Source: Mycoplasma sp. CAG:956
Lineage (GTDB): Bacteria; Bacillota_I; Bacilli_A; RF39; UBA660
Assembly: GCA_000433475.1 (NCBI GenBank)
Contig: HF993109.1
Coordinates: 133,712-197,711, forward strand
Reading direction: 5' to 3'
DNA length: 64,000 nt
Shown here: one piece after another, positions 1 through 64,000 of the stretch
How the letters are laid out: every line of letters starts with the position of its first letter
Position numbering within the stretch: the stretch's first letter is position 1
Notes under the pieces: model-generated
Told to the model about the DNA's origin: nothing
What the model saw: the letters and a program-made list of their open reading frames with translations, nothing else
Database searches by the model: none
Translations under genes and position numbers: made by a program

Positions 1-1
1 T

Positions 2-853
2 TCATATAAAAGTGATGGTACTTTAGATGAAATGTATGAAAGAATATCAATGCTAGATGACGGTGAGAAAAAGGCCAAAGCCTTCTCTAAATATGAGCAA
101 TTATGTCGCAGTGTTGAACAAAGTCAAGGCATTGAAAAAATACTTGGTGATAATTTAAGTCAAGACGGTAAGTATGTTGTTTTCTTACCCGTTGGTCGCA
201 AAAAAGATGGTACCTATTATAATAGTGAAGATGGTAGTAAAATAAGTAGACAACAGGCTGTTTTAATAATGGAAGATTATACTATTTTAATTAGACAATA
301 TTTATATTCCAATGAGTATATGAAAATTCATGGTGATAAGTTATTATCTATTTATGAAAAGATTACTAAAAAACAAGAGTTATCTAAATATGTTGTTTTC
401 TTACCAGTTAGACGTAAAAAAGATGGAAGTTATTATAATAGTGAAGATGGAAGTAAAGTAAGCAAACAACAGGCTGTTTTAATAATGGAAGATTATACTA
501 TTTTAATTAGACAATATTTATATTCTAATGAGTATATGAAGATACATGGTGATAAGTTATTATCTATTTATAATAAAATCATTGCGAAACAAGAACTATC
601 TAGTGAAGATAAAGACTTCTTAAATAAAGAACAAGATAACATTATGTTACTAGATATGGTTAAAATTAAACATAAACCAGCCGTCTTAAATACCTTCAAT
701 AGTACTATAGTAAGTGTGATTGCTAGACACCAAGATTGGGAAAAATTAGATAAAAAAACTCTAAAGATAAGAATAGAAGCCAAGACTTCTGATATGGTTG
801 ATACAAACTCGCTTCTAAGTTACTATAGTAATAGTAAAAATGTTATCTACTGA
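2..853 (+). CDS. 5'-partial N-terminal part of a large tandem-repeat protein, terminated 4 codons after a frame-shifting 247-bp duplication (continues as ORF 840..4355 if one repeat copy is removed)
   Basis: Reading frame is open from window start; contains a 2x74-aa in-frame repeat; last 82 aa are re-encoded in another frame at start of next ORF. Confidence 0.5.
   Translation, partial: SYKSDGTLDEMYERISMLDDGEKKAKAFSKYEQLCRSVEQSQGIEKILGDNLSQDGKYVVFLPVGRKKDGTYYNSEDGSKISRQQAVLIMEDYTILIRQYLYSNEYMKIHGDKLLSIYEKITKKQELSKYVVFLPVRRKKDGSYYNSEDGSKVSKQQAVLIMEDYTILIRQYLYSNEYMKIHGDKLLSIYNKIIAKQELSSEDKDFLNKEQDNIMLLDMVKIKHKPAVLNTFNSTIVSVIARHQDWEKLDKKTLKIRIEAKTSDMVDTNSLLSYYSNSKNVIY
165..608 (+). repeat. 2 x 222-bp in-frame tandem repeat (74-aa unit KYVVFLPV.RKKDG.YYNSEDGSK.S.QQAVLIMEDYTILIRQYLYSNEYMKIHGDKLLSIY)
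   Basis: Direct comparison of nt 165-386 with 387-608; >90 percent identical. Confidence 0.8.
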
Positions 854-1088
854 AGATAAAGATTTCTTAAACAAAGAACAAGATAATATTATGTTACTAG
901 ATATGGTTAAAATTAAACATAAACCTGCCGTCTTAAATACATTCAACAGTACCATAGTAAGTGTGATTGCTAGACACCAAGATTGGGAAAAACTGGATAA
1001 AAAAACTCTAAAGATAAGAATGGAAGCCAAGACTTCCAATATGGTTGATACAAACTCGCTTCTAAGTTACTATAGTAATAGTAAAAAT
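602..1088 (+). repeat. 2 x 247-bp tandem duplication (unit length not divisible by 3) spanning the ORF1/ORF2 junction
   Basis: nt 605-841 and 852-1088 encode the same 80 aa (SEDKDFLNKEQDN...LLSYYSNSKN) in two different frames; ~93 percent nt identity; copy offset 247 nt. Confidence 0.85.
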
Positions 1089-4000
1089 AAATATGAATTA
1101 GCCGAATTTAATAAAGAAACTAATGGTAAACCTAAGTTGTTATTTGTTATGGATAAATTAAACGAAGGAGCCCATTTAAAAGGAGTAAAGGGTATTGTCT
1201 GGTTACGTCCATTAAGTGTTGATTCAAGAATACTATTCTATCAACAGTTAGGTAGATGTATTCATTCTTATCCTGATGGTCATATATTTACCGAAGAAGA
1301 ACGCCCAATAGTAATGGATTTAGTTAATAATATAAATACCGTTAACTTAAAAAGAAATCAATCTCCAATAAATGATTTAGAAGATTTGAAAACTATTATA
1401 GCTTGGATAAATGATAATGGTGGTAAACTTCCTAATAAGAATAGTAATATTTTAGAAGAAAAGAATTATGGTTTAAAATTAGATGTAATTTTATATCGCT
1501 ATATTAAATATTTTAATAATCAAGAAGAATTAAATAGCGTAAAAAATAAAAAAGTAATAGAGGAAATCTTAAGATTAGGTTCCCTAATTGACTTATGGAA
1601 TATCAAAATAGACGAACCGACAAGACAAAGAAAAGAAAAAGAATCAGAAAGAGATGAAGAAAAATTTTTACAAGGATTTTTACAAGTCGAAAGTTCATTC
1701 CGTGATTTTGTTGATTCAAAAGAAGAAATAGATGAGTTGGCATCGCCTGAGTCTACTTTCGATAAGATATTTAATTATTTGACTATTTTAAAAAATCAAG
1801 GGGTTGACATAAATAGTATTAGTAAGTGTGATAAATTGAAGGTAATTAAAACTGATGGTAATTATTTTCTTCAAATAATAAAAAATAAAAGAAAAAAAGG
1901 AAATGGTAAAACAGTTATTATAAATGAAGAAGAATATAAGGAACCGAGCTTAATTTGGATAGGAAGCTATGTCTATGCCTTTAGACAAGGAAAAAATAAT
2001 AAGGATTCAAAAAGTCCAGACTTAGAGGCTGACCAAATTAGTAGATTAAAGACTTTGAATTTCATTTTTGATTGGGAAGTAGATCCTATATTGAATCCAA
2101 GAAGTTTTGAAGATTATATCTTACTCTTAAAAGAGATGCAAAATTCTAAAGATAAGACTGGATATGATATAAACAATATTAAATTTTTAGAAGTAGTAAG
2201 AATATCAAAAATAAATGGTGAGTATGAGTTTGAATATTTTGCTAATAGAGAAGAAGCAAGAAAAAAATATGGCGAAGATGAAGAAATAATTGGAATAGGA
2301 CGCATTATTAATTGCTTTAAAAGAGGAAAAAATATAAATGAAAAAGATTTAACTGCTGAACAGATAAACGAGTTAAGAAATACTGGTTTAATGGTTGTAA
2401 CTGAAAAAGAAAGAGACCATATAATGATGCCCAAAAATTTTGATGATTATGTTAAAGTTTTACAGGCTTTGCAAAATGCTAAAGATAAGACAGGTTGTGA
2501 TATAAATAATATTAAATTTTTAGAGGTAGTAAGAATAATCAAAATAAATGATGAGTATGAGTTTGAATATTTTGCTAATAGAGAAGAAGCAAGAAAAAAA
2601 CATGGTGAAGATGTAGAAATAATTGGGGTAGGCGATGTTATTTATTGGTTCAAAAAAGGAAAAAGCCGTAGTGGAAAAGATTTAACTGTTGAACAGATAA
2701 ATTGGTTAAGAGATATTGGCTTGATGGTTGTAACTGAAAAAGAAAGAGACCCTATAATGAAACCCCAAAATTTTGAAGATTATGTCTTACTCTTAAAAGA
2801 GATGCAAAATTCCAAAGATAAGATTGACCGTGATATAAATGATATTAATAAGAGAAAAGTAGTAAGAATAACCAAAATAAACGATGGGTATGAATTTGAA
2901 TATTTTGCTAATAAAGAAGAAGCAAGAAAAAAATATGGCGAAGACGAAGAAATAATTGGAATAGGAGTAGTTATTAATTATTTTAAAAGAGGAAAAAGCA
3001 GTAGTGGTCAAAAAGATTTAACTACTGAACAGATAAAGCAGTTAAGAGATATTGGCTTGATGGTTGTAACTGAAAAAGAAAGAGATTCTATAATGAAGCC
3101 AAAATATTTTGAAGATTATGTCTTACTTTTAAAAGAAATGCAAAATACCAAAGATAAGACAAGTCGTGATATAAATAGTATTAAATTTTCAGAAGTAGTG
3201 AAAATAACAAAAATAAATGATGATTATGAATTTGAATATTTTGCTAATAGAGAAGAAGCCAGAAAAAAATATGGTAACGATGTAGAAATAATTGGAATAG
3301 GCCTAATTATTTATTGCTTTAAAAGAGGAAAAAGCAGTAGTGGTAAAAAAGATTTAACTGTTGAGCAGATAAAGCAGTTAAGAGATACTGGCTTGATGGT
3401 TGTAACAGAAAACGAAAGAGACCCTCTAATAGAGCCTAAAAGTTTTGATGACTACCTTCTGCTTTTAAAAGAAATGAAAAAGTTCAGAGATAAGACAGGT
3501 CGTGATATAAATGATTTTAAACCAAAAGAAGTAGTGAAAATAACAAAAATAAATGATGAGTATGAGTTTGAATATTTTGCTAATAGTGAAGAAGCAAGAA
3601 AAAAATATGGTGAAGATGTAGAAATAATTGGAATAGGCCTAATTATTTATTGGCTTAAAAAAGGAAAACTTAGCAATCGCGGAAGAGATTTAACTGTTGA
3701 GCAGATAGAAGGGTTAAGAGATATTGGTCTAAGGGTTGTAACCGAAAAAGAAAGAGACACTATAATGGAGCCTAAAAGTTTTGAAGATTATGTTGAACTT
3801 TTAAAAGAATTACAAGAAAATAAAATTGACATCAATGTAATTAAAGTCACAGATAAAATAAGAATTATAAAAAATGATATCGGTTATGATTTTCAAATTG
3901 TTCATAAAAGCAAAGTAATGGTAAATGGTAAAACGACAATTGCTAATAAAGAAGCATATTTTCAGAATGATTTAATGGCGATAGGGATAAAAATTAATCA

Positions 4001-4355
4001 CTTAAGGAAAGGCAAATATTCTGATAAAACATACCTAACCATAGACCAAATGAAAATATTATTAAGCATAGGCTTTAAATTTAATAAAGGAATAGAAGAT
4101 AAAATATATAAACAAGAAATATGTAAGAATCATAATATTGATTTAAAAATAAATGATAAAATAATTGAAAGAATATCAAAAATAGAATTAATAAGTAAGA
4201 TTAACTTTTTAGAAGCAAGTAATTTAGAACTAGTAGATAATGCCGGTAAACTAATAGATATATTTAGTATGAGTAGTATTGATATTCAAGATAACTATGG
4301 TATATCTTTAGAGTCTATAATAAATACTTATGGAAAAGGAGAAACGAGAAAATGA
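840..4355 (+). CDS. Giant HA-like tandem-repeat protein (1171 aa), no signal peptide, conserved family C-terminal module
   Basis: ATG start; ~7 tandem ~112-aa modules (..P.SFEDY..LLKEMQN.KDKTG.DIN.IKF.EVV.I.KIN.EYEFEYFANREEARKKYGEDEEIIGIG.II..FKRGK....KDLT.EQI..LR..GLMVVTEKERD); second half of module resembles HA domain; C-terminus ...ISKIELISKINFL...GKLIDIFSMSSIDI..NYGISLESIINTYG shared with three neighbours. Confidence 0.75.
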   Translation: MLSTEDKDFLNKEQDNIMLLDMVKIKHKPAVLNTFNSTIVSVIARHQDWEKLDKKTLKIRMEAKTSNMVDTNSLLSYYSNSKNKYELAEFNKETNGKPKLLFVMDKLNEGAHLKGVKGIVWLRPLSVDSRILFYQQLGRCIHSYPDGHIFTEEERPIVMDLVNNINTVNLKRNQSPINDLEDLKTIIAWINDNGGKLPNKNSNILEEKNYGLKLDVILYRYIKYFNNQEELNSVKNKKVIEEILRLGSLIDLWNIKIDEPTRQRKEKESERDEEKFLQGFLQVESSFRDFVDSKEEIDELASPESTFDKIFNYLTILKNQGVDINSISKCDKLKVIKTDGNYFLQIIKNKRKKGNGKTVIINEEEYKEPSLIWIGSYVYAFRQGKNNKDSKSPDLEADQISRLKTLNFIFDWEVDPILNPRSFEDYILLLKEMQNSKDKTGYDINNIKFLEVVRISKINGEYEFEYFANREEARKKYGEDEEIIGIGRIINCFKRGKNINEKDLTAEQINELRNTGLMVVTEKERDHIMMPKNFDDYVKVLQALQNAKDKTGCDINNIKFLEVVRIIKINDEYEFEYFANREEARKKHGEDVEIIGVGDVIYWFKKGKSRSGKDLTVEQINWLRDIGLMVVTEKERDPIMKPQNFEDYVLLLKEMQNSKDKIDRDINDINKRKVVRITKINDGYEFEYFANKEEARKKYGEDEEIIGIGVVINYFKRGKSSSGQKDLTTEQIKQLRDIGLMVVTEKERDSIMKPKYFEDYVLLLKEMQNTKDKTSRDINSIKFSEVVKITKINDDYEFEYFANREEARKKYGNDVEIIGIGLIIYCFKRGKSSSGKKDLTVEQIKQLRDTGLMVVTENERDPLIEPKSFDDYLLLLKEMKKFRDKTGRDINDFKPKEVVKITKINDEYEFEYFANSEEARKKYGEDVEIIGIGLIIYWLKKGKLSNRGRDLTVEQIEGLRDIGLRVVTEKERDTIMEPKSFEDYVELLKELQENKIDINVIKVTDKIRIIKNDIGYDFQIVHKSKVMVNGKTTIANKEAYFQNDLMAIGIKINHLRKGKYSDKTYLTIDQMKILLSIGFKFNKGIEDKIYKQEICKNHNIDLKINDKIIERISKIELISKINFLEASNLELVDNAGKLIDIFSMSSIDIQDNYGISLESIINTYGKGETRK
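1750..4100 (+). repeat. Array of ~7 tandem 333-339-bp (111-113-aa) coding repeats; five central copies (approx 2088-3771) near-identical, flanking copies degenerate
   Basis: Repeat starts at ~2088, 2421, 2754, 3090, 3426, 3772 read directly from sequence. Confidence 0.85.
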
Positions 4356-4672
4356 TATTTGATAAATACTTAAATGATACTTATTTAGATATCTTATATA
4401 GTAATTATAATTTAGATTATTTAAAATCAATTGATCCTAATAACTTTGTTGAAATATATAACTTACTTAAAAATAAAGGCTTCTATTTTATAGAAGATAT
4501 TATAATTAATTATATAGATATTTTTGAGTTAGATAGTTATTACTTAAATAAAGTTTTAACTTACTTAGAAAGTAAAATGGGTAAAGATTATATTAAAAGA
4601 ATTGGTCTTAATATGACTATTTTAGATAAAATAATCGATACTACAATAAATCTAGAAATGAAAGAAGACTAG
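4352..4672 (+). CDS. Small hypothetical protein (106 aa) translationally coupled (ATGA overlap) to the giant repeat gene
   Basis: ATG overlaps TGA stop of upstream gene; GGAG ~10 nt upstream; no recognisable motif. Confidence 0.45.
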   Translation: MIFDKYLNDTYLDILYSNYNLDYLKSIDPNNFVEIYNLLKNKGFYFIEDIIINYIDIFELDSYYLNKVLTYLESKMGKDYIKRIGLNMTILDKIIDTTINLEMKED

Positions 4673-4939
4673 CAAGTAACTAAACTGTTAAAGAAATTTA
4701 GCAGTTTTTTGCAAATATCAGTCACATGAAGAATATTTAAAAAAATTGTAAAAAGATCAAATTTAATCGTTGACGTGTTATGATAACAATAGGCATTAGA
4801 ACAAAAAAATATAATGTAATAGTGTTTTTGAAGAAAAATTAAATAAAACTTTGATGTGTAGAAGGTCAAAAGAACCATTACAAAGGAATGCTTAATTTAG
4901 ATGTGCATTTTGTATTTAGGTTACTTGTATAATGTAGTT

Positions 4940-5180
4940 AAGATATTTCTTAACTATATTTTTATATGTATACCTTGCAAACTTCATATTATAAATAACA
5001 TAATAACTTACTGATACTATATCGTCATAAAACTAAAAATTGTATTAAAATTGGTATTTGGCTTTCTAAACAACGTCACTTATTTTATCAAAATAAATTA
5101 ACCCCTAATAAAATAATATCTTTAAAAAACATTGGCATGGTTTAGAATATTAAAACCTATAAAGAAATATCTAGATATCT
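4940..5180 (+). pseudogene. Decayed HA-domain repeat fragment
   Basis: Translation ...HNNLLILYRHKTKNCIKIGIWLSKQRHLFYQNKLTPNKIISLKNIGMV* matches HA consensus (HG.L.IP..Y.T.DG..LG.WL..QR..Y....L....I..L..IGMVW) but with in-frame stop (TAG in place of the TGG Trp codon), no start, flanking AT-rich decay. Confidence 0.5.
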
Positions 5181-5378
5181 AAATACCAAAGAAAATTCAT
5201 GCCAACCTATAATAATTGCTAAAAATATTAATGCTTCTATAAAAATTCTAATTCTAAGAGTCTAAATTTTACTAAAAAACATTAAAATAATAAAATTTAC
5301 TATTATTAAATTAATTTTATGCTTCCAATTCTTAAATAATGTGGTATTATAAAACAACCTCAAGAAAGGAAAAAAAAT

Positions 5379-6530
5379 ATGCCTAAAATTAATCAACCAG
5401 CCTCTAAAATCAGAATGTCATTTGATGAATGGTTTCCTGTAGCCCAAAAATATTATCAAGAACATAAAAATCTCTTAGTACCCCTAGATTATGAAACTAA
5501 AGATGGTAAAAAGTTAGGAAAATGGATAGCCAGTAAAAGAAAAGATTATGCTAATAATTTATTATCCTTAGAAAAAATTAAGGCTTTAGATAGTATTGGT
5601 ATGGTTTGGAGTATCAACGAAAAGAAATGGAATGATATGTTTAATCTTTTAATAGAGTACAAAAATATCCATGGTAATTTAGATATATCATCTTCATATG
5701 TAACCTTAAGTTGTGTAACTTTAGGCATTTGGCTAAGAGAACAACAAAATTCCTATCTTAGGGGTACCCTAAAAGAAGAAAGACAAGAAAAGTTAGAAAG
5801 TATTGGCATTATTTGGCAAACCAATGAAACAAAATGGTATGAAATGTATAAATATGCTAAAGAATATCAAAAAGAACATGGCACTTTAATAACTACCAAG
5901 AATTATATTACTCCAAATGGTAAGTCTCTAACTGAATGGTTACAAGCCCAACGTAGTGGCTACCACAAGAAAACATTAAAACCCGAAAGAATAAAACTTC
6001 TTGAAGCCATTGGCATGGTCTGGAGTATAAATCAAAGTTATACTTGGCATGATATGTATTTACTTGCCCAAGAATATCAAAAAGAACATGGCAATCTAAT
6101 TATTCCTAGAAATTATAAAAGTAAAAATGGCTTAAATTTAGGCTACTGGCTTTATAAAGAAAAACTAAAATATCGTCAAGGAAAATTAGCACCAGAAAAA
6201 ATTATTGCCTTAGAACACATTGGTATCGTTTGGACTAACAAAATTAATCATGACATTTCTAAATATTTAAGAAAACTAAAAGAATCTGACAATCCAATTA
6301 TTATCGATGAAAAAATTAATGCGGATATTTTAAATAATATTTCTTTAATCGAATTAGAAAGTAAAATTAAATATATAACCGATATGGGAGCCCTACCAAT
6401 AGATAACACTGGTCGTTTAATAGATATATTTACTATAAGTAATACTGATATGGAAGAAAGATACGGCATATCTTTAGAAGCCATGATTGAATCATTTGAA
6501 GTAAGCAGTGCTAGAAAACTATATTATTAA
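5379..6530 (+). CDS. HA (helicase-associated) domain repeat protein, 5 tandem HA repeats plus family C-terminal module
   Basis: RBS AAAGGA; repeats of W..(F/Y)....Y...H.NLLVP..Y.T.DGK.LG.WI...R..Y....L..E.I..L.SIGMVW; C-term ...NISLIELESKIKYI...G.LIDIFTISNTDMEERYGISLEAMIESF. Confidence 0.75.
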   Translation: MPKINQPASKIRMSFDEWFPVAQKYYQEHKNLLVPLDYETKDGKKLGKWIASKRKDYANNLLSLEKIKALDSIGMVWSINEKKWNDMFNLLIEYKNIHGNLDISSSYVTLSCVTLGIWLREQQNSYLRGTLKEERQEKLESIGIIWQTNETKWYEMYKYAKEYQKEHGTLITTKNYITPNGKSLTEWLQAQRSGYHKKTLKPERIKLLEAIGMVWSINQSYTWHDMYLLAQEYQKEHGNLIIPRNYKSKNGLNLGYWLYKEKLKYRQGKLAPEKIIALEHIGIVWTNKINHDISKYLRKLKESDNPIIIDEKINADILNNISLIELESKIKYITDMGALPIDNTGRLIDIFTISNTDMEERYGISLEAMIESFEVSSARKLYY

Positions 6531-6547
6531 TATAACAATCGAATTAG

Positions 6548-6667
6548 AAAGAAAAACGTAATGATAACATTTTAAAATGCTTATTCCTAGTAGATAAGCA
6601 AGGCAAATTAATAGACATATTCAGTATGTCAAATTATGAAACCAAAGAAAAATACGGTGTTAGATAA
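6548..6667 (+). pseudogene. Remnant of the family C-terminal module (decayed partial duplicate of 6340-6500)
   Basis: Encodes ...LVDKQGKLIDIFSMSNYETKEKYGVR* with no start codon; preceded at 6533-6560 by a near-copy of the ...aatcgaattagaaag... segment found inside the upstream gene. Confidence 0.45.
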
Positions 6668-6734
6668 TATAAGAAAATATTATCTATAATGGCATTAATA
6701 TATAATTTATAAATTAAATAGGAAGTGACAAAAC

Positions 6735-9359
6735 ATGAATGAATTATTTAATATGACTAATTGTTATACAGATACTGACTATTATTATTTTTATCAAGAT
6801 TTAAATAAAGATAATAAGTTTAATTTTTCTGTTTATAATAATCATACTTTAAAAGACTTACTAAAAATAGTAGAAACTAAATATGGTAAAGATACCAGTT
6901 GTCTTTCTCTAAATGTTTTAACCAATGTTAGTTTAATCTATGGCAGTAATGACTTTATAAAAAAATATATTATAGTTAAAATACCAAAAGTAATTTTAAA
7001 ACAAAAAAAGTTTAAGGAAATAGTAAAAAATATTAATTATTATTTTAATGACGATCAAAAACAAATATTATTTAAAATATATCCCAAAGAAAAAATAAAA
7101 CAAGAATATGATCATTTTTTAAATCCTCAAAATTTTCTAGACTATGCTAATATTTTAAAAAAATTACAAGAAGCTGGATACGACTTAAATGACATAAAAT
7201 TTGATAGTAAATTAAAAGTTGAAAAAGTAAATGATAGTTATAAATTTACTATTATTAGAAAAAAATTAAAAAAAGTAGGTCAAGTTTATGTTATAGATAA
7301 TAAAACTGAGTATAATGATCCTAATCTAATTAAAATAGGTCGCAAATTATATTATTATGAAAAGGGTAAGAAGTACCAATTTGAAGAAAGCATAGATTTA
7401 AATGCCGAAGAAATAAAAACACTACGTGATATTGGATTATATGTTATTTCAGAAAAAAATAGAGATCATATTTTATACCCTAAAAATTTTGAAGATTATT
7501 TTAATCTTTTGAAAAAATTACAAGAATCAGGTATTGATATTAATAGCATTATAGCTAGTGATAATTTAAGAATAATAAAATTTAATAACATTTACAAGTT
7601 TGAAGTAATAAAGAAAAATGTCAAAAAAGCTAAAGATGATAGTAATAACACTTTAAATAACCTAGAATCCAATCAAGTAAACATAATAAAAATTGGTAAA
7701 AAAGTTACTGCTTTTAGAAAAGGTAAAAATTCCGTTGCCACCGATAGTGAACCTTTAAGTGATGATAATTTAGAAAATCTGCAAAGCATTGGCTTTAATA
7801 CCCCTTATCTAAAAAGATTAGAAAGAGAAATAAATCCTAAAACTTTTACTGATTATTTTAATCTTTTAAAAAAATTACAAAATTATGGTGTTGATATAAA
7901 TAAAATAACTAGTAATGATAAAGTAAAAGTTATCAAAATAAATAATGATTTTAGCTTTAAAATTATAAAAAGAATAGTAAAAACAGATAAACAAGGTCAA
8001 AAAATCACAATAAATAGCGATGAATATTATAAAGAAGACCTAATACCAATAGGCTATAAAGTAGTGGCCTTTAAAAAAGCCAAACAAGGTCCCGATAAAG
8101 ATAGTCCTTATCTTACCGAAGAAGAAATTAAAAAATTACAAAGTATTGGTTTAGAAGTAATAAAAGAAAGAGATATAATTTTAAATCCTAAAAGTTTCCT
8201 TGATTATATGGCTATTTTAAAAAAACTCCAAGAAGATGGTTACAATCTTAATGATATCTATTTTACCGATAAGTTAAAAATAACTAAAGAATCAAATAAA
8301 TATAAGTTAGAAATTATAAAAGAAGACTCTAAAGAATATAAAATACCAGGTTTAATGACCATCGGTCAAAAACTATATTGTTTTAAAAGAGGAAAATATA
8401 ATAATAGTCCTAGTAGTAGAGATTTAACCCCAGATGAAATAGCTATTTTAAATACCTTAGGTTTTAAATTAGCTATTGAAGAAAAAAAATCCATTGATTA
8501 TATTGAATTATTAAAAAGATTAAAAGAATCTGGTTATGATATAAATAAGATTAAATATTATGATAAAGTAAAAATAACTAAAAATAATCATGAATTTAAA
8601 TTAGAAATTATAAATGAAAATGATCCATTATATAACCAACCAAATTTAATATTAATCGGACCACACGTTTTATCTTTTAAAAAAGGAAAAAAATTTCAAT
8701 ATTCAGGACCAACTGATTTGAGTTCTGATGAAATAACTAGATTACAGAATATCGGTTTAGTAATATTAAATGATCATGTATTGTATCCGCAAAGTTTTAA
8801 TGATTATTTTAATATTTTAAAACTTTTACATGAGTCTGGTTATAATATAATGGATATCAAGACTACCAGTCGCCTTAAAGTAACAAAAGAAAATGGTAAA
8901 TATTTCTTTAAAATTATTAACAAGGAAGATCAAGAATGGCAAAATAAAGATTTAATTTTTATTGGTCGTAAAGTAAAATCTTTTGAAAGTGGTAAAAATT
9001 CTCCTGGTAATCACTCTAGTTATTTAACTGTAGTAGAAATAAATAATCTCCTTAGTATTGGTTTTACTTTTAAAAAGAAAATCGAAGACATTATTTATAA
9101 AAGAGAAATATGTAAAACTTTTAATATCGATATAAAATTAAATCAAGAAATAATAGATAGAATATCTAAATTGGAATTAATAAGTAAAATTAAATATTTA
9201 ATTAAAGAAAAGAATATGCCTATATTAGATAATAATGGTAATTTAGTAGATATTTTTACCATGAGTAGTCTCGATATAGAAGAAAAATATGGCATATCTT
9301 TAGATACTATAATTTCTACTTATGGTTATAAGCAAGTAAAAAAGTTAAATTTAATATAA
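6735..9359 (+). CDS. HA-like tandem-repeat protein (874 aa), ~7 divergent ~110-aa modules, family C-terminal module
   Basis: Modules .NP..F.DY..LLKKLQE.G.D.N.I......K..K.N..Y.F.II.K.......I.....Y.....I.IG.K...F.KGK........L...EI..L..IG; C-term ICKTFNIDIKLNQEIIDRISKLELISKIKYL...NGNLVDIFTMSSLDIEEKYGISLDTIISTYG. Confidence 0.7.
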   Translation: MNELFNMTNCYTDTDYYYFYQDLNKDNKFNFSVYNNHTLKDLLKIVETKYGKDTSCLSLNVLTNVSLIYGSNDFIKKYIIVKIPKVILKQKKFKEIVKNINYYFNDDQKQILFKIYPKEKIKQEYDHFLNPQNFLDYANILKKLQEAGYDLNDIKFDSKLKVEKVNDSYKFTIIRKKLKKVGQVYVIDNKTEYNDPNLIKIGRKLYYYEKGKKYQFEESIDLNAEEIKTLRDIGLYVISEKNRDHILYPKNFEDYFNLLKKLQESGIDINSIIASDNLRIIKFNNIYKFEVIKKNVKKAKDDSNNTLNNLESNQVNIIKIGKKVTAFRKGKNSVATDSEPLSDDNLENLQSIGFNTPYLKRLEREINPKTFTDYFNLLKKLQNYGVDINKITSNDKVKVIKINNDFSFKIIKRIVKTDKQGQKITINSDEYYKEDLIPIGYKVVAFKKAKQGPDKDSPYLTEEEIKKLQSIGLEVIKERDIILNPKSFLDYMAILKKLQEDGYNLNDIYFTDKLKITKESNKYKLEIIKEDSKEYKIPGLMTIGQKLYCFKRGKYNNSPSSRDLTPDEIAILNTLGFKLAIEEKKSIDYIELLKRLKESGYDINKIKYYDKVKITKNNHEFKLEIINENDPLYNQPNLILIGPHVLSFKKGKKFQYSGPTDLSSDEITRLQNIGLVILNDHVLYPQSFNDYFNILKLLHESGYNIMDIKTTSRLKVTKENGKYFFKIINKEDQEWQNKDLIFIGRKVKSFESGKNSPGNHSSYLTVVEINNLLSIGFTFKKKIEDIIYKREICKTFNIDIKLNQEIIDRISKLELISKIKYLIKEKNMPILDNNGNLVDIFTMSSLDIEEKYGISLDTIISTYGYKQVKKLNLI

Positions 9360-9459
9360 AATAAAATACTATTAAGAAAAAACACTTAATAGTATTTTTA
9401 ATATTGCTAAATTTAAAAAAAGTAGTATAGTATAGAAAATTAATTAAAAAGGGGATTTT

Positions 9460-10857
9460 ATGATTAAAAAAAGTATAAGAAAAAATCCAAAGGATAATTT
9501 TGATGAGTGGTTTAAAATAGCAGCATATTATTATAAAAAACATAACAATCTATTAGTGCCCGCTAACTATTTAACCGAGGATGGTAAAAAATTAGGAGAG
9601 TGGATAATTTATATTCGAACTAAATATAATTCTGATGACCAAAAAATAACTAAAGAGCAAAAAGAAATGCTAGATTCTATTGGTATGGTTTGGAACTTAT
9701 ATGATTATAGATGGCAAGAAAGATTTAATCAAGTTAAAAAGTTTTATGATGAATATGGAACCATAGAACTTTTACCAACCTATCAGGGAAAAGAAGGCTT
9801 AAAACTCTTAAACTGGATAAAATTTCAAAGAAATATTTACTATAGTAAAAGTAAGAAACCAAAAGATCTAGAAAAAATTGCTAAATTAGAAAGTATTGGC
9901 GTCATTTGTCATCATAAAGATGAAATGTGGGTTTCCATGTATAACTTAGCTTTCTTATATTATAAGAAAAACAATAATCTATTGATTCCTGCTTGTTATG
10001 AAACTACTCTTGGTAAAAAACTTGGTATCTGGATAAGAAATCAAAGAAAAAGTTATTCTGATGGTAATTTATCTGAAATTAAAATCGCAGCCTTGGAATC
10101 TATTGGCATGGTTTGGCATGTTTATGAAAATAAGTGGAACCTAATGTATAAAGAAGCCTTAACTTATTATCAAAAATATCATACTATCAGTATTTATAAA
10201 GACTATAAACCAACTTATGTAACCAAAGAAGAACTATGTCAGTGGTTAGCAACTCAAAAGATATATTATAAACAACATAAAAATTTAACTCTTGAGCAAT
10301 ATAAGAAACTAAATTTAATTAAAATAGACTTTGACTATCAAGAAGATAATTGGAATTATATGTATAACTTGGCAACTAATTACTATTTAGAAAATGGTCA
10401 TTTACTAATTCCTAGAACCTTTAAATCTGAAGGTAAGAATTTAGGTATTTGGTTAGAATCACAACGTCAACATTACCAAAAACAAAAACTTTCTGAAGCA
10501 AAAATTCTTCTTTTAGAATCTATCGGTATCATTTGGCAACCGAGAAAAAATCTTTCATCTATATATAATTATTTAGATGAAAATTATCCTTTAATTGATA
10601 AACGACTTAACAGGGATGTTTTAAACCGTATTTCCTTACTAGAACTAATTGCTAAAATTAATTATTTAATTTGTTGTAAACATACTTCCTTTATTTATAG
10701 TAATGGGCTTTTAAAAGATATATTTTCTATGAGTAGTATAGCTATCAAAAATGATCCTAACTATGGTATTTCCTTAGAAGAAATAATTAATACCTATGGT
10801 AAAGAATATATTTTAAAATATAATAAAAATATGAAAGGTAAAACTTTAGACTTATAA
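9460..10857 (+). CDS. HA (helicase-associated) domain repeat protein, 6 tandem HA repeats plus family C-terminal module
   Basis: RBS AAAGGGGA; HA repeats (..W...Y......Y.......L.P..Y.T..GKKLG.WI..QR..Y......E.KI..LESIGMVW); C-term LNRISLLELIAKINYL...NGLLKDIFSMSSIAIKNDPNYGISLEEIINTYG. Confidence 0.75.
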   Translation: MIKKSIRKNPKDNFDEWFKIAAYYYKKHNNLLVPANYLTEDGKKLGEWIIYIRTKYNSDDQKITKEQKEMLDSIGMVWNLYDYRWQERFNQVKKFYDEYGTIELLPTYQGKEGLKLLNWIKFQRNIYYSKSKKPKDLEKIAKLESIGVICHHKDEMWVSMYNLAFLYYKKNNNLLIPACYETTLGKKLGIWIRNQRKSYSDGNLSEIKIAALESIGMVWHVYENKWNLMYKEALTYYQKYHTISIYKDYKPTYVTKEELCQWLATQKIYYKQHKNLTLEQYKKLNLIKIDFDYQEDNWNYMYNLATNYYLENGHLLIPRTFKSEGKNLGIWLESQRQHYQKQKLSEAKILLLESIGIIWQPRKNLSSIYNYLDENYPLIDKRLNRDVLNRISLLELIAKINYLICCKHTSFIYSNGLLKDIFSMSSIAIKNDPNYGISLEEIINTYGKEYILKYNKNMKGKTLDL

Positions 10858-10948
10858 GAAGAAAGAGAAAATTTACTAATTTCCCTTGCTTTTTTTTTCT
10901 ATTTATAAGATAATTAAGAAGTATAGATAGTAAGGAGTCGTAAAAAAT

Positions 10949-13561
10949 ATGGAATATGGTATCGATTATATATTAAAATTACCAACTGAAGATATAAAAA
11001 CTTATTTAGAAAGTGCTAGTATAATAGATATCCTAGCCATCTTAGAAAATATCAAAAAACGTAAGGAAATGGATTATGCTTCTTTAAACAAATTAGAAAA
11101 ATTAGAAGAGCAAATTAAAATAAATAAAAATTACCTTACTGATATCGATAAACGTATAAATTTTGCTACTAAAACTAATGCTCCTAAAGTAGAAGTTGAT
11201 TTATTATGGGAAGAATATAGTCGTTATGATGCCATTATCGATGATTTAACTAGTAAAAAAGAACAATTAATTCAAGGATTTAATGATAAAAAACAAGCCA
11301 TTTTTACTTTAGCATGGAATATGATCTTAGAAGCTCCTGTATCTAAATTAGAAGATTACCGAAACAGCCTTATCACATGGCTAAAAAATAGAATAGAAGC
11401 TATTGAAACTAATAAGAGCAACAGGGAAATAACTACCAATACACTTTTAGAAGATAGAAACTTTACTAAAGAAGATCTAACTGTTAAATCAATTGATGCC
11501 GAGATTAAAGAAATGGAATCTCAAGTTCTAAATCATGAACTTATTTTAAATGAAGAAACTATTGGGAAGATTAAATCATTAAGAGCTAAAAAAGAATCAT
11601 TAGAACATGAAACTTTTACTTTTGTTTGCACAGAAAAGATAAAAACGTCTCTAAAAACTATTAGTAATGATATAACTAAATTACAGATGGAATTATCTAA
11701 CATTATTCAAATGGACATTGAATCTTTAAAAGAAATGATTTTAAGTGATTATGCTCAAGGCAAAGAAGAAATAAAATTAGCCAACTACGTTCGTATTTAT
11801 CGCTCTTATTTAGAAAATATTAGTAAAGTACCTCTTACTTTAAAAGCAGCATATCGTAATATTTGCCTAAACTATGCTAATCTTTTAAATTCCATAGAAA
11901 ATCCTAGCTTTGAAGGGGAAACTCTTAATGATTTAGATATTAAATTAAAAGAATTACATAATTATATAAAAACTTTAGAACAATATAAAACTAAAAAAAA
12001 TGATAAAACTACCGAAACTAAGTTCTTATATACTACTGTAAGACAACAAGGCTTATTTGAACTTCCTTTCTCTAAAGATAAATGGTTATCTTATTTTGGT
12101 AAATATTTTGAATCCTTACTTAACGAAATTAAACCATTAGAAGAAAAGAATAAAGAATATATCTCTTTAACAACAGTTAGTCTAAAGAGTAAAAAGATAG
12201 AAGAAGAATTAGACTTATATCGTAAAGACTTAAGAAGTATGTTAGATGAACTATATAACAAAGTTTTATCCATATATTTAAAGAATAATTTATATATTAA
12301 TGTTAATGTTTATGATTATCGTGATACCGAAACATTTACTAAGTACTTAGAATATCAAACTATTAGTATCGATAAAGAAATAGCAAGTGTTAAAACTACT
12401 ATTGAAGGATTAAATAGTAAGAAGAGTAATATCTTAGAATTAATTAATGATACTTATAGTAAGATTGATACTGATATTAAAGCTAAATTAAATAGTATTT
12501 TTAATGGAACTTATGTAAAAGAAGAAGAACAAGAAGAAAAACCTCATCATTTCTTTGCAAGTCCTACTACATTAGAACCTAGTTATAATGATACTTTTGA
12601 TGATACAACTAGTAATTTAGAACCTATAAGTAAGGTAGAAGAAGAACCAGAAGTATCTGAATTTGATTCTTTCTTTGCTACTGATATTCCTTTTAAAGAT
12701 GATGATACAGAAGAAAATAATGAACTACCAGAAGAAGCTCCTACAAGACCTAAACATGAATTAGAACCAGATGAAGTTCCTTTGAAAGAAAAAGAAATCA
12801 AAGATGAACAAAGTAACAATTCTAGCATAACCACCTTTAATCCCGATGATATCTTTGGTAGTACATCAAATACTTTAGATAATGCTTTAGAAGAAGAGCA
12901 AAAACAAGAACCAGTAGTTTCAAAAGAAGAAGATGATACGGTAATTTCTTTTGATAGTGAAGATATAGCATCAACAAAGGCCTCAGAAAAAAAAGAAGAG
13001 GCTAGTGAAGCTAGTGCAGTATCTGATGATATAAACTTTGATGATGCTATATCATCATCTGATAGAGAAGCTTTTAAAGAACTACTTGAACCTCAAAAAG
13101 TGCCAGATTTTAATACCATAATTAATACTCCTGAACCAAGTACTAAAGAAGAAAAAAACAAAATCAAAAAAAGAGGACTTAAAGTAATTAAACAAGAACC
13201 AGTAGTTTCTAAAAAAATGTCAAAGAAAACACCAGAGGTAGTTTCAAAAACAACTGTTAAAACGGATGCTACTGAGATTAAAGAACGAATCGAAAACAGC
13301 CAAAATGATAGACAAAGTAAAAATGTACCACCACTATTTAATCCGGCTAGTGCTAGTGATGTAAAAAGTGAATACAATGATACTAATGCTCCAATTGATT
13401 TAAATGCTTTTCTAAATGGCAACCTTTCAAATCCAACAGAAAAACAAGAAACTAAAGAAGTTGATGATAAAACTAAAAAATTAACTTTAAGTCAAGATGA
13501 TAATATAAATTTGATGGACTTTTTAAACCAAATTGAAAATAACGATGCTAAAGTAGCTTAA
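10949..13561 (+). CDS. Hypothetical 870-aa coiled-coil protein with long acidic Ser/Glu/Pro-rich disordered C-terminal half
   Basis: RBS AAGGAG; heptad-like K/E/L-rich N-terminal 520 aa; C-terminal ~350 aa dominated by E, D, S, P, T. Confidence 0.7.
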   Translation: MEYGIDYILKLPTEDIKTYLESASIIDILAILENIKKRKEMDYASLNKLEKLEEQIKINKNYLTDIDKRINFATKTNAPKVEVDLLWEEYSRYDAIIDDLTSKKEQLIQGFNDKKQAIFTLAWNMILEAPVSKLEDYRNSLITWLKNRIEAIETNKSNREITTNTLLEDRNFTKEDLTVKSIDAEIKEMESQVLNHELILNEETIGKIKSLRAKKESLEHETFTFVCTEKIKTSLKTISNDITKLQMELSNIIQMDIESLKEMILSDYAQGKEEIKLANYVRIYRSYLENISKVPLTLKAAYRNICLNYANLLNSIENPSFEGETLNDLDIKLKELHNYIKTLEQYKTKKNDKTTETKFLYTTVRQQGLFELPFSKDKWLSYFGKYFESLLNEIKPLEEKNKEYISLTTVSLKSKKIEEELDLYRKDLRSMLDELYNKVLSIYLKNNLYINVNVYDYRDTETFTKYLEYQTISIDKEIASVKTTIEGLNSKKSNILELINDTYSKIDTDIKAKLNSIFNGTYVKEEEQEEKPHHFFASPTTLEPSYNDTFDDTTSNLEPISKVEEEPEVSEFDSFFATDIPFKDDDTEENNELPEEAPTRPKHELEPDEVPLKEKEIKDEQSNNSSITTFNPDDIFGSTSNTLDNALEEEQKQEPVVSKEEDDTVISFDSEDIASTKASEKKEEASEASAVSDDINFDDAISSSDREAFKELLEPQKVPDFNTIINTPEPSTKEEKNKIKKRGLKVIKQEPVVSKKMSKKTPEVVSKTTVKTDATEIKERIENSQNDRQSKNVPPLFNPASASDVKSEYNDTNAPIDLNAFLNGNLSNPTEKQETKEVDDKTKKLTLSQDDNINLMDFLNQIENNDAKVA

Positions 13562-13595
13562 GTTTAATAGATAATAGTAAATACATAAAAAAATT

Positions 13596-14069
13596 GGTTC
13601 AATAAAATCTAGTGTGAAGAGAGATGATAAAATTTCATCTCTTTTTATGTGGTAATATGTAGTAAATAATAATAGGAAGGCGAGTATAGATGAAAGATTA
13701 TTATTTGCTAATAGGATTAAATAGTAAGGAGGTTAAAATAATAATGGATTAATAGAAATTACTATTGAGAATAGGAAAAAGAAAGTAAGGTGTCCTGTCT
13801 GTAATAAATTTACAAGTTCAGTACATGATAAATTAAAGCCTATAAGAAGTGTTTATTTAGATAGTTGTGGTTCAACAAGAAACAAAAATATCTCCAACAT
13901 TAAAAATAAGAAATAAATTTTTTACTCGATTATCAAAATTTTAATAATATTAAAAACGTTCAAAAAATAACTAAAAAAATCATATCAAAAAAAATGTAAA
14001 AAAATCCGTAAATTCCTTATGTTATAAGGCATCATGCAGATTTTTACTTCACACTAGATTTTATTGAAC
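13596..14069. mobile_element. MITE-like internally deleted ISL3-family remnant bounded by perfect 24-bp inverted repeats
   Basis: GGTTCAATAAAATCTAGTGTGAAG at 13596-13619 is the exact reverse complement of 14046-14069; interior encodes fragmented ISL3-like transposase N-terminus (MKDYYLLIGLNSKEVKII.. then ..RCPVCNKFTSSVHDKLKPIRSVYL zinc-finger-like) broken by stops. Confidence 0.55.
13617..13648 (+). terminator. Rho-independent terminator hairpin (agagatga-loop-tcatctct + T-run) after 10949..13561
   Basis: 8-bp perfect stem 13620-13627/13635-13642 followed by TTTTT. Confidence 0.5.
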
Positions 14070-14121
14070 CATAATTCTTGCTTATCCTTTATCTTTGTGT
14101 TACCTTAAATTTGGTGATAAT

Positions 14122-14895
14122 ATGCAAATAATTAAATATACTAAAAAAGGTTCTAATAAATATGAATTGACTTTAAAAGATAATACTAAATTACTAGTAT
14201 ATACTGACCTTATTTTAGAATATAACTTATTAATAAGAAAAAATCTTGATCCTAATACTTTAAAGAAAATAAAAAGTGCTAATCTAAAACTAGAATGTTA
14301 TTATAAAACCTTAAAGTATTTAAAAAATACTAAATGTACTAGTGATATAAAAAACTATTTAAAAGATTATCCTTCTAATATAGTTGATTATACTATTAAA
14401 AGATTAACTAAAGAAGGTTATTTAAATGATAATAATTACATTAAATCTTATATAAATACTAAAATAAATTTAAGTAATGATGGTTATTATAAAATATATT
14501 ATTATTTAAAAAATAAAGATTTAGATGAAACTATTATAAAAAATTATCTAAATGATATTGAAGATAATATCTGGTTAGATAAAATAAATAAGATAGTAAA
14601 TACTAAATTAAAAAGTAATACTAAGTATAGTAATAACTTATTAATAAGTAAAATAAAAACTTATCTTAAAACACTTGGATATCAAGATTATCTAATTAAT
14701 ATAGCCTTAGATAATATTAATTTAGATACCTCTAAAGAAGATGAAAAATTAGAAAAAGACTATCTAAAATTATTTAATAAATATAAAAATAAATATGAAA
14801 AAAATAAGTTAAATTATATTTTAATAGGTAAACTATATCAAAAAGGTTATGATTTAGATAAAGCCAAAAGAGTAGTAGAAACTTCCAATTTGTGA
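14122..14895 (+). CDS. recX: Recombination regulator RecX
   Basis: GGTGA RBS then ATG; three-repeat helical pattern with ..YELTLKDNTKL.V..D.I..Y.L.....L........K.A.......YYKTLKYL..T..S..E...YL......I...I.RL...GYLNDN.Y..SYI.......GY.KI...L..K.. typical of RecX family; tool start 14095 is TTG. Confidence 0.6.
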   Translation: MQIIKYTKKGSNKYELTLKDNTKLLVYTDLILEYNLLIRKNLDPNTLKKIKSANLKLECYYKTLKYLKNTKCTSDIKNYLKDYPSNIVDYTIKRLTKEGYLNDNNYIKSYINTKINLSNDGYYKIYYYLKNKDLDETIIKNYLNDIEDNIWLDKINKIVNTKLKSNTKYSNNLLISKIKTYLKTLGYQDYLINIALDNINLDTSKEDEKLEKDYLKLFNKYKNKYEKNKLNYILIGKLYQKGYDLDKAKRVVETSNL

Positions 14896-14920
14896 TAAAA
14901 TTAGCATAATAGGAGTAAGT

Positions 14921-17900
14921 ATGAATAATAAATTAAGTATTGAAGAATTTAGAAAATATAAAGAACAATTACAAAAAATAATTGATGACTTTAAAAATAA
15001 TTATGAAGTAATGAAAAATAATCCTTCTTATAATGAAGCCCAAGAAGAAGAAAAAAGCATTGCTGCCTATTTTAAAATTGAACAAGATCTTTTTAGTCAT
15101 GATTTAAGTGCTATCCCATACGAAGAGTATCAAAACCTATCAATTATGGCAACAGACCAAGAAGAATTAGATCTGTCAAATAGCCATGCTAATATTGATT
15201 TTTCACTCATCGAGGTATTTGGACACTGCAATTTTAAGGGGTGTAACTTAAAAAATATTGAAAAAGTAAATGATAGAATAAGTCCTAAGTATTTAGATAC
15301 TGATATCTTTTTAAAAAATAAAGATTTATTTTTATCTAGTAGTTTTCCCGAATGGTTCCAAGAAAAATGGTACTATGGTGATTTATCAATCGAAGATGTA
15401 ACTAAATTAGATAAGACTTTAATAGAAGAACTTATCAGTAATCCGCAAATTTTATATCATCTTAGTAATAGTCATGATGTTTATATAATTAGAAATTTAG
15501 GCTTAAAAAAGGCTCTTTCTATCTATAATTATTCTAAAGAAGAATATCAAGTCTTAAATAACCTTATATTTAATCTATCAAGTGCTAATTTTAATAAGAT
15601 AGACCAATCATTAACTGATCCCGAAGCAATTATTAAAAATATTTATCAAATCTCTGTTGATGATATATTAGCGGTAGATAATGAGTATTTTAAAAGAAGA
15701 TTAAAGCCAGAAAGTTATCATCAAAAATTTGTTGAGGCTAATGAAAATATTTTTAAAACTAAGAGTAACTTACCAGAAGATGTTAAAAATAGATATTATG
15801 AACACAATCTTAGTGTAAATGATGTTTTAAATAACTATGAGGAATTCAAAAATATTCCCTTATTAGGATTTATGAAATCAATAACAAGTAGTTCTAAAGA
15901 TATAATTTGTAATATTAATTTAGCTTATGGTAGTATGGCTTTTCAACAAGTTTATCCATTATATCCCAAATTAATTAAACATTTAAATGATGCTGATATT
16001 TTTTTAAGTTTTAATAAAAATTATGATGTAAAAACTGGTTTAAGAGATGCCGTTACTAATTGCTTAGAATGCTTTAAAGAAAAAAAAGTACCCGATTGGG
16101 CAAATGAAATGTTTACAAGTATTGTTCCTAAATATTACGATATAAGCAATTTGAAAAAATATAATCCCCAAATTTGCTTATATGATCCCTTGCAACGCAA
16201 AATAGTAGAAACTAACAACGTTGATAATGCAATCAAATTTAATGACGAAACACATTTTTTTGATTATGTGGACGATAGAAGTCCCGTAAATGCCTTTATC
16301 TTATATTTAAAAAGAAGTAATATTGACTTTAAAGAATTTGCTACTTATCAAGAATTTCGTGCCTTTATGGCAGAGCATTTAGGAAAAATGCGAGAAAAAA
16401 ATTACTTTAAAGATTATGATTCCTACGCCTTTATTCCGACCTATTCCAAAGCTTTTTACCAAGATTTTCGTCATATCTTTATTGATTTAAATAGCAATGG
16501 AACCTTACAAAAAGCCTTCTATGATAATAGATTAACACCTGATTATATAAGGCTTTATCCTAAGTGTTTTAAAGATTTAGAACACGAAGATTTAAGATAT
16601 GTTATAAGTAGCGATAATAAAAAATTTAAAGAAGTATTTATTCCTTTTTATACCAGTCATTTTGGTAATTTAGCATTATTAGATATTTTTAAAAAATATG
16701 CTTATAACAATTATCTAGTTGATTCCCTTGACCAAATAAAGTTAGATGAGGGTATGACTAAGGAACAAATTGATAAAAAAATAAGAAGCATTACTTATAG
16801 TAATATTTTAAAATACAGCCAGTTTTATTGGAAAAATTTAAAAAGTGATCCTTTATTTGCTAAAGAATATCCAGAACTTATTCTATCCGAAGATGAAATA
16901 ATGACACCAAGTGGCATAGTCCAAAATGACATTATCGATAAATTTTACAGAGGTAAATTAACTTTTGATGATATATTTACTTGTAAACCGCTAGCTTTAG
17001 CCTTACAACATAAAAATATCAATGTTGCCATTAGAAACAATAGTACTTATTATTTTGGCAATGGTATGAACGAAGCTCAAATTTATCTAAAACAGTTAGG
17101 CCAAGAAGACTTTCTAAAATTATGTAGTACTTTTGGTAAATTCTTAGATAATTCCATTAACAGAATTAAATTTTCTAATGATATTTCTTATTCCGAATTA
17201 TGTAAACAATTAGAAGAACTAACTGTTAAAAAAGCAACTTATGAAGGTATTCCTTTTAATGAAAGCAATGCCCCTTCCTTCTTAGTACAACAGCATCCTG
17301 AACTTTTCTTGGATGAATCTGCTCCTTGGGGGTTAAAAATGGCTTTTGAGGATGGTATTGATTTTTACTCTTTAGCAGCTAACTATAATGAGACTTTCCC
17401 TTTCTTAAAAGATAAAGCGGCTGTAAGTTTCTTTATCAGAAAAGATAAAGGACATAAAGGTGCCATTGCTAATTATTTTAATCTTTTTGGTAATATAGAT
17501 GCCTTAAAACTTGCTGGTAAAAAGCCCGATATTGTAACTAAAATGATTCATCATGATAAGGTTTACAATTTAAGAACCTGGTATTTAAAAACAGGTGGTA
17601 AATTTATTCCTGATCCAGTTGTTATGGAAAATTTTCCCCTAGATGATGTTGATAAATTCTTAACAGCAGGATTTAAATGGAGCAATTTAATGCGTTTATC
17701 AGAATTTACTAAAAATGATGAAACCAAAGAAGCCTTGCTAAAAATTGCTTATGTTTTTGGTACTTTTGATAATGATGATAGGGGCTATAAAAAAGTATAT
17801 GACTTATTAACTGAATTGCCGACTAAGTTTAAAGAAGATATTGGTTATATCTTTGATAACTTAGATAATGCTCTAGATAGTAATGCTAATTTTAATGTTT

Positions 17901-19513
17901 ATTTTCCTAATAATGATTTGGCAACAAATTTAATATTAACTGCTAATTCTGAAAAATTTCCGATTACTAGACCTAACTTTTTTAAACAGTTATATCGCCA
18001 TAATGCTGATAATACTTATACTTTAACAATTAATCAGCAAAAATATCCTAAAACAAGCCTAGTTATTCATGAAATTCTAAGTAGTTTTAAAGAATTTCAT
18101 TTAATAAATGCTACCAATGCTCATCAATTATTTGGTAACTTTGATTTTCAATATAATCCTGACTTTTATAATTTTTTCATAACTAATTTAGATACAATAT
18201 TAAATGATACTGAAAATTCTAGGTATTTGGGTTCTATTCAAAAACAATTTAAAGATATTAAAACAATAAATTCTAATCGTCACCTAACTTGGCAGATGGC
18301 AGTTAACTATGTTTTAGAAAATAAGTTTACCAATGTTAATCTTGGTAACGAACAAATGGCTGCTGTTTCATCTATTGCAGGCTATACCCAAGAACAATTT
18401 GAAAAACTACAAGAAATTTATGAATATAGTAAAAGAAGAGTAAAAAGTAGTATTCCTCATATCGAAGAAAGAACTGATGATTACACTTATGAGACCTTAA
18501 GATTAGATGATCCATTAGGTCTTGCTATTGGTACCCTTACTGATTGCTGTCAGGAAATAGATGATGCTGCCGAAGTTTGTATGGAACACTCAATGACAAG
18601 TTCCGATGGTCGTATTTTTGTCATAAAAGATAAAGAAAATAATATTGTAGCTCAAAGTTGGGTATGGCGAAATCAAAATGTTTTATGTTTTGATAATATA
18701 GAAATTCCTCACAAAGCCTTTGAACGAGCTATCCAAAAAAAGATAAATTTAACCCAAGTAGTTTATGATATATATAAACAAGCTGCTAATATTTTATTAG
18801 AAAAAGATAAAGAAATGTATAAGTCTTTATTGGAAAAAGGAAAGATAACAAAAGAAGAATATGATGCCCTATGTTTATCAAAAGTAACTGTTGGATTAGG
18901 TTATAATGATATTGCCGAAGAATTAGAAAAACAAGCAACACTTGATAATGGTATTCTTACTCATCCTCTTGATTATGATGCTCCAGTAAAGTTAAATCGT
19001 AGTCTTTATACCAATGACTCTAAAACCCAATATATTATTGCTGGCAACCAAGATCGTCTAAATAGAAGCCCAATGGAAACTAAAGCTTTATATACCGATG
19101 ACTTTAAAATTTATGATGATACTAACTTCCAAGAAAAAGATTATTTACATTTAATGAAATTAGAACTATTAACTGAAAATGGTAGCGATGATTTGAACTA
19201 TGCATTAACTAAATCAAGAAAAGATGAAAGCTTCCTAACTATTTTAGCTCGTTGTTATAATTTAGATCCTAAAACAACCCAAGTAATTTATAATAGTAAT
19301 ATGTCTATAATCTATGATATAAAAGATGATACCTTAAGAATAGGTAAAATTCTTTATAATTCAAATAACTATGATGTAGCTTATTACCAAATAAAAATAG
19401 CTATAGAAAAAATAGCCCAAGATAAAAATATAGATTTATCATTATCAGATAAAAATACCCAAGATTTATATAACAAAATAAATCTTAATAATGATATAAA
19501 GAGTAGGAGTTAA
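14921..19513 (+). CDS. Giant (1530 aa) cytoplasmic hypothetical protein
   Basis: RBS TAGGAG; no signal peptide or TM; Cys cluster GTLTDCCQEIDDAAEVCMEHSMTS near aa 1190; no family recognised. Confidence 0.75.
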   Translation: MNNKLSIEEFRKYKEQLQKIIDDFKNNYEVMKNNPSYNEAQEEEKSIAAYFKIEQDLFSHDLSAIPYEEYQNLSIMATDQEELDLSNSHANIDFSLIEVFGHCNFKGCNLKNIEKVNDRISPKYLDTDIFLKNKDLFLSSSFPEWFQEKWYYGDLSIEDVTKLDKTLIEELISNPQILYHLSNSHDVYIIRNLGLKKALSIYNYSKEEYQVLNNLIFNLSSANFNKIDQSLTDPEAIIKNIYQISVDDILAVDNEYFKRRLKPESYHQKFVEANENIFKTKSNLPEDVKNRYYEHNLSVNDVLNNYEEFKNIPLLGFMKSITSSSKDIICNINLAYGSMAFQQVYPLYPKLIKHLNDADIFLSFNKNYDVKTGLRDAVTNCLECFKEKKVPDWANEMFTSIVPKYYDISNLKKYNPQICLYDPLQRKIVETNNVDNAIKFNDETHFFDYVDDRSPVNAFILYLKRSNIDFKEFATYQEFRAFMAEHLGKMREKNYFKDYDSYAFIPTYSKAFYQDFRHIFIDLNSNGTLQKAFYDNRLTPDYIRLYPKCFKDLEHEDLRYVISSDNKKFKEVFIPFYTSHFGNLALLDIFKKYAYNNYLVDSLDQIKLDEGMTKEQIDKKIRSITYSNILKYSQFYWKNLKSDPLFAKEYPELILSEDEIMTPSGIVQNDIIDKFYRGKLTFDDIFTCKPLALALQHKNINVAIRNNSTYYFGNGMNEAQIYLKQLGQEDFLKLCSTFGKFLDNSINRIKFSNDISYSELCKQLEELTVKKATYEGIPFNESNAPSFLVQQHPELFLDESAPWGLKMAFEDGIDFYSLAANYNETFPFLKDKAAVSFFIRKDKGHKGAIANYFNLFGNIDALKLAGKKPDIVTKMIHHDKVYNLRTWYLKTGGKFIPDPVVMENFPLDDVDKFLTAGFKWSNLMRLSEFTKNDETKEALLKIAYVFGTFDNDDRGYKKVYDLLTELPTKFKEDIGYIFDNLDNALDSNANFNVYFPNNDLATNLILTANSEKFPITRPNFFKQLYRHNADNTYTLTINQQKYPKTSLVIHEILSSFKEFHLINATNAHQLFGNFDFQYNPDFYNFFITNLDTILNDTENSRYLGSIQKQFKDIKTINSNRHLTWQMAVNYVLENKFTNVNLGNEQMAAVSSIAGYTQEQFEKLQEIYEYSKRRVKSSIPHIEERTDDYTYETLRLDDPLGLAIGTLTDCCQEIDDAAEVCMEHSMTSSDGRIFVIKDKENNIVAQSWVWRNQNVLCFDNIEIPHKAFERAIQKKINLTQVVYDIYKQAANILLEKDKEMYKSLLEKGKITKEEYDALCLSKVTVGLGYNDIAEELEKQATLDNGILTHPLDYDAPVKLNRSLYTNDSKTQYIIAGNQDRLNRSPMETKALYTDDFKIYDDTNFQEKDYLHLMKLELLTENGSDDLNYALTKSRKDESFLTILARCYNLDPKTTQVIYNSNMSIIYDIKDDTLRIGKILYNSNNYDVAYYQIKIAIEKIAQDKNIDLSLSDKNTQDLYNKINLNNDIKSRS

Positions 19514-19515
19514 CT

Positions 19516-20496
19516 ATGTTAGATAATAATTTAGATACTATAATTAATAAAACTTATATTATCGATAAAACCCCTTTAAATGAAGAAAAAATAAAAAAAG
19601 TAATAATAAGTCTAAAAGACAGTATTATTTCTAGTAAAGAAGAAATTACAGCGGCAAATGCTATAGATATAAAAAATCATAATGGCAATATAATTGACTT
19701 TTCTATTATTGAAAGAATATTTAAAAATATTAATAATGAAAAAATTTATTATGGTAATGTAACAACCCTAAAAAAAGATAATAATAAGTATTATGGCAAA
19801 CAATACTTTGATAAAGGCAATGTCTTAATTTTTAATACAGGCAATCCTTATATTATCTTAGAAATATTTTTAAAAAACTTTTTAGCAGGTAATACTTCTA
19901 TTATTGTTACTACTAATTATGCATATGGCTTAAATAAATTATTAGAAACCATTATTAAAACTGTGTTAGAAACAAATAATCTATCACCAGACTTTATTAA
20001 CTTACTTACAACTGATGCCCCCGAAGAATTATTAAAAAATAATTATGCCAATATTGATTTAGTAATAGCACTTGGTAATAAATCTTTCCAAAATAAGATT
20101 ACTAACTATTCTAAAGTACCTGTTTTACTTAGTGGCTATGAAACATTTGATTTATATATTGATGAAATGTTAGATAAAACTTTTCTAACAAAGATAATTA
20201 ATCTTCATTTACCAATGCACGTTTATATTAATAAAAATTTAAAAATTGATTTACGAGGTAGTATGTTAGTAGATGGAGTAGAGGAAGCTATTATGCAAAT
20301 TAATTATAATGGTAATGGTTATAGTAGTGCTATATTTACTAGTAATGATGATAATGCCGCTAATTTTATTAGTAAAGTTAAGTCCAAGATAGTTACGGTT
20401 AATACTAGTCCTACTATTGAAAGACTAATGGATATACAAGTTAAGGATTTAGTCTTAGAAAAGACCGTTATTTATCCTAATAAAAAGAAAAACTAG
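19516..20496 (+). CDS. Shortened gamma-glutamyl-phosphate reductase (ProA)-like protein lacking the ALDH catalytic Cys (probable pseudoenzyme)
   Basis: 326 aa vs ~415 for ProA; by-eye alignment, recalling the E. coli ProA sequence from memory: LDDAI.HIN.HG..HSDAILT.D...A.RFV..VDS.AVYVNASTRF vs ours VEEAIMQINYNGNGYSSAIFTSNDDNAANFISKVKSKIVTVNTSPTIE; position of the ProA ..STCNTVE.. catalytic Cys reads HLPMHVYINKN; start 3 nt after upstream stop. Confidence 0.5.
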   Translation: MLDNNLDTIINKTYIIDKTPLNEEKIKKVIISLKDSIISSKEEITAANAIDIKNHNGNIIDFSIIERIFKNINNEKIYYGNVTTLKKDNNKYYGKQYFDKGNVLIFNTGNPYIILEIFLKNFLAGNTSIIVTTNYAYGLNKLLETIIKTVLETNNLSPDFINLLTTDAPEELLKNNYANIDLVIALGNKSFQNKITNYSKVPVLLSGYETFDLYIDEMLDKTFLTKIINLHLPMHVYINKNLKIDLRGSMLVDGVEEAIMQINYNGNGYSSAIFTSNDDNAANFISKVKSKIVTVNTSPTIERLMDIQVKDLVLEKTVIYPNKKKN

Positions 20497-20515
20497 AATA
20501 TAAATTGTTTCAAAT

Positions 20516-20551
20516 AAAAAATATCAAGGTTTGTTTTCTTGATATTTTTTT
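20516..20551. terminator. Bidirectional rho-independent terminator between convergent genes
   Basis: aaaaa-ATATCAAG-9nt loop-CTTGATAT-ttttt. Confidence 0.6.
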
Positions 20552-20555
20552 AAAC

Positions 20556-21605
20556 TTAGTTACTAGATGAACTATTTTTTTTGTTTTCTTGAATTTTTAA
20601 TAATGAATTTTGAATATAATTTGTATAATTAGTATTTAAATCATCATCAATAATATTCATACCATATTCTTTACGAACAGCTTGCATTGATTTAATATAA
20701 GCTTCTTGGTTTTTACTTAAATAATCACTTACTAAAGCATCAATAATTTTATCTCTAACATCTTCTAATTTGGCTTTTTCTTTAGTTTCTGTACGATATA
20801 CTAAGTGATATCCTAATTCAGTCTCAACAATGTTAGATGAATATTCACCATCTTTTAATTTGTAAGCTTCAGTAACAAGATTATTATAGTTAGAACCTAA
20901 AGTATCAGTATTAATAAATCCTAAACTACCACCATCGTTTTTAGAAGAATCATCATTAGAATATTCTTTAGCAAGTTCACTAAAAGTATCTGCAATCTTA
21001 CTCTTATCAGCAGCTTTTAATTTATCAAGTGCTTCTTGAGCTTTTGCTTTAGCTTCATTTTTAGCCTTAGTTTTATCATCATCAGAAGCATCAGATGCAT
21101 AATTAACACTAATTAGAATATGAGAAACTTTAATATCAGGTTTAATTTCATCATTATAATATTTTTTGATATCTTTTTCACCAATATTATCTTTAGCATA
21201 ATCTTCAGCTGCTTTATTTTGTAAGTAGCTTAAATATACATAATCTTTATATTCATCAAGTGTTTGATATCCAGTATAAGTTTGGATAGCGCTAAGTAAT
21301 TTATCACCATAACTAGTTTCTAATTGACTCATAACTGAATCAGCATTCTTATGAGCTTCTTCAGTAGAATCAGCATATTTCTTTTCTAATATCATTTTAT
21401 CAATCATATTTAAGATGACTTCAGTTCCATATTTATCCTTCATTTGATTATAGAAATCGGTAACACTGATTTTAGCATCCTCATTAAATGTTACAACAGC
21501 TTGATCTCCGTTTTCTAAAGTTGGTATCGTCTTTGCACCACAACCACTAAGCAATGTCATACTGGCAAGACTAAGTGCTACTACTTTTTGTATTTTCTTA
21601 TTCAT
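20556..21605 (-). CDS. prsA: PrsA-like lipoprotein foldase (PpiC-type peptidyl-prolyl isomerase)
   Basis: Signal peptide with lipobox LLSG-C; parvulin motifs SHILI...GGSLGF...GYHLVY; RBS AGGAGAG. Confidence 0.75.
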   Translation of the reverse strand: MNKKIQKVVALSLASMTLLSGCGAKTIPTLENGDQAVVTFNEDAKISVTDFYNQMKDKYGTEVILNMIDKMILEKKYADSTEEAHKNADSVMSQLETSYGDKLLSAIQTYTGYQTLDEYKDYVYLSYLQNKAAEDYAKDNIGEKDIKKYYNDEIKPDIKVSHILISVNYASDASDDDKTKAKNEAKAKAQEALDKLKAADKSKIADTFSELAKEYSNDDSSKNDGGSLGFINTDTLGSNYNNLVTEAYKLKDGEYSSNIVETELGYHLVYRTETKEKAKLEDVRDKIIDALVSDYLSKNQEAYIKSMQAVRKEYGMNIIDDDLNTNYTNYIQNSLLKIQENKKNSSSSN

Positions 21606-22138
21606 TTTAATCTCTCCTCTAATGCATTATAGCATATTTGCAAGGAGTGTTACTATAAATTTTGATGATTTTGCTTAATTTTTTGGCATACTTCTGGGCT
21701 TTTTATGATATCTTTACAAATTGAAAACAAGTACTAACTAATTTTTGCTTTATTAGTTTGTTCTTTTTGAATCTTAATTACCTCATCAACAGACTATTAA
21801 CAAACTTAGAAATTTGTTCTGGCATTAATCCTAAACCAATAGAATTTTTAATAGTTTCATTTTTTAGAAGTAAGTAACATTAAGGCTCTTTTTTGTCAAT
21901 CATCATAATTTCGTTATGAAAATTATCTTCTAATTTATCAAGGGCAATTAAAATAGTTGTCACTGCAAATGGGTATTTAACTTACAAATCTTCTTCTTTT
22001 ATAACAAAACGATTAACTATCTTACGATTAAATGGCAGACTGGAACATAATCGATATCAATTACTTAATTAAAATATCATACACAAAAAAATTTCCTTAC
22101 CATAATATATAATGAGACTTATAAAAGGAGGGAAATTT

Positions 22139-22231
22139 ATGAATAACGGATGCGGATGCAACGGCATGGGTCCTGCTATTATCTTAGTTTTATTTATATT
22201 ATTAATTATCATAGTTGGAGCTTTTATTTAA
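22139..22231 (+). CDS. Tiny membrane peptide (30 aa) resembling the YjcZ / tiny-TM family of Bacillus-like Firmicutes
   Basis: AAAGGAGGG RBS 7 nt before ATG; MNNGCGCNGMGPAIILVLFILLIIIVGAFI (Gly/Cys head + ..LVLFILLIIVGA.. core); below 60-aa cutoff so absent from ORF track. Confidence 0.55.
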   Translation: MNNGCGCNGMGPAIILVLFILLIIIVGAFI

Positions 22232-22240
22232 GGTGATATT

Positions 22241-22357
22241 ATGGAAAAGTGTGTAAAAAAGGATACTTGTCCTAATAAAACCAATCAAAACTACTTATTT
22301 ATAATAGTTCTTTATATTTTACTTGCTATTATATTATCTAGTTTCATCTTTTATTAA
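22241..22357 (+). CDS. Second tiny membrane peptide (38 aa), tandem to the first
   Basis: ATG 9 nt after previous stop; MEKCVKKDTCPNKTNQNYLFIIVLYILLAIILSSFIFY; Cys-containing head + single TM. Confidence 0.4.
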   Translation: MEKCVKKDTCPNKTNQNYLFIIVLYILLAIILSSFIFY

Positions 22358-22436
22358 AAGGGGAAAACCCTTTTTTTCTAATGCTTTTTTTTAATATTTA
22401 TATTATAATGGAATTGTTAGGAAAGTAGGATGTATT

Positions 22437-24725
22437 ATGGCAAAAAAGAAAAAACGTAAAAATAGTGATGATAAGGCTAAAGGCTATAGTGTTGAGTTAA
22501 CTGGTCTTATTATTGTTTTAATAGGTATTATTGGTTTTGGCTTCGGCATCGTTGGTGCTATGATAAAAAAATTTGCTATCTTTTTAGTTGGTGAATTTTG
22601 GTTTGCCTTACTTATTCTTTTAGTGATTATTGGTATTATGATGTTATTTAGACGTAATTTACCTAACTTTAAATCAGCTAAATGGACCGGTATATTTATA
22701 TTACTAGCAGTTATTTTAATTTTAGCTCATGCTACCTTCATAAAAAATAATTATACATTTACCAGTGTACTTAATGCGACAAAAGATAACTATATGGAAC
22801 GCATTGCAACAATTAATGGTACGGGTCCTATTTTATCAAGTGGTCAAAGTTCTATTAGTGTTGGTGGTGGCATAATTGGGGCTTTACTTGCTGGTGGTTT
22901 AGTCCAATTATTTGGCTACATTGGTACTATGATAACTATTTCTATTTGTGCTATTTTTGGTATTGTCTTATTCTTTGATATTAATTTAGCTGAAGTATTC
23001 ACAAATATTAAAGACTATATTGTTAATACTTTCTTTGAAAGCGATGACGATGAAGAAGATGATGATGAGGAAGAATCAGATAAACACGTCGAAGAAATAC
23101 CTATTACTAAAGCTACTCCGCAAGTGCCAGATGCAGATAACAAAGTAATTATTACTAGTGTTGATGAATTAAAACAACGTACAGGATTTGAACAACCAAG
23201 AGAAATTCCAGTTACAACAGGTGAGACTATAAGCAGCAGTGAACAACAAGAAGACAAATTAGTATTTGTTAATGACAATTATCGTTTGCCTGATATTAAT
23301 AAGATTTTAGATCCTATTAAGAAAGACAATAAAACTAATTCCACAGAATTTATTCGCAGTAATAAAAATATCTTAGAAAGAGTCCTAAAAGAATTTGGCA
23401 TTGAAGGTAAAGTAGTAGAGATTCATATGGGACCAGCTGTTACGCAGTATGAAGTCCATATTCCTGCTGGTACTAAACTAAGTCGTATTGTTTCTTTAGA
23501 TAAAGAAATTGCCCTCGGTATGGCGGCTAAATCAGTTAAAATAGAAGCCCCAATCCCAGGTAAAAATACAGTTGGTATTGAAATCCCTAACCCAGTTATT
23601 TCTTCTGTTCAAATTAAAGAAGTTATGGCAAACATTCCTCCTAATCAGTTAAAAGCTAAGATTTTAGTATCTTTAGGTAAAGATATCATGGGTCGTGTCC
23701 AAACTGCTGATATTTCAAAAATGCCTCACCTTTTAGTAGCGGGTTCTACTGGTTCTGGTAAATCTGTTTGTATTAACTCATTCATCGCTAGTATTTTAAT
23801 GCGTTATCGTCCTGATGAAGTAAAATTAATGATGGTTGATCCTAAGAAAGTTGAACTTTCTAATTACAATGGGGTTCCTCATCTATTATGTCCAGTTGTA
23901 ACTGATCCTAAGAAAGCCTCTCTTGCTCTACAAAGAATAGTAGAAGAGATGGAACATCGCTATGACTTATTTGAAGAAAATGGTGTTAAAAATATTTCTG
24001 GTTATAATGAAATGATAGATAAATATAATGAAGATAATCCTGATGATAAAAAGAAACACATGACTTATATCGTTGTTATAATAGATGAGTTAGCCGACCT
24101 TATGATGGTTGCCTCTAAAGAAGTAGAAGACTCCATTATGCGTATTACCCAGATGGCTCGTGCTGCTGGCATCCATTTAATTGTTGCTACTCAAAGACCA
24201 TCAACTGACGTTATTACTGGTGTTGTTAAAGCTAATATTCCATCTCGTATTTCTTTTGCCGTATCAAGTCAAATCGATTCTCGTACTATCTTAGATTGCT
24301 CAGGAGCTGAAAAACTATTAGGAAAAGGTGATATGTTATATTTACCAATGGGCGAAAATGCCCCAATCCGTATTCAAGGGTGTTTCATTTCTGATGATGA
24401 GATAAGACGTTTAATTGAATATGTTTGTTCACAACAACAAGCAAACTACGATACAAGAATAACCGCTCCTAAAGAAGAAGACCATAATCCGGTATCTGGA
24501 GAAAAAGAAGACTATGAAGATCCTTTATACAATGAAATAGTAGAATTTGCTATAAATACTGGTAAGATTTCTGCATCATTACTTCAAAGAAGATTTAGAC
24601 TAGGTTATAACCGTGCCGCAAGATGTATTGATTTACTTGAAGAACGTGGTATTATTGGACCTGCTAATGGTTCTAAACCAAGAGAGGTTTTAGTTAAATT
24701 AGAATCAAAAACACCAGAAGATTAG
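22437..24725 (+). CDS. ftsK: DNA translocase FtsK/SpoIIIE
   Basis: 4 N-terminal TM helices, acidic linker, Walker A VAGSTGSGKS, Walker B IVVIIDELAD, C-terminal gamma winged-helix LLQRRFRLGYNRAARCIDLLEERGIIGP. Confidence 0.95.
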   Translation: MAKKKKRKNSDDKAKGYSVELTGLIIVLIGIIGFGFGIVGAMIKKFAIFLVGEFWFALLILLVIIGIMMLFRRNLPNFKSAKWTGIFILLAVILILAHATFIKNNYTFTSVLNATKDNYMERIATINGTGPILSSGQSSISVGGGIIGALLAGGLVQLFGYIGTMITISICAIFGIVLFFDINLAEVFTNIKDYIVNTFFESDDDEEDDDEEESDKHVEEIPITKATPQVPDADNKVIITSVDELKQRTGFEQPREIPVTTGETISSSEQQEDKLVFVNDNYRLPDINKILDPIKKDNKTNSTEFIRSNKNILERVLKEFGIEGKVVEIHMGPAVTQYEVHIPAGTKLSRIVSLDKEIALGMAAKSVKIEAPIPGKNTVGIEIPNPVISSVQIKEVMANIPPNQLKAKILVSLGKDIMGRVQTADISKMPHLLVAGSTGSGKSVCINSFIASILMRYRPDEVKLMMVDPKKVELSNYNGVPHLLCPVVTDPKKASLALQRIVEEMEHRYDLFEENGVKNISGYNEMIDKYNEDNPDDKKKHMTYIVVIIDELADLMMVASKEVEDSIMRITQMARAAGIHLIVATQRPSTDVITGVVKANIPSRISFAVSSQIDSRTILDCSGAEKLLGKGDMLYLPMGENAPIRIQGCFISDDEIRRLIEYVCSQQQANYDTRITAPKEEDHNPVSGEKEDYEDPLYNEIVEFAINTGKISASLLQRRFRLGYNRAARCIDLLEERGIIGPANGSKPREVLVKLESKTPED

Positions 24726-24744
24726 AATCTTAATTAATTGGAAA

Positions 24745-25152
24745 ATGCAACAACATGAAGTCATAACTAAATTTAAATTTACTTTTCTTAAATATTATGT
24801 TATTATCGTAGCGAAAAAATGGGAAAAATATGATATATCTAAAAACTTAATAAATACTATTCTTACTGAAAATTATGAAGAAGTATTAAAATATTATAGT
24901 TCAATTAACTTAGTTTTGGCTATTTCGGTTTTAGATGTTTATGAGGCTATAACCTTAATTAATGCTAGTAGTAATCTTTATAGTGCATCTATATTTACAA
25001 GTGATGATACTATCGCTAGAACTTTTATAAAAGATATTCATACTAAAAAAGTAATGGTAAATGCCAGTCCTTTATTAGAAAGTTTTCTTGATATAAAAGA
25101 AGAAGATTTAGTTGATATAAAAGAAATATATAGTGCTTATTCTAATAATTAA
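24745..25152 (+). pseudogene. C-terminal ProA-like fragment, paralogous to the C-terminus of 19516..20496
   Basis: ...ISVLDVYEAITLINASSNLYSASIFTSDDTIARTFIKDIHTKKVMVNASPLLE.. aligns with ..VEEAIMQINYNGNGYSSAIFTSNDDNAANFISKVKSKIVTVNTSPTIE..; only 135 aa, no RBS. Confidence 0.4.
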
Positions 25153-25331
25153 TAAGATAAACCCTGATTCGTATTTTTGCTGAATTGGGGTTTTTATAAT
25201 ACAATCTAAATATTAAGATTATCAATCTTTTTTTGAAATCACCTAAAATAATTATGAAAAATAACCCAAAAGCGGTTGCTAAAAACTGGAAAATATAATA
25301 AAATAATCTATACGGAAGAGTGGGGATTAGA

Positions 25332-26687
25332 ATGCCAGCAAAGAAGAAAATAAAAACAAAAAAAACAACTACAACTAATAAAGGAGTAAAGAAAAGTACC
25401 AAGAAAGTAACTACTAAATCTCCAACTAAAAAATCAACAACTAAAGACTTAAAAAAGGAGATTGAAAAAACAACAACTCCTAAAAAGGTTATAAAAAAGC
25501 AAACTACTAAAACAACTAAGGATACCAAAAAAGTATCTAAAATGCCTAAAACTACTAAGAAGACTACTCCTAAAAAGCCAGTTGTAGTAAAAGCTGAAAA
25601 TGAAAAAATAAAAGAAACCATTGAATTACCAAAAACTAAAGCTCAAGTAAAACTAGAAGAAGAAACTAGAAAATTAGAATTAAAACAAGAGTTAGAACGT
25701 AAATTAGCCTTAGAAGAAAATTTAGAAAAGACTCATGAACTTAATTTAAAGAAGATAAATAAAACTAGAAAGAAAAGCCATGCTCAAAATATTGCTCGTG
25801 AAAAAACCAATGATTTTGTTAAAAAATTAAAAAAATTACAACGAAAAATAAAAATATATGGCATCGATAGTGTTATTCCTAAAAAATATATTGCAACGAC
25901 AGTAGTAGCTATCTTAATAATTCTTATTTGTATTATGAGTATTAATATGGTTAAACCAGAAATTGATAATATTAATCTTGAAAATGTTTCTGAAGAAATT
26001 GATCAGTTAAAGACCCTAAGTTTTGAAATAAGTAATACTAGTAATGTTATTGAAGAAAGCAAAGCCTACAAAAGTGAGTTAAAAGAATATTATGAATACG
26101 ATTTTTCCACCTTCGGTCTCCAAAGAAGTTGGTTAGATGAATTTAAAATATTTTATAATGAAAAAAATAAACAATTGTTTTTTGTTTTAAAACCAACTAA
26201 CGATAATAACGATAATGTAACGGGTGCTATTGAAAAATTTTTAAAAACCAATAAAATTAATACTACTAAAGAAGAATATGATGGTTATATCTTCTATATT
26301 AATAGTAACGATGATAAAAAAGTAGTTAGTAAAATTAAACAAAGTCAAATTAAAGTATTTGATATCTTACAAGAACTAAATAAAGACGAAATCAAAGAAA
26401 AATATGGTATAGAAAGTTCTCTTTATAAAGAATATAAAGTTAAAACAGCCATGATAGTTAAATCTGATGTAACAGAATATTTACTATTTTATCCTAAGAA
26501 CCATACAGCTGCTAAAGAAATAGAAAAGTTGATGGATGAGTATTACGAGAAAAGAGAAGAAAAATGGGCAAACAATGAAGAAAATCTTAACCTCATTAAA
26601 AATCGTTATACTGGTAATTACAATGGCTATTTAGTGTATATTGTTTCTAAAGATAATGACCTAGTTTTACAATTATTGAAAAAATAG
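25332..26687 (+). CDS. Bitopic membrane protein with Lys/Thr-rich low-complexity cytoplasmic N-tail
   Basis: ATG 25332 (tool start 25320 is GTG); ~85 aa of KKTTTK-type repeats, coiled-coil segment, TM IATTVVAILIILICIMSINMV, ~230-aa extracytoplasmic domain. Confidence 0.65.
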   Translation: MPAKKKIKTKKTTTTNKGVKKSTKKVTTKSPTKKSTTKDLKKEIEKTTTPKKVIKKQTTKTTKDTKKVSKMPKTTKKTTPKKPVVVKAENEKIKETIELPKTKAQVKLEEETRKLELKQELERKLALEENLEKTHELNLKKINKTRKKSHAQNIAREKTNDFVKKLKKLQRKIKIYGIDSVIPKKYIATTVVAILIILICIMSINMVKPEIDNINLENVSEEIDQLKTLSFEISNTSNVIEESKAYKSELKEYYEYDFSTFGLQRSWLDEFKIFYNEKNKQLFFVLKPTNDNNDNVTGAIEKFLKTNKINTTKEEYDGYIFYINSNDDKKVVSKIKQSQIKVFDILQELNKDEIKEKYGIESSLYKEYKVKTAMIVKSDVTEYLLFYPKNHTAAKEIEKLMDEYYEKREEKWANNEENLNLIKNRYTGNYNGYLVYIVSKDNDLVLQLLKK

Positions 26688-26828
26688 ATTTTAATAGATA
26701 AAAAATATGTCTAATAAAATCTATTTTTTTTATATTTAATTATCTAGAGTGTGTTAAAATAATTATGATAAGTAAGGTAGGTGAAGTAAAGATTTAAATT
26801 TAAATAATAAGAAAAAGAAAGGAAAAAC

Positions 26829-29381
26829 ATGGAAAAAAAGAATAAAGGCTTTACAATCCCTGAACTTTTGGCTGTTATTGTTATAATTGGCATCTTAGTA
26901 ACCATAGCATCCGCAAGTTATAATGGAATTAGTAAAACCTTAAAAGAAAAAACATATCAAAATAAAATAAACTTGATAAAAACTAAAGCCGTTGAATATG
27001 CAACCGATAATAATGTTGATGCTGAAACTATAAGTGTTGCAAAATTATTAAATGAAGGCTATCTAGAATTGGAAAATGATACGGAAGCCAATGAAAAACT
27101 AAATAATCCTAACGGTGGTTACTTAGATTGCTACCAAGTAAGCATTAATAAAAATATCGATGATTATGATATCAATGTTACTAGTGATGATACTTGTAAT
27201 ATGGCAAATCTTGATAATGCTTCTAGTAAAATTACTATTTATGCTTATGAGACAGAAAAGGTAAATAATAATGTTCAGATTAATTATGAAGCCTTAGGTA
27301 GTAATAACAATACTAAATGGACAAATAAAGACGTTTACTTATTTATTGATCCTAAAACTTTACCAGTTGAAGAACTAAGTAATGTTAAAATAACTTGGAC
27401 TCTTAATAATGAAATAATTACTAAAAATGGTAATTTAACTGATAGTGTTTCTAGTAATTTAGATTATGCCAATATCTATCAGGTAGAAACTAATTACTTA
27501 TATAATGCTATGGTAACTGCTCAGATTGAAATCGATGGTAAAAGATATAGTCAAAAAGCCAGTGTTAAGATTGATAAAGAAAAACCTAGTGTAGCTCTTG
27601 ATTTTAATGCTAGTTATGAAAAAATGGATGAACAAACGAGAAGAGCTACTAAAATTATTAATTTTAATGGTTCTGATGGTAGTGGTTCTGGTATTGGTCT
27701 TACTAAAGAAAATAATACTGTAGTTGGTTATTTCCTTACTGATGATGCCACTTACGTACCAAGTGCTAGTGACTTTAATATAACAACTGAGGCTCATCAA
27801 ACTAATGCTTATGAAAATGGTACTTATTATGGTTATACCATCGATGCTGTAGGTAATATTTCTAATCCTACTAGTATCAATATTGACAATGTTACTTACG
27901 ACTTACCAGTTTGTTTATTACCAAATGCTAATAAAACTTGGACTAACAAAGATTATACTTATACCTATGGCTGTAAAAATGATAAAGGAACTGGTTGTTC
28001 TTATGAATTAATAAGTAAAACTGTAACTACTGATACCGATACTTTACCAGATTTTGAATGGAAAGCAACTGATAATACTGGTAACTCTGTTAATTGTGAA
28101 TCTAAAGGCTTATCTGTTAAAGTTGATAAAACCGCACCAACTTGTAATATTACTGTTATAAGTGGTACCTTAGGACGTAATAATTGGTATACTACTGATG
28201 TTAAGTTAGCCCTAAATTACTCTGATAATTTAAGTGGCATAGCAGCATATGGCATTACAACCAGTACTAATGCCGACTTTAATTCAGAAAAAGAAACAAC
28301 CCTAAATTTTGATACTCCAGGTATAACTTACTATGGTTATGTTAAGGATAATGCTGGTAATGTAGGTACTTGTAATATTACTGTTAAAAGATTAACAACA
28401 CCACCAACTTGTAATCTTTCTCTAAGTGGTACTAAAGGAAATAACAATTGGTATCGTTCTAATGTTGCTGTTACTATGCAAACAAATGGTTATGGTATAA
28501 GTGAAAAGAAAATATACTCACCAAACGGTGCAGTAAATAATGATTATTATACGTTAACTTATGATACTAATAATGCTACTATTACTGGTAATGTGACTAA
28601 TGAAGCTGGTTTAACTGGTACTTGCTCTACAATTATAAAAAGAGATGTTACCCCGCCAGTTGCAACCTTAAGAATGAAAACTACTCATTATTGTTACCAT
28701 ACTATAAATGTAACTACATCTGGTGGTTGTGGTGATAGTAGTAGTTCTAGAGATATTGATTGTACAACTTGGGATAATAAAGGCTTTAATAACAGTTCAA
28801 CTTTAAATAGTTATTTAAGTAGTAATGTTGGCAGTTATAAATCTTATTCTTATAAAGGTAAAACTGAGGGAGATAATGTATCTTATAACCAAGCCGAATT
28901 AGTTTGCTCTGATAATATGACTACTAATGTAAGTTATAAAATAGGTAATAAATCGGGAGCTATTTATGATTTAGATAGCGATTCTAATGCCAGAAGTAAA
29001 ACTAACTATACTATGACCGGTACTTGTACCGATGAAGCTGGTAACCAAGCAAGCTCATCTAAAAACTTTTATCGTTATGAAGATGAACAATACTGTGAAA
29101 AAACCCATACAGAATATACTTGCGATAGTACTCATATCGAAGTTACTAACTGTGATGATGGTAAAAACTATACAACATCTAGTGGTAATAACTGTGGTGG
29201 TGCCGATTCTAACGGTGAATACGGTTCCAACGGTGATGGCTCATATTATGATTGCGGTTGGGGTAGCGGTGGCTCCGGTAGTACCAGTGATTGTGGACAC
29301 GTTAATGAAGTTTGTGACCACGAAACTAGTTACGAAGTATCCGATGGCTTTTATAAATGTGCCGATAATAAATGGAGATAA
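26829..29381 (+). CDS. Large (850 aa) type IV pilin-like / pseudopilin-like protein with class III signal peptide and repeated Ig-like modules
   Basis: RBS AAAGAAAGGA; N-terminus KG/FTIPELLAVIVIIGILVTIASASY (prepilin cleavage G, Glu+5, hydrophobic helix); three ~100-aa modules T.PTCN.(T/S)...G..G.NNWY...V.......D..SG......T......G.TGTC..I.KR; Gly/Ser/Cys-rich C-tail. Confidence 0.65.
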   Translation: MEKKNKGFTIPELLAVIVIIGILVTIASASYNGISKTLKEKTYQNKINLIKTKAVEYATDNNVDAETISVAKLLNEGYLELENDTEANEKLNNPNGGYLDCYQVSINKNIDDYDINVTSDDTCNMANLDNASSKITIYAYETEKVNNNVQINYEALGSNNNTKWTNKDVYLFIDPKTLPVEELSNVKITWTLNNEIITKNGNLTDSVSSNLDYANIYQVETNYLYNAMVTAQIEIDGKRYSQKASVKIDKEKPSVALDFNASYEKMDEQTRRATKIINFNGSDGSGSGIGLTKENNTVVGYFLTDDATYVPSASDFNITTEAHQTNAYENGTYYGYTIDAVGNISNPTSINIDNVTYDLPVCLLPNANKTWTNKDYTYTYGCKNDKGTGCSYELISKTVTTDTDTLPDFEWKATDNTGNSVNCESKGLSVKVDKTAPTCNITVISGTLGRNNWYTTDVKLALNYSDNLSGIAAYGITTSTNADFNSEKETTLNFDTPGITYYGYVKDNAGNVGTCNITVKRLTTPPTCNLSLSGTKGNNNWYRSNVAVTMQTNGYGISEKKIYSPNGAVNNDYYTLTYDTNNATITGNVTNEAGLTGTCSTIIKRDVTPPVATLRMKTTHYCYHTINVTTSGGCGDSSSSRDIDCTTWDNKGFNNSSTLNSYLSSNVGSYKSYSYKGKTEGDNVSYNQAELVCSDNMTTNVSYKIGNKSGAIYDLDSDSNARSKTNYTMTGTCTDEAGNQASSSKNFYRYEDEQYCEKTHTEYTCDSTHIEVTNCDDGKNYTTSSGNNCGGADSNGEYGSNGDGSYYDCGWGSGGSGSTSDCGHVNEVCDHETSYEVSDGFYKCADNKWR

Positions 29382-29384
29382 ATT

Positions 29385-30521
29385 ATGAAGAAGAAAAAAA
29401 ATAGCATGGGAATATTTATCCTTATAATCTTAGTAATACTTATCTTAATTGGACTTGTTATATTCTTCTTAACTAGAAAACCTAAAGTAACTTATGAATA
29501 TTATATTAATAATAATAAAAGTAATATTGCTGGTAATAATATTTCTAATTATGAATGTAATAATGGTACAACCCTAAATATTGATGAAGATAATAATACT
29601 TATAGTATTTCATCTATTACTAAGAATTCTTTATGTAAAATATATTATGAAGATACAGCTGGTGAACAAATTATCAATTTAGCAAGTGGACTAGATACCT
29701 TAGAAGAAAAAAATAAAACTTATATTGATGATGCTAGTACCCTTCGTTATTACGGAGAAAATCCTCTTAATTATGTTTATTTTAATTGCAATAGTGATAC
29801 TGATACTAATACCTGTGAAATATGGCGTATTGTTAGTATAAATAAAGTATCTGATGTAACTAAGAAAAATAAATATAACTTAAAAATAGTAAAAGATACT
29901 CCTCTAAAAGCTATAGATACTACAACTAAAAATGAAATAACCGACTTTGAATGGAATAATAATCGTGACTTTAATATTATAGAATCTAGTATTTATAAAT
30001 TATTAAATGAAGCTTATTATAATGCTTCTAGTAATTATACCTATACTAATAAAGATAACAAGACCATTACTTTAGATTTCTCTAATAGTGGTTTAAAAAA
30101 TGATAATGTTAGAAAGATGGTTTTATCTAATACTTGGCGTATTAATGCTAATACAGATAATAATCAAACTATTACTAATTGGTATAGTGATACCACATCT
30201 GGAAATATGGCTAATTTTAAAATTGGCTTAATAAGTATTAGTGATTATGTTCTAGCTCTAAAAGATAACTGTAAAGATATAAAGATTAATGAATTTGCTA
30301 CTTGCAAGTCTAAATCTTATCTTACTAAAGAAAATGGTTTCTTTGTTTTAGATAGTTATCAAGAAAAAGAGGGATTTGTTTATCGAATTGCTGGCAATAA
30401 TGCTATAAATGCTATCTATCCAACGGCTACTTATAATATTTATCCATCTTTATATTTAAATGAAGATGTTAAGATTGTAAGTGGTGATGGCAGTATATCT
30501 AATCCTTATCATTTAGGATAA
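29385..30521 (+). CDS. N-terminally membrane-anchored hypothetical protein (378 aa), translationally linked to the pilin-like gene
   Basis: GGAG RBS; start 4 nt after upstream stop; TM IFILIILVILILIGLVIFFL then Asn/Thr-rich extracellular domain with Cys pairs. Confidence 0.6.
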   Translation: MKKKKNSMGIFILIILVILILIGLVIFFLTRKPKVTYEYYINNNKSNIAGNNISNYECNNGTTLNIDEDNNTYSISSITKNSLCKIYYEDTAGEQIINLASGLDTLEEKNKTYIDDASTLRYYGENPLNYVYFNCNSDTDTNTCEIWRIVSINKVSDVTKKNKYNLKIVKDTPLKAIDTTTKNEITDFEWNNNRDFNIIESSIYKLLNEAYYNASSNYTYTNKDNKTITLDFSNSGLKNDNVRKMVLSNTWRINANTDNNQTITNWYSDTTSGNMANFKIGLISISDYVLALKDNCKDIKINEFATCKSKSYLTKENGFFVLDSYQEKEGFVYRIAGNNAINAIYPTATYNIYPSLYLNEDVKIVSGDGSISNPYHLG

Positions 30522-30615
30522 TTATTAAAACCTTTTAAAAGTAATAAAATGTCTTATTAATTTAAGGCATTTTTTAATTTGAAATGTTTAAAATATAGAA
30601 GTTTAAATATGTATC

Positions 30616-30645
30616 TTGACAGTAAGCAAACACAAGTGTTAAAGT
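30616..30645 (+). promoter_or_regulatory. Sigma-A-type promoter candidate (TTGACA - 18 nt - extended -10 TGtTAAAGT)
   Basis: Perfect -35 hexamer at 30616-30621; extended -10 at 30637-30645; 35 nt upstream of RBS of 30681. Confidence 0.4.
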
Positions 30646-30680
30646 AGTCATACTTTAAAATTTAAAAAGGGGGAAACCTT

Positions 30681-32282
30681 ATGGATATAAATGATAGTTT
30701 AAATAAAGGAATACCAATTAGCGAACCTGTAATTCTTGATAAAACAGATATTGCCAATAACGTTCAAAATAAAGAAAAAATGGAAGATATGTTAAACGAA
30801 TCTATAGTAAAATATCATAACTTTATACTAAGCCAGTCCCAAATATTATTTGGCTTAGAATTTAATGGTGCTATTGCTATAGTAACTGATTTTACTACTT
30901 TAAAACGTAAAATAGAATTTTCTGTTCATGCTTTTTATGATAGTTTAAAACGAAATTTAAATATGTCCTTATCAACAGATGACTTTGCAAGTGATGAAGA
31001 ATACAGAGAGTCTTTAATAAAGCAAGCTAATAAAAAAATAGAAGCTTTAAAAAGAATAAAGACCCCAGCTGAACTTCAAAGAAAATTTCCTGTTTTACAT
31101 AGAAGATATTTATCATGTGTTCAAGAGTATTATCTAGTTAAAAAGAATATTATTGAACCTCTTAATAAGTTAGATCCAATTACTAGAACTAAAAAAATGT
31201 TCCAACTTAATATAGATTTAGAACAAAAAAATCCGTTTTATAATCCTAAAAATAATATTGTAGCTATAATAGATTATACTAATTCATTCAGTTTAAAAAC
31301 ATTTATTGCTTCTTGTGTTATTGCCCTTCCTAATATCATAAATAATAGGGATAAAATAGTTAATTATATTCATAATAATCCTATCGATTTTAGCTTTTTA
31401 GATGATGCTGATAAAGATAAGTTAGAATTATATTTTGCTTACTGTAATTTAAAACAAGCCAATAATGCTGATAGTAAATATAAACAAGATTATTTATATT
31501 ATGTATCTAATTACTTTAAAGAACATAAAGATACTACAGATGATATTTCTATAATAGTGGGTGCTAGTGATGGTAAAACAATTCAAAGTGGCATTCTTAC
31601 AACCATTTGCCAAGAAGTAAGTACTGGAATAATTATAACACCCAAAATTCTATATGAATTATACCGAAAAGTTTTAATTGAAAATCCTAACTTAAAAATA
31701 ATTGACTTTTCTAGTTTTGATTTTACGGGTATGAATTTAGATGAAGTATCTGCGTTTACAAATGAATATTTAAAAGACTTAGAAGTTAACTGGGAACTTT
31801 TACCACCAGATGATAAAACATTTGAAGAAGATATTATAAGACACTTAAAAGAATCAAGCAAAAATTTAAAAGATGAAACTAAGGAAGAACATGAAAAAAG
31901 ACTATTAGAATTATTTATGAAAAAAAAGAACTTATATGATTCTACCAATCCACTCTTTAGAATAATGGGTAAAAATACTTTTAATGGCTATATTGGCTAT
32001 GTTTATCCCAATGGACGTGTTGTTTTAGATAGATTTTATGATAAACAAAATGATTCTACTCTTGCTGATGGCAATGCCGTTTATGCTATGAATATCGAAG
32101 AATTTTATGAACTAAGTAAGCTAAGTAAATCCGAACTTATTCGAAGTAAGTTGTGCCGAAGATATATTCATAAAGGCAATTGGACAAGTAAAGTCTTAGC
32201 AAAAGAAATTAAGTTAAATGTTTATGATAAAAAGTCTGTTAACGTAAGAAGTCTGCTTAAAAAAGATTCTGATAAAAAGTAA
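30681..32282 (+). CDS. Hypothetical protein (533 aa), cytoplasmic, no recognised domain
   Basis: RBS AAAGGGGGAAA; long ORF with typical codon usage. Confidence 0.7.
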   Translation: MDINDSLNKGIPISEPVILDKTDIANNVQNKEKMEDMLNESIVKYHNFILSQSQILFGLEFNGAIAIVTDFTTLKRKIEFSVHAFYDSLKRNLNMSLSTDDFASDEEYRESLIKQANKKIEALKRIKTPAELQRKFPVLHRRYLSCVQEYYLVKKNIIEPLNKLDPITRTKKMFQLNIDLEQKNPFYNPKNNIVAIIDYTNSFSLKTFIASCVIALPNIINNRDKIVNYIHNNPIDFSFLDDADKDKLELYFAYCNLKQANNADSKYKQDYLYYVSNYFKEHKDTTDDISIIVGASDGKTIQSGILTTICQEVSTGIIITPKILYELYRKVLIENPNLKIIDFSSFDFTGMNLDEVSAFTNEYLKDLEVNWELLPPDDKTFEEDIIRHLKESSKNLKDETKEEHEKRLLELFMKKKNLYDSTNPLFRIMGKNTFNGYIGYVYPNGRVVLDRFYDKQNDSTLADGNAVYAMNIEEFYELSKLSKSELIRSKLCRRYIHKGNWTSKVLAKEIKLNVYDKKSVNVRSLLKKDSDKK

Positions 32283-32380
32283 GAAAAGTATCATATTTTA
32301 TTAAAATAATATAGATAAGGTAGTATTAAAATTATATTTAATATTATCTTTTTCTATTTGCAAAAAGTAAATAAAAAGAT

Positions 32381-32408
32381 TTGACAAATTCAAAATATGT
32401 GCTATACT
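32381..32408 (+). promoter_or_regulatory. Strong sigma-A-type promoter (TTGACA - 16 nt - TATACT)
   Basis: Consensus -35 at 32381-32386 and near-consensus -10 at 32403-32408; the tool's ATG 32397 lies inside this promoter. Confidence 0.6.
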
Positions 32409-32466
32409 AGACAAACTGTAAAAAAGGGGAGTTTTACAAAATCCCAAAAGAAAGAAGGTTTAAAAA

Positions 32467-33113
32467 TGAATGATTTAATAATGCGTACAGAAAAACAAAT
32501 TGAAAAATTGCGTAAAGCTGTATCAGTAGAAAGCAAATATGGCTTAGGAGTAGATGATAAATATAGTGATTTTGTTGTTTATATCATAGTTTCTCTAAGA
32601 AATTATTTAACAACTCTTCAAAGTTATCAGAAAATGGGTATATCTGGTGGCATTTATAGTTGCAATACCGAATTTTTTGCTAAAATGAATGAGTATATTG
32701 AATCTTGTGAATTTTATCCATTAACAAAAACTAGTGAATTTAAGGGTATCTTTGAAGGATTTAGAAGACCAAATACTCCTGATATGGTTGTTTCTTTTAT
32801 TGAAACTAATTTTGATAAAATTTTGAAATTTAGTGCTTTATCTAATGAGGTTTTAAGAAGTAATGAAATATTTGCTGATGAAAAATTATACCATTATCGT
32901 CGTAATGGCAAAGTAAAAGCTAAGTTATCAGATCTTGATACTTCTTCCTTATCTTCGCTTAATGTAGTTGCAGCTTATAGAGATGGCGGCTTCGATAAAC
33001 TATGTCCAAAAGATTTAGAAGAGAAAAAAAGATGTGATATAGCAAGACAAAATAAACTTATTAAGTCTCAAAAAAAATTAAGTTTAGGTAGATTTTTCCA
33101 TGGACTATTTTAG
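32467..33113 (+). CDS. Hypothetical protein (215 aa)
   Basis: Start moved to ATG 32467 (MNDLIMRTEKQ.., RBS AAGAAGG) because the upstream ATG sits inside the promoter. Confidence 0.6.
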
Positions 33114-33933
33114 TGTTTTAAAATTAAATAGCAATGCCACTATTATCGATATAATAGGTATGTATGAAGTATTATTAAAAAATACTAAAAAAGAGATAAA
33201 GGCTGGTAAATCTGATATTTCTAAATTAAATGAACTAAATATGGCATTTATTCTTGCTTGTACTACTAAAAATAAAGATGAATTAGTTAATGTTAAAAAT
33301 AAATATATTCTTAATAATAAAGTAATAATTATTATTAATAAGATTAAACAAACTATTACTACTTTTAAAAGTGCAAGTAATATTGGTTTTGGTATCTATT
33401 TTAATAAACTAATTGAAATCTTAAATGAATATTTAAAAGGTTACTATCGTTTAATAAATCAAATAAGACAAGCTAAAAACTTAGATGAATTTAATAAAAT
33501 AACTAAAGAATTTAAAGAAATTAATTGGAGTAATTATTTTATTACTAACCTTAATGATATAAGTAAAAACATTTTAATGCCAGGCTTACATTATACTAAA
33601 GAACATCAACAGTTCCTTTATGATTTAAAAAGAATAACAAATAATTTAGAACTTATTTCATTCTTAAATAATAATATTAAATATATAGAAAAATTAGAAA
33701 TAATAAATGAAACTTTAGCAAATAATATTTTTTATAATAATTATGATACTTCTAAACTTTCTTACCAAGAGTTAAACATTATTAGCAGTAAAATAAATAA
33801 AATTATTATTGAAGATGTTATTATTCATCATCTAACAATAGATGAATTAGTATGTAAATATAACAGTAGTATGATAGAAAATACCCAAAAAAGATTAGTA
33901 AAAGAACTAGGTTTTCCTAAAAATTATATGTAA
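33100..33933 (+). CDS. Hypothetical protein (277 aa), 14-nt overlap with upstream gene
   Basis: ORF only; Asn/Ile/Lys-rich, no motif. Confidence 0.55.
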   Translation: MDYFSVLKLNSNATIIDIIGMYEVLLKNTKKEIKAGKSDISKLNELNMAFILACTTKNKDELVNVKNKYILNNKVIIIINKIKQTITTFKSASNIGFGIYFNKLIEILNEYLKGYYRLINQIRQAKNLDEFNKITKEFKEINWSNYFITNLNDISKNILMPGLHYTKEHQQFLYDLKRITNNLELISFLNNNIKYIEKLEIINETLANNIFYNNYDTSKLSYQELNIISSKINKIIIEDVIIHHLTIDELVCKYNSSMIENTQKRLVKELGFPKNYM

Positions 33934-34145
33934 TAAATAGACTAGATACTGATGTGAACCCCAATTGGTAGACATCATAAAAAGGACTAATTTTAAAAAA
34001 AATCAAGGGCGAACTTTAGTGAGTTCATCTAGACCCTTGATTTTTATAATGTAATTATAATATTTATTCAAATAAAGTTTGTCTTTATTTGTTATCAATT
34101 AATAAATTAATCATTTATAAAATATTTTCTACACATTCAACAATT

Positions 34146-34940
34146 TTATTTATCATTTTTCTTATAGCCTTTCTTTTTGTTAATTTTCTTTCCTTTAATT
34201 CTAGTTGTATTATAAAATTCTATCCATTCTTCAACTAATTGTATGTATTCTTCTAAAGATGTGATATCATTGTTATACAAAGTTTCCTTTTTTAGGAGAG
34301 AGTGCCAACTCTCAATTGGTGAGTCATCTATTGGAGTACCTTTTCTAGACATAGAAATAGTAATTCCATTAGATTCACAAATAGCTTTGTATTCATAAGA
34401 TGTATACTGGAATCCTTGGTCGGAATGTATTATTAATTCAGATACATCTTTTCTTTTTGCTATCGCTTTATTTAAAGTATCCATAACTAATTTATTATCA
34501 TTATGTTTTGATATTTTATATGCAACTACTTTTCTATCATACAAATCAATTATTGTTGATAAATATGCTCTAGAACCCTTAAATATAAGATATGTTACAT
34601 CTGTATCCCAAACTTTATTAGGTGCATCAGTGTTAAAATTACGATTTAATAAATTAGGTTTAACATTATCTTCAATTCTTTCATTTTTATTTTTCTTTTT
34701 TGATTCCCTTACATATTTAGGAATCAAATTATATTTTTTCATTATTCTTAAAACCTTCTTTCCATTCATTACAACTCCTTCATATTTGACTTTAATGCCT
34801 TCCGCAACGCGACGATATCCATATGTGCCCTTAGATTCATCAAATACTTCTTTAATTATCAAATAATCATAATAATCAGGATCTTCCTTATTTCGATATT
34901 TATAGTAAGTTTTAGAACTTATCTCTAATACGACACACAT
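34146..34940 (-). CDS. IS3-family transposase OrfB (DDE/rve integrase core)
   Basis: D..WDTDVTY, HSDQGFQYTS, ..E.. ..YNTTRIK motifs; frame -1 relative to orfA ((35278-34940) mod 3 = 2); orfB reading frame extends upstream of its first ATG. Confidence 0.85.
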   Translation of the reverse strand: MCVVLEISSKTYYKYRNKEDPDYYDYLIIKEVFDESKGTYGYRRVAEGIKVKYEGVVMNGKKVLRIMKKYNLIPKYVRESKKKNKNERIEDNVKPNLLNRNFNTDAPNKVWDTDVTYLIFKGSRAYLSTIIDLYDRKVVAYKISKHNDNKLVMDTLNKAIAKRKDVSELIIHSDQGFQYTSYEYKAICESNGITISMSRKGTPIDDSPIESWHSLLKKETLYNNDITSLEEYIQLVEEWIEFYNTTRIKGKKINKKKGYKKNDK

Positions 34941-34981
34941 ATTATATAACTTATAATTATCTCTATATAGATTAATAAAAG

Positions 34982-35278
34982 TTACTTTTTCTTTCGTTGT
35001 GCCTTGAGGAAGGCTTGGTATTTTTTTAGTATTTCATATCTTTCTTTATAATCTTCTAAAGATATGCGTCCTTCTTTTTTAGACTTACCACGCGTTTCTT
35101 CTTTTTCAATATATCCACTTTTTCTAAATTTTTCTATCCAATTCCTTAATGAACTTCTAGGAATATTGTATTTACGTGCAAGACTATATGTAGAGCCACC
35201 AACATCATAATACTCATTTACTATTTTCATTTTTTCTTCATACGAATATCTATATGTTTTGTTTACTTTTTCAGCCAT
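34982..35278 (-). CDS. IS3-family transposase OrfA (HTH)
   Basis: Strong RBS AAGGAGGTG; HTH ..YSLARKYNIPRSSLRNWI..; ends AAG AAA AAG TAA, a slippery-like run where the -1 shift into orfB would occur. Confidence 0.85.
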   Translation of the reverse strand: MAEKVNKTYRYSYEEKMKIVNEYYDVGGSTYSLARKYNIPRSSLRNWIEKFRKSGYIEKEETRGKSKKEGRISLEDYKERYEILKKYQAFLKAQRKKK

Positions 35279-35440
35279 TAGAAAAACACCTCCTTTCGGA
35301 GATGTATTCTATCATAAATTAGTCCTTTTTTAATGTCTACCCTAAAGGGTGCATTTCATACCATAGTCTATTTTTCGTTGTCAAAATAAATTATTTAGTT
35401 TATAATTATATTAAGATATAATAAAAAGAGGTTAATTGTT

Positions 35441-36715
35441 ATGAATAATAATACTAATAGTAATACAAATAATACTAATATTAATAATATACCAAGTAAT
35501 ACAGTACCCCAAGTAAATACTAATAATAACAATAATGGCATAGTAAATAGTACTAATACTGCAGTAAATGCCACCATAAATAATCCTGTTAATAATAACG
35601 TAACTAAAGCAAACCATACAAATACTAGCACCACTCAGTCTAATAATTCTACTCCAAGTAATGATTCTAATAGCCAAAATAATATTAAAATTCAAGAAAC
35701 TAGTGTTACTAAATCCCAAAAAGGAACACTTACAGTTGCTACTTTAAATAATGGTACAGTTAATATTGTAAATAATAGCTTTCCTGAACAAATTGATATT
35801 AACGTTAAAGCTAATAAAATAGTTACTAAAAATGGTAAAAGAGTTCGGATAATGACTAAAAGAGAATTAATAACTAATATTATTTTAAGTTTCTTTTTTG
35901 TTCTTGCTTTATGTGGAGTAGGTTATGGAACTTACTATTATATCTTTAGAAATAATCCTCGTAATTTTGAAACTAAAAATGTTACTGTTGAATATGGAGA
36001 AGAAATACCTGTATCTGTTAAGAATTATATTAATTTAACTGATATTAGTGAACCAGATTATAACTTAGATTTATCTGCTGTTAAAAACGAAATAGGTACC
36101 TATACTTATAAAGTAAGCTATGGTAATACAGTTAAAACTGGTACTATAACAATCAATGATACTAAAGCTCCTGTTATAACCTTTAAAACTTTAAATGATA
36201 TTGATAGTGACACTGAAATTACTAAAGATATGTTAGTCGAATCATGCGAAGATCCATCCGATTGTACTTACGATTTAACCAGTCCAGTTGATACAACAAA
36301 TCCTGGCGAAGTAACGGCTAGCATAACTGCTAAAGATAATCTTGGTAATAGCAAAGATTATACTATAAAACTAAATATTATTGAAAAAATAATTAATATA
36401 GTATGTAAGGGTACCGTTGTAACTACCGATGAATCAGGAAAGACTATTTTAGAAAGTAATAATTATAACTTAAAATTCAATACTTCTAAAAATTTAAAAC
36501 CTAGTACTTTAAATACAATTAGAACTTATTTAAGTGAAAGTGATTATCTCTCTGTAAAGGATGGCTTAACAGCAAATGGTTATACTTTAGAAGAAGTAAA
36601 TAAAAGAGCTCAAAAAGATTCAAGTATTGATAATGTTGCTAATTTAACTACGCAAGATGAAATAAAAACTCATTTAGAAAGTAGTGGCTATACTTGTACA
36701 ATTGATGGAAACTAA
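35441..36715 (+). CDS. Bitopic membrane protein with ~150-aa Asn/Thr-rich low-complexity cytoplasmic N-tail and Ig-like extracellular domain
   Basis: RBS AAAGAGG; TM ITNIILSFFFVLALCGVGYGTYYYIF; extracellular GTITINDTKAPVITFK..CEDPSDC.. ; located immediately downstream of IS3. Confidence 0.65.
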   Translation: MNNNTNSNTNNTNINNIPSNTVPQVNTNNNNNGIVNSTNTAVNATINNPVNNNVTKANHTNTSTTQSNNSTPSNDSNSQNNIKIQETSVTKSQKGTLTVATLNNGTVNIVNNSFPEQIDINVKANKIVTKNGKRVRIMTKRELITNIILSFFFVLALCGVGYGTYYYIFRNNPRNFETKNVTVEYGEEIPVSVKNYINLTDISEPDYNLDLSAVKNEIGTYTYKVSYGNTVKTGTITINDTKAPVITFKTLNDIDSDTEITKDMLVESCEDPSDCTYDLTSPVDTTNPGEVTASITAKDNLGNSKDYTIKLNIIEKIINIVCKGTVVTTDESGKTILESNNYNLKFNTSKNLKPSTLNTIRTYLSESDYLSVKDGLTANGYTLEEVNKRAQKDSSIDNVANLTTQDEIKTHLESSGYTCTIDGN

Positions 36716-36836
36716 AAAATAATATTTAAAATTATTTAAAATATAGATGTGTAAATTTTATTGCTTTACACATCTTTTCTATAGAAAAAATATCTTAGAT
36801 GATATATAATTAAAAGGTAGAGAAAAGAGGTAAAAT

Positions 36837-39800
36837 ATGAGAAAAATAGTTGATGGTAATACTGCTTGTAGTAATATTGCTAATCTATTTACAGAAATTG
36901 CATCAATTTATCCTATTACACCATCTAGTCCGATGGCTAGTAATATCGATAATTTAAAATTAAAAAAGAAAAATTTATTCAATGAATCCGTTGAGGTTGT
37001 AGAAATGCAAAGCGAAGCTGGTGCCGCTGGTGCTATGCACGGAGCCTTAATTAGTGGTTCTCTAGCGACTACTTTTACAGCATCGCAAGGACTACTTTTA
37101 ATGATTCCTAATATGTATAAAATTGCCGGTGAAGGCTTACCAGGAGTAATTCACGTTGCGGCTCGTACCGTTGCTACCCATGCCTTATCAATCTTTGGTG
37201 ACCATAGTGATATTTATGCGACTCGTGGTACTGGCTTTGCAATGCTCGCATCAACCAATGTTTTTGATGCCCAAAACTTAGCAGCTGTTGCTCATCTTTC
37301 AACCATTGAAGGTAGTGTTCCTTTCTTACATTTTTTTGATGGTTTTAGAACTAGTCATGAACTAAATAGTATTGAGGAATTACCAGATGAAGAACTTCTA
37401 AAATTAATTGATTTTGATAAAGTAAATGCCTTTAAAAAGCATGCTCTTAATGTTGGCTGTGGCTACCAAAGAGGTATGGCAGAAAACGAAGATATTTACT
37501 TCCAAAGTGTTGAAGCCCGTAATGCTGATTATTTAAAAATACCTGATATCGTAAATAATTATATGGAAAAAATTAATAGTATTATGCATACTGATTATAA
37601 ACCATTCAATTACTATGGCTCAGAGACTGCTAAGTATGTCATTGTTGCCATGGGTAGTGTTTGTGATACCATAAAGCTTACTATTAATGAATTAAATAAA
37701 GAAAATAATATTTATGGTCTAATCGAAGTTCATCTATACCGTCCATTTAGTAAAGATTATCTAACCAAAGTTTTACCAAGTACGGTAGAAAAAATAGCTG
37801 TCTTAGATAGAACAAAAGAATCAGGTAGCATTGGTGAACCATTATATCTAGATGTCGTTGCATCTCTTAATGATAAAAATATCCAAATTGTCGGCGGACG
37901 TTACGGCTTATCTAGCAAAAATACAACTCCAAGTGATATCGCTGGTGTTTATAAAATGCTAGCAACCGAACTTAAAAACAACTTTACAATCGGTATTAAC
38001 GACGATGTAACTAACTTAAGTTTAACAAGAGTGCCAATGGATATTGAGGTTGCCGATAAAGAACTTATTATCTATGGTTATGGTTCTGATGGTATGGTAT
38101 CAACTTCTAAAGATATCATGCATTATCTAGGCGAAGAAAAAGACTTACACGTTCAAGGTTACTTCCAATACGATAGCAAAAAATCTGGTGGTGTAACTGT
38201 CTCTAACCTAAGAATGTCAAGTAAACCAATAAATGCACCTTATTATGTTCTTCATCCATCATTACTAGTTATTACTAAAGATGCTTATTTAAAAGATTTT
38301 GATATGTTTAGTAATTTAAAAGAAAATGGTATTTGCTTAATTAATACTAATAAAAAATCTCATGAATTAGATGAAGTTTTACCTAATAAAGCTAAAGATT
38401 TAATTAAAAATAAAAATATTAAAGTATTATTAATTGATGCTGATAAGATAGCTTTAGAAAATGGTATTAAAGGTAAAATTAGTAAAATTATGGAAATCGT
38501 TATCTTAAAACTAATGGGATTTAATGATGCTGAAGATTATATCAAAGATTCTATTCGTAAAAAGTTCGGTACTAAGGGTGATGATATTGTCAATGCTAAT
38601 ATTAACTCTTTAAGTAGTGCAGTTAAGAGTGTTATCCTTGTTAAAGCTGAATTTAAAAATAAAGAAGAAACAGAGTCCCATGATGATATCTTTACTTTAA
38701 TTAATAAAAGAGAAGGGGATAACCTTAAAGTATCTGATTTAATGGCTTATAAGAATGGTATCTTCCCTAATGGTCTTGCTGCTAATGAAAAACGTAAAAT
38801 AACTAATATGGTACCAAAATGGATACCTGAAAATTGCATTCAATGTGGTATGTGTGCAACCGTTTGTCCTCACGCAGTAATTCGCCCAATTATAACCGAA
38901 GCTAAAGATGAAGAAAGAGGTATTAAAGTACTAGGACATACTGATTATAATTATGAGATTGTCGTTAGTGAAGCTGACTGTACTTCTTGTGGTTTATGTA
39001 TCAATGCTTGTCTTGGTAAATCCGGTAAGAAAGCTCTAGAATTTGGTGAAGCAACATATGAAACTCAAGATTATGCTGATAAAATGTTTAAAGAACATAA
39101 AAATCCGGAAATTTTTGATAGATTTACTTTAAAAGGTGCATCTCTAAGAAAACCATGCTTTGAATTTAGTGGTGCTTGTGCTGGTTGTGGTGAAACTCCA
39201 TACTTAAAGATGCTAAGTCAATTATTTGGTGAAAAATTAGTTATTGCTAATGCAACAGGTTGTTCATCAATCTACGGTGGTTCTGCTCCATCAACCCCAT
39301 ACTTAATTCCTTGGGCTAACTCATTATTTGAAGATAATGCTGAATTCGGTTATGGTATGTATTTAACTTATAAAAATACCCAAAAACGTATTCGTGATAT
39401 TATTGCTAAGTCTATAGATTGCGTAAGCGAAGACGTAAAAGAGTTACTAAATAAATGGTTAGAAAATGAAACTAATTATGATATAACTAAAGAAATCGTT
39501 GATAAATTACAAACTATGGAAATTCCAAAAGACATAAAAGATATTATAGAATACATGGTTGCTCGTAGTGTCTTTATCGTCGGTGGTGATGGTTGGGCTT
39601 ATGATATTGGCTTTGGTGGTATCGACCATGTCTTATCTAGTGGTGAAAATGTTAATGTCTTAGTACTTGATACTGAGGTCTACTCAAATACTGGTGGTCA
39701 AGCATCTAAATCAAGCCGTGTTGGAGCCGTAGCTGAATTTGCTAACATGGGTAAAAAAACAGCTAAGAAAGACTTATTTAAAATAGCTATGTCATATCCA

Positions 39801-40205
39801 AACTGTTATATCGGTAGTATCTCTTTCGGTGCTAACTTCATGCAAACTATAAAAACCATGAAAGAAGCTGAATCTCATAATGGACCAAGTTTGATTATTT
39901 GCTATTGTCCATGTATCGAACAAGGACTTCATGGAGGTATGTCAAACTCTATAAGTGAAGAAAAACTAGCTGTAGAATGTGGTTATGTTAATTTAATGCG
40001 TTATGTACCAGAAGATAAGAAGTTATATATCGATTCTAAAGAACCAGATTTTACTAAGTATGAAGACTTCTTAAAGAATGAAGTAAGATATAGTAGTCTA
40101 ATAAAGAAAGATAACGAACTTGCTAAAGAATTATTAGATATTCAAGTAAATAATGCTAAAGAAAGATATAACTTCTATAAAGATATAGCAAGTAAAAATA
40201 ATTAA
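36837..40205 (+). CDS. nifJ: Pyruvate:ferredoxin (flavodoxin) oxidoreductase, single-polypeptide PFOR
   Basis: 1122 aa; two 4Fe-4S ferredoxin motifs CIQCGMCATVCPH and CTSCGLCINAC; TPP-binding GDGWAYDIGFGG; typical PFOR N-terminus. Confidence 0.95.
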   Translation: MRKIVDGNTACSNIANLFTEIASIYPITPSSPMASNIDNLKLKKKNLFNESVEVVEMQSEAGAAGAMHGALISGSLATTFTASQGLLLMIPNMYKIAGEGLPGVIHVAARTVATHALSIFGDHSDIYATRGTGFAMLASTNVFDAQNLAAVAHLSTIEGSVPFLHFFDGFRTSHELNSIEELPDEELLKLIDFDKVNAFKKHALNVGCGYQRGMAENEDIYFQSVEARNADYLKIPDIVNNYMEKINSIMHTDYKPFNYYGSETAKYVIVAMGSVCDTIKLTINELNKENNIYGLIEVHLYRPFSKDYLTKVLPSTVEKIAVLDRTKESGSIGEPLYLDVVASLNDKNIQIVGGRYGLSSKNTTPSDIAGVYKMLATELKNNFTIGINDDVTNLSLTRVPMDIEVADKELIIYGYGSDGMVSTSKDIMHYLGEEKDLHVQGYFQYDSKKSGGVTVSNLRMSSKPINAPYYVLHPSLLVITKDAYLKDFDMFSNLKENGICLINTNKKSHELDEVLPNKAKDLIKNKNIKVLLIDADKIALENGIKGKISKIMEIVILKLMGFNDAEDYIKDSIRKKFGTKGDDIVNANINSLSSAVKSVILVKAEFKNKEETESHDDIFTLINKREGDNLKVSDLMAYKNGIFPNGLAANEKRKITNMVPKWIPENCIQCGMCATVCPHAVIRPIITEAKDEERGIKVLGHTDYNYEIVVSEADCTSCGLCINACLGKSGKKALEFGEATYETQDYADKMFKEHKNPEIFDRFTLKGASLRKPCFEFSGACAGCGETPYLKMLSQLFGEKLVIANATGCSSIYGGSAPSTPYLIPWANSLFEDNAEFGYGMYLTYKNTQKRIRDIIAKSIDCVSEDVKELLNKWLENETNYDITKEIVDKLQTMEIPKDIKDIIEYMVARSVFIVGGDGWAYDIGFGGIDHVLSSGENVNVLVLDTEVYSNTGGQASKSSRVGAVAEFANMGKKTAKKDLFKIAMSYPNCYIGSISFGANFMQTIKTMKEAESHNGPSLIICYCPCIEQGLHGGMSNSISEEKLAVECGYVNLMRYVPEDKKLYIDSKEPDFTKYEDFLKNEVRYSSLIKKDNELAKELLDIQVNNAKERYNFYKDIASKNN

Positions 40206-40432
40206 AAATGTATTAAAGATGTAGATATTTGTCTATGTCTTTTTTTAAAGGGCAAGCCAAATATAAAAATATAAGTTACTTAAAACTTGAAATATTTATT
40301 ATTTTGTTAGAAGACAAATATTAAATTTAACCAGAAGATAAAAAAGGTTTTAATCTATGTAAACTTTTACTTGACAAATAGTAAAAAAATGTTAAACTAA
40401 TCATCAACCAGAAAAAGAAAGCAGGTGGGTTT

Positions 40433-40786
40433 ATGGTTAAAGGTGATAGATTAAAAGCATTAAGAAAAGAAAAGGGTCTAACCCAAAGTCAATTAGGTGA
40501 ATTAATCGGTGTCAAAAAATCCGTTATTTGTCTTTATGAAAGAGAACTTAGAAATCCAACTATTGAAAGTATCGTTGCCTTATGTCAAATTTTTAATGTC
40601 AATGCTGATTATTTAATTGGTAATGATGAACTAGCAACTATTGATAATAATAATGAAGAACATTTTGCAATGACTAAAGAAGAAGTCGACTTTATAATAG
40701 AGCTTCGCAAAAATAAAGCAGCATATGCTCTTCTAGTAGAAGATTTAAAAAGGGGAATGGATTTTCTAAAATCCAAAATTAATTAA
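40433..40786 (+). CDS. XRE-family HTH transcriptional regulator
   Basis: LKALRKEKGLTQSQLGELIGVKKSVICLYERELRNPTIESIVALCQIFNV; RBS AGGTGGG. Confidence 0.85.
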   Translation: MVKGDRLKALRKEKGLTQSQLGELIGVKKSVICLYERELRNPTIESIVALCQIFNVNADYLIGNDELATIDNNNEEHFAMTKEEVDFIIELRKNKAAYALLVEDLKRGMDFLKSKIN

Positions 40787-40854
40787 AGTCTAGGAAACTA
40801 GATTTATAAAAAGATTAGGGAATAATGACCATTAGAAAAAGTAAAGGGGAAAAT

Positions 40855-41598
40855 ATGAAAAAAGTAACTGAAGATTTAGTAAAAAAATTAGCATATGAAG
40901 AAAGATTATGTATTTATACATTAGCACGTAAAGGAGAAATATCTCCAAACGAAATAGAAAACTATATGTATGTTGTTGAAAATTTAACAAAAATAAATAT
41001 GAGTGGAATCAATTTTGATTTTGAAACAGTTAACCAATTAGGAATAGATAATTGTTGTGCTTTTTTTAAGGCTTTGTGTGAACAATATAGCAAACTTGCT
41101 AGTCCAGATAATGAGTTTGCTCGTTATGAGGCCAGTCAAGTTAGATGTGAAGTAGAAGTCCCTGGTAGCAATAATGCTGTGCCTCAAAAAATGAGCATTG
41201 GATTACATGATTGTGCTTCAATGGTTGATAAAGCCATCGATGAAAATTACAATGAATTAAAAGTCGGTTGTATGTATGGCAATTCTGATGAATCTATTTA
41301 TAGATACGCTCAAGTTGGAACTATAGCTGATGTATATTATAGAATTAGAGATTTAATTGAAGGAAAGAATTATTTTGATGGTAAATTCATGTCAGAATAT
41401 AGAGAACTAGGCCCTATATTTGCCAGTCAAAGCGATACATTAATTGCCAATTATGCACGTCGTAAAAATATCTCAAAAGAAGAAGCTAAGCAAGAATTAC
41501 GCCAAACTTTAGATGATGGATTTGCTGCACTTAGTAAAACACCAATCAAAGTTGAAAAACATGAAACAACATTAGAATTTAAACCAAAAAATAAATAG
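40855..41598 (+). CDS. Hypothetical cytoplasmic protein (247 aa)
   Basis: Start moved to ATG 40855 with RBS AAAGGGGA; several Cys; no motif. Confidence 0.55.
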   Translation: MKKVTEDLVKKLAYEERLCIYTLARKGEISPNEIENYMYVVENLTKINMSGINFDFETVNQLGIDNCCAFFKALCEQYSKLASPDNEFARYEASQVRCEVEVPGSNNAVPQKMSIGLHDCASMVDKAIDENYNELKVGCMYGNSDESIYRYAQVGTIADVYYRIRDLIEGKNYFDGKFMSEYRELGPIFASQSDTLIANYARRKNISKEEAKQELRQTLDDGFAALSKTPIKVEKHETTLEFKPKNK

Positions 41599-41681
41599 TA
41601 TAATGTATTATAATGAATATAGATGTGAAGAACGTCTATATTTTTTAATACTTTTGAATATGATTTTACTAGGTGATCATT

Positions 41682-42458
41682 TTGAAAAAATATAAAAAAT
41701 ACATCCTTTTTAGTCTTTTAGTTCTTTTAAGTTTTTATACTACTAATAAAACAGCTAACCTGGTTCGTAATCAAGATCCCATTTTAAAAGAAATAAGAAA
41801 CATTAGTTTAGAAAAAAAAGAAGACTTTGTTAATGCAGTTATTCAGGATGACTATATTATTCCCGGAATGTATGGAAGCGTTGTAGATGAGTTAAAAAGT
41901 CTATCCAAAATGAAAGAACAAGATGTTTTTAACAATTTATATTTAGTTAGTCAACCGATTAAGCCCGATATTTCCTTAAGTGATAACTTAGATAAAATCA
42001 TAATTAAAGGTAATAGTAAAAAACAGCAAGTAAGCTTCGTTATTGATGAAAATAGTAGTAAAAAAATTAAAGATTACTTAGTAAAAAATAGTATCAAAGC
42101 ATCACTTTTAATTACTAAAGATAATTTTTCTAAAGATAGTTATTTTGAACAAATTAATAACGATTTCAAAAATTATAAGGAATTAGATAAAACACTGAAA
42201 AAAAATAAAATTAATACAAATATTTGTGTACTTGATAATAATAATTCTAATTTAAAATTTTGTAAAAGTAAGAAAAAATATTTAGTAAAACCAGGAATGT
42301 TTCTAGATAATGCTAATATTATTGAAATAAAAACAAAGCTAGATAGTGGCAGTATCATTTATATTAAGGATGCTACTTACCTAGATTGCCTAGTAGAGTA
42401 TATAAAATCTAAAGATTTAAAAATAGTACCTTTAAGTCAGTTAATTAGTGAAAAGTAA
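41682..42458 (+). CDS. Hypothetical secreted/membrane-anchored protein
   Basis: TTG start 5 nt after AGGTGA RBS (tool GTG 41673 is inside the RBS); N-terminal hydrophobic YILFSLLVLLSFYTT. Confidence 0.5.
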   Translation: MKKYKKYILFSLLVLLSFYTTNKTANLVRNQDPILKEIRNISLEKKEDFVNAVIQDDYIIPGMYGSVVDELKSLSKMKEQDVFNNLYLVSQPIKPDISLSDNLDKIIIKGNSKKQQVSFVIDENSSKKIKDYLVKNSIKASLLITKDNFSKDSYFEQINNDFKNYKELDKTLKKNKINTNICVLDNNNSNLKFCKSKKKYLVKPGMFLDNANIIEIKTKLDSGSIIYIKDATYLDCLVEYIKSKDLKIVPLSQLISEK

Positions 42459-42608
42459 TTATTACTAAAAAATAGTTGTAAAGTATTATAAAAGATAATT
42501 TGCCTTTTAAAGTGTGAAAACTAAGTGAAGATTAGGAATAATGTTTGACTAATCTTTTTAGTAATGTTAGAATTATTTTGTTAGTTTCCTAACAATGGTG
42601 GTAAAATT

Positions 42609-43067
42609 ATGCAAGAAAATAATTCAATAGGGTATCATATAATCAATACTGATAAATTAATAGGACGTTACATATTAGATAAATTTGATAAAAAAGCCAG
42701 ACATCGCATTAGTCCTATGCAAGTTATGATTATGAATTACTTACTTAAAAATCAAAATAAGAAAGTATTTCAGCAAGACATTTGTGATACTTTTAACTTA
42801 AGGCGTTCAACTGTAAGTGGTATTCTTACGACTATGGAAAAAAATGATATTATAAGAAGAAAAGTAGATACCGAAGACCCTAGAAAGAATGAAGTTAAAC
42901 TTACTAAAATTTTTATTAATAATACTAAGAGAGTATCTAATGAATTAGTAAAAATGGAAAGTATTTTAGAACAAAATTTTACCCAAGAAGAAAAAAAAGA
43001 ATTGATAAGACTGTTACAAAAATTGGAAGGAAATTTAATAAAAGAAGAGAGGAATAAAAATGTTTAA
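42609..43067 (+). CDS. MarR-family transcriptional regulator
   Basis: Winged-helix ..PMQVMIMNYLLKN....FQQDICDTFNLRRSTVSGILTTMEKNDIIRRKVDTEDPRKNEVKLT; overlaps the downstream ABC gene start by 8 nt. Confidence 0.8.
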   Translation: MQENNSIGYHIINTDKLIGRYILDKFDKKARHRISPMQVMIMNYLLKNQNKKVFQQDICDTFNLRRSTVSGILTTMEKNDIIRRKVDTEDPRKNEVKLTKIFINNTKRVSNELVKMESILEQNFTQEEKKELIRLLQKLEGNLIKEERNKNV

Positions 43068-44820
43068 ATTATTTAAAAATTTTACCAAAAAAGATATAGG
43101 TATGATAATTGTAAGCATTGTTTTAGTTGTTTTTCAAGTATGGTTAGATTTAAAACTACCTGATTATATGTCTGCTATTACTAGACTTGTTCAAACTGAC
43201 GGTGCTGCTATGGCAGATATTCTACGTCAAGGTGGTTATATGTTGCTTTGTGCCTTCGGTTCCCTAATTTCTGCTTGTATTGTTGGCTTTTTAGCTAGTA
43301 ACTTATCAGCAAACTTTTCTTATACTTTAAGAAGCAAAGTTTATAACAAAGTTTTAAACTTAAGTACCGCCGAAATTAAACAATTTCAAACTAGTAGTTT
43401 AATTACTCGTACGACTAACGATATTACCCAGTTAGAAATGCTTATATCTATTGGCTTACAATTACTTATTAAAGCTCCAATTATGGCTGTTTGGGCAATT
43501 ACTAAAATTCTAAATAAATCCATTGAGTGGAGTATGTTAACAGCCGGCTGTGTAGTAATTTTACTATGTGTAGTTATTGGCTTAATGTTAATCGTTTTAC
43601 CAAGATTTGAAAAAGTTCAGAAACTTATTGATAAAATCAATAATGTAACTAGAGAATCTATTACCGGTATCCGTGTTATAAGAGCTTTCAATGCGGAAAA
43701 ATACCAAGAAAATCGTTTTGAAAAAGTAAATGATGACTTAACTAATATGCAATTATTTAACCAAAAATGCTTTGCTATCCTAAATCCCATCATGATGCTC
43801 GTCATGAATGGTCTAACTTTGGGAATTTATGTTATTGGAACATATTTAATAAATAATGCAATTATCAGTGTTAAAATTAGTTTATTTAGTGATATGGTCA
43901 TTTTCTCTAGTTATGGTATACAAGTTATTATGTCATTTTTAATGCTTGCCATGATTTTTATGATGTGGCCTCGTGCTCAAATATCAGCTCGCCGTATTAA
44001 TGAAGTTCTAGATTGCAAAGTTAGTATTGAAGACGGTAAAGATGATATCAAACCTACAGAGGTAGGAACCGTTGAATTTAAAAATGTATCCTTTAAATAT
44101 CCAGATGCCGATGAATATTTATTACGTAATATCTCATTTAAAGTTAATAAAGGAGAAACTATTGCTTTTATTGGTTCGACTGGTTCCGGTAAAAGTAGCC
44201 TTATTAACCTAGTACCAAGATTTTATGATGCAACCGACGGCGAAGTTTTAGTGGACGGTGTTAATGTGAAAAATTACTCTTTAGAAGAATTACATAATAA
44301 ATTAGGATATATTCCTCAAAAAGCTGTTATGTTTACTGGTACAGTTAAGAGTAATGTTGCTTATGGTACTAAAAAAGGTAAGAAGCCTAGTGATAAAAAA
44401 GTGAGTGAAGCCATTAATATTGCTCAAGCTGAAGAATTCGTATCTAAAATGGAAGGTGGTCTTGATGCTCACATCGCCCGTGGTGGTACAAATGTATCCG
44501 GTGGTCAAAAACAACGTTTAGCTATTGCTAGAAGTATTGCTCGTGACCCAGAAATTTATATATTTGACGATTCATTCTCAGCCCTAGATTATAAGACTGA
44601 TGCCACCTTAAGAAGTGAATTAAAAAAATATACTAAAGATGCAACTAGTATGATTGTTGCCCAAAGAATTGGTACTATTATAAATGCTGACAAAATAGTC
44701 GTTTTAGATAAAGGTACTTGTGTTGGCATAGGTACTCATCAAGAATTATTAAAAAATTGTGAAGTCTATAAAGAAATAGCCTTATCACAATTATCAAAGG
44801 AGGAGTTAGAAAATGCCTAG
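43060..44820 (+). CDS. ABC exporter permease/ATPase fusion, subunit 1 of heterodimeric multidrug-type exporter
   Basis: 6 TM + NBD; Walker A GSTGSGKSS, signature VSGGQKQRLAIAR, Walker B IYIFDDSFSALD. Confidence 0.9.
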   Translation: MFKLFKNFTKKDIGMIIVSIVLVVFQVWLDLKLPDYMSAITRLVQTDGAAMADILRQGGYMLLCAFGSLISACIVGFLASNLSANFSYTLRSKVYNKVLNLSTAEIKQFQTSSLITRTTNDITQLEMLISIGLQLLIKAPIMAVWAITKILNKSIEWSMLTAGCVVILLCVVIGLMLIVLPRFEKVQKLIDKINNVTRESITGIRVIRAFNAEKYQENRFEKVNDDLTNMQLFNQKCFAILNPIMMLVMNGLTLGIYVIGTYLINNAIISVKISLFSDMVIFSSYGIQVIMSFLMLAMIFMMWPRAQISARRINEVLDCKVSIEDGKDDIKPTEVGTVEFKNVSFKYPDADEYLLRNISFKVNKGETIAFIGSTGSGKSSLINLVPRFYDATDGEVLVDGVNVKNYSLEELHNKLGYIPQKAVMFTGTVKSNVAYGTKKGKKPSDKKVSEAINIAQAEEFVSKMEGGLDAHIARGGTNVSGGQKQRLAIARSIARDPEIYIFDDSFSALDYKTDATLRSELKKYTKDATSMIVAQRIGTIINADKIVVLDKGTCVGIGTHQELLKNCEVYKEIALSQLSKEELENA

Positions 44821-47008
44821 ACCTATGCATGCTTCAAGTGAAAAATCAAAGGATTTCGTTGGCTCAATCAAAAGATTACTAGCTAATTTAAAACCATGGA
44901 AAGTTCTAATGGGTTTAGCTATTACTTTGGCATTTTTATCAGCCATTCTTTCTCTTACAGCTCCCAATAAACTATCTAGTCTAACTGATGTTATAACAAA
45001 TGGTATTAAACCTAATACTGATGTTTTACAAGAAATTGTTACAGAAATTAGTAATAACTTTGATAGTGAGGTCATGAGTGAAAAGACAATGCTTATTTTA
45101 ACAAGCGAAGATATAAGTACTGAAGATAAAGCAACTTATCAAGCCTTCTTAACTAAAATGCAAGAAACCACTAATAAAAGCGATATTACCGAAAATGATA
45201 GTAATACTTCTGATAATAAAGAGATCATGAAAACAATTCTTGATTTACCAAGTAGTATTTTAAATGTTTTAGTTGATGGTATTACAGTAAGTGGCATTAC
45301 AATAAGTTCTGAAGATGAAATTGCCTTCTTAAAAAGTGTAATTGATATCGATGCAAGTAAGGTGAAAGATGACACATTAAAAGTAATGGATAACTTGCCA
45401 GCATCTATCTATAATTTGATTAAACCTAATATGGATTTGGCTGCCGCTAAGAAAATTATTATTACTTTAGTATGCTTATATCTACTAAGTGCTATATTTG
45501 GCTATATTCAAAGCTATTCAATGACAACTGTATCTAATGGTTTTGCCAAAAATTTAAGAGCAAAAATTTCTATTAAGATCAATAAATTACCATTAAAATT
45601 CTTTGATTCTCATGAAATAGGTGATATTTTAAGCCGTGTTACTAACGATGTTGATACAATTGCTCAAAATTTAAATCAAAGTTTAGCTACTTTAATTAGT
45701 TCTATTACACTATTTATTGGTTCTATTATCATGATGTTTACAACTAACTGGGTAATGGCTATAACTGCAATTTTGTCGACTTTATTTGGCTTTACTTTCA
45801 TGATATCTATTCTAAAAAAATCTCAAAAATATTTTATTGCTCGTCAAGAAGAACTGGGCAATATAAATGGTCATATCGAAGAAATCTATAGTGGTCATAA
45901 TGTAGTAGAATGCTACAATGCTAAAAGCGAGGTAACAAAGACCTTCGACGAGTTAAATGGACGTTTGCGTGAGTGCAATAAAAAGAGTCAGTTTCTATCC
46001 GGACTTATGCAACCAATGATGGGATTTATTGGTAACTTTGGCTACGTTATGGTTTGTATTGTTGGTGCCTTGCTTACTATGAAAGGATATATAACATTCG
46101 GGGTAATTGTCGCTTTCATGATTTACGTTCGTTTGTTTACAAATCCACTTTCACAAATTGCTCAAGCCATGACATCACTTCAAACAACTGCTGCTGCATC
46201 AGAACGTGTTTTTGAATTCTTAGATGAAAAAGAAATGACTGATGAAAGTAATAAGACAAAAGTTTTAGACAAAAGAAAAGTTAAAGGCGATATCGAATTT
46301 AAAAACGTTAAATTTGGTTATGATGATTCAAGATTAATTATTAAAAACTTCTCAGCTAGTGCCCATCCTGGGGAAAAGATTGCTATTGTTGGTCCAACTG
46401 GTGCTGGCAAAACAACCATGGTTAACCTGCTTATGAAATTCTATGAAATAAATTCTGGTGATATTTTGATTGACGGTGTTTCTACTAAGGATTTAACAAG
46501 AGAAAATATTCATGATTTATTTATCATGGTTTTACAAGACACATGGCTATTCGAAGGCTCTATTCGTGATAATATTAAGTTTAATCAAGAAGATGTAACT
46601 GATGAAGAAATATGGGCTGCTTGTAAGACTGTTGGTGTAGACCATTTCATTAAGACTTTACCAGGGGGACTAGACTGTGTAATTGGCGAGAATGACTCTA
46701 TTAGTAGCGGTCAAAAACAATTACTTACTATTGCTCGTGGTATGATTGAAAATGCTCCATTTTTAATTTTGGATGAAGCTACTTCCAACGTTGATACCAG
46801 AACCGAGGAATTGGTACAAAAAGCCATGGATAAGTTGATGGAAGGACGTACATCATTTATTATTGCTCACCGCTTATCAACCATTAAAAATGCTAACCTT
46901 ATTCTTGTAATGAATGAAGGTAATATCATTGAACAAGGTACTCATGAAGAATTAATGAAAAAAAATGGCTTCTATGCTGACCTTTATAATTCTCAATTTA
47001 AAAAATAA
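44813..47008 (+). CDS. ABC exporter permease/ATPase fusion, subunit 2 (long extracytoplasmic loop)
   Basis: Walker A GPTGAGKTT, signature ISSGQKQLLTIARG, Walker B FLILDEATSNVD, H-loop IAHRLST; 8-nt overlap with partner. Confidence 0.9.
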   Translation: MPRPMHASSEKSKDFVGSIKRLLANLKPWKVLMGLAITLAFLSAILSLTAPNKLSSLTDVITNGIKPNTDVLQEIVTEISNNFDSEVMSEKTMLILTSEDISTEDKATYQAFLTKMQETTNKSDITENDSNTSDNKEIMKTILDLPSSILNVLVDGITVSGITISSEDEIAFLKSVIDIDASKVKDDTLKVMDNLPASIYNLIKPNMDLAAAKKIIITLVCLYLLSAIFGYIQSYSMTTVSNGFAKNLRAKISIKINKLPLKFFDSHEIGDILSRVTNDVDTIAQNLNQSLATLISSITLFIGSIIMMFTTNWVMAITAILSTLFGFTFMISILKKSQKYFIARQEELGNINGHIEEIYSGHNVVECYNAKSEVTKTFDELNGRLRECNKKSQFLSGLMQPMMGFIGNFGYVMVCIVGALLTMKGYITFGVIVAFMIYVRLFTNPLSQIAQAMTSLQTTAAASERVFEFLDEKEMTDESNKTKVLDKRKVKGDIEFKNVKFGYDDSRLIIKNFSASAHPGEKIAIVGPTGAGKTTMVNLLMKFYEINSGDILIDGVSTKDLTRENIHDLFIMVLQDTWLFEGSIRDNIKFNQEDVTDEEIWAACKTVGVDHFIKTLPGGLDCVIGENDSISSGQKQLLTIARGMIENAPFLILDEATSNVDTRTEELVQKAMDKLMEGRTSFIIAHRLSTIKNANLILVMNEGNIIEQGTHEELMKKNGFYADLYNSQFKK

Positions 47009-47029
47009 ATGTTTTAAATTAATATCTTA

Positions 47030-47064
47030 AAGAATCATTGTTTGCAATAATGGTTCTTTTCTTT
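47030..47064 (+). terminator. Rho-independent terminator after ABC exporter operon
   Basis: aagaatcatt / aatggttctt 10-bp stem (one G-U), 9-nt loop, T-run. Confidence 0.5.
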
Positions 47065-47091
47065 TATAATAGAAACTAACGGGTGATTATT

Positions 47092-47847
47092 ATGTTTAAA
47101 AATGATACAGACTATTTAGATCAACATTTTTTGGTTGATGAAGATATTATAAATAAGTATATTGATTTTCCAAAATTTAACAAAAATGATGTAGTCCTAG
47201 AAATAGGACCAGGGAAGGGGACTCTAACTAAAAAAATAGCTCCCAAGGTAAGAAAAATGTATGCTATTGAGTTGGATGAGAGATTAAAAAACTACTTAGA
47301 GGCAATTCCTAATTTAGAAGTTATTTGGGGAAGCGTTTTAGATGTAAAAATACCTAAAGCAAATAAAATCATTACCTCACTTCCATATAGTATAATTGAG
47401 CCATTTATTTATAAGATGATTAAGACGGACTTTGATGAAATGTATATGCTAATGGGGGATAAATTTGTTTTAAATGTTGTAGATAAAGAAATTACAAAGC
47501 TAAGTGTTATCACTAACAGTTTTTTTAAAACAGAAAAATTACTAGAAGTTCCTCCTATAGCATTTGATATTCCTCCTCGTACTGATTCTTATATTGTCAA
47601 AATGGAAAAAGTTGCTGAACCAGAATCAAAAAAATATCAAATTTATCGTGGCTTATATTTACTCGATGAAAAGAAAATCAAAAATAGTTTAATGGAAACT
47701 TTAATAAAATTAAATAAACTGACTAAAAGAGAAGCCAAAGAAATTATTAAAAATATGCATCTTTCTGAAAGAATATTAGAAGAAAAATTCTCTAGTTTGA
47801 GCAATAACGACTTAAAAATACTAGATAAAGTCCTTGAAAATTTATAA
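47092..47847 (+). CDS. rRNA adenine N6-methyltransferase family protein (Erm/KsgA-like), short form
   Basis: QHFLVDEDII..., SAM motif VLEIGPGKGTLT, AIELDERL, substrate motif ITSLPYSI; 251 aa is nearer Erm length than KsgA; ATG 47092 after GGGTGA RBS. Confidence 0.6.
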   Translation: MFKNDTDYLDQHFLVDEDIINKYIDFPKFNKNDVVLEIGPGKGTLTKKIAPKVRKMYAIELDERLKNYLEAIPNLEVIWGSVLDVKIPKANKIITSLPYSIIEPFIYKMIKTDFDEMYMLMGDKFVLNVVDKEITKLSVITNSFFKTEKLLEVPPIAFDIPPRTDSYIVKMEKVAEPESKKYQIYRGLYLLDEKKIKNSLMETLIKLNKLTKREAKEIIKNMHLSERILEEKFSSLSNNDLKILDKVLENL

Positions 47848-47942
47848 AATTAACAAAAGTAGCAAAAAATAAGCGAAAAAAGTAAGAAAAGCCTTGCTTT
47901 TTTTTTAGAATAATTATACAATTATATTGCGTTGGAAGTTTT

Positions 47943-48019
47943 GCACCCATAGCGCAATTGGATAGAGCGTTAGACTACGGATCTAAAGGTTAGGGGTTCG
48001 ACTCCCTTTGGGCGCACCA
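47943..48019 (+). tRNA. tRNA-Arg (anticodon ACG)
   Basis: Cloverleaf by hand: acceptor GCACCCA/TGGGCGC (one A3-C70 mismatch), D-loop AATTGGATA, anticodon loop CTACGGA, T-arm AGGGG-TTCGACT-CCCTT, encoded CCA. Confidence 0.75.
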
Positions 48020-48026
48020 CGTATTT

Positions 48027-48103
48027 CGAGAAGTAGCACAGTTTGGTAGTGCACTTGGTTTGGGACCAAGGGGTCGCAGGTTCGAATCCTGTCTTCTCGA
48101 CCA
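48027..48103 (+). tRNA. tRNA-Pro (anticodon UGG)
   Basis: Acceptor CGAGAAG/CTTCTCG with C1-G72 typical of bacterial tRNA-Pro, anticodon loop TTTGGGA, T-arm GCAGG-TTCGAAT-CCTGT, encoded CCA. Confidence 0.85.
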
Positions 48104-48263
48104 TTTGAGTTTATTAAATATCGTATTTCTACGGTATTTTTTTTTATCCACCCCTTGGCTCCAAAACAATAGCACTACAAGTCTGTGCTACATATATAAT
48201 ATAGTGATACTTAATATCAAATTAAAATTCAAAGAAAGGTGATACTTATAAAAGAAAGATAAA

Positions 48264-48887
48264 TTGTTTCTATACTATAATTTTGCTTTAAGGATGCTTG
48301 AAACCGAAATAAATATTTTAGTAGATGAGTTTGTTTTTAATCACGGCTATAATCCAGTTGAACATATTAAATCAAGAATTAAAAGTGAAAAAAGCATTAA
48401 AAATAAATTAAAAGATAAAGGATATGACTATACATTAGCTAATATAAAAAAATATATTCATGATGTTGTAGGAATTAGAATTGTTGTTTCATTTTTAAGT
48501 GATGTTTATGATATTGTTAGCGTTCTTAAAAATAGCCAAGACTTAATTATAGTTAAGCAACAAGATTATATTAAAGAACCAAAAGATACTGGTTACATTT
48601 CTTATCATTTAAATGTCTTAATACCTATTTATTTAAATAACAAAACCGAATATGTTGAAGGTGAAATTCAAATAAGAACCATTGCCATGGATTTTTGGGC
48701 TAGTCTTGACCATAAAATTGAATATAAATTCAGTGATACAGAGAAAATACCTTTAGAAGTTTACGATAAAATGTATGAAAATTCTCTAATTATTAAAGAA
48801 CTAGATAAAAAAATGATGCATTTAAATGAAACAGTTAATAAGTATGAAAATGATAAAAAAACTAAAAATCAAGGCAAGTATGAGTAG
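48264..48887 (+). CDS. Small alarmone synthetase (RelA/SpoT synthetase-only domain, RelQ/RelP-like)
   Basis: ..NPVEHIKSRIKSEKSIKNKLKDKG......I..YIHDVVGIRIVVSFLSDVY.......YIKEPKDTGYISYHLNV...EIQIRTIAMDFWASLDHKIEYK; annotated start is TTG, ATG 48294 is an alternative. Confidence 0.8.
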   Translation: MFLYYNFALRMLETEINILVDEFVFNHGYNPVEHIKSRIKSEKSIKNKLKDKGYDYTLANIKKYIHDVVGIRIVVSFLSDVYDIVSVLKNSQDLIIVKQQDYIKEPKDTGYISYHLNVLIPIYLNNKTEYVEGEIQIRTIAMDFWASLDHKIEYKFSDTEKIPLEVYDKMYENSLIIKELDKKMMHLNETVNKYENDKKTKNQGKYE

Positions 48888-48925
48888 TACTCATTAAAGC
48901 CTTGATTTTATTATTTTAAATTACT

Positions 48926-49489
48926 TTATCTGCCCTTTTTTAAATGTTGTTCATAATTAATATCATTTAAACTTTTACAATATTCTTTAAAGTCATTAAT
49001 ATTATCAAAAATAGTGCCATTTATTTGTAACTGACCATTTTTAATATTTAGTAAATCCATTAATTTTAAAATTTTATCACAGGTTGCTATTTCTAATTGT
49101 TTATTAGTACTTAAAGTAGGCATCATTAAAACAAAATTATCGGGGGCTGTTCGCATAATAATACCCATGCCCTTATTTAAAAACATATTGGCAATTATAT
49201 AACGATCTAAAATACCTTCAAATTTTTCCCGAACATAAAATTTAGAACCATCCCTTAATAACAATTCGTTTATTTTACGAAAACAATTAGCATGTCCTTG
49301 TTGTTCAAAATATTTATCATCTTTTTTTGCCCCAAAATTAAGGCGAGGGTATAAATCATATTCACCATTTTCCTTAGGAATTAACACGGTAACTAAGTTA
49401 TAATGAAATGCATTGTAATATTTCTCTCTAACTTCACTAGTACTCATATAAACACCATTAAAAATCATAAAATTACTTTTAAAATCCAT
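48926..49489 (-). CDS. Hypothetical protein (187 aa), convergent with the alarmone synthetase
   Basis: RBS AGGTGA 4-5 nt before ATG; no recognised motif. Confidence 0.6.
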   Translation of the reverse strand: MDFKSNFMIFNGVYMSTSEVREKYYNAFHYNLVTVLIPKENGEYDLYPRLNFGAKKDDKYFEQQGHANCFRKINELLLRDGSKFYVREKFEGILDRYIIANMFLNKGMGIIMRTAPDNFVLMMPTLSTNKQLEIATCDKILKLMDLLNIKNGQLQINGTIFDNINDFKEYCKSLNDINYEQHLKKGR

Positions 49490-49579
49490 AATATCACCTG
49501 CAAATATTCTAACACATTATATCTAGATTTTAAAATTATTTTCTGCTAAAATACCATTTAGAAAAGGAGATAAATTTAT

Positions 49580-50719
49580 ATGAACGAAGAATTACAAATT
49601 AAAATTAAAAATAATATGAATCATGATAATTTTTTAAGCCCTTTGGCATGTCTAAATAAAGATGCCATCCGCTTGCACGAAGAAAAAGAAGACATTAGAC
49701 CACCATATTTTCATGATACAGACCGTATTATATATTCGCTTGCCTACACCCGTTATATAAATAAGACCCAAGTATTTACCAATACTTTAAATGACAATGT
49801 TACAAGACGCAGTACTCATGTTCAATTAGTAAGCAAAATTGCTCGTACTATTGGTAGAGCCCTAGGGCTCAATGAAGATTTAATCGAAGCAGCCAGTCTT
49901 GGTCATGATATTGGTCATACGCCTTTTGGCCATGCTGGTGAGGCCATATTAAATGAAATATCTCTAAGAGTAGGGGAAGGCTATTTTAATCATAACATTC
50001 AAAGTGTTCGTAAACTAGAATTTATTGAAAATAAAGGCAATGGACTAAATTTAACTATGCAAGTAGTAGATGCTATTATGTGTCATAATGGTGAATTAGA
50101 ATTAGAATGTTACCGTCCCAAAAAGAAAACATTTCAAGATTTTTTAAGTGAATACTCAAAAACTTACTACGAAAAAGATGCCAATGCATCACTTATTCCG
50201 TGTACCTTAGAAGGATGTGTAGTAAGAATCAGTGATATTATTTCTTATATTGGTCGTGATATTGAAGATGCCTTAAGACTTCATATAATTACTAAGCATG
50301 ATTTACCTAAGGATATCATGACAACAACAGGCTATACTAATAAAGAAATTGTCAATTATTTTATTAGAGATGTTATTAATAACAGTTTTGGCAAAGACTA
50401 TATCAAAATGAGTAAAGAAGCTTTTGAAAACTTAAAAAAATTAAAAAAGTTTAATTATGAACATATTTATAGCAAAGCTAATTCTAAAGAAACTTTAAAT
50501 AAATGGCATGACATGATGGAAAAAGTATTCGCTAAATCTTTAAAAGACCTAAAAGAAGAAAATGAGACTAGTGACATTTATATTTATTTTTATAAATATA
50601 TGAGCGATGATTATAAAAAGAACACTACTAAAGAAAGAGTTGTAATTGACTACATTTCAGGAATGACAGACCGTTTTTTTATTGCTTCATATGAAAAAGC
50701 TCTTACAGATAATGAATAG
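49580..50719 (+). CDS. HD-domain dGTP triphosphohydrolase-like protein (Dgt family)
   Basis: RBS AAAGGAGA; RRSTHVQLVSKIARTIGRALGLNEDLIEAASLGHDIGHTPFGHAGE (H..HD..H metal-binding core). Confidence 0.8.
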   Translation: MNEELQIKIKNNMNHDNFLSPLACLNKDAIRLHEEKEDIRPPYFHDTDRIIYSLAYTRYINKTQVFTNTLNDNVTRRSTHVQLVSKIARTIGRALGLNEDLIEAASLGHDIGHTPFGHAGEAILNEISLRVGEGYFNHNIQSVRKLEFIENKGNGLNLTMQVVDAIMCHNGELELECYRPKKKTFQDFLSEYSKTYYEKDANASLIPCTLEGCVVRISDIISYIGRDIEDALRLHIITKHDLPKDIMTTTGYTNKEIVNYFIRDVINNSFGKDYIKMSKEAFENLKKLKKFNYEHIYSKANSKETLNKWHDMMEKVFAKSLKDLKEENETSDIYIYFYKYMSDDYKKNTTKERVVIDYISGMTDRFFIASYEKALTDNE

Positions 50720-50906
50720 TTAATTTATTATTTATATTATTATGTAAATTATATAAAAGACTATTTCATTAAATCAAACTAAAATACTCATTTCTTTTTA
50801 AAATACTATCAAACACTATAATCTTTTAAAACAATTCATAAATATTATAAAGTTAAATTGACTTTTTAAACTTTTAATAAGATAATATAAGTAGAGGTGA
50901 ATTACT

Positions 50907-52661
50907 TTGCAAAAGAAAGAAAAAAACTTAACCATAACTCAAGAGGAAATCGAAAGTAACCATATTGTTAAATCAACTAAGTCTTATTTAATAGTATTTA
51001 GTATTTTATTTCTATCTATTTTATTACTGTTAGTAGGTAGTCTTTTCCGTACTAATATTACCCCTGATTATCCAATTGTATTTAAGGGAGCTGATAATCG
51101 TTTAATGGTAATAACTCGTAATAACGATGTTAATGATATAACCAATATTGAAGAAACGGATATAGTCTATGCTAATAGTGATGTTAGATATATCCTTTAT
51201 ACTGATAAGAATACATTATATCTTCTAGATACTACCAGTACAAATAACAAAAAAATCTTAACTAATAATGCTAATAGTTATGGCTTTAGTAGTGATGATA
51301 AATATGTTTATTATATAGAAAACAACAAAGATCTTCATCTTTATAACAGAAAAACTGCTTCTGATACTCTTATTGATACCGATGTAACAAAATTTTTAGA
51401 CATTTCTTTAAACTATGCTATATATGAAAAAGATAATTGCCTAATTGTAAAAGATATTGAAACTGGTTCTTCAGATATAGCAGCCAAGTCTTATGAAGAA
51501 ATTATTCTAAGTAAAGATGGTAAAAAGATGCTTTATTCTAATTTAAATACAGATGAATCTTTAAATTACTATTTATATAATTTTGTTGATTCTAGTAATG
51601 AACGTATTCTAACTGATATCGAAGAACTATTAAGTTACAATGCCAATTTTACTAAATTTATCTATACTACTAAAACTACTGATACAATAAATATTTATAA
51701 TAACATTAAAGATAGCAAAGCTAGTAGTGATAAAAAATTTGTGGCTTTAGACAAAGATAGTGTAACTAAAGAAGAATACGAAGCTAATCAAAAATTAGAA
51801 GCAGAAATAAATTTACGTAACGAAATGCGTGATTATGCCAAAAACTATACTGTTAGTGCTTATGATGTTTATTATCAAAACAATCAAACCAAAACTTTAC
51901 TAGCCAGCAGTGTTAATAAAGTTTACATAAATGATATAACAGACCGTAAATTAATCTATACAAAAATGAATTGGAATAGTAATTTTGACTTAGCAAGTTA
52001 TACATCCTTAGAAGAGTTTAAAAAAGACATTGAAACTAATAAAGAAAATGGACTTTACTATAAAGTAATTGATACTGAAGCTTCTCTTGTAAAAGAAAAT
52101 GTCAACGAAACTCTAGTGGTTGAGTTACTAAGTGGCGATGGTATTTATTTTAGTGAAGATAATAATTTATATTACAGTAAAGTTACCAATAAAAAAGCTG
52201 GTGCTTATAAACTAGTAGCGGAAAATCTAATTAATCCTATAAAAGATATGACTAGTGATGTTGGCTTAATTTATTTAGTTAAAGAAAATGATACTAATAC
52301 TTTAAAATATATTAGTGGTGGTAAATCAAGCATTATCAGTACTAATGTTTATCCAGAATACATAACAATTTCAGAAACAGAAAATGCTATTTATTATTTA
52401 AAAGATTATGAAAATAATCAAGGAAAATTAATGCTTTATAACGGCATTATTAATAGTAAGATTGCTGATGGTGTTAATTCATTCATTTATATTAATGATG
52501 ACTTAATGTATGCAACTAAAAACTTTGATGAAAAGAGTAGTACATGCGATTTATATCGCTTAAATGGTAGTAAATTAACTTTAGTTTATAAGGGAGTTTC
52601 AAAATGGTATAATCCTATTGCCAAAGAAAGTACTAACGATGAAAAAGCCCTAGCTAATTAG
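50907..52661 (+). CDS. N-terminally membrane-anchored hypothetical protein (584 aa)
   Basis: TTG start after GAGGTGA RBS; TM YLIVFSILFLSILLLLVGSLF; large extracytoplasmic domain. Confidence 0.6.
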   Translation: MQKKEKNLTITQEEIESNHIVKSTKSYLIVFSILFLSILLLLVGSLFRTNITPDYPIVFKGADNRLMVITRNNDVNDITNIEETDIVYANSDVRYILYTDKNTLYLLDTTSTNNKKILTNNANSYGFSSDDKYVYYIENNKDLHLYNRKTASDTLIDTDVTKFLDISLNYAIYEKDNCLIVKDIETGSSDIAAKSYEEIILSKDGKKMLYSNLNTDESLNYYLYNFVDSSNERILTDIEELLSYNANFTKFIYTTKTTDTINIYNNIKDSKASSDKKFVALDKDSVTKEEYEANQKLEAEINLRNEMRDYAKNYTVSAYDVYYQNNQTKTLLASSVNKVYINDITDRKLIYTKMNWNSNFDLASYTSLEEFKKDIETNKENGLYYKVIDTEASLVKENVNETLVVELLSGDGIYFSEDNNLYYSKVTNKKAGAYKLVAENLINPIKDMTSDVGLIYLVKENDTNTLKYISGGKSSIISTNVYPEYITISETENAIYYLKDYENNQGKLMLYNGIINSKIADGVNSFIYINDDLMYATKNFDEKSSTCDLYRLNGSKLTLVYKGVSKWYNPIAKESTNDEKALAN

Positions 52662-52757
52662 GACTTTTTTGTTTAAAATTTTAAAAAATGTAAATAATAA
52701 GAAAGAAGGAGAATAATTAATTAAAGAGCAGTACCATTTGATTAATTAAAACTAATT

Positions 52758-54038
52758 ATGGAATATAAAAATTATAAACACGATACATATACATTTTATA
52801 CAATAAAAACAGATAAATTTAAAACTTGTCATTTAGAAATAATATTTAAAAATAAAATAAATAAGGAAGAAATAACTTTATTAAACCTTTTAGGTACTTA
52901 TCTTGCTTATACTTCTAAAAAATATCCTAAACGACGTGATGTTATTGAAGCTCTAGAAGATCTTTATGATACTAACTTTTATGAAACAAATGCGAGAGTA
53001 GGTCAAAATATCTTTGCTTCCTTTATAATGGACTTTTTAGATCCAACTTACTGTGAAAAGAAATTCTTGGATGAAGTTTTAGCTTTTCCTTTTGAATTTA
53101 TCTTTAATCCAAACTTTAAAAATACAATTCCTGATAAGAAAATCTTTGAAGTAATTATCAATATGGTTAAAAGTTCAATTCTTAGTAGTAAAGATAGTCC
53201 AACTAACTATGCCTTTAAACAGGCATTCAAGACTTTAGGAGCAAATAATCCTGCTAGTTTCGACATGAATGGAGATTTAGAAATTTTAAAAAATGTAACT
53301 CCAGAAGATTTATATAACTATTATCAAAAATTCTTAAAAGAGTTTAGCTGTGATATTTATATTATTGGTAATTTAGATATGGAACATGTTGATATGAAAA
53401 TAGCTGAAAACTTTAAAAATAATTATGTTGCTCCAGCAATTACTGATTATTACTTAAATTACCCTTTAAATAGAAAAGTAATTGATAAGTGTGAGATTGG
53501 ACCATATGAACAATCATCATTTATTATGCTTTATAAAACTGATATGCTGACTGAAAAAGAAAAAAATTATGTTATTCATTATTTTAATTCAATCTTTGGT
53601 AGCGGTTCTTTAAACAATAAATTAAATCAATACTTGCGTGAAGATAATGGCTTATGTTACAGTACCTATAGTGCTTATCAAAAAATTGACAACTTATTTA
53701 TTGTATATGCTGGTATCGATGCGGAAAATAAAGATACATGTGTTAAATTAGTAAAGAAGGCTCTAAAAGAAATGCAACAGGGAAAATTTGCTTTAGAAGA
53801 AATAACATTTGCTAAAGAAAATTTAAGAAATCAAATAAAGATGAGTTTAGATACCGAAACAAGCATTTTAGATAATTATGTATTTCATAATTTAATTAAC
53901 TCCCCATTACTTAGTGAACGCATCAAAGAAATTGAAAATGTCACTAAAGAAGAAATTATTGCTTTGGCTAAGAAGATAAAATTAAATTCTATCTATTTAC
54001 TAGGAGGTTCTAATGTTAAAGAAAATCAAAATAAATAA
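52758..54038 (+). CDS. M16 (insulinase/pitrilysin) family protein, non-catalytic partner (no HxxEH)
   Basis: M16-like size, overlaps (26 nt) and is coupled to the catalytic M16 gene; lacks the zinc motif. Confidence 0.55.
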   Translation: MEYKNYKHDTYTFYTIKTDKFKTCHLEIIFKNKINKEEITLLNLLGTYLAYTSKKYPKRRDVIEALEDLYDTNFYETNARVGQNIFASFIMDFLDPTYCEKKFLDEVLAFPFEFIFNPNFKNTIPDKKIFEVIINMVKSSILSSKDSPTNYAFKQAFKTLGANNPASFDMNGDLEILKNVTPEDLYNYYQKFLKEFSCDIYIIGNLDMEHVDMKIAENFKNNYVAPAITDYYLNYPLNRKVIDKCEIGPYEQSSFIMLYKTDMLTEKEKNYVIHYFNSIFGSGSLNNKLNQYLREDNGLCYSTYSAYQKIDNLFIVYAGIDAENKDTCVKLVKKALKEMQQGKFALEEITFAKENLRNQIKMSLDTETSILDNYVFHNLINSPLLSERIKEIENVTKEEIIALAKKIKLNSIYLLGGSNVKENQNK

Positions 54039-55311
54039 ATATAACGAAACCATTTATTATGAAAAATTAGATAATGGGTTAGATGTATATATGTGGCCAA
54101 ATAATAATGTTAGTAGTTATTATGCCACTTTATCAGTTAAATACGGTAGTGTAGATACAAATTTTAAAATCAAAAATAAGACTTATGAAGTATCAAAAGG
54201 TATTGCACATTTTCTTGAACATGTTAAATTTAATGAAGGACCAAATAGAACAGCACATGAATATTTTAATAAACTAGGTTCATCTATAAATGCTTTTACA
54301 ACTTTTGATTATACTTCTTATGAAGTAACAGCAACTGATAAAATTAAAGAAAATATTACTCATTTACTTGATTATGTCCAGACTCCTTACTTTACGAAGG
54401 AACTAATTGAAAAAGAAAGAAAGATTATTCTTTCTGAAGTAAAAATGGGTAAAAATAATCCTTATCAAGTTTTATACTATACATTAAATGGATCCGTATT
54501 TTCAAACGATAATCATCGTTACTATGTTACTGGTGATATTGATGATGTAAAAAATATAACTTTAGATGAAATAAATTTAGTTTATAATACGTTTTATCAT
54601 CCAAGTAATATGTTTTTGACTGTAACTGGTAATTTTGATCCTGAATATCTAAGTGTTGTTATCAAAGAAAATCAAAATAATAAAGAATTTAAAACGTATT
54701 TAGAACCAGAAAAAATAAAAGAAAAAGAACCAGAAAGAGTTGCAGTTCGTGGTATTGATATAGCAGGTAATATAGCTTTACCTAAATTAAAACTAGCTTA
54801 TAAAATAAAAAAAGATTTATTTGGTGATTTATCTGATTTAGAAAAACTATTATATATTCGTATTATTTTAAATGCTAACTTTGGAACGACTAGTCTTTTG
54901 AAAGAAAGGTTATTAGAAAGTAATTTAGTAACTAAACTAAGTACAAGTGCTACTATCGTAGGAGATTACGTTGAAATAGTTATTAGCTCAGAAACTAATT
55001 ATCCAAATGAAATAATTAAAATATTAAAAGAAACATATAGTAATATGGATATTACCAAAAAACGTTTAGAAAGAAGAATACGTTGTAATATTGCAGATTT
55101 TATTTATGGATTAGATGATATAGAATATACTAATACTGTAATTCAAGATAATATAATAATGTATGGTAAATTAATACCTAATACCTATGATATAATTAAT
55201 AGTTTAAATGTTTTAGTAGCAAATAAAATTATTAAAACAATGCAAACTGAAAATAACTGCTTTGTAATTATGCACCCAATAAGTAAAGAAGAACAATCTA
55301 TCAGTGCTTAG
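54013..55311 (+). CDS. M16 family zinc peptidase, catalytic subunit
   Basis: RBS AGGAGG; inverted zincin motif GIAHFLEHVKF with downstream ELIEKERKIILSEV. Confidence 0.75.
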   Translation: MLKKIKINKYNETIYYEKLDNGLDVYMWPNNNVSSYYATLSVKYGSVDTNFKIKNKTYEVSKGIAHFLEHVKFNEGPNRTAHEYFNKLGSSINAFTTFDYTSYEVTATDKIKENITHLLDYVQTPYFTKELIEKERKIILSEVKMGKNNPYQVLYYTLNGSVFSNDNHRYYVTGDIDDVKNITLDEINLVYNTFYHPSNMFLTVTGNFDPEYLSVVIKENQNNKEFKTYLEPEKIKEKEPERVAVRGIDIAGNIALPKLKLAYKIKKDLFGDLSDLEKLLYIRIILNANFGTTSLLKERLLESNLVTKLSTSATIVGDYVEIVISSETNYPNEIIKILKETYSNMDITKKRLERRIRCNIADFIYGLDDIEYTNTVIQDNIIMYGKLIPNTYDIINSLNVLVANKIIKTMQTENNCFVIMHPISKEEQSISA

Positions 55312-55341
55312 ATTGTTCTTTTCATATATTTATGATAAATA

Positions 55342-55368
55342 AAAAACTCTCAGTTGGAGAGTTTTTTT
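55342..55368. terminator. Bidirectional terminator between M16 operon and rpsD
   Basis: aaaaaCTCTC-agttg-GAGAGttttttt. Confidence 0.6.
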
Positions 55369-55369
55369 A

Positions 55370-55972
55370 CTATCTGTTGTAATATTCAACGATTAATGCT
55401 TCATTAATATCAGGATTTAATTCGCTTCTATCTGGATAACGAAGATATTTTCCTGTTAATTTATTAGCATCAAATTCAACATAAGCAGGTCTATTTAAAG
55501 TAGCTTCAACAGCAGCTTTAATAGCAGGATGGTCTAAAGATTGTTCTTTAACAGCGATAACATCACCAGGTTTTACTGTATATGAAGGAATATCAACTTT
55601 GATACCATTAACAGTAATATGACCATGATTTACAATTTGACGAGCAGCACGACGAGTAGTAGCCATTCCCATACGGTAAACTACATTATCAAGTCTTGTT
55701 TCAAGAAGTTGAAGTAAGTTTTCACCAGTAATACCAGCCATTTTAGTAGCACGTTTAAATGTTTTAGCAAATTGTTTTTCATTTAAACCATACATAAATC
55801 TTACTTTTTGTTTTTCTTGTAACTGAACACCATATTCACTTAGTTTTCTTCTTCTATCTTGTCCATGAATACCAGGAGCATAAGGTCTTTTTGCAAGTTC
55901 CTTACCATTTTCTAAAGTAGAAAAACCAAGATGACGTGATTTCTTATATTGAGCACCAGTGTATCTTGCCAT
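55370..55972 (-). CDS. rpsD: 30S ribosomal protein S4
   Basis: [16 protein letters not shown]...; 200 aa; RBS AAGGAG. Confidence 0.95.
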
Positions 55973-56265
55973 AAATAATTCTCCTTTCTTTATATTTGCT
56001 TTTACTTAGTACGAGCCATCATTAAATAGGGGAGTCTATCTAGATATTTTCTCATAGGCAGAGATAGATACTAATAACCATTTCTGGGATAGACACATCT
56101 ACTAAACTTTGGCACTGCCAATTAAATGCAAGAATAATTTATCATATCCTTAATTATAAGTCAATTAAACTATGAAAATTTGTACAAATTTGTCAGAATA
56201 AATTGTTTTTTTAATGAAAAAATGATATTCTTATATTAGTTATGATAGAGAAGGACAGTGTATGT

Positions 56266-57123
56266 ATGAAAAATAAATTGAAAATAAATTTTAAAGACAA
56301 AAAGACTATTATTATCTCCATATTATTAGGACTTATCTTAATTAGCCTAATAATATTTATTTGTACAAAGGTATTTCATAAAGATAAAGAATTGACTCCA
56401 GATGATCCAACAACAAAAGAATTTGAAAATTATTTAAAAGATGCTATAAAACCTTTTGATGAAGATACTATAAAAGATTTTATTAGTAGTACTGATAATG
56501 TTGCCAACGTTGATGAAATATACTTAGCAACAACTCATTCTGCTGATATAGATAAAGAAGTAAAAATCTTATATACATTAAGTAGAATGTTTTATAACGA
56601 TTCTGATATAGTTCATTATATGTCAGGAGCTAATATGTTTGATGAAGATACTGAACTTGGCAATGTAAAACTATCGATTAAATTCATTAACAAAGCTCTA
56701 GCAGCTAAATTTAATGATACAACCATTGATCCAGATACAACAATTACCGATGGCTTTTTTAGAGGAATAAATGCTGTTATTTGTGATGATACATATTGCA
56801 TAATTCCAATATCTAAAACCCAAGAAACTTCTAATGAATCAGATGGATTGTATGAAAGTGTATTTGAAAACATAACCAAAACTTCAAATGGTTATGAATT
56901 AGTAGGTAAATACTATTATTCTGAATTTAGTATGGATGGAGATATGACTTTAGGTGTTTATAATAATATCTTTAAAGAAAAAACTTTCTGTGAAGTATCG
57001 CTTTGGAATGTTTACTTAACCGATGGCGAAGTACCAGAAGAATGTCAAAAAGATAGTGAATATGATAAAGTTAAATACTATTTCGATAAAAACTATCACT
57101 TTATTAAATCAGAAAATGTGTAA
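56266..57123 (+). CDS. N-terminally membrane-anchored hypothetical protein
   Basis: ATG 56266 after GAAGGA; TM IISILLGLILISLIIFICT; several Cys in extracytoplasmic part. Confidence 0.55.
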   Translation: MKNKLKINFKDKKTIIISILLGLILISLIIFICTKVFHKDKELTPDDPTTKEFENYLKDAIKPFDEDTIKDFISSTDNVANVDEIYLATTHSADIDKEVKILYTLSRMFYNDSDIVHYMSGANMFDEDTELGNVKLSIKFINKALAAKFNDTTIDPDTTITDGFFRGINAVICDDTYCIIPISKTQETSNESDGLYESVFENITKTSNGYELVGKYYYSEFSMDGDMTLGVYNNIFKEKTFCEVSLWNVYLTDGEVPEECQKDSEYDKVKYYFDKNYHFIKSENV

Positions 57124-57138
57124 GAAAGGAGTTAAACT

Positions 57139-57855
57139 ATGAAAAAAAATTACTTTATTTTTGGAATTATTGGCTTACTTGCTTGTGTTAAAGTAAATGC
57201 TGAAGTCTGTCCTTTTGAAACCCAAGTTGCTATTAATAATGATGCTGGTTCTGTAAGTGTTAGTACTTCTCCTTTTGAATATGAATTTACTGATACCGAT
57301 ACAGAGACTGATGAAGAATATGATGGCACTGCCTACACTGGCTTAGTTCACATTTATAATTTAACTAAAAATATATATGCTGTAGCTAGTGATGGTACTA
57401 ATAAAATAACATTAAATTATGATGAGGAAAATCCTAATCAAGTAACATTTTCGACTGGTGGTATGGCATTCTTAAAAGAATATAAGATATCAATATATCC
57501 AACTAATACAAGTTGTGGCAAAACGGCTATAAGAGAACTTAATGTCACAGTTCCTAGATTAAATCGTTATTATTCATATGATTCTTGCAGCGATTATCCT
57601 GATTATTTTTATTGCCAACAATTTCTAAGTGTTGAAGATATATCGGAAGAAGATTTTGTTAACGGACTTGATGAATATGCTAAAAGTAATAAAAAGAAAA
57701 GTGATGAAAATCGCAAAGAAGGAATAATAGATGGAACTAAGGATTTTCTAAAAGATCACTGGTTAATTACTGCAATAATTACAATTGTAATTGTAGGTAG
57801 TATTGGTACATTTATATTCTTTAAAAGAAAAAAGAGAAAGGAGCATATCGTCTAA
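57139..57855 (+). CDS. Secreted protein with signal peptide and C-terminal TM anchor + basic tail
   Basis: RBS AAGGAG; SP MKKNYFIFGIIGLLACVKVNA; C-term ITAIITIVIVGSIGTFIFFKRKKRKEH. Confidence 0.6.
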   Translation: MKKNYFIFGIIGLLACVKVNAEVCPFETQVAINNDAGSVSVSTSPFEYEFTDTDTETDEEYDGTAYTGLVHIYNLTKNIYAVASDGTNKITLNYDEENPNQVTFSTGGMAFLKEYKISIYPTNTSCGKTAIRELNVTVPRLNRYYSYDSCSDYPDYFYCQQFLSVEDISEEDFVNGLDEYAKSNKKKSDENRKEGIIDGTKDFLKDHWLITAIITIVIVGSIGTFIFFKRKKRKEHIV

Positions 57856-60800
57856 TGAAAAAAAATAGTAAATTATTAAGTGTCACATTATTTTTAATAT
57901 TAACTTATTTTATTGCAATCCCCAATACTTTAGCTAAAAAGATACAATGTACATATAACAAAACTATAAATGTTGGTGGCCTAGATTCCGCTTACAATGG
58001 TAGCAAGACTATCGATTTAACCAATATTGTAAAATATTGTGATCATGATTTTGATACATCAACGGATTCAATTACTTCTGCTAAGGGTGATTATGTCAAT
58101 GCTACTGCTAAAGATAATAAAGTCACTCTATGGTATTTAAATAATTTAAAAAACGATACGACTGAAACTGAAATTACAATTAAATATAAAAAACCAGTAC
58201 CAATCGGAAGTGCTTTTGGAAGTGATTCTCATACTATTGTTGCAAAAGTTAAACTAGTAAAAACAACTCTCAAACCTGAGATTACAAAAGAAGTTACTAT
58301 TAACACTAAAGAATTAGAAATTAAAAGTTTAGTAGAAGAGTATATGAAAACACACTCAACTAATAAAGAATTTGATGAAACAAAATATAAATATAAATCT
58401 AAAAATTTAGTTAAAAATGGTAATATTGCCTTTTTAACAGGTATGCCTGGAGATATTAATAAGGTTGCTGTAGATGTTAATGCCTTAGCTAAACAGACTA
58501 ATAGCATTAGCAATAATTTGATTATTAAATATTCTTATGCTGGTACTAATTACCAATTAACTGTCCATGTTAACTATAAATATGGTTTTGGAATAACTAC
58601 AATAAATAAAAATTATAATCAAAAAGATTTTGAACATGGAAGTATAAAAATAAATCTAAAAAACGAAGTGGCAAAATCTCAAGGAAATGTTAGTTCTTCT
58701 AGAGTTACTATCGAATCAATCGATTCAGGTAATGGCTTTTTGGTTGGCAAAAAAGATACTAATGAAATAATAATATTTGCGGGCGAAGTTAAAACTTTAA
58801 AAGTAAATACAGTATCTAATCTTAATTTTAAGTATAGAATAGATGGTGGTGTTCTTAAAACTGGCATTTTTAAAGCTAATATTAGAGTAGATGGTAGCCA
58901 ATCATCTTCTAGCAAAACTGATACAGGAACAACAACTCCTGAAGAAGAGGCTTGCTACGAATTTTCTAATACTGGTATTTACTACTGGGGAACAAAAACC
59001 AATGCTGAAGCCAAAAGTCAAGGAATGATGCCTAAAATAACGACTAAGACTAAAGCTGAATGTAATGCTACAAATGCTACAAAAAAGGATACTGATGAAG
59101 AAGCAGATGCTGCCCAGACTCCCGATAGTGGTCTAGCCAGTGGAACATCATCAGTTACTGAATTAGGTGAAAATGCTTGTAAAAGTTATATTATTAGAAG
59201 AGTAAGAGGATATAACTCATCAAGTACCAAGATTCCAACATACAATGATAGCTATTTTAGAAGTGCTATTGGTTTAGCTGGTTCTGCTTATCAATATTAT
59301 TACGTTTATAAAGCAACTTATAATTGCAGTGGTTATGATAAAAATACTAATGTAACTGCTTTCTGTATTGATCCAGGAGCTAGAGGTGCTGAAAATACTG
59401 GTACTAAATATAATGTTGGTAAAACTATAGATAAAGATAAAGCCTTAGGTAAAGGTTTATATCATTTATATACATATTGGTATTTAGATCATCGCAGTGA
59501 GATAAGTTCAACCTATAGTGGTACTAGTCCAAATGGGGCTGAGGATTTAGTTGATTATGTTATTAACAATGTTGCCCGTCAATTAGTTAGCAAATATGGT
59601 GCAGCTTCTGGCATAACATTTACTAATCCTTTAAAAAACGGATATGGTAATAAGAGTCAACTTACATACGAATATAATGCTTATAAAACAAAAACAGTTG
59701 GTATTGATGCTCTAAGCTCCCTTAAGAGTAAAGAAATACTTACTAAAGTATGGCAAGATACTGATGATTATGCAAGTGGCAGAAAGAAAGATGAAAGTAA
59801 TCAAACAGATGTTAAATTCGGTATTAATCTTGATTCTTCATCAACTAAAAATAGTAAAAAAGGCTTCGATGCTGAATTTACTGTTACTATTCAAACTCAA
59901 GACAAAGATATCTTAAAAGCTATTACTGAAAATTATAAAATTACTGCTACCGTAGTAGAAAATGGTACAGAAAAAGATATTACGGATGGTATAACTAGTT
60001 CAATCGATGAATCAGGATGGCAAACAAGTAGTGATGGTACAACTATGACAGCTAAGTTCAAAGCATCCGCTGAAGACATCTATAGTTATGTCTCAGAAAG
60101 TGCTATTGATAATGTTAAAATTAACTTTAACATTCATTATTCTGACAAACGTTCAATCAATAATATCATGTATTTAACACCAACTGGTGGTAAATATCAA
60201 AAATTTATTTCTTTCTTAAATGGTACTATTGATACTAAACGTTCTGTATCAATTGAAATGGGTAAGCAAGAAGTTAACAATTGTCGTCCAACATTTGCTA
60301 TGCCATGTGTTGATAAAGAAACTGTTGTATATTTAATTGAAGGAACTCAATCTGGAACATTATATAATACCGTTATGAATGGTATTAAGTCTGCTGGTGA
60401 TGTTAAAAATATTATAAGTAATGCTTATAACATGGTTAAATCATTACTTGATAATGGTCTTAGTGGTTTAGGTGATTCTGAATTAAAATTAATTAGTAGT
60501 TTTATTTACAATATTGCTGATAAAGTAAATATTACTGGTAATATAAAAAATGAACTTTCATTCTTACAAACTTTAGGAAATAACGGTAATAATACTGCTA
60601 AACAATTATATCAATTATTAACCAATACACAATTTACATCAGACAGTAAACAAAACTATACTCAATTACAAAGTTTATTTGTAAGTAGCATTTTAAATGC
60701 TTTAACTGGTGGGTATGATAAATTAGTTAGTGAATGGCAAGAAATCCTTGCTACTGCCGAAAAACAAGTATCAAACAGTAAGCTTTCAAAATCAACTTAC

Positions 60801-63800
60801 GAATTATTAGAAAATATTCAAAATTTAATTACTAGTGCTAAAGATGGAAATGGACTATCAGGCATCTTGAAAGGTGCTACAACTTTAGCCGAAAATTTCT
60901 TTAAAGATTTAACTGATGTAAGTTCTATTAAAGAATTAGCCGTTTCCTTCGGAGCAGCTATTTCTGGAGCAATTCAATCAGCTAGTGGCAACTTACAAAA
61001 TATATATCAACAATTAAGTAATACTTGGAGTCAAATATTTAATATTAATAGTCTAAGTGATATTAATATCAGTGGCTTATATAATTCCTTAACAAGTGCC
61101 TTTACAGTTGACTGGGAAAAATGTATCATTGGTGAGGGTAATACCGAAGCTACAGATCCAGGTGGAAACTCTTATACCGTTCAAGCCCAAAATATGTATT
61201 GTAAAGTTGTTTGTAAAGAAGACTATGCTATAAAAATGCCAGGAAACTTAGGAACTGTTTATGCTGGTCAAAATTTATCTACTAATATTGATAATATCTA
61301 TCATGCTACTATTGGTATGGCTGGTCAAAGAACTTGTGTAAGTACTAAAATAGATAATGATTCTTATGTAAATGATGCTGCGGCTGTAAAAGATAATATT
61401 TTAACAGCATATAATGAATTCCAAAAGCATTATGCCCATTATAAAGAATTAAAAAATAATTATAGTCAATTTGAAAATAAAGATAAAGAAGCTTATAACG
61501 ATAAAAAAGTTGTATCCGTTGATATATCGTTAGATGGTGTAAAAGCTGACTTTGAAAATGTTATTAAAACTACAATGAGTACTTTCTTAACTAACTTAGT
61601 CAATCCAACTAATGAAGAACAACGTGATTTACTAGATACTTTAAAACAAGAGCTTACAAATAGTTTAGCAGGGGATAATGGTATCGTTATGAAATTAATT
61701 GGTACCTTCATGCAAAAGGGAAGTATTGGAGCCGATGATATAAGTAGTGTTTTAACATCTTCTATCGGAAGTAAAGGTGAAGAATTAGCAAATGGCTTTA
61801 AAAAACGATTTGAAGATGCTTTATCGACAACTGCAACATCACTTCAAAATCAATTAGAAACAATTGCTAAAAAATATGCTACTGACGGTGCTTTATCAGT
61901 TGGTAGTACCGCTGGTAAAATGGCTTTATCAGCAGCATGCAAAATTTTAACTAGACTTCCTTATGTAAATGCTGTTGCAACACCTGTTTGTGAAGCTTAT
62001 GCTGGTGCTACAACAATTGCAAGTAATGCTATAACCTCTGTTAGTAAAGCAACTATTAACAACTTAAAAATATTTGCTATTCATGATTATTCAAATATTA
62101 GTTTAGATGGCTCATATAATAAGTTTAAATATAATACTACCAATACTGATAATATTTCTAAATTAAAAGCTTCCATAACAGAAAATAGTGAAATTGCAAA
62201 TGAAGGTAATTTAACATTTAGTAAAGATAGAAAACAATTATGGGTAATGGAATCAGGTTCTTATAATGTTTCTACCACATATTTTGGTATCTCTGTAGAT
62301 TTAACTATGTTAAAGAAAGCCTTTGATAGCTTTAGTAATTTAGGTAATGCTGATTATGGAGTAATATCAGATACCCTAGAATATATAACAAAAACCGTTT
62401 CTAAGTTAGGAGAATCTACTAGTTATTCTAGTGCTAAAGGCTCAAAAGAAGCTTTAGAAAAAATGCAAAATTCTGGTGTTTTAGACAATGTTCTTTCTAT
62501 TATCGGTAATTTAACTCAAGCCTTAGGAGACATTAGTGGAGCCTTAGGAAATGCTCAAACTGATATAACTAAATATGTTGATACAGCCCTAGATGGTATC
62601 TACTACTTACTTGGTGCCTTTAATCCATACTATTATCAAGTAGCACTTGTAAGAGAGCAAATGCTAAATGCTAAAAATCAATATGATGAATATCGTAAAC
62701 AATTAGAACAACTTGCTGGTAATATGAACCAATGTACAATGTTTGCTAATGAATATGAATTTGATCCAGACTTAGTATTTACTTATGGATATCCAAATAA
62801 TAGTCTATTAGATTATATTGTTGATAAGAAAAATAGTACAGCTGATTCTATTAGACTAAAAGCAATTAATCCTCAAGAATCTGCTGAAACTGTAACTTAT
62901 TATTGTAAAGATGATGTTCCAATTAATAACATTCAAGATATTTCAACTATAATGAGTGGTAAGTGTACAACATCTGATGGTATGTTTGGTGGTATTGTTG
63001 CCTCAGTATTCGGAAGTGATAGTCAAATGTCAACTATCTTGAAAAAATTCCAAGAAAATTCTGATGGTTTACGCAAATTGCTAAATAATGATAAAGTTAA
63101 AGAATATATAAATAGTACTGGTTATGCATCAAAACTTAATGACGTCTTATGTTCTGGTCTTGGTACATCATTCTGTGATTTACTTGATACCGATGATACT
63201 GATGGAGATTCTTTAATTACTAATGTTCCAGGTGATATTGTTTATACTTTAAAAGATACTAAATTATCTACTAGTTCTTGGAGCAATGTTAAATCAATAT
63301 TTAGTGGTGGCATTCATGAAATCGATAAAAATATTACTAATAGTTTAAAATATACAACAACTGGTGATAACAAATTTACTTATCGAAATGCTAAACGAGT
63401 AGTTAGTGTTTCCAGATATGGTAATCCAGGTGTGTCTATTTCTGGTTTAAGCTTTACAAGTTTATTATCAAATATTGCTTCTTGGATATCTAGTGAAGCT
63501 GGTGGCACTACATCAGATGCCCTAAATAAAATCAATGATACTGTTATGAGTGTAACTGGACAAGGTGCTCAAAAATTCATTTACTATCAATCAAGCTTGC
63601 CTTACTTTACGACATCTAATAAAGGTATCTATACAACCTCATCGGCACCTAGCGATGCAATTTATATCGATGCTGGTGATAAAGCTTTAACTGATGATAA
63701 AATTAAGACTACTGATGGTTCGAAAAAAGAAGCAAATGGTTTAGTATATCCAATTGCCTTATCAACAGCATCAGGAACTTATAGTTATCAAATAAAAATT

Positions 63801-64000
63801 AACAATGTTGGTCAATATTATAATAATACTTTAGGTCTTGGACGTATCATTGATAATAATGGTTATGTAAGTGGTTTACTAGCAAACCAATATGTATGTA
63901 AATACGAAGTTGAAACAGAACCACCTACACCAAATCCAACGTGTGAAGAAATCTTAGAATCATCTGATTGTAAAGATGAAAATGGTTACTTTAAAGATTT
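57855..64000 (+). CDS. Giant secreted protein, 3'-partial (>2048 aa), with Gly/Ala/Ser small-residue helical segments
   Basis: ATG overlaps upstream stop (TAATG); SP MKKNSKLLSVTLFLILTYFIAIPNTLA; frame 3 open to window end (spot-checked at 58200, 61440, 63960); absent from ORF track only because no stop is reached; segments such as AVSFGAAISGAIQSASG and GALSVGSTAGKMALSAA. Confidence 0.7.
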   Translation, partial: MKKNSKLLSVTLFLILTYFIAIPNTLAKKIQCTYNKTINVGGLDSAYNGSKTIDLTNIVKYCDHDFDTSTDSITSAKGDYVNATAKDNKVTLWYLNNLKNDTTETEITIKYKKPVPIGSAFGSDSHTIVAKVKLVKTTLKPEITKEVTINTKELEIKSLVEEYMKTHSTNKEFDETKYKYKSKNLVKNGNIAFLTGMPGDINKVAVDVNALAKQTNSISNNLIIKYSYAGTNYQLTVHVNYKYGFGITTINKNYNQKDFEHGSIKINLKNEVAKSQGNVSSSRVTIESIDSGNGFLVGKKDTNEIIIFAGEVKTLKVNTVSNLNFKYRIDGGVLKTGIFKANIRVDGSQSSSSKTDTGTTTPEEEACYEFSNTGIYYWGTKTNAEAKSQGMMPKITTKTKAECNATNATKKDTDEEADAAQTPDSGLASGTSSVTELGENACKSYIIRRVRGYNSSSTKIPTYNDSYFRSAIGLAGSAYQYYYVYKATYNCSGYDKNTNVTAFCIDPGARGAENTGTKYNVGKTIDKDKALGKGLYHLYTYWYLDHRSEISSTYSGTSPNGAEDLVDYVINNVARQLVSKYGAASGITFTNPLKNGYGNKSQLTYEYNAYKTKTVGIDALSSLKSKEILTKVWQDTDDYASGRKKDESNQTDVKFGINLDSSSTKNSKKGFDAEFTVTIQTQDKDILKAITENYKITATVVENGTEKDITDGITSSIDESGWQTSSDGTTMTAKFKASAEDIYSYVSESAIDNVKINFNIHYSDKRSINNIMYLTPTGGKYQKFISFLNGTIDTKRSVSIEMGKQEVNNCRPTFAMPCVDKETVVYLIEGTQSGTLYNTVMNGIKSAGDVKNIISNAYNMVKSLLDNGLSGLGDSELKLISSFIYNIADKVNITGNIKNELSFLQTLGNNGNNTAKQLYQLLTNTQFTSDSKQNYTQLQSLFVSSILNALTGGYDKLVSEWQEILATAEKQVSNSKLSKSTYELLENIQNLITSAKDGNGLSGILKGATTLAENFFKDLTDVSSIKELAVSFGAAISGAIQSASGNLQNIYQQLSNTWSQIFNINSLSDINISGLYNSLTSAFTVDWEKCIIGEGNTEATDPGGNSYTVQAQNMYCKVVCKEDYAIKMPGNLGTVYAGQNLSTNIDNIYHATIGMAGQRTCVSTKIDNDSYVNDAAAVKDNILTAYNEFQKHYAHYKELKNNYSQFENKDKEAYNDKKVVSVDISLDGVKADFENVIKTTMSTFLTNLVNPTNEEQRDLLDTLKQELTNSLAGDNGIVMKLIGTFMQKGSIGADDISSVLTSSIGSKGEELANGFKKRFEDALSTTATSLQNQLETIAKKYATDGALSVGSTAGKMALSAACKILTRLPYVNAVATPVCEAYAGATTIASNAITSVSKATINNLKIFAIHDYSNISLDGSYNKFKYNTTNTDNISKLKASITENSEIANEGNLTFSKDRKQLWVMESGSYNVSTTYFGISVDLTMLKKAFDSFSNLGNADYGVISDTLEYITKTVSKLGESTSYSSAKGSKEALEKMQNSGVLDNVLSIIGNLTQALGDISGALGNAQTDITKYVDTALDGIYYLLGAFNPYYYQVALVREQMLNAKNQYDEYRKQLEQLAGNMNQCTMFANEYEFDPDLVFTYGYPNNSLLDYIVDKKNSTADSIRLKAINPQESAETVTYYCKDDVPINNIQDISTIMSGKCTTSDGMFGGIVASVFGSDSQMSTILKKFQENSDGLRKLLNNDKVKEYINSTGYASKLNDVLCSGLGTSFCDLLDTDDTDGDSLITNVPGDIVYTLKDTKLSTSSWSNVKSIFSGGIHEIDKNITNSLKYTTTGDNKFTYRNAKRVVSVSRYGNPGVSISGLSFTSLLSNIASWISSEAGGTTSDALNKINDTVMSVTGQGAQKFIYYQSSLPYFTTSNKGIYTTSSAPSDAIYIDAGDKALTDDKIKTTDGSKKEANGLVYPIALSTASGTYSYQIKINNVGQYYNNTLGLGRIIDNNGYVSGLLANQYVCKYEVETEPPTPNPTCEEILESSDCKDENGYFKD

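Follow-up and report, generated by a model that had tools for sequence, protein, structure and literature searches.

A giant protein of uncultured gut Firmicutes with a predicted tandem GNAT-like C-terminus and a ProA-like partner

The gene pair and the layout of the giant protein

Within the window analysed here, a stretch of 64,000 nucleotides from Mycoplasma sp. CAG:956, an open reading frame with an ATG start and a TAA stop encodes a protein of 1530 residues, as borne out by the ORF list and the translation. This protein has an exact match in the protein collection, where its 90% cluster counts 399 members, and its gene is directly followed by that of a ProA-like protein. The features of the two genes are the following:

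14921..19513, + strand: whole gene, 1530 aa, CCY89221.1 (ORF list and translation)
14939..15091, + strand: N-terminal long helical hairpin, aa 7-57 (AF2 model m98d5cac1d042, helices 7-31 and 39-57, pLDDT 82-94)
15101..15253, + strand: short strand-repeat segment, aa 61-111 (DSSP strands 74-76, 91-93, 98-100 and 109-111)
15302..15436, + strand: copy 1 of a ~45-aa repeat motif, aa 128-172 (picked up by the family HMMs of the remaining copies)
15728..15856, + strand: repeat copy 2, aa 270-312 (cross-detection by family HMMs, as for copies 3 to 5)
16454..16588, + strand: repeat copy 3, aa 512-556
16874..17020, + strand: repeat copy 4, aa 652-700
17276..17416, + strand: repeat copy 5, aa 786-832
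17417..18430, + strand: all-helical middle region and pre-GNAT helical bundle, aa 833-1170, strongly conserved
18464..18940, + strand: predicted GNAT-like domain 1 (C1), aa ~1182-1340
18533..18589, + strand: Cys motif TLTDCCQEIDDAAEVCMEH, aa 1205-1223, a1-a2 loop and helix a2 of C1 (model residues 166-184)
18749..18871, + strand: insertion of a helical hairpin into C1, between a3 and b5, aa 1277-1317 (model helices 238-266 and 272-278)
19028..19495, + strand: predicted GNAT-like domain 2 (C2), aa ~1370-1525, of lower conservation (AF2 topology; Foldseek to two-GNAT proteins)
19516..20496, + strand: partner, 326-aa ProA-like protein, CCY89222.1, annotated as gamma-glutamyl phosphate reductase (NCBIfam proA, 78 bits)

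The description of the product as soluble, devoid of signal peptide and of TM segment, agrees with its hydropathy, since the 19-residue Kyte-Doolittle mean peaks at 1.19 and the N-terminus is charged. A hydrophobic segment is absent in 149 of 151 relatives as well, and the whole family is accordingly predicted from hydropathy to be cytoplasmic. Around the gene, the scan for promoters and terminators was uninformative in this 26% GC DNA (57 found for 63 expected), and the upstream 870-aa orphan and nearby HA-repeat proteins were considered and found to bear no relation to the 1530-aa protein.

In the AF2 model, a helical scaffold of ~1100 residues precedes a C-terminal module of two domains; this scaffold, in which no enzyme-like fold is seen, represents more than 70% of the protein. 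The first-pass annotation had reported the absence of repeats, which has to be revised: the ~45-aa motif is present in five dispersed copies that are mutually detected via family HMMs, with copy 1 following the pattern ..LFLS..FPE.F.EK.YY..L.IEDV, and strands are repeated in the segment spanning aa 61-111. The latter carries the N-terminal motif of highest conservation, DLSxIPFEEW...ANIDF...NFKGCN, with D61, L62, S63, I65, D84, N91, D93, F94 and C108 as invariant residues, and its modelled strands suggest an LRR- or solenoid-like arrangement. Further downstream, the conserved residues of the region covering aa 833-1170 include W887, P897, D911, W920, K941, G947 and F949.

A predicted tandem GNAT-like module and its conserved residues

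By sequence, the protein has no match in Pfam, NCBIfam or the PDB, phmmer and profile hmmsearch against the latter returning chance matches only (E 0.5-2), among which PLK1 and isopullulanase were rejected as relatives. In the same line, the GNAT-clan Pfam HMMs (Acetyltransf_* and FemAB) match neither the 1530-aa protein at E<=0.1, nor any of 22 C1 domains at E<=5, nor any of 30 distant members, while the PADLOC models of anti-phage defence proteins match neither this protein, nor its ProA-like partner, nor two relatives. A third word-index search with full-length alignment gained one protein only, as AT-rich words saturate the candidate list. No clear full-length homologue of known function was thus found in the libraries searched, and the initial statement that the protein cannot be placed in any family stands as far as Pfam, NCBIfam and PDB sequences are concerned. 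It does not stand at the level of the fold, where a Foldseek search with the AlphaFold model matches the C-terminal region to two-GNAT proteins.

According to the model, the final ~350 residues form two domains of the GNAT-type transferase fold, with the core topology b1-a1-a2-b2-b3-b4-a3-b5-a4(-b6) and a likeness to solved GNATs. The two domains are collinear with known two-GNAT structures, Foldseek aligning 300-389 columns to Eis-like proteins, VipF, FemX and 2wpw, and FemA and FemX take the third rank in both structure searches. These matches have weak E-values (2e-4 to 1e-2) and low TM-scores (0.12-0.20), the latter indicating that the inter-domain arrangement differs from that of known two-GNAT structures. 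Besides, profile-profile comparison of C1 with C2 detected no sequence similarity and no signal of duplication. C1 is the part of the family with the highest conservation; its helical insertion, which we take to be reminiscent of the coiled-coil arm of FemA, includes a SHOCT-like short motif (LLEKGKITKEEY), to which SHOCT matches weakly in 14 of 22 members. As this 17-residue match is the sole outcome of a permissive Pfam scan of the 22 C1 domains, it is read as a resemblance between helical hairpins and not as a functional assignment.

The pyrophosphate loop by which GNAT enzymes bind CoA follows the consensus Gln/Arg-x-x-Gly-x-Gly/Ala between b4 and a3 (PMC4964394). Neither domain shows this consensus downstream of beta4, the segments being 'CFDNIEIPHKAFERA' and 'LRIGKILYNSNNYDVAYYQIK': C1 reads IEIPHKAFERA (family consensus IEIPDKAFxR) and C2 reads LYNSNNYDVAYYQ, with a Gly in neither. 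CoA could still be used, because atypical P-loops exist; these are well known, and so are CoA-independent GNAT-fold enzymes such as Fem, L/F-transferase and ATE1 (PMC4964394).

Over 52 sequences, with identity down to ~30%, 31 columns are at least 95% conserved and concentrate in the a1-a2 loop, a2, b3, b4 and b5. The Cys motif TLTDCCQEIDDAAEVCMEH is indeed present, 326 residues before the C-terminus rather than the ~340 given at first, and it does not behave as a unit: within it, only C1209, C1210 and H1223 among its cysteines and histidine are kept family-wide, whereas many members have S, T or D in place of C1220. In the family alignment, C1209, C1210 and Q1211, together with C1256, reach at least 95% conservation and H1223 at least 90%, and further conserved residues are found in QSWxWRN on beta3 and CFDNxE on beta4 of C1. 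In view of the model, the motif would contribute to the conserved lining of the cleft in a GNAT-like domain rather than form a classical multi-Cys metal cluster. The Cys motif followed by a beta-hairpin had suggested a PcfJ-like domain, a candidate that was dropped as it had no HMM support.

The family and its ProA-like partner

The family of the 1530-aa protein comprises thousands of sequence clusters and is covered by no Pfam or NCBIfam model. Its genes occur in tandem arrays of 2-6 copies, and in a six-gene array the paralogues share 61-73% identity in the C-terminal module but only 36-57% in the scaffold. The module is also found fused to different repeat scaffolds (LRR_5, DUF4116), while a paralogous giant family has the N-terminal 260-700 aa in common and ends in a Pol-beta-type NTase.

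As first noticed, the next gene starts 3 nt after the stop, at 19516 (junction TAA-CT-ATG, a 2-nt spacer), and its AGGAG Shine-Dalgarno sequence sits within the last codons of the 1530-aa gene. The link between the two turns out to be much stronger than this spacer implied, since they are neighbours at 46 loci and, at 33 of 41, the ProA-like ORF overlaps the 3' end of the big gene over 11-47 nt. In most of about 45 loci, one big gene goes with one ProA-like gene; the six-copy array has a single one, conserved rather than polymorphic, and in a distant clade it lies directly upstream of the big gene. It is the sole conserved neighbour, the search for a third around the loci having returned nothing beyond ABC transporters of a generic kind (12 loci), recombinases, FtsW and PBP.

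This partner scores 78.4 bits against NCBIfam proA, below the cut-off of 289, lacks about 50 residues around the catalytic-Cys region compared to 1o20, and contains no cysteine at all, with no conserved Cys column among 47 orthologues. Both the equivalog score and the catalytic cysteine that would make it a ProA are therefore wanting. Judging from its sequence, the ProA-like protein has lost the ALDH catalytic cysteine and is demonstrably dead as an enzyme, and its annotation as gamma-glutamyl phosphate reductase in the source record looks like a mis-annotation. The literature searched on giant proteins of RF39, on dupli- or tandem-GNAT proteins and on ProA-like pseudoenzymes yielded no description of this gene pair, which appears to form a hitherto undescribed two-protein system, widespread among uncultured gut Firmicutes.

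Possible function and relation to known systems

We give about even chances to the view that this giant cytoplasmic protein, made of an all-helical scaffold and a C-terminal two-GNAT module, acts as a transferase together with its ProA-like partner. In its favour are the near-invariant columns gathered in a few elements of C1, the fusion of the module to other repeat scaffolds, the ProA-like gene as sole conserved neighbour and the cytoplasmic location predicted for the family. Against it stand the lack of GNAT or Fem HMM matches even at permissive thresholds, the missing CoA P-loop consensus in both domains, and the weak E-values and low TM-scores of the Foldseek matches. The transferase reading derives from the conserved residues that would line the cleft of C1 in which GNAT enzymes bind donor and acceptor, namely those of the Cys motif, of QSWxWRN on beta3 and of CFDNxE on beta4. 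An acyl or aminoacyl group would be moved onto a macromolecule, most likely a protein recruited by the variable N-terminal scaffold, with one conserved cysteine of C1 possibly serving as acyl-thioester carrier or metal ligand. The poorly conserved C2 could have a structural or acceptor-shaping role, as is usual among tandem-GNAT proteins. The translationally coupled proteins would work as a stoichiometric complex, in which the ProA-like subunit would probably serve to bind a nucleotide or acyl-phosphate, to regulate, or as a structural element. A far bolder version, which we regard as very improbable, is a new CoA-independent protein-modifying system where the dead ProA still binds an acyl-phosphate (e.g. 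gamma-glutamyl phosphate) or NADP(H) and gates or presents the donor to the GNAT-like domain, the invariant Cys pair forming a thioester and passing the acyl group to scaffold-selected targets. If true, the pair would amount to a protein gamma-glutamylase or acyl-ligase that is programmed by its scaffold and restricted to gut Firmicutes with reduced genomes.

It is rather unlikely that the protein is a non-catalytic giant scaffold, both GNAT-like domains being pseudoenzymes whose conserved residues bind a ligand or partner in a structural or regulatory hub. The missing P-loop consensus in both domains (PMC4964394), the lack of any GNAT HMM match, the inactive partner and the predominance of helices without enzyme-like fold would fit such a hub, but it hardly accounts for ~30 near-invariant residues that, within one domain, occupy the elements forming the cleft and are kept across clades at ~30% identity. 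Many of these are polar or nucleophilic (C, C, Q, H, S, Q, S, R, N, C, D, N, E), as is typical of active sites, and the atypical or CoA-independent GNAT-fold enzymes cited above (PMC4964394) weaken the P-loop argument. It could also be that the Cys motif chiefly binds a metal (Zn or Fe-S) or acts as a redox switch and in this way defines the function, as the initial emphasis on it implies, given that C1209, C1210, H1223 and C1256 might form a Cys3His site tying the a1-a2 loop to b4. This appears quite improbable: the third Cys of the motif, C1220, is substituted in many members, and the other conserved residues (Q1211, S1224, QSWxWRN, D1258, N1259, E1261) are not metal-ligand-like. A metal with a structural or catalytic part in the cleft of a GNAT domain would, moreover, fit the transferase reading rather than form a true alternative.

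That the family represents polymorphic toxins or effectors, with a constant N-terminal delivery region, exchangeable C-terminal toxins (GNAT here, NTase in the paralogue) and the ProA-like protein as immunity protein or chaperone, is unlikely. The NTase-ended paralogues and the tandem arrays point in this direction, as do the tight overlap with the downstream gene, which recalls toxin-immunity pairs, and the existence of GNAT toxins or effectors such as VipF, itself among the structural matches. However, the protein has no signal peptide, no TM segment and no trafficking domain (LXG/RHS or other), PADLOC gives no match, it is the C-terminal module that shows the highest conservation rather than the highest variability, and no variable immunity gene is seen, the ProA-like gene being non-polymorphic, single in the six-copy array, mostly in a 1:1 ratio elsewhere and upstream in one clade; the NTase paralogue fits only partly.

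The genes of this family rank among the largest in the small genomes of very prevalent uncultured bacteria of the human and animal gut (CAG/RF39-like Bacilli and related Clostridia). The predicted module, with its unusual invariant Cys/His set, offers a concrete and testable entry to gut-microbiome dark matter and frames the questions of the donor, the acceptor and the role of the ProA-like pseudoenzyme, while recognising the partner as a non-ProA protein would correct proline-pathway inferences in the carrier genomes.

Compared to tandem-GNAT acyltransferases (Eis-like 2i00, 3n7z, 2hv2 and 8f51; Legionella VipF 6wqb and 7wx5; clavulanate 2wpw), the protein has the same two consecutive GNAT folds in an in-order alignment, one well conserved and the other degenerate, but it shares neither their sequence nor the CoA P-loop consensus, possesses an invariant CCQ...H...C set and a helical hairpin in domain 1, and has the module attached behind a helical scaffold of 1100 residues, the whole being accompanied by a ProA-like protein. 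The Fem-type and aminoacyl-tRNA-dependent transferases (FemX 1xe4, 1ne9 and 4ii9; FemA 1lrz; ATE1 8tzv) show the same tandem GNAT fold devoid of a CoA-type P-loop; here, in contrast, no FemAB Pfam match is obtained, the insertion lies in the first domain instead of the second, and size and context are very different. As for ProA (NF001221, TIGR00407; PDB 1o20 and 4ghk), the partner aligns over the N-terminal two-thirds and a C-terminal segment, but it differs by its low score, its ~50-residue gap at the catalytic-Cys region, its freedom from cysteine and the absence of an adjoining proB. Finally, Firmicutes polymorphic toxins of the LXG/T7SS type are likewise giant and modular: their C-termini carry alternative enzymatic domains, paralogues stand in tandem and the downstream gene overlaps. 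The giant protein described here, in contrast, revealed no trafficking domain such as LXG or WXG, keeps a conserved C-terminus and is accompanied by a conserved ProA-like partner, of which an array has one copy and whose gene in some cases lies upstream.

The giant gene, its family and its ProA-like neighbour

The giant protein, encoded in a window with a GC content of 22-32%, exactly matches the public record CCY89221.1 ('uncharacterized protein BN817_01125', Mycoplasma sp. CAG:956), which belongs to a 90%-identity cluster of 399 members. The first-pass annotation, which had described a large soluble protein, was largely right except on two points, the repeats and the Cys cluster: the reading frame was recovered by ORF listing and translation, and neither a TM segment nor a signal peptide was detected by hydropathy (highest 19-residue Kyte-Doolittle mean of 1.19), as was the case in 149 of 151 relatives. 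The close spacing to the next gene was also confirmed, the TAA stop being followed by CT and then by the start at 19516, while an AGGAG Shine-Dalgarno sequence for the ProA-like gene sits within the final codons of the giant gene.

840-4355 (+), protein with one weak Helicase-associated (HA, PF03457) repeat
5379-6530 (+), protein of four HA repeats
9460-10857 (+), protein of five HA repeats
10949-13561 (+), 870-aa orphan, coiled-coil-like in its N-terminal half, of low complexity and highly acidic in its C-terminal half
14921-19513 (+), giant gene, 1530 aa
19516-20496 (+), ProA-like partner, 326 aa, CCY89222.1
24745-25152 (+), 135-aa ORF right after ftsK, fragment-sized and, like the partner, related to ProA, here to its C-terminal region
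26829-29381 (+), 850-aa protein, of unusual size for a pilin, with a prepilin cleavage/methylation motif (ComGC/GspG-like) at its N-terminus

The HA-repeat proteins are unrelated to the giant protein. In one other locus (L031), the region upstream of the giant gene retains both recX and the 870-aa orphan, which has no family match.

A word-indexed search, with at most 8000 candidates considered, returned 8-9 relatives, AT-rich words probably saturating its candidate list. When a C-terminal profile was used to search exhaustively by HMM, it gave 3107 representatives of 50%-identity clusters at E<=1e-3 (1735 at E<=1e-10, 457 at E<=1e-30), mostly 1000-1900 aa long among the 150 matches listed. 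Besides, the peptide pattern DLSxIPFEEW occurs in 75 loci of GTDB species representatives, about 50 of which hold full-length homologues of 1400-1870 aa. Nearly all of the 75 loci come from MAGs, many named after rabbit, goat or Hadza human samples, and are labelled as uncultured Bacilli, Mycoplasmatota/Tenericutes or Clostridia, including Clostridium sp. CAG:914 and CAG:571. The giant protein is a member of a real, widespread and uncharacterised family, which represents a sizeable, testable part of gut-microbiome dark matter.

The partner is ProA-derived, yet its score with the NCBIfam proA model, 78 bits, is below the equivalog cut-off of 289. Its residues 104-229 and 251-299 pair with 130-258 and 332-380 of T. 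maritima ProA (1o20), and between these blocks 22 residues replace 74 of 1o20, a segment that presumably carries the ProA catalytic cysteine. The protein contains no cysteine at all, nor was a conserved Cys column found among 47 orthologues; it cannot carry out ALDH-type thiohemiacetal chemistry. Since both cysteine and catalytic segment are missing, the database name 'gamma-glutamyl phosphate reductase' (CCY89222.1) is probably wrong and could mislead proline-pathway reconstructions. The 135-aa ORF, 46% identical to the partner over 70 aa (E 1.7e-6 against NCBIfam proA), could be what is left of a gene, or a small domain that stands alone.

The linkage between the two genes is very strong. 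The ProA-like ORF lies directly 3' of the giant gene in about 40 loci, and in 33 of 41 the two overlap by 11-47 nt when the ORF is counted from its first ATG; in a distant clade (L048, L065, L070-L075) it lies directly upstream instead. In a clustering of all flanking ORFs it is the sole conserved neighbour (46 loci), followed by generic ABC transporters (12 loci). Because adjacency survives this swapped gene order, we infer a functional, probably physical, partnership.

Repeats, GNAT-like domains and conserved residues

The giant protein had been deemed free of repeats and impossible to place. The former is incorrect, since HMMs that represent one copy of a ~45-aa motif across the family find the others where expected (per-domain E 1e-8 to 1e-4); the five dispersed copies, at aa ~128, 270, 512, 652 and 786, approximately follow hP-E-hF-L-x3-5-P-x-E-h-K-x2-F/Y-Y-x3-L-T/S-h-x-D-h. 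The latter holds by sequence, no family match being found in Pfam, NCBIfam, PADLOC or PDB sequences, but not at the level of fold. Two AlphaFold2 models were used, and that of aa 1040-1530 (pLDDT 87.4, pTM 0.79) predicts a helical bundle followed by two complete GNAT topologies, between which profile-profile comparison detected no sequence similarity.

aa ~1182-1340, C1, modelled GNAT-like domain 1
aa 1277-1317, modelled helical hairpin inserted in C1 between alpha3 and beta5, with a SHOCT-like short motif within
aa ~1370-1525, C2, modelled GNAT-like domain 2

Across 52 C1 domains with identities down to ~30%, at least 95% conservation is seen for G1142, R1173, P1179, D1197, G1204, C1209, C1210, Q1211, M1221, S1224, G1230, F1233, Q1245, S1246, W1247, W1249, R1250, N1251, C1256, F1257, D1258, N1259, E1261, P1263, Y1285, D1296, I1309, Y1314, G1325 and G1327, and at least 90% for H1223. 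In the model, CCQ maps to the alpha1-alpha2 loop, MEHS to alpha2, QSWxWRN to beta3 and CFDNxE to beta4, and GxG comes after beta5. In GNAT enzymes the donor/acceptor cleft is built from these elements, with an oxyanion bulge on beta4 (PMC4964394), and the conserved residues would cluster in a cleft of this type. Neither C1 nor C2 has, after beta4, the CoA P-loop consensus of GNAT enzymes, Gln/Arg-x-x-Gly-x-Gly/Ala (PMC4964394).

The Cys motif TLTDCCQEIDDAAEVCMEH is present at aa 1205-1223, 326 residues before the C-terminus rather than the ~340 first proposed. It is no classical Cys cluster, because many members have S, T or D in place of its third cysteine, C1220. C1209, C1210, H1223 and C1256 possibly form a Cys3His site, and CCQ/H/C is a putative, unusual invariant active-site signature.

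Modularity, proposed function and alternatives

The N-terminal 260-700 aa recur in cytoplasmic proteins of 1340-1660 aa that form a paralogous family and have this module and the repeat motifs in common with the giant protein. Their C-terminus is a different conserved region, which bears the nucleotidyltransferase motif GSTGRGTNxxGDGDFDF, of Pol-beta type, and weakly matches NTP_transf_2 and SMODS. No ProA-like gene lies beside these members:

L037, L042, L043, L046, L056, L058, L060 and P0008 (L077:10001-14395), NTase-ending paralogues

Conversely, among 30 distant members the C-terminal module stands behind BspA-type LRR_5 repeats in three (e.g. P0059) and behind DUF4116 repeats in two; there the module consists of the pre-GNAT helices plus C1, and these repeats take the place of the helical scaffold. 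The giant gene also forms tandem arrays, of six copies in L076, three in L019 and two in L012 and L057. In L076:1-24656, six paralogues of 1333-1615 aa, the first truncated by the locus end, precede one ProA-like gene; their C-modules are 61-73% identical versus 36-57% for the scaffolds. The picture is that of a constant, putatively enzymatic module on a diversifying recognition scaffold. A prepilin-type N_methyl gene, cf. the 850-aa prepilin-motif protein of the window, follows just 3' of the ProA-like gene in L076.

We propose, with an even chance of being correct, that the giant protein is a cytoplasmic transferase of the tandem-GNAT type, tethered to its scaffold. C1 would be catalytic and C2 structural; the N-terminal scaffold would pick the macromolecular substrate, and the catalytically dead ProA-like protein would join the complex as an obligate subunit. 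The analysis shows the fold, the pattern of conservation, the modular make-up and the linkage of the genes; catalysis, the nature of donor and acceptor, assembly of the complex and any part played by the cysteines follow by inference.

A fully non-catalytic scaffold is unlikely: the missing P-loop consensus and the dead partner would suit it, but the conservation resembles that of an active site. Atypical P-loops are known among GNATs, as are CoA-independent enzymes of this fold (Fem, L/F-transferase, ATE1). It is rather improbable that the protein is a polymorphic toxin with the ProA-like protein as immunity protein, as the NTase-ending paralogues, the tandem arrays and the overlap of the two genes might suggest; there is no secretion signature, PADLOC gives no match, the conserved part is the C-terminus, and each array has one conserved partner, upstream in some loci. 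It seems quite improbable that a metal or redox site made of cysteines defines the protein; any such role of the cysteines would be compatible with the transferase reading rather than opposed to it.

Comparison with known systems

A literature search found no published description of the giant protein/ProA-like pair. The protein is neither a new fold nor a new principle; what is new is the setting, in which a GNAT-fold module of predicted transferase activity sits in a giant scaffold without precedent and is paired with a pseudo-ProA. As modelled, the protein is a GNAT superfamily member by fold alone, and since it fails both the sequence-family and the P-loop tests it is placed in no named GNAT family. 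In its presumed working, it most resembles the tandem-GNAT acyltransferases Eis and VipF and, likewise, the Fem-type aminoacyl-transferases.

Follow-up and report, generated by a model that had tools for sequence, protein, structure and literature searches.

A conserved ProA-derived pseudoenzyme is encoded beside a giant, predicted GNAT-like protein in uncultured gut Bacilli

Introduction

The closest described system to the protein analysed here is the ProA/GPR domain of P5CS (ALDH18; EC 1.2.1.41; NF001221, TIGR00407; PDB 1O20, 4GHK, 8ZOK, 2H5G). In enzymes of the ProA type a nucleophilic Cys forms the thioacyl intermediate and, together with a neighbouring Asn, corresponds to C598/N599 in Drosophila P5CS (PMC8963878; PMC11061531), in which the Arg and Asp of the 'NASTRFTDG' segment that bind G5P are R712 and D715 (PMC11061531). 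Oligomerisation elements shared with other ALDHs mediate dimerisation of the GPR domain (PMC8963878). Pseudoenzymes are already known in the ALDH superfamily: vertebrate ALDH16A1 is a conserved ALDH-fold protein that has lost its catalytic residues and is thought to act via protein-protein interaction (PMC12041015).

Here we analyse a ProA-like gene and its surroundings in a stretch of 64,000 nucleotides (hereafter the window; ~26-30% G+C) from Mycoplasma sp. CAG:956, a human-gut metagenome-assembled genome. Like ProA, the 326-aa product has an NADPH-binding-domain fold, an oligomerisation hairpin and a C-terminal 'H/YS..I.T....A..F...V.S..V.VN.S' block. Unlike ProA, it lacks the Cys-Asn loop, the middle of the catalytic domain, the 'STQK.HARGP' segment and the G5P-binding Arg/Asp pair, and its gene is located not beside proB but beside a gene for a giant GNAT-like protein. 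It resembles ALDH16A1 in being a conserved ALDH-superfamily pseudoenzyme, whereas ALDH16A1 belongs to another ALDH family, is eukaryotic, combines a full-length ALDH domain with an extra C-terminal domain, and shows neither a large internal deletion nor linkage to a GNAT-like partner. In a literature search neither a ProA/ALDH18-derived pseudoenzyme family nor the giant partner was found described, and nothing specific on the RF39/CAG context came up. We hold with high confidence that a conserved but catalytically dead ProA is here paired with a giant protein of GNAT-like type. The features discussed below are collected in Table 1.

Table 1. Coordinates of the ProA-like gene, its giant partner and other annotated features of the window.
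Feature	Position	Strand	Basis or remarks
HA-domain protein, 383 aa	5379-6530		Pfam PF03457
HA-domain protein, 465 aa	9460-10857		Pfam PF03457
ORF, 266 aa	14095-14895		matches phrog_17023
Giant partner gene, 1,530 aa	14921-19513	+	ORF call; no Pfam/PADLOC/PHROG family, no signal peptide
Predicted GNAT-like core of giant, aa ~1182-1338	18464-18934	+	alignment, AF2, Foldseek
Gene junction: AGGAG ribosome-binding site inside 3' end of giant gene, TAA (19511-19513), 2-nt gap, ATG	19505-19518	+	sequence
ProA-derived pseudoenzyme gene, 326 aa	19516-20496	+	ORF call, ProA profiles, alignment, AF2 model, Foldseek
Catalytic-loop deletion scar 'HLPMHVYINKN', aa 231-241	20206-20238	+	alignments; profile gap
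Family-specific invariant motif 'NTSPTIER', aa 296-303	20401-20424	+	replaces ProA 'NASTRFTD'
IS-type DDE integrase (rve)	34146-34940	-	
Pyruvate:ferredoxin oxidoreductase	36837-40205		
tRNA-Arg(ACG) and tRNA-Pro(UGG), adjacent	47943-48103		
Small alarmone synthetase-like protein, 207 aa	48264-48887		RelA_SpoT domain

Results

The 326-aa protein is a truncated ProA homologue

An identical protein is present in public databases under the name 'gamma-glutamyl phosphate reductase [Mycoplasma sp. CAG:956]'. Both ProA profiles detect it with significant E-values and with scores that do not reach their cutoffs (NCBIfam NF001221, E=4.4e-22, 78.4 bits, cutoff 289; TIGR00407, E=1.4e-19, 70.2 bits, cutoff 317). 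The match falls into two parts, aa 21-228 (profile positions 24-247) and aa ~250-300, the latter part matching the C-terminal block, with a gap between profile positions ~247 and ~330. The Pfam Aldedh profile (PF00171) scores 18.7 bits, under its cutoff of 23, and covers only the C-terminal ~50 aa; the protein is related to the aldehyde dehydrogenase superfamily at the level of fold only. Among solved structures, its sequence matches are the ProA/GPR proteins 1O20, 4GHK, 1VLU and 8ZOK.

An AlphaFold2 model generated with 68 family sequences as input (pLDDT 94.5, pTM 0.91) was compared with the PDB using Foldseek, and each of the top 18 matches was a ProA or P5CS reductase domain (lowest E 7e-19, TMq 0.53-0.71). 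Model and structural matches together reveal the three-domain ALDH18 fold as a short scaffold: the fold of the NADPH-binding domain is retained, as is the oligomerisation hairpin, and the catalytic domain is truncated. The protein is a true ProA homologue, with a similarity far above chance, and the profiles, the model and the structural matches thus bear out the homology that a first-pass annotation had proposed from a by-eye alignment. The C-terminal ProA block named in that annotation is present as 'YSSAIFTSNDDNAANFISKVKSKIVTVNTSP', and its remark that no proB lies adjacent agrees with a Pfam scan, which identified neither proB nor proC among the window ORFs it covered.

Catalytic and substrate-binding sites are deleted or substituted

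Forty members of the short family were aligned with 15 full-length ProAs in order to locate the missing segments. At 326 aa against the 410-425 aa of ProA, the window protein is shorter by ~90 aa, as first estimated by eye. The 9-residue ProA catalytic loop 'TQRPSVCNA' falls in a gap between 'HLPM' and 'HVYINKN', within the stretch (aa 231-241) that the first-pass annotation had read at the site of the catalytic Cys, and ~60 further residues of the catalytic domain following the Cys-Asn loop are also deleted. A second deletion removes ~14 aa from the N-terminal helical hairpin, and a third removes 8-19 aa around the C-terminal 'DGGEFGLG/STQKLHARGP'. The Cys-Asn loop is absent from all 40 aligned short-family sequences as well as from the window protein, and the profile comparison likewise leaves a gap at the Cys position within an otherwise significant ProA match. 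No conserved Cys occurs at or near the old nucleophile site anywhere in the aligned short family, in which the sole frequent Cys column corresponds to window position 185, an Ala in the window protein.

The substrate-binding residues have fared no better. The ProA segment 'NASTRFTD' is replaced by 'NTSPTIER', and therefore the G5P-binding Arg and Asp (R371/D374 in the reference ProA, P0236) become Thr300 and Arg303. Eighty columns are shared by 13 or more of the 15 ProAs; only 13 of these are kept, in the sense that 70% or more of the short family has them, whereas 15 are deleted and the remainder are substituted. In P0236 numbering, the residues lost include R125, K138, R203, G205, H229, K249, C256, N257, E312, H340, D360, R371 and D374, and R125 (in ProA 'ESRPN'), K138, R203/G205 (in 'PRGG'), H229, H340, D360 and R371/D374 are among those substituted. 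The positions of the Asn/Glu/Cys catalytic triad of the ALDH superfamily are, likewise, either deleted or substituted. The earlier proposal of a ProA-like pseudoenzyme devoid of the catalytic Cys is hence supported and extended to the G5P-binding pair. Judged by its residues, the 326-aa protein should be incapable of the ProA reaction by the known mechanism, and the scaffold may keep some residual binding of NAD(P)H or a metabolite.

The short family is conserved and under purifying selection

More than 700 proteins match the ProA-like query at E<=1e-3, with homologues of ~300-340 aa, and the best 120 matches are all 318-350 aa long. An exhaustive HMMER search against 1.84 billion cluster representatives returned 199 representatives, among which full-length matches (270-340 aa) reach down to ~22% identity, and in which true ProAs (400-430 aa) match in two separate stretches only. 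The same deletions are found in all clades, which points to a single ancestral event. Residues D51, G101, Y112, N126, N140, G187, Y214, N263, T275, F284, N296, P299 and K316 are invariant or nearly so across the family, and the closer subfamily shares the motifs GNPY, AGNT, SGYENFDLYIED, NTSPTIER and EKTIIYP. Comparison with an 85%-identical orthologue (locus L005) yielded a dN/dS of 0.082/0.49, or ~0.17. With homology to ProA, loss of the catalytic residues and conservation at this dN/dS all observed, the ProA-like protein qualifies as a pseudoenzyme maintained by purifying selection rather than as a pseudogene. The first-pass annotation had left open whether the scaffold was decaying or repurposed: the same-length homologues, the motifs of their own and the dN/dS contradict decay, and the position of the gene downstream of a giant GNAT-like partner, on which that annotation does not remark, speaks for repurposing.

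One subclade (P0136, P0150, P0154 and P0162; loci L083 and L085) carries a C-terminal extension of ~60-110 aa, in which a charged, coiled-coil-like stretch precedes the conserved motif '...LQE..nLa.KY...F..S.LsRlFg.L.K.dl..D.kLL'. Such an extension, with its conserved terminal helix, fits a role as a structural subunit.

No relative of the ProA-like protein was found on the viral contigs searched. Matches labelled as phage were rejected, as they proved to be full-length, ProA-sized ORFs on unverified faecal contigs.

The ProA-like gene is paired with a giant upstream gene

The ProA-like gene is located immediately downstream of a gene encoding a protein of 1,530 aa, and the layout of their junction (Table 1) fits translational coupling of the two genes. 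To survey the arrangement in other organisms we used a ProA-like family alignment as query and one genome per GTDB species. This survey identified 70 loci, all of them in gut metagenome-assembled genomes that for the most part carry the labels Bacilli, Tenericutes, 'Mycoplasma sp. CAG' or 'Clostridium sp. CAG'. Of these species-level loci, 65 include 2 kb or more of upstream DNA, and in 59 of the 65 the ProA-like start directly adjoins, on the same strand, the C-terminal end of a giant homologue. Among 57 complete pairs, 55 have overlapping ORFs, the overlap being 11-47 nt when ORFs are called from the earliest possible start codon. Homology between the giant genes extends from end to end (33-39% identity), and the dN/dS of the giant gene, ~0.17, equals that of the ProA-like gene. 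No third conserved gene accompanies the pair in the surveyed loci; recurrent neighbours, at varying positions, resemble housekeeping genes (ABC transporters, ClpB, FtsW) on a look at their sequences made without a profile search. A scan for promoters and terminators around the pair gave no signal above shuffled background in this 26% GC DNA.

The pairing persists among members that share only 29-33% identity, with P0148, P0136 and P0154 encoded after or between giants (giant-ProAL or giant-ProAL-giant) in which hmmsearch finds the same C-terminal domain, at E 1e-89 to 1e-211. DUF4116 repeats occur at the N-terminus of some of the giants paired with distant members.

Variations on this arrangement were also observed. 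In some lineages (L076, L085, L029, L011) two giant CCQ-GNAT paralogues enclose the ProA-like gene or the pair occurs as a tandem duplicate, and at L076 (2729-11739) the giants bear 11 N-terminal DUF4116 repeats in place of the helical region seen in the window. One copy, at L070, is apparently degraded. In the window itself, the 266-aa ORF ending 25 nt before the giant gene matches the phage family phrog_17023 (E=4e-12), and none of the genes seen recurrently around the pair elsewhere proved to be its homologue.

Three orthologues (L013, L018, L048) are orphans with no adjacent giant gene. In a distant clade, the ProA-like gene of L079 is located beside an unrelated 774-aa helical protein, again with no adjacent giant. 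At L072/L073 (9116-11798) a short ProA-like gene (314 aa, 25% identical) is found between HD-domain and DHH/DHHA1 (NrnA-like) genes, downstream of pta-ackA-ackA and with no giant partner, an arrangement that may represent a second, different use of the dead scaffold. These loci lack an adjacent giant, and the ProA-like protein may therefore also act alone or in trans.

The giant protein carries a predicted GNAT-like core

The giant protein has an N-terminal region of ~1,180 aa, helical and repeat-like, and a conserved C-terminal region of ~700 aa. Pfam and NCBIfam searches with the whole protein and with its halves returned only sub-threshold SHOCT-like matches, and PADLOC and PHROGs gave nothing meaningful for either the giant or the ProA-like protein. 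A homology search with the C-terminal core produced 44 matches, all of them unannotated fragments. In an alignment of 46 sequences spanning the ~700-aa region, the near-invariant residues are D1197-P1198, C1209-C1210 (CCQ), H1223-S1224, G1230-R1231, Q1245-S-W-x-W-R-N1251, C1256-F-D-N-I-E1261 and P1263.

The AlphaFold2 model of aa 840-1530 (pLDDT 88) comprises, in order, an all-helical region, a beta-alpha-alpha-beta-beta-beta-alpha-beta-alpha unit at ~1182-1338 and a second alpha/beta unit. Foldseek aligned this model weakly (E>=1.5e-3), over ~340 columns, with tandem-GNAT proteins (Eis-like, VipF, FemX and the clavulanate tandem GNAT), and the predicted structure of the C-terminus displays GNAT topology. 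Motif A (Q/R-x-x-G-x-G/A), the acyl-CoA pyrophosphate loop that follows beta4, is absent; the corresponding segment reads 'CFDNIEIPHKAFERAIQKK' and contains no Gly. No Pfam acetyltransferase profile matched even at E<=0.1. On the strength of the model, the C-terminus can be described as GNAT-like, probably a tandem fold, of the acyl- or aminoacyl-transferase type. Among GNAT-fold comparators it resembles FemX and ATE1, in which motif A is also wanting, a resemblance that does not amount to membership of either family. FemX and ATE1 use aminoacyl-tRNA donors. Set against these and other non-canonical GNATs (FemX/FemA, ATE1/Bpt, Eis-like, VipF), the giant matches no Pfam or NCBIfam family and has a signature of its own, CCQ...HS...QSWxWRN...CFDNIE, located in the C-terminal part of a helical-repeat protein of ~1,500 aa.

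The CCQ...AQSWxW...CFDN core was also identified in ORF68L of Microcystis phage MaMV-DC (L081, 2528-4621), a 697-aa hypothetical protein sharing 40% identity with the giant core over 67 aa (pairwise E=1e-13). Its occurrence in a cyanophage protein suggests, from sequence comparison, a wider and as yet unnamed domain family.

Other features of the window

Upstream of the pair, the 383- and 465-aa proteins are made up of 4-5 copies each of the 'helicase-associated' HA domain (PF03457, E~1e-66 to 1e-68), and neither has a helicase domain. Large ORFs of 874 and 870 aa, for which no meaningful family match was obtained, are interspersed among them. Many further ORFs of the window, those of 1,171 and 850 aa included, match no Pfam family.

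Discussion

We consider it reasonably probable that the ProA-like protein serves as a non-catalytic subunit of the giant GNAT-like protein, in a complex of the two, and the best reading of the data is that it plays no part in proline synthesis. On this reading, a ProA (ALDH18) ancestor lost its Cys-Asn nucleophile loop, the central part of its catalytic domain and its C-terminal substrate loop through one ancestral set of deletions, and substitutions took out the G5P-binding Arg/Asp and most of the ProA-specific charged residues around the cofactor site, while the overall fold, oligomerisation hairpin included, was kept. The gene would be co-transcribed and translationally coupled with that of the giant upstream, and its product would be a stoichiometric subunit of the giant, either a scaffold or dimeriser or an adaptor presenting a ligand or substrate, with the giant presumably acting as the transferase. 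Given that the oligomerisation elements are kept, the ProA relic could dimerise or scaffold the giant, or else present a ligand to it.

An unlikely but more far-reaching version of this scheme would make dead ProA and giant CCQ-GNAT an unrecognised two-component machine of uncultured gut Bacilli, in which the ProA scaffold docks on the tandem-GNAT-like domain and either forms a composite active site, the invariant Cys-Cys of the partner replacing the lost nucleophile, or presents an activated acyl- or glutamyl-type ligand for transfer. If true, this would be new enzymology arising from an ALDH18 relic.

Among the alternatives to a non-catalytic subunit, the dead ProA might be an independent regulator or sensor that binds a metabolite such as NADP(H) or a glutamate-like compound by itself, with adjacency to the giant reflecting co-expression only. 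The orphan copies point in this direction, as do the distant clades in which the gene is found beside HD and DHH/DHHA1 phosphoesterase genes or beside the 774-aa helical protein. Co-expression alone would, however, call for far less than adjacency at 59 of 65 loci combined with overlapping frames, the adjacency endures at 29-33% identity, and the known ligand-binding residues are gone; we regard an independent sensor as improbable.

The protein might instead still be an enzyme, its NAD(P)H-binding scaffold supporting Cys-independent redox chemistry or receiving a nucleophile in trans, for instance from the CC of the partner in a composite active site. The Rossmann-type domain fold and the ALDH-conserved N126, G187 and N296 are kept, the partner offers an invariant Cys-Cys, His-Ser and Glu, and genes so closely coupled would be in keeping with an enzyme of two subunits. 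Yet cofactor- and substrate-site residues are substituted (R125, K138, R203/G205, H229, H340, R371, D374), the segment that bears the nucleophile and lines the substrate tunnel is deleted, and the window protein presents neither a conserved Cys nor another obvious nucleophile at the old site, leaving residual catalysis quite improbable.

GNAT toxins exist, and the giant could be a toxin or defence effector in a conflict system for which the ProA-like protein provides immunity, an antitoxin or a sensor. The two genes do make up a self-contained island whose chromosomal position varies and which is sometimes duplicated, with serine recombinases near 9 of 57 loci, and the CCQ core recurs in a cyanophage protein. 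Against this, neither protein has a PADLOC match, the ProA-like gene is missing from the viral contigs searched, and a size of ~1,500 aa, no secretion signals and broad, vertical-looking conservation within one bacterial group would be atypical of such systems, so that this explanation appears highly improbable.

A decaying proA pseudogene, left over from proline biosynthesis in a reduced genome, would account for the short length, the missing catalytic Cys, the lack of an adjacent proB and the possibly degraded copy at L070, but is effectively refuted by the intact ORF, by hundreds of homologues of the same architecture and with family-specific invariant motifs down to ~22% identity, by the dN/dS of 0.17, by the highly confident AlphaFold2 model and by the conserved gene pairing.

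The findings have consequences for annotation as well as for biology. The name 'gamma-glutamyl phosphate reductase', carried by at least one public record, would wrongly credit reduced-genome gut bacteria with a step of proline synthesis, and this annotation is no evidence for proline biosynthesis in such organisms. Although pseudoenzymes of the ALDH superfamily are known, the function of the two-gene module formed by the ProA-like protein and the giant is possibly new. The analysis defines a sizeable pseudoenzyme family derived from ALDH18 and reveals its conserved partnership with a giant, wholly unannotated family bearing a novel GNAT-like domain, and the pair thereby provides a handle on two 'dark' protein families frequently encountered in gut metagenomes of humans and animals.

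Follow-up and report, generated by a model that had tools for sequence, protein, structure and literature searches.

SpoVM and CmpA are very small mother-cell peptides of B. subtilis whose site of action, while the coat is assembled, is the surface or membrane of the forespore. In class IIb two-peptide bacteriocins, such as lactococcin G, the peptides are encoded by adjacent small genes and their helices are thought to pack via GxxxG-like motifs. The YjcZ family (TIGR01732, tiny_TM_bacill; PF09680, YjcZ_2) is characterised by a length below about 50 residues, a polar N-terminus rich in Gly and Cys and one hydrophobic helix at the C-terminus, an architecture found in both of the small genes described below. 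In B. subtilis, yjcZ is a member of the sigma-K regulon and its expression is sigma-K dependent (PMC517825). Our literature search returned no described function for B. subtilis YjcZ, the mentions being limited to regulon membership or expression, and nothing on TIGR01732, PF09680 or tiny_TM_bacill.

The DNA analysed here is a stretch of 64,000 nucleotides, hereafter called the window. Two very small plus-strand genes, ORF1 (22139-22231) and ORF2 (22241-22357), lie in it between a prsA-like gene and an ftsK/spoIIIE-family gene, with a 9-nt gap, read from the sequence, between the ORF1 stop and the ORF2 start. The prsA-like gene (20556-21605, minus strand), which encodes a peptidyl-prolyl isomerase lipoprotein (NCBIfam PrsA models, E 2e-27), is divergent from the pair. 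A rotamase gene occupies the same place and orientation in related loci L031, L034, L059 and L061, and prsA is the conserved neighbour of the pair. Downstream, the ftsK gene (22437-24725, plus strand) encodes 762 aa, and the same-length product of locus L019 carries the Pfam domains FtsK_alpha, FtsK_SpoIIIE and FtsK_gamma. In other lineages, the gene downstream of the pair encodes a DUF87 ATPase, FtsY, a HIT protein, CmpB or a SerS-like protein. It should be noted that, in two GTDB relatives (L003, 65% identity, and L011, 53% identity), ftsK has no such pair in front of it; linkage to ftsK was therefore rejected as a defining feature. Across all loci examined, the neighbours were prsA, recX, ftsK and other housekeeping genes.

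Upstream of ORF1, direct reading revealed the Shine-Dalgarno site AAAGGAGGG (22124-22132, plus strand), whose GGAGG ends 7 nt 5' of the ATG at 22139 and whose AAGGAGG is kept in all related loci. The Shine-Dalgarno site of ORF2, AAGGTGAT (22230-22237, plus strand), was also read directly and overlaps the TAA stop of ORF1, which suggests that translation of the two ORFs may be coupled; its counterpart in related loci is AAGGAGGT. Each gene of the pair has its own Shine-Dalgarno site, and the intergenic gap is short across the related loci (about 9-37 nt). The sole terminator-like site between 21500 and 22600 is an intrinsic terminator (22356-22381, plus strand) made of the hairpin AAAAGGG-GAAAA-CCCTTTT and a T-run. 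With a fold energy of -8.2 kcal/mol (z = -1.8), this hairpin is weak, so that read-through into ftsK is possible. A hairpin and T-run are found 3' of the second gene in most related loci, with stem sequences that differ between lineages. The segment from 22078 to 22381 is best explained as a self-contained two-gene operon, in which a predicted promoter and a terminator enclose the two tiny ORFs, each with its ribosome site. The original prediction had described a perfect ribosome binding site in front of a 30-aa ORF, followed 9 nt later by a 38-aa peptide of similar architecture; its coordinates and sequences were all correct, and the second peptide proved more than similar, being a divergent paralogue of the first.

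ORF1 encodes a 30-aa peptide, MNNGCGCNGMGPAIILVLFILLIIIVGAFI, ended by a TAA stop; in its translation, a polar head with Cys, Gly and Asn gives way to a single transmembrane helix reaching the C-terminus. When compared to TIGR01732 (tiny_TM_bacill, YjcZ family sporulation protein), it scored 23.0 bits (E 4.7e-5) over positions 1-25 of the 26-position profile, above the curated cutoff of 21.35 bits by a small margin. As a control, the 148 spurious small ORFs of highest hydrophobicity in the window were run against the same model, and none matched at E<=1. The threshold of the Pfam model PF09680 was missed by ORF1 (14.7 bits vs 21, E 0.024, with a match to the helix only), and several A-type relatives (the type represented by ORF1) stand under the TIGR01732 cutoff at 14.8-17.2 bits. 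Homologue searches using 40-aa in-frame extensions as queries yielded 72 relatives of ORF1 with an invariant C5 and an LVLFILL..I.GA core. Close relatives in Candidatus Coprovivens carry the NCBI name 'YjcZ family sporulation protein'. The differences from close strains within ORF1 are three in number and all synonymous. Judged by these comparisons, ORF1 is a canonical A-type peptide with ...LVLFILLIIIVGAFI at its C-terminus. A longer, 39-aa reading from an ATG at 22112 was also considered, in which the extra residues are the translated ribosome site. It was excluded because the predicted transcript start lies near 22116, which puts this ATG at or before the start.

ORF2 encodes a 38-aa peptide, MEKCVKKDTCPNKTNQNYLFIIVLYILLAIILSSFIFY, composed of a Lys/Cys-containing polar head, a transmembrane helix and an aromatic tail, and belongs to a widespread B-type branch of YjcZ-like peptides. 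Homologues P0002 and P0003 were found for it, and a profile of the B-type branch, whose core is VLYILLAIILG/S, finds 226 clusters among 1.84 billion proteins. The B-type helix has an invariant Ala with a small residue four positions on, AxxxS in ORF2 and AxxxG in most relatives. ORF2 itself matches neither TIGR01732 nor PF09680. By contrast, 22 of 43 sampled B-type representatives match TIGR01732 at E<=0.01 (best 4.5e-6), the B-type peptides of L027 and L030 score 19.2-19.3 bits on the same model, and NCBI uses the name YjcZ for two B-type relatives. ORF2 thus counts as a divergent relative, connected to the family only via intermediates. An HMM of the ORF1 relatives, with the window copy left out, gave 64.7 bits for ORF1 and placed ORF2 second at 10.1 bits, the best non-self match among 1378 window ORFs (none of the other 1376 six-frame ORFs exceeded 6.9 bits), and hhalign of the A-type and B-type profiles returned a probability of 94.8%, scores of both kinds being inflated between very hydrophobic low-complexity helices. 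The profile-profile match, the TIGR01732 matches of the relatives and the two NCBI names identify ORF2, at the level of sequence, as a divergent paralogue of ORF1. Compared with locus L001, ORF2 has 4 synonymous changes and 1 non-synonymous change, and the ORF2 counterpart of L024 carries an in-frame 3-nt indel.

In 23 distinct loci, the A-type gene is always followed by the B-type gene. The pairing is reciprocal: when a B-type protein served as the seed, an A-type gene, short or left uncalled, lay immediately 5' of the B gene in three of three loci. Over the 23 loci, the codon differences in the A core amounted to 1507 synonymous vs 298 non-synonymous, with third positions variable in 13 of 13 codons, and those in the B core to 1305 synonymous vs 719 non-synonymous, with third positions variable in 12 of 12; few or none of the second codon positions of either core vary among the 23 distinct pairs. 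Strain-level changes in the pair are also biased towards synonymous ones. When 27 A-type and between 14 and 43 B-type peptides were aligned, the Cys of the head proved invariant and the helix near-invariant. Because third positions are saturated and the peptides conserved, both genes appear to be translated and under selection, and by this codon pattern purifying selection on both proteins is shown. The order of the genes, A before B, is likewise constant in many lineages. No canonical start is present in the B gene of the L031-L033 lineage, and B is therefore not indispensable everywhere. Taken together, these results leave little doubt that ORF1 and ORF2 are real YjcZ-family genes.

The YjcZ-like core recognised in ORF1 by the original prediction was thus borne out by its TIGR01732 score. 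The position that it gave to the pair, upstream of ftsK, holds for this locus, but the link is incidental, as other genes follow the pair elsewhere. It had also seen a tandem duplication; two tandem paralogues are indeed present, not as a loose duplication but as a fixed A-then-B pair. Finally, it had described both genes as missed by the ORF track; the exact product of ORF1 has already been called as a gene in 72 blocks of public metagenome assemblies, and that of ORF2 is not on record among the public gene calls searched for this organism. The pair is a new member of the known YjcZ family, and its recognition improves annotation without revealing a novel type of system. Two real genes are added to those known from an uncultured gut lineage, and many 'hypothetical' proteins of 30-47 aa with a VLYILLAIILG core appear as a second YjcZ branch, the fixed partner of the canonical one.

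Upstream of the pair, a putative -10 element of the sigma-K/E type CATAnnnTA, CATAATATA, is located at 22101-22109 (plus strand), and a putative sigma-K-type -35 region, CATACACAA, at 22078-22086 (plus strand), in which the conserved 'AC' occupies 22083-22084 and is separated from the -10 by 16 nt. All 18 aligned lineages have such an AC, at a distance of 16-17 nt from the -10, and CATAnnATA lies 16-20 nt before the GGAGG in 17 of them, the remaining one having CTTATAATA, with a single -10 mismatch. The spacer sequences of this promoter vary between lineages. Sigma-K promoters are told apart from sigma-E promoters by a C in place of a T in the -35 region (PMC517825). In the window, the full motif occurs 3 times on both strands together vs 2.5 expected by chance; a lone copy is no rarer than chance, and the evidence for the promoter is therefore its position and conservation, not its presence. 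The block of strain-level homology starts just upstream of the -35 region, and the sequence farther upstream differs between strains. A sigma-70 promoter was considered and rejected: the only upstream plus-strand match (22051-22080, 9 of 12 positions) has a spacing that is not conserved between strains and is absent in distant loci, and comparison of strains and distant loci revealed no conserved sigma-70-type site upstream of the pair. The conserved motif and the regulon membership of B. subtilis yjcZ suggest that the operon is probably transcribed by late mother-cell sigma-K during sporulation. That the genes are real and that their expression is linked to sporulation, taken jointly, we regard as rather likely.

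From the literature on the order to which its relatives belong, the host would be able to sporulate and would possess sigK. Candidatus Coprovivens is placed in the GTDB order RF39 (PMC8035907), for which the formation of spores is predicted (PMC10868615), and a related contig (L057) also bears a gene for the spore protein SspI. The pair could instead be kept for a role outside sporulation, as small membrane proteins of growing cells that might, for example, regulate a larger membrane protein or join it as accessory subunits, with the 'sigma-K' motif read by another sigma factor. Service as accessory subunits is a common role of small membrane proteins, the constant neighbour prsA encodes a foldase for secretion that need not have anything to do with spores, and a scan of the 40 larger window proteins turned up no recognisable sporulation gene. 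In the same direction, Field et al. reported that sporulation is in the process of being lost several times over in these orders and that the gene set of RF39 is reduced (PMC10868615). We nevertheless consider this role unlikely, given that the conserved promoter combines a C-A-T-A...T-A -10 with an AC -35, that the final T of a sigma-A -10 is missing in most lineages (e.g. CATAAA, CATAGA), that B. subtilis yjcZ, the sole family member with experimental data, is sigma-K dependent, and that both the sporulation predicted for RF39 and the sspI gene of the related contig speak for the opposite. The notion that the two peptides are upstream ORFs acting as leader peptides to control ftsK through the following terminator fits their position directly upstream of this gene, on the same strand and with a weak terminator in between. 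It is largely refuted by the comparative data and very improbable: elsewhere unrelated or convergent genes lie downstream of the pair, which brings along its own promoter and terminator, ftsK has its own AT-rich promoter-like region and ribosome site, and such strong peptide conservation is not expected of attenuator leaders.

The nature of the peptides themselves invites other readings. The GC content of the window is about 27% (23-31%), and more than 1000 short open frames are found within it, many of them very hydrophobic, so that chance frames in AT-rich intergenic DNA, whose codons spell Ile/Leu/Phe-rich 'helices', had to be considered. This reading is refuted, its residual probability being negligible, by the failure of all 148 control frames on TIGR01732, by the retention of both frames in the 23 loci with saturated third positions and conserved peptides, by strong ribosome sites on both genes and by the hundreds of homologous tiny proteins. 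Membrane-damaging peptides, possibly aiding lysis of the mother cell at the end of sporulation, would agree with the small size, the lone hydrophobic helix and the lack of any other domain, which recall type I toxins and small holins, and a late mother-cell promoter would suit the timing of such lysis. However, no conserved antisense promoter or RNA was found (6 minus-strand promoter-like sites vs 6.7 expected), conservation in the flanks being that of the sense promoter, an Rfam scan of the region found nothing, and no lysin or endolysin gene adjoins the pair. Toxins and holins usually have charged or polar residues, which these helices lack. Moreover, a helix that is near-invariant across lineages suggests specific packing over generic disruption, and we hold membrane damage to be improbable. 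A class IIb-like two-peptide bacteriocin, or another ribosomally made and modified peptide, would account for two adjacent small genes, the small-xxx-small motif of B and the Cys and Gly residues of the heads. The artificial 39-aa reading of ORF1 even matches an rSAM-modified RiPP model weakly (E 0.018, 15 bits vs a cutoff of 25), but this match falls in the untranslated ribosome-site region. Neither the A nor the B alignment has a double-glycine leader, no locus has an immunity gene, a modification enzyme or a peptidase-containing ABC exporter beside the pair, and the ABC transporters of the window are 20 kb off and have only ABC_membrane and ABC_tran domains. The conservation of the helix and the variability of the head are, in addition, the reverse of a leader/core pattern. 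The bacteriocin or RiPP reading is largely refuted, and its likelihood is very small.

In the sporulation reading, which we prefer, the operon would be switched on late in spore formation, in the mother cell, via sigma-K, with a transcript start near 22116. The A and B peptides would be made together through coupled translation and inserted into the membrane post-translationally, because synthesis of so short a peptide would be complete before it emerges from the ribosome. As the B head is Lys-rich, an orientation of the heads towards the mother-cell cytoplasm is favoured. The near-invariant helices might then associate, with B giving a small-xxx-small packing face, into a hetero-oligomer in the mother-cell or outer-forespore membrane, where the conserved N-terminal cysteines could form cross-links or bind a metal. 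Such an A-B hetero-oligomer in the membrane is conceivable, and we propose it tentatively. A more speculative extension, which we think somewhat doubtful, is that A and B form a non-redundant, obligate two-subunit module of the late mother cell in reduced-genome gut Bacilli, serving as a spore-membrane or coat-anchoring device or as a lysis device, in which the AxxxG/S face of B packs against A. If this were true, TIGR01732 would hide two functionally distinct subfamilies and the A-B pair would provide a handle on the function of YjcZ proteins. The conserved putative sigma-K-type promoter is, for its part, independent sequence-level support for the predicted retention of the late mother-cell programme by RF39-like Bacilli, which bears on host-to-host transmission of these gut bacteria.

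Compared to the known systems, the pair most resembles B. subtilis YjcZ and the proteins of TIGR01732 and PF09680, with which it shares the tiny size, the polar Gly/Cys-rich head, the one very hydrophobic helix and the ..VLFILLII.G.. core; its conserved putative promoter, of the sigma-K type, would match the regulon of yjcZ. It differs from this family by its host, which is uncultured, very AT-rich and probably an RF39-like gut Bacillus and not a Bacillus species, by its shorter, Asn-rich heads, by a fixed A-then-B pairing in which the second member has the VLYILLAIILG/S signature, and by scores that remain below threshold for ORF2 and, with the Pfam model, for ORF1. SpoVM and CmpA offer a functional analogy only, for a sigma-K-driven tiny membrane peptide; SpoVM has an amphipathic surface helix, depends on sigma-E and is unpaired, whereas the pair has transmembrane helices and a predicted sigma-K promoter. 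Type I toxins (Fst, BsrG, TisB) are likewise single hydrophobic helices of 30-40 aa that annotation often misses, but the pair has no antisense RNA signal, forms a two-gene sense operon and has uncharged helices that are highly conserved across lineages. With class IIb bacteriocins, the pair has in common two adjacent small genes and, in the B-type peptide, an AxxxG/S motif; it is set apart from them by the lack of a double-glycine leader, of immunity and export genes and of cationic character, and by its putative sporulation-type promoter.

Direct reading of the window bore out, in both coordinates and sequences, the original prediction of a ribosome site, a 30-aa ORF, a 38-aa ORF 9 nt further on and ftsK downstream. 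The ORF1 ribosome site (AAAGGAGGG, 22124-22132) precedes 30 codons (MNNGCGCNGMGPAIILVLFILLIIIVGAFI, 22139-22231; ATG at 22139, TAA at 22229-22231). ORF2 (38 codons, MEKCVKKDTCPNKTNQNYLFIIVLYILLAIILSSFIFY) starts with an ATG at 22241, 9 bases after ORF1, and ends at 22357; a separate ribosome site (AAGGTGAT, 22230-22237) serves it and overlaps the stop codon of ORF1. A terminator-like hairpin followed by a T-run (22356-22374) begins on the last ORF2 bases; it is the single such hairpin between 21500 and 22600 and is weak in fold energy (-8.2 kcal/mol, z = -1.8). All these features lie on the forward strand, as does the FtsK/SpoIIIE-family gene (762 aa, starting at 22437) 3' of the pair, and a PrsA-like foldase gene lies 5' of the pair on the opposite strand (20556-21605). 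Since the GC content of the window is 23-31%, hydrophobic ORFs arising by chance were the null hypothesis to beat.

The core of ORF1 had been assigned to the tiny-TM (YjcZ-like) family, and the HMM search agreed with this assignment: ORF1 matched NCBIfam TIGR01732 (tiny_TM_bacill, YjcZ family sporulation protein) with 23.0 bits (E 4.7e-5, 25 of 26 profile positions), above the curated cutoff of 21.35 bits. With PF09680, the Pfam counterpart, it scored 14.7 bits against a threshold of 21. As a control, spurious open frames of 22-70 aa were taken from a six-frame translation of the window, and the 148 with the highest hydrophobicity were scanned with the same library; none matched TIGR01732 at E<=1. 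When an HMM built from 26 ORF1 relatives, the window copy being left out, was scored on 1378 six-frame window ORFs, ORF1 reached 64.7 bits, followed by ORF2 with 10.1 bits; the top score among the other 1376 was 6.9 bits. A wider search for relatives returned 72 tiny proteins (28-59 aa) in which the head Cys is invariant and the helix AIILVLFILLIIIVGA(F/Y)I almost so. Several carry the NCBI name "YjcZ family sporulation protein [Candidatus Coprovivens]". In longer gene calls (e.g. MKRQIKGGSIMNN...), the extra residues are just a translated ribosome site. ORF1 adds a new member to a known family, and relatives already carry this annotation.

ORF2 had been described as a second peptide of similar architecture, and this description can be sharpened to a divergent paralogue. 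ORF2 itself was missed by the TIGR01732 model; a Lys-rich instead of a Gly-rich head, together with Ser-Ser in place of the Gly of most relatives, is the probable cause. Its B-type relatives were collected with a profile of 14 sequences, which retrieved 226 clusters (E<=0.001) among 1.84 billion representatives of 50%-identity clusters, almost all of 30-48 aa with VLYILLAIILG. TIGR01732 was matched by 22 of 43 sampled B-type sequences (E<=0.01; best 4.5e-6) with no competing family, two of them (MBP3766088.1 and MDD6879260.1) are YjcZ by NCBI naming, and the A-type and B-type profiles aligned over the helix with 94.8% probability, a type of score inflated for hydrophobic helices. Remoter homologues share the core LFIIVLYILLAIILS and differ in their polar heads (e.g. 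MNEKCNNSGQ..GFLFIIVLYILLAIILSGSFYY). Between the window and L001, a MAG contig with 95% ftsK identity, ORF2 differs at five sites, four being synonymous third-position changes and one Thr -> Ala, and in strain L024 a 3-nt deletion keeps the frame. As to the ORF track having missed both genes, the exact product of ORF2 has no public called-gene record, and that of ORF1 has been called in 72 public-assembly blocks, which come largely from metagenomes of the human gut, Hadza samples among them. ORF2 is a genuine gene and belongs to the B-type branch as a divergent member without annotation.

Loci from the genome search, exact-product look-ups, a metagenome scan seeded with the A alignment and three B-seeded look-ups were pooled, yielding 23 distinct A-B pairs. 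The A-type gene comes first in 23/23, the gap to B is short (about 9-37 nt), and B has its own AAGGAGGT-like ribosome site. A hairpin and T-run follow B in most loci, with stem sequences varying by lineage. All three B-seeded loci have a short upstream A gene, which gene calling had overlooked in two and recorded with just 28 aa in the third. Codons were compared over the helix cores of the 23 pairs. The A core (13 codons) shows 1507 synonymous and 298 non-synonymous differences, with 7, 0 and 13 variable sites at positions 1, 2 and 3; the corresponding values for the B core (12 codons) are 1305, 719 and 8, 2 and 12. This pattern indicates that both genes are translated and under purifying selection. 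Two exceptions are cases of B-gene decay or rearrangement: in L031-L033 (6103-6215) the B frame is open without an ATG/GTG/TTG start or a ribosome site, and in L029 (77-208) just the C-terminal half of B and the terminator remain, joined to an unrelated N-terminus and adjoining an HTH_38 (IS30-like) gene. It should also be noted that a public protein of 70 aa (P0098) is a single-chain A-B fusion (...ILGAYI-SGGVK-MACQ...VVLYILLAIILGAWIW) with Ser at the A stop codon and the translated ribosome site as linker; it represents either an uncommon read-through variant or an error in the sequence. Taken together, the pair forms a single transcription unit in which two genes of the same orientation, each with its own translation start and each under selection, encode tiny peptides of one helix. 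The fixed pairing is a modest new point.

The negative 148-frame control and the codon-level conservation refute chance ORFs in AT-rich DNA. The exact ORF1 product sits directly 5' of ftsK at every placement displayed. Across lineages it is recX-prsA(-) that stays next to the pair, and the gene 3' of it varies (ftsK, DUF87 ATPase, ftsY, HIT protein, CmpB or a serS-like gene), which removes the idea of ftsK leader peptides. Against bacteriocin or RiPP precursors, leader and partner genes are absent, and against a type I toxin, no antisense signal was found. A further, less likely alternative is that the peptides perturb membranes, for instance when the mother cell lyses.

The main rival still standing is a role for these peptides outside sporulation in this lineage. 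No sporulation genes were recognisable among 40 scanned window proteins, many large ORFs being without any family match. Spore formation, based on an unusual gene set, is predicted for RF39 (Field et al. 2024, PMC10868615), and Candidatus Coprovivens, to which the named ORF1 relatives belong, is placed in GTDB order RF39, family CAG-1000 (PMC8035907). One contig with an A-B pair, L057, also carries a gene for a small acid-soluble spore protein (PF14098, SspI; 9807-10013, reverse strand), which indicates spore formation in this relative. We infer that the host is able to sporulate. The nearest genome match is an uncultured Bacilli MAG from Hadza gut (FtsK identity 95%); the next, Erysipelotrichaceae-labelled and "Clostridium sp. 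CAG:710" MAGs (65% and 53%), have no pair upstream of ftsK.

Around the prsA/pair/ftsK block, two flanking forward ORFs match ProA (glutamate-5-semialdehyde dehydrogenase) weakly (19516-20496, profile 24-247 of 418, 78 bits; 24745-25152, profile 308-371, 27 bits) and may represent either two parts of one disrupted gene or distantly related domains of the aldehyde-dehydrogenase type. An 850-aa forward ORF (26829-29381) starts with an N-terminal prepilin-type cleavage/methylation motif (TIGR02532, 28 bits) and is followed by several ORFs without family match; the region is a possible giant pseudopilin locus of unusual type. An IS3-family transposase fragment lacking its N-terminal part occupies 34146-34940 on the reverse strand (profile 107-359 of 369, E 5.9e-76). 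A run of very large forward ORFs (870-1530 aa) without NCBIfam match at E<=1e-5 spans 840-19513; related strains have Peptidase_M23 and DUF5411 proteins nearby.

As to mechanism, translation of B may be coupled to that of A, because its ribosome site overlaps the A stop. Both peptides would insert into the membrane post-translationally, because chains of 30-38 aa are finished before leaving the ribosome. The polar heads would be cytoplasmic, as favoured by the Lys-rich B head and weakly for A, and the peptides may associate via their near-invariant helices. In alignments, Ala is invariant in the B helix and is followed four positions later by a small residue, which makes a small-xxx-small packing motif. 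Each head, A and B, has one invariant Cys that might form cross-links with Cys-rich coat material or coordinate metal. The papers searched describe no function and report sporulation-linked expression alone.

Upstream regions of 15 lineages were aligned with the CATA...TA that most closely precedes the ribosome site as anchor, and three further lineages were added. CATAnnATA lies 16-20 nt 5' of GGAGG in all 18 (in one as CTTATAATA), and AC lies 16-17 nt upstream of it in all 18, with a freely variable spacer. In the window these -10 and -35 elements fall at 22101-22109 and 22083-22084 on the forward strand. The motif is not rare there (3 matches vs 2.5 expected), and it is the fixed position and the conservation that count as evidence. 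Among near-identical strains, the stretch separating prsA from the pair has been exchanged at least twice, homology returning just 5' of the -35. This strain-variable spot (~21606-22075, compared with loci L017-L026 and L037), whose break point is just 5' of the operon -35 region, holds two ~659-aa genes and a PDDEXK-like gene in some strains, five small genes in another and none in the window. A second strict AC-N16/17-CATAnnATA match (35339-35365, forward strand) lies ~75 nt 5' of a 424-aa ORF (35441-36715) without Pfam or NCBIfam match, possibly a further late-sporulation gene, although the motif is no more frequent than expected by chance. The sole upstream match to a sigma-70-like promoter is not conserved, and the final T needed by a sigma-A promoter is absent from the -10 in most lineages.

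Sigma-E and sigma-K promoters have a common -10 and differ in the -35, with a C for sigma-K vs a T, and yjcZ is assigned to the sigma-K regulon (Eichenberger et al. 2004, PMC517825). The conserved AC/CATAnnATA, its agreement with the sigma-K consensus, the yjcZ regulon and the lack of a conserved sigma-70 site together suggest that the pair would be transcribed late in the mother cell, in a sigma-K-dependent manner, from a predicted start near 22116. Overall, the analysis supports the reading of the locus as two tiny YjcZ-like membrane peptide genes, the observation itself being confirmed, and adds a second modest new point, a conserved promoter of the sigma-K type in RF39-like gut Bacilli.

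Follow-up and report, generated by a model that had tools for sequence, protein, structure and literature searches.

A giant prepilin-like protein, possibly a modular minor type IV pilin, with a co-inherited lectin-like partner in an uncultured lineage of gut Bacilli

Type IV filaments of monoderm gut commensals have barely been studied, and the lineage that hosts the present locus is uncultured and known only from metagenomes. In the window, by which we mean the whole 64-kb stretch of DNA analyzed, gene A encodes an 850-aa protein that begins like a prepilin, and gene B lies directly behind it. A preliminary description of this DNA regarded A as an orphan, and the locus raises the question of whether A is displayed by a type IV filament machine encoded elsewhere in the genome or whether its N-terminus is just a transmembrane anchor. 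The features that bear on this question are as follows.

26829..29381, plus strand: gene A, 850-aa modular prepilin-like protein, stop codon included (open reading frame, N_methyl and TIGR02532 matches, 197 homologues, AF2 model)
26829..26849, plus strand: class III leader peptide MEKKNKG, aa 1-7 (motif conservation; cleavage predicted after G7)
26850..27227, plus strand: mature pilin module, aa 8-133 (AF2 secondary structure, invariant residues, profile matches to solved pilins)
27228..28127, plus strand: D1-D3, three divergent beta-sandwich (Ig/PKD-like) domains, aa 134-433 (AF2 strands)
28128..28646, plus strand: D4 (aa 434-522) and D5 (aa 523-606), tandem sequence repeats, PKD/FN3-like
28647..29378, plus strand: distal C-terminal module, aa 607-850 (AF2 model, co-occurrence with B-type partners)
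29385..30521, plus strand: gene B, 378-aa signal-anchored protein
30546..30573, plus strand: AT-rich hairpin with a T-run behind it, which probably terminates the A-B operon (folding)
27952..30551, plus strand: allelic cassette, gene A from about codon 375 onwards and the whole of B (identity profile against strain L081)

The translated open reading frame of gene A starts with MEKKNKG/FTIPELLAVIVIIGILVTIASASY (the slash marks the predicted cleavage site), and MEKKNKG/FTIPE possesses the short basic leader, the glycine, the hydrophobic residue at +1 and the glutamate at +5 of a class III signal. A six-frame scan revealed no other prepilin motif in the 64 kb. Both general profiles scored above their thresholds, with 25.3 bits for Pfam N_methyl (gathering cutoff 21.2) and 28 bits for TIGR02532 (cutoff 16.3). 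Gly-1, Phe+1 and Glu+5 were retained in 113 of 120 homologues, and in the closest relatives (70-99% identity) these residues are intact and identical to those of gene A. Among 56 aligned homologues, G7 and E12 (mature E5) were invariant; G21 and Y31 (mature G14 and Y24) were conserved across homologues at 30-100% identity, as was the C101/C123 pair of the pilin head in the homologue alignment. The profile of the module matched alpha1 of 20 solved type IV pilins or pseudopilins, and the AF2 model displays a 52-residue alpha1 (aa 10-61), with a hydrophobic alpha1N carrying E12, and a small head whose strands span 65-69, 103-108 and 113-118. Gene A fell below the NCBIfam cutoffs of the named pilin equivalogs ComGC, GspG, GspH and PilA, with ComGC reaching 24-28 bits against a cutoff of 75 and GspG 20-24 against 88.85, and these matches were confined to the N-terminal helix. 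The dN/dS ratio of gene A was well below 1. As judged from its sequence, the N-terminus of A is a real, conserved pilin module and more than a transmembrane anchor. The textbook class III start that had been proposed for A was thus borne out by the profile scores and by the homologues, and so was the view that A is unlike a major pilin, because at 850 aa it is far too bulky.

Modular pilins form an established class (PMC8179133), in which a pilin module precedes at least one structural module that is not peculiar to pilus biology, and A has the architecture by which the class is defined there, namely a pilin module followed by five PKD/FN3-like beta-sandwiches and a C-terminal domain. In the whole-protein AF2 model (pLDDT 83), these sandwiches occupy residues 137-249, 254-352, 360-432, 438-521 and 527-605. 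The preliminary description had counted three repeat modules. Two of these, 434-522 and 523-606, proved to be significant repeats of one another (Smith-Waterman z 16.3, 0/300 shuffles) and each carries one N-proximal and one C-proximal cysteine, whereas the third, at 356-433, is a divergent beta-sandwich outside the significant set; an HMM of the repeat likewise counted 2 copies in A. No significant sequence repeat was found among D1-D3 with shuffle-controlled Smith-Waterman comparisons. BLASTP of A against itself detected no internal repeats, so the shuffle-controlled comparisons and the HMM were needed, and Pfam searches with the separate domains of A returned no family. Beyond the stalk, the distal module comprises a beta domain of long strands, a Gly/Ser/Cys tail predicted to be disordered and a conserved end in NKWR. 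The tail had been noted previously and was upheld, as residues 785-823 are of low confidence in the model and A contains 23 cysteines in total. This module is lineage-restricted, with only 7 matching clusters among 1.84 billion representatives.

The label of orphan holds within the 64-kb window, but gene A belongs to a large, multi-copy family of about 200 or more members (197 homologues retrieved), with several per genome, in metagenome-assembled genomes (MAGs) of uncultured gut Bacilli. Among relatives the number of stalk repeats ranges from 0 to 15, and one of them (L017; L-numbers label the fetched relative loci) has the same end domain and B partner as gene A, yet 6 repeats. A directed search with A residues 611-850 revealed that the end domain and a B-type partner occurred together in 13 cases, the end domain only in 1, the partner only in 0 and neither in 69. 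We also tried single-linkage clustering of the pilin-like proteins by their last 250 residues, but the grouping was uninformative because shared Ig domains connect everything.

The placement of B immediately downstream of A, as previously described, was confirmed; the two genes are separated by a 3-nt spacer (TAA att ATG), and a GGAG upstream of the B start sits inside the 3' end of A. The hairpin behind B folds at -10 kcal/mol (z -4.05), and a scan for consensus terminators made no call at 30546..30573. B had been described as a membrane-anchored Cys-pair protein. The anchor stands, with a transmembrane helix at aa 7-29, and B contains six cysteines, but this description was too narrow, since two more domains follow the helix, of which the first (aa 35-88) is a small beta domain and the second (aa ~92-378) is C-type-lectin-like (DUF6273-like) and enlarged. 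The Pfam model of DUF6273 (PF19789) did not match the B of the window at E<=0.1, the B family yielded weak matches in only 5 of 50 members (best 4e-4), and no PDB sequence was matched by the B profile. The fold of B, on the other hand, agrees with that of a solved DUF6273 member, the N-terminal domain of an IgA peptidase (9qa6). B is a DUF6273-like partner, of C-type-lectin fold, of the distal domain of A and is genetically locked to it.

The comparison with a conspecific strain (L081) revealed a block of 2.6 kb in which identity is 59-89%, against 96-100% outside it. The block of that strain is 95.5% identical to the corresponding one in L001, which is another species. Within the block dS is 0.7-1.1, compared with 0.004-0.04 in the flanks. 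Positive selection was considered as the cause of this divergence and was ruled out because dN/dS is ~0.2. One breakpoint falls within gene A and the other at the end of B, a pattern that fits homologous allelic replacement and not insertion. These identity profiles show, at the level of sequence, that distal A and B have been replaced between conspecific strains and shared across species as one block, although mere adjacency could be the cause of their co-transfer.

Additional searches were directed at the machinery. Neither Pfam scans of all open reading frames of at least 120 aa nor tblastn with PilB, PilC and PilD seeds from relatives detected T2SSE, T2SSF or Peptidase_A24 in the 64-kb window, in agreement with the earlier remark that prepilin peptidase, assembly ATPase and platform genes are missing there; no small major pilin was found in the window either. 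The preliminary description had reasoned that a genome devoid of type IV pilus or Com machinery would suggest that the N-terminus is no more than an anchor. In sister genomes, such machinery was found. First, the MAG CAKOON01 encodes T2SSF and Peptidase_A24 (L026) and also holds A+B orthologues (L004/L016). Second, contig CAKOKU010000005.1 carries T2SSF and Peptidase_A24 (L036) together with an A+B orthologue (L024). Third, a PilB/GspE-type ATPase adjoins paralogues in L008 and L073, and in L080 the ATPase, PilD and PilC occur together. In 66 of 68 loci from species-representative genomes, fetched by similarity to A, no assembly ATPase was found within 10 kb of the pilin-like gene; of the exceptions, L073 belongs to this set and L008 was fetched separately. 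No machinery gene was found within 10 kb in the loci of the closest clade (L001, L011, L012 and L017). Such absences say little, because only about 20 kb is visible per locus. The rpoD-linked PilC-PilD synteny of L026 was considered for the clade of the window and rejected, as L001 has another sigma paralogue, with no adjoining PilC or PilD. Our literature search on pili in RF39/Tenericutes-like gut lineages found nothing specific.

Taken together, we consider it somewhat probable that A and B form a two-gene operon, in which A is a minor type IV pilin of the modular kind and B its cognate partner. A would be made as a prepilin and cleaved after G7 by a prepilin peptidase whose gene lies elsewhere in the genome, and alpha1N with Glu+5 would allow a PilB/PilC/PilD-type machine to build it into a filament, where its bulk makes the tip the most likely position. 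The five PKD/FN3-like domains would then serve as a spacer stalk of variable length, and the lineage-restricted, Cys-rich C-terminal module as the working end in adhesion. B, whose uncleaved signal-anchor helix is predicted to hold it in the membrane, would work with this module, presumably in physical contact, either as a bound co-adhesin that shares in ligand binding or as a factor dedicated to docking or maturation. Distal A and B are inherited, and traded between species, as one cassette. The predicted membrane anchoring of B is an awkward fit to a partner domain displayed tens of nanometres away.

Another explanation, possible though somewhat doubtful in our view, is a display resembling the bindosome, in which A is processed by the peptidase but alpha1N keeps it rooted in the membrane or a very short pseudopilus, the stalk crosses the peptidoglycan and B acts as a membrane co-receptor. 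The presence of several paralogues in a genome, every one accompanied by a signal-anchored partner (an N-terminal transmembrane segment was present in 57 of 68 partners), agrees with this scheme, as do the scattering of machinery genes with no pilus operon and the precedent of the sugar-binding proteins of Sulfolobus. Small major pilins are also almost lacking near family genes. Across all loci, just one small canonical pilin was seen. The canonical pilin of 155 aa that adjoins the ATPase in L078/L079 counts against such a scheme. In some paralogues (L026) the C-terminus is hydrophobic and Gly-rich, a hint that these proteins are anchored by each end and not displayed on a filament. However, the ATPases of the relatives are of the PilB/GspE type, with only a marginal match to BasE (36 bits against a cutoff of 1000), and the strict Glu+5, mature G14 and Y24 are filament-packing features that would be superfluous for a mere anchor.

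That the species has lost its filament machinery, leaving A as a conventional anchored surface protein, appears improbable. This would accord with the lack of machinery genes in the window and near the closest-clade loci, but nearby absence is weakly informative given the span visible at each locus; the leader Gly, Phe+1 and Glu+5 persist in the closest relatives, the dN/dS of gene A is well below 1, and PilC and PilD are encoded in sister MAGs with orthologous pairs. Finally, a mobile or phage-derived receptor-binding cassette that landed by chance behind a pilin gene is very improbable. C-type-lectin-like domains of the DUF6273 type occur commonly in the receptor-binding proteins of phages. 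In such proteins they are targets of diversity-generating retroelements (PMC10743442), the block moves between species and an IS3-type transposase lies 3.6 kb downstream, but no phage gene, reverse transcriptase or template repeat was seen around the block, the A-B pair is found in differing chromosomal housekeeping contexts, and the breakpoints fit homologous allelic replacement.

If the reading of A as a minor pilin with B as its partner is true, filament binding in this group has been diversified by grafting variable-length stalks and orphan end domains on a conserved pilin module, with each grafted pilin paired with a lectin-like partner and the working end swapped between species by recombination. 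A more general proposal, which is speculative and which we hold to be rather unlikely, is that in these gut Bacilli, whose genomes are small, the filament machine is a general display platform for a repertoire of giant interchangeable pilin-stalk adhesins, each with its own membrane-anchored partner, and that distal module and partner form a two-component recognition cassette traded between species. Such trading may switch the specificity of pili in a way that has not been described for type IV pili. B might also pass from the membrane to the end domain of A and travel outward with the filament. If the minor-pilin reading is right, the locus gives a concrete entry point for tests of host, glycan or phage recognition in bacteria that have not been cultured, and of the function of DUF6273 domains, including that of the Thomasclavelia ramosa IgA peptidase.

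In the latter enzyme, the N-terminal DUF6273 domain (PDB 9qa6) is dispensable for catalysis. B differs in being stand-alone and signal-anchored, with no attached peptidase. The Sulfolobus sugar-binding proteins, which are the substrates of the bindosome, bear class III signals, and the Bas system assembles them. Like A, they are large functional proteins whose signal is of the prepilin type, and they are surface-displayed, but they are archaeal and depend on this different machinery. In type IVb systems of diderm hosts, the partners CofJ and TcpF are secreted soluble proteins. They are paired with large minor pilins in ETEC (CofB/CofJ) and Vibrio cholerae (TcpB/TcpF) (PMC8179133). The A-B pair resembles these in its large minor pilin, its beta-rich extra domains and its separately encoded partner; however, B is predicted to be membrane-anchored, the host is monoderm, and no sequence similarity was found. 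Streptococcus sanguinis PilB joins a pilin to a vWA module, and its PilC joins a pilin to a lectin (Raynaud et al. 2021, PMC8179133). A is similar in that a small class III pilin module is fused to bulky non-pilin modules in a monoderm host, as a predicted tip-exposed adhesin, and Ig/FN3-type extensions like those of A are among the modular pilin architectures listed in PMC8179133. Unlike PilB and PilC, A has a five-domain PKD/FN3-like stalk and a lineage-restricted end domain, both without database signatures; its gene lies outside a pilus operon, is multi-copy per genome and is locked to the gene of a signal-anchored partner, which varies together with the end domain.

The signals around the gene for the 850-aa pilin-like protein (A) and the gene for its 378-aa partner (B) indicate that the two very probably form a bicistronic operon. 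The ribosome-binding site AAAGGA lies upstream of gene A, gene B follows a TAA-att-ATG junction and has a GGAG located within the end of A, and 3' of gene B there is a stable AT-rich hairpin with a T-run (-10 kcal/mol, z -4.05). The features of both genes, with domains taken from AF2 models, are as follows.

Genes A and B and the domains of their products
26829-29381, + strand: gene A, ORF of 850 aa starting MEKKNKG/FTIPELLAVIVIIGILVTIASASY
29385-30521, + strand: gene B, ORF after the TAA-att-ATG junction
A, aa 10-61: alpha1 helix, 52 residues
A, aa 65-133: small head with a conserved C101/C123 pair
A, aa 137-249, 254-352, 360-432, 438-521 and 527-605: five beta-sandwich domains (D1-D5)
A, aa 611-782 plus 825-845: C-terminal domain with very long strands
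A, aa 785-823: disordered Gly/Ser/Cys stretch interrupting the C-terminal domain
B, aa 7-29: TM helix
B, aa 35-88: small beta domain
B, up to aa 378: alpha/beta domain

The class III prepilin N-terminus claimed for A in the preliminary description was confirmed. Gene A scored above the Pfam N_methyl and TIGR02532 cutoffs, and scanning all six frames revealed the prepilin motif in A alone within the window. The [KR]G-F-[TS]-[IL]-[PV]-E motif is kept in 113 of the 120 listed A homologues, down to ~26% identity, and those lacking it are either truncated or Ig proteins of a non-pilin kind. In an alignment of 56 sequences, G7 (position -1) and E12 (mature +5) never vary, and there is little or no variation at G21 (mature G14), Y31 (mature Y24) and the two paired cysteines of the head. 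In addition, a profile of residues 1-135 matched the alpha1 helix in 20 type IV pilins or pseudopilins of solved structure, including Geobacter PilA-N (1.3e-7), S. sanguinis PilE1 (80 residues), PAK pilin, gonococcal PilE and GspG. Scores against the named equivalogs ComGC, GspG, GspH and PilA were all far under cutoff; judged from its sequence, A is a pilin-class protein outside these families.

The AF2 model of A was built from the alignment of 56 homologues (mean pLDDT 83). Conservation is highest in the pilin module and lowest in the C-terminal module. Of three repeat modules proposed earlier, two proved to be true repeats, and the third is divergent: the only sequence repeats in A are D4 (434-522) and D5 (523-606), with a mutual z of 16.3, and an HMM of this unit found two copies in A and 0 to 15 in relatives. 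Two pilin-like paralogues at L026, one of the fetched loci with A relatives (6943-8736 and 9971-11869; 597 and 632 aa), have hydrophobic C-terminal tails with a high Gly content, e.g. GGLIGGLIGGLIGWAICAHK, so that a prepilin N-terminus is joined with a possible C-terminal membrane segment. At L073, two paralogues (9992-13120 and 14917-17715) possess ~250-aa C-terminal regions with an extreme content of Cys, Ser, Tyr and Asn, in which the Cys-rich tail of A is greatly expanded.

Gene B matched no sequence family among the Pfam and NCBIfam/TIGRFAM models, and none of its 151 relatives carries a Pfam domain, weak DUF6273 matches being found in 5 of 50. The family shares a C-terminal motif of the type VRPxLYLxS...SGDGSxxxPYxL. 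The AF2 model of B is confident (pLDDT 88.7, pTM 0.84). DUF6273 domains also serve as ligand-binding heads in phage receptor-binding proteins (PMC10743442). B is thus a membrane-anchored protein of lectin fold that probably binds a ligand. Distant homologues (P0152, P0155, P0197, P0222 and similar proteins) bear SipW/camelysin-type N-termini (...GTYAWFTW, STYAMFTT), and two of them matched Peptidase_M73; other lineages thus use another export route for the same lectin-like ectodomain.

The fetched loci, some of which are duplicates, contain 83 large pilin-like ORFs. Behind nearly all of them, the immediate downstream gene encodes an N-terminally anchored protein, with a strong N-terminal hydrophobic segment in 57 of 68 partners. 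The partners belong to several unrelated families, including WG-repeat proteins; the B family occurs only behind pilins whose end domain is of the window type (residues 611-850, with ...NKWR at its terminus). Both were present in 13 cases, the end domain alone in 1, B alone in 0 and neither in 69. The single exception is a second paralogue (L019) whose genome has B elsewhere. This end domain is almost unique to the A family: of 1.84 billion representatives searched, just 7 clusters matched it.

The distal half of A and gene B also travel together between species. A contig from a conspecific strain (L081, protein P0002) is 99-100% identical to the window at 26852-27951 and 96-100% from 30552 onward, but only 59-89% identical between 27951 and 30552, a stretch that starts near codon 375 of A and runs through to where B ends. 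This 2.6-kb block is 95.5% identical to L001/L002/L003 and 95.7% to L010, whereas in their flanks those loci share only 73-76% identity with the window. Synonymous divergence between the window and L081 is 0.7-1.1 within the block versus 0.004-0.04 outside. The dN/dS of the block is ~0.2. The alleles are old and functional and were moved through homologous recombination; they are neither decaying nor rapidly evolving sequence. Such joint transfer is as expected of a surface-exposed recognition unit.

As described previously, no prepilin peptidase, assembly ATPase or platform gene lies in the 64-kb window: Pfam scans for Peptidase_A24, T2SSE and T2SSF and tblastn with machinery seeds from relatives were negative. 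The sister genomes do contain such genes. At L080, a PilB/GspE-type ATPase adjoins Peptidase_A24 and T2SSF genes, which, used as seeds, revealed PilC and PilD at L026 and L036, confirmed above Pfam gathering (T2SSF; A24_N_bact plus Peptidase_A24). L026 is part of the MAG CAKOON01, which also has an A+B orthologue pair (L004/L016; A 43%, B 37% identical), and L036 lies on contig CAKOKU010000005.1, ~53 kb from such a pair (L024). The L026 PilC-PilD genes are 2.6 kb upstream of two more pilin-like genes, each with a partner gene. A PilB-type ATPase directly adjoins two or three pilin-like paralogues at L008 and L073, and a canonical 155-aa pilin adjoins the ATPase at L078/L079. Thus, the lineage has a type-4-filament system with scattered genes. 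The L073 ATPase (19203-21725, - strand) is fused to a ~400-aa, low-complexity, Gln/Pro/Val-rich C-terminal extension with repeated segments.

The window (G+C ~27%) encodes housekeeping proteins of monoderm Bacillota type (FtsK, PFOR, KsgA, RpsD, a PrsA-like PPIase, ABC exporters) and two tRNAs. Relatives of A come almost exclusively from uncultured gut MAGs, which bear the labels 'Bacilli bacterium' (from samples of Hadza, Brazilian, rabbit and ruminant origin), 'uncultured Tenericutes bacterium UMGS...', 'Candidatus Coprosoma' or 'Firmicutes bacterium CAG:822'. The lineage is walled, as indicated by genes at related loci for Mur ligases, FtsW, SpoIVA and a class A PBP. Full-length SpoIVA lies between PilD and HU at L026 (4842-6317; each of its three Pfam domains matched, with E as low as 1e-98) and was also found at L025, L028, L030, L036 and L069; judging by SpoIVA, these 'Tenericutes' or 'Bacilli' MAGs seem to come from spore-forming bacteria.

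Elsewhere in the window, a giant ORF of >2058 aa (57825-64000, + strand), open at the window end, has a signal-peptide-like start, MKKNSKLLSVTLFLILTYFIAIPNTLAKK. In two proteins (5379-6530 and 9460-10857; E 8e-66 and 1.5e-68), nearly the whole length is taken up by 4-5 copies of the Helicase-associated (HA, PF03457) domain, which is also weakly matched in 840-4355; several large family-less ORFs (6735-9359, 10949-13561, 14921-19513) are their neighbours. An IS3-type transposase (rve, HTH_21; 34146-34940, - strand) marks the point where L001 synteny breaks; in its place, the 533-aa and 238-aa genes of L001 flank one gene of 244 aa and another, sigma-70-like, of 770 aa. For ORFs 19516-20496 (326 aa; L001 has this gene at 324 aa) and 24745-25152 (135 aa), similarity to aldehyde dehydrogenase/ProA models is confined to the C-terminal ~60 residues of the models and scores far under cutoff; these ORFs are remnants or else form a small domain family. 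The 159-aa ORF 25142-25621 (- strand), antisense to the Lys/Thr-rich N-terminal region of a DUF4358 gene (25320-26687), is of low complexity, very hydrophobic and probably not a gene.

The evidence best supports A as a modular minor type IV pilin. Its strongest competitor is a bindosome-like arrangement with A rooted at the membrane, outside any extended pilus; the scattered machinery genes, the scarcity of small pilins around A-type genes and the membrane anchor of B suit this arrangement, but the filament-packing residues of A are strictly conserved and relatives have both a PilB-type ATPase and a small pilin. The preliminary description had reserved the reading of the N-terminus as a pure TM anchor for genomes devoid of pilus or Com machinery; sister genomes do have such machinery, namely PilC/PilD at L026 and L036 and the ATPase in relatives. 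The anchor reading is a weak one, as is that of the A-B block as a phage cassette. As a modular pilin, A would be processed by the peptidase, and its conserved pilin module would insert into a type-4 filament, most likely at the tip. The PKD/FN3 stalk would determine reach, while specificity would come from the orphan end domain and the lectin-like B together, which may touch each other and bind a ligand.

Modular type IV pilins are an established class (Raynaud et al. 2021, PMC8179133) that includes Ig/FN3-extended members (PMC8179133), and A-B is no new kind of system. Relative to the findable literature, four findings are new: giant pilins form a large multi-copy family in uncultured gut Bacilli, each is regularly paired with a gene for a signal-anchored partner, the end domain strictly matches the partner family, and 'distal pilin plus partner' is exchanged between species as a single cassette.
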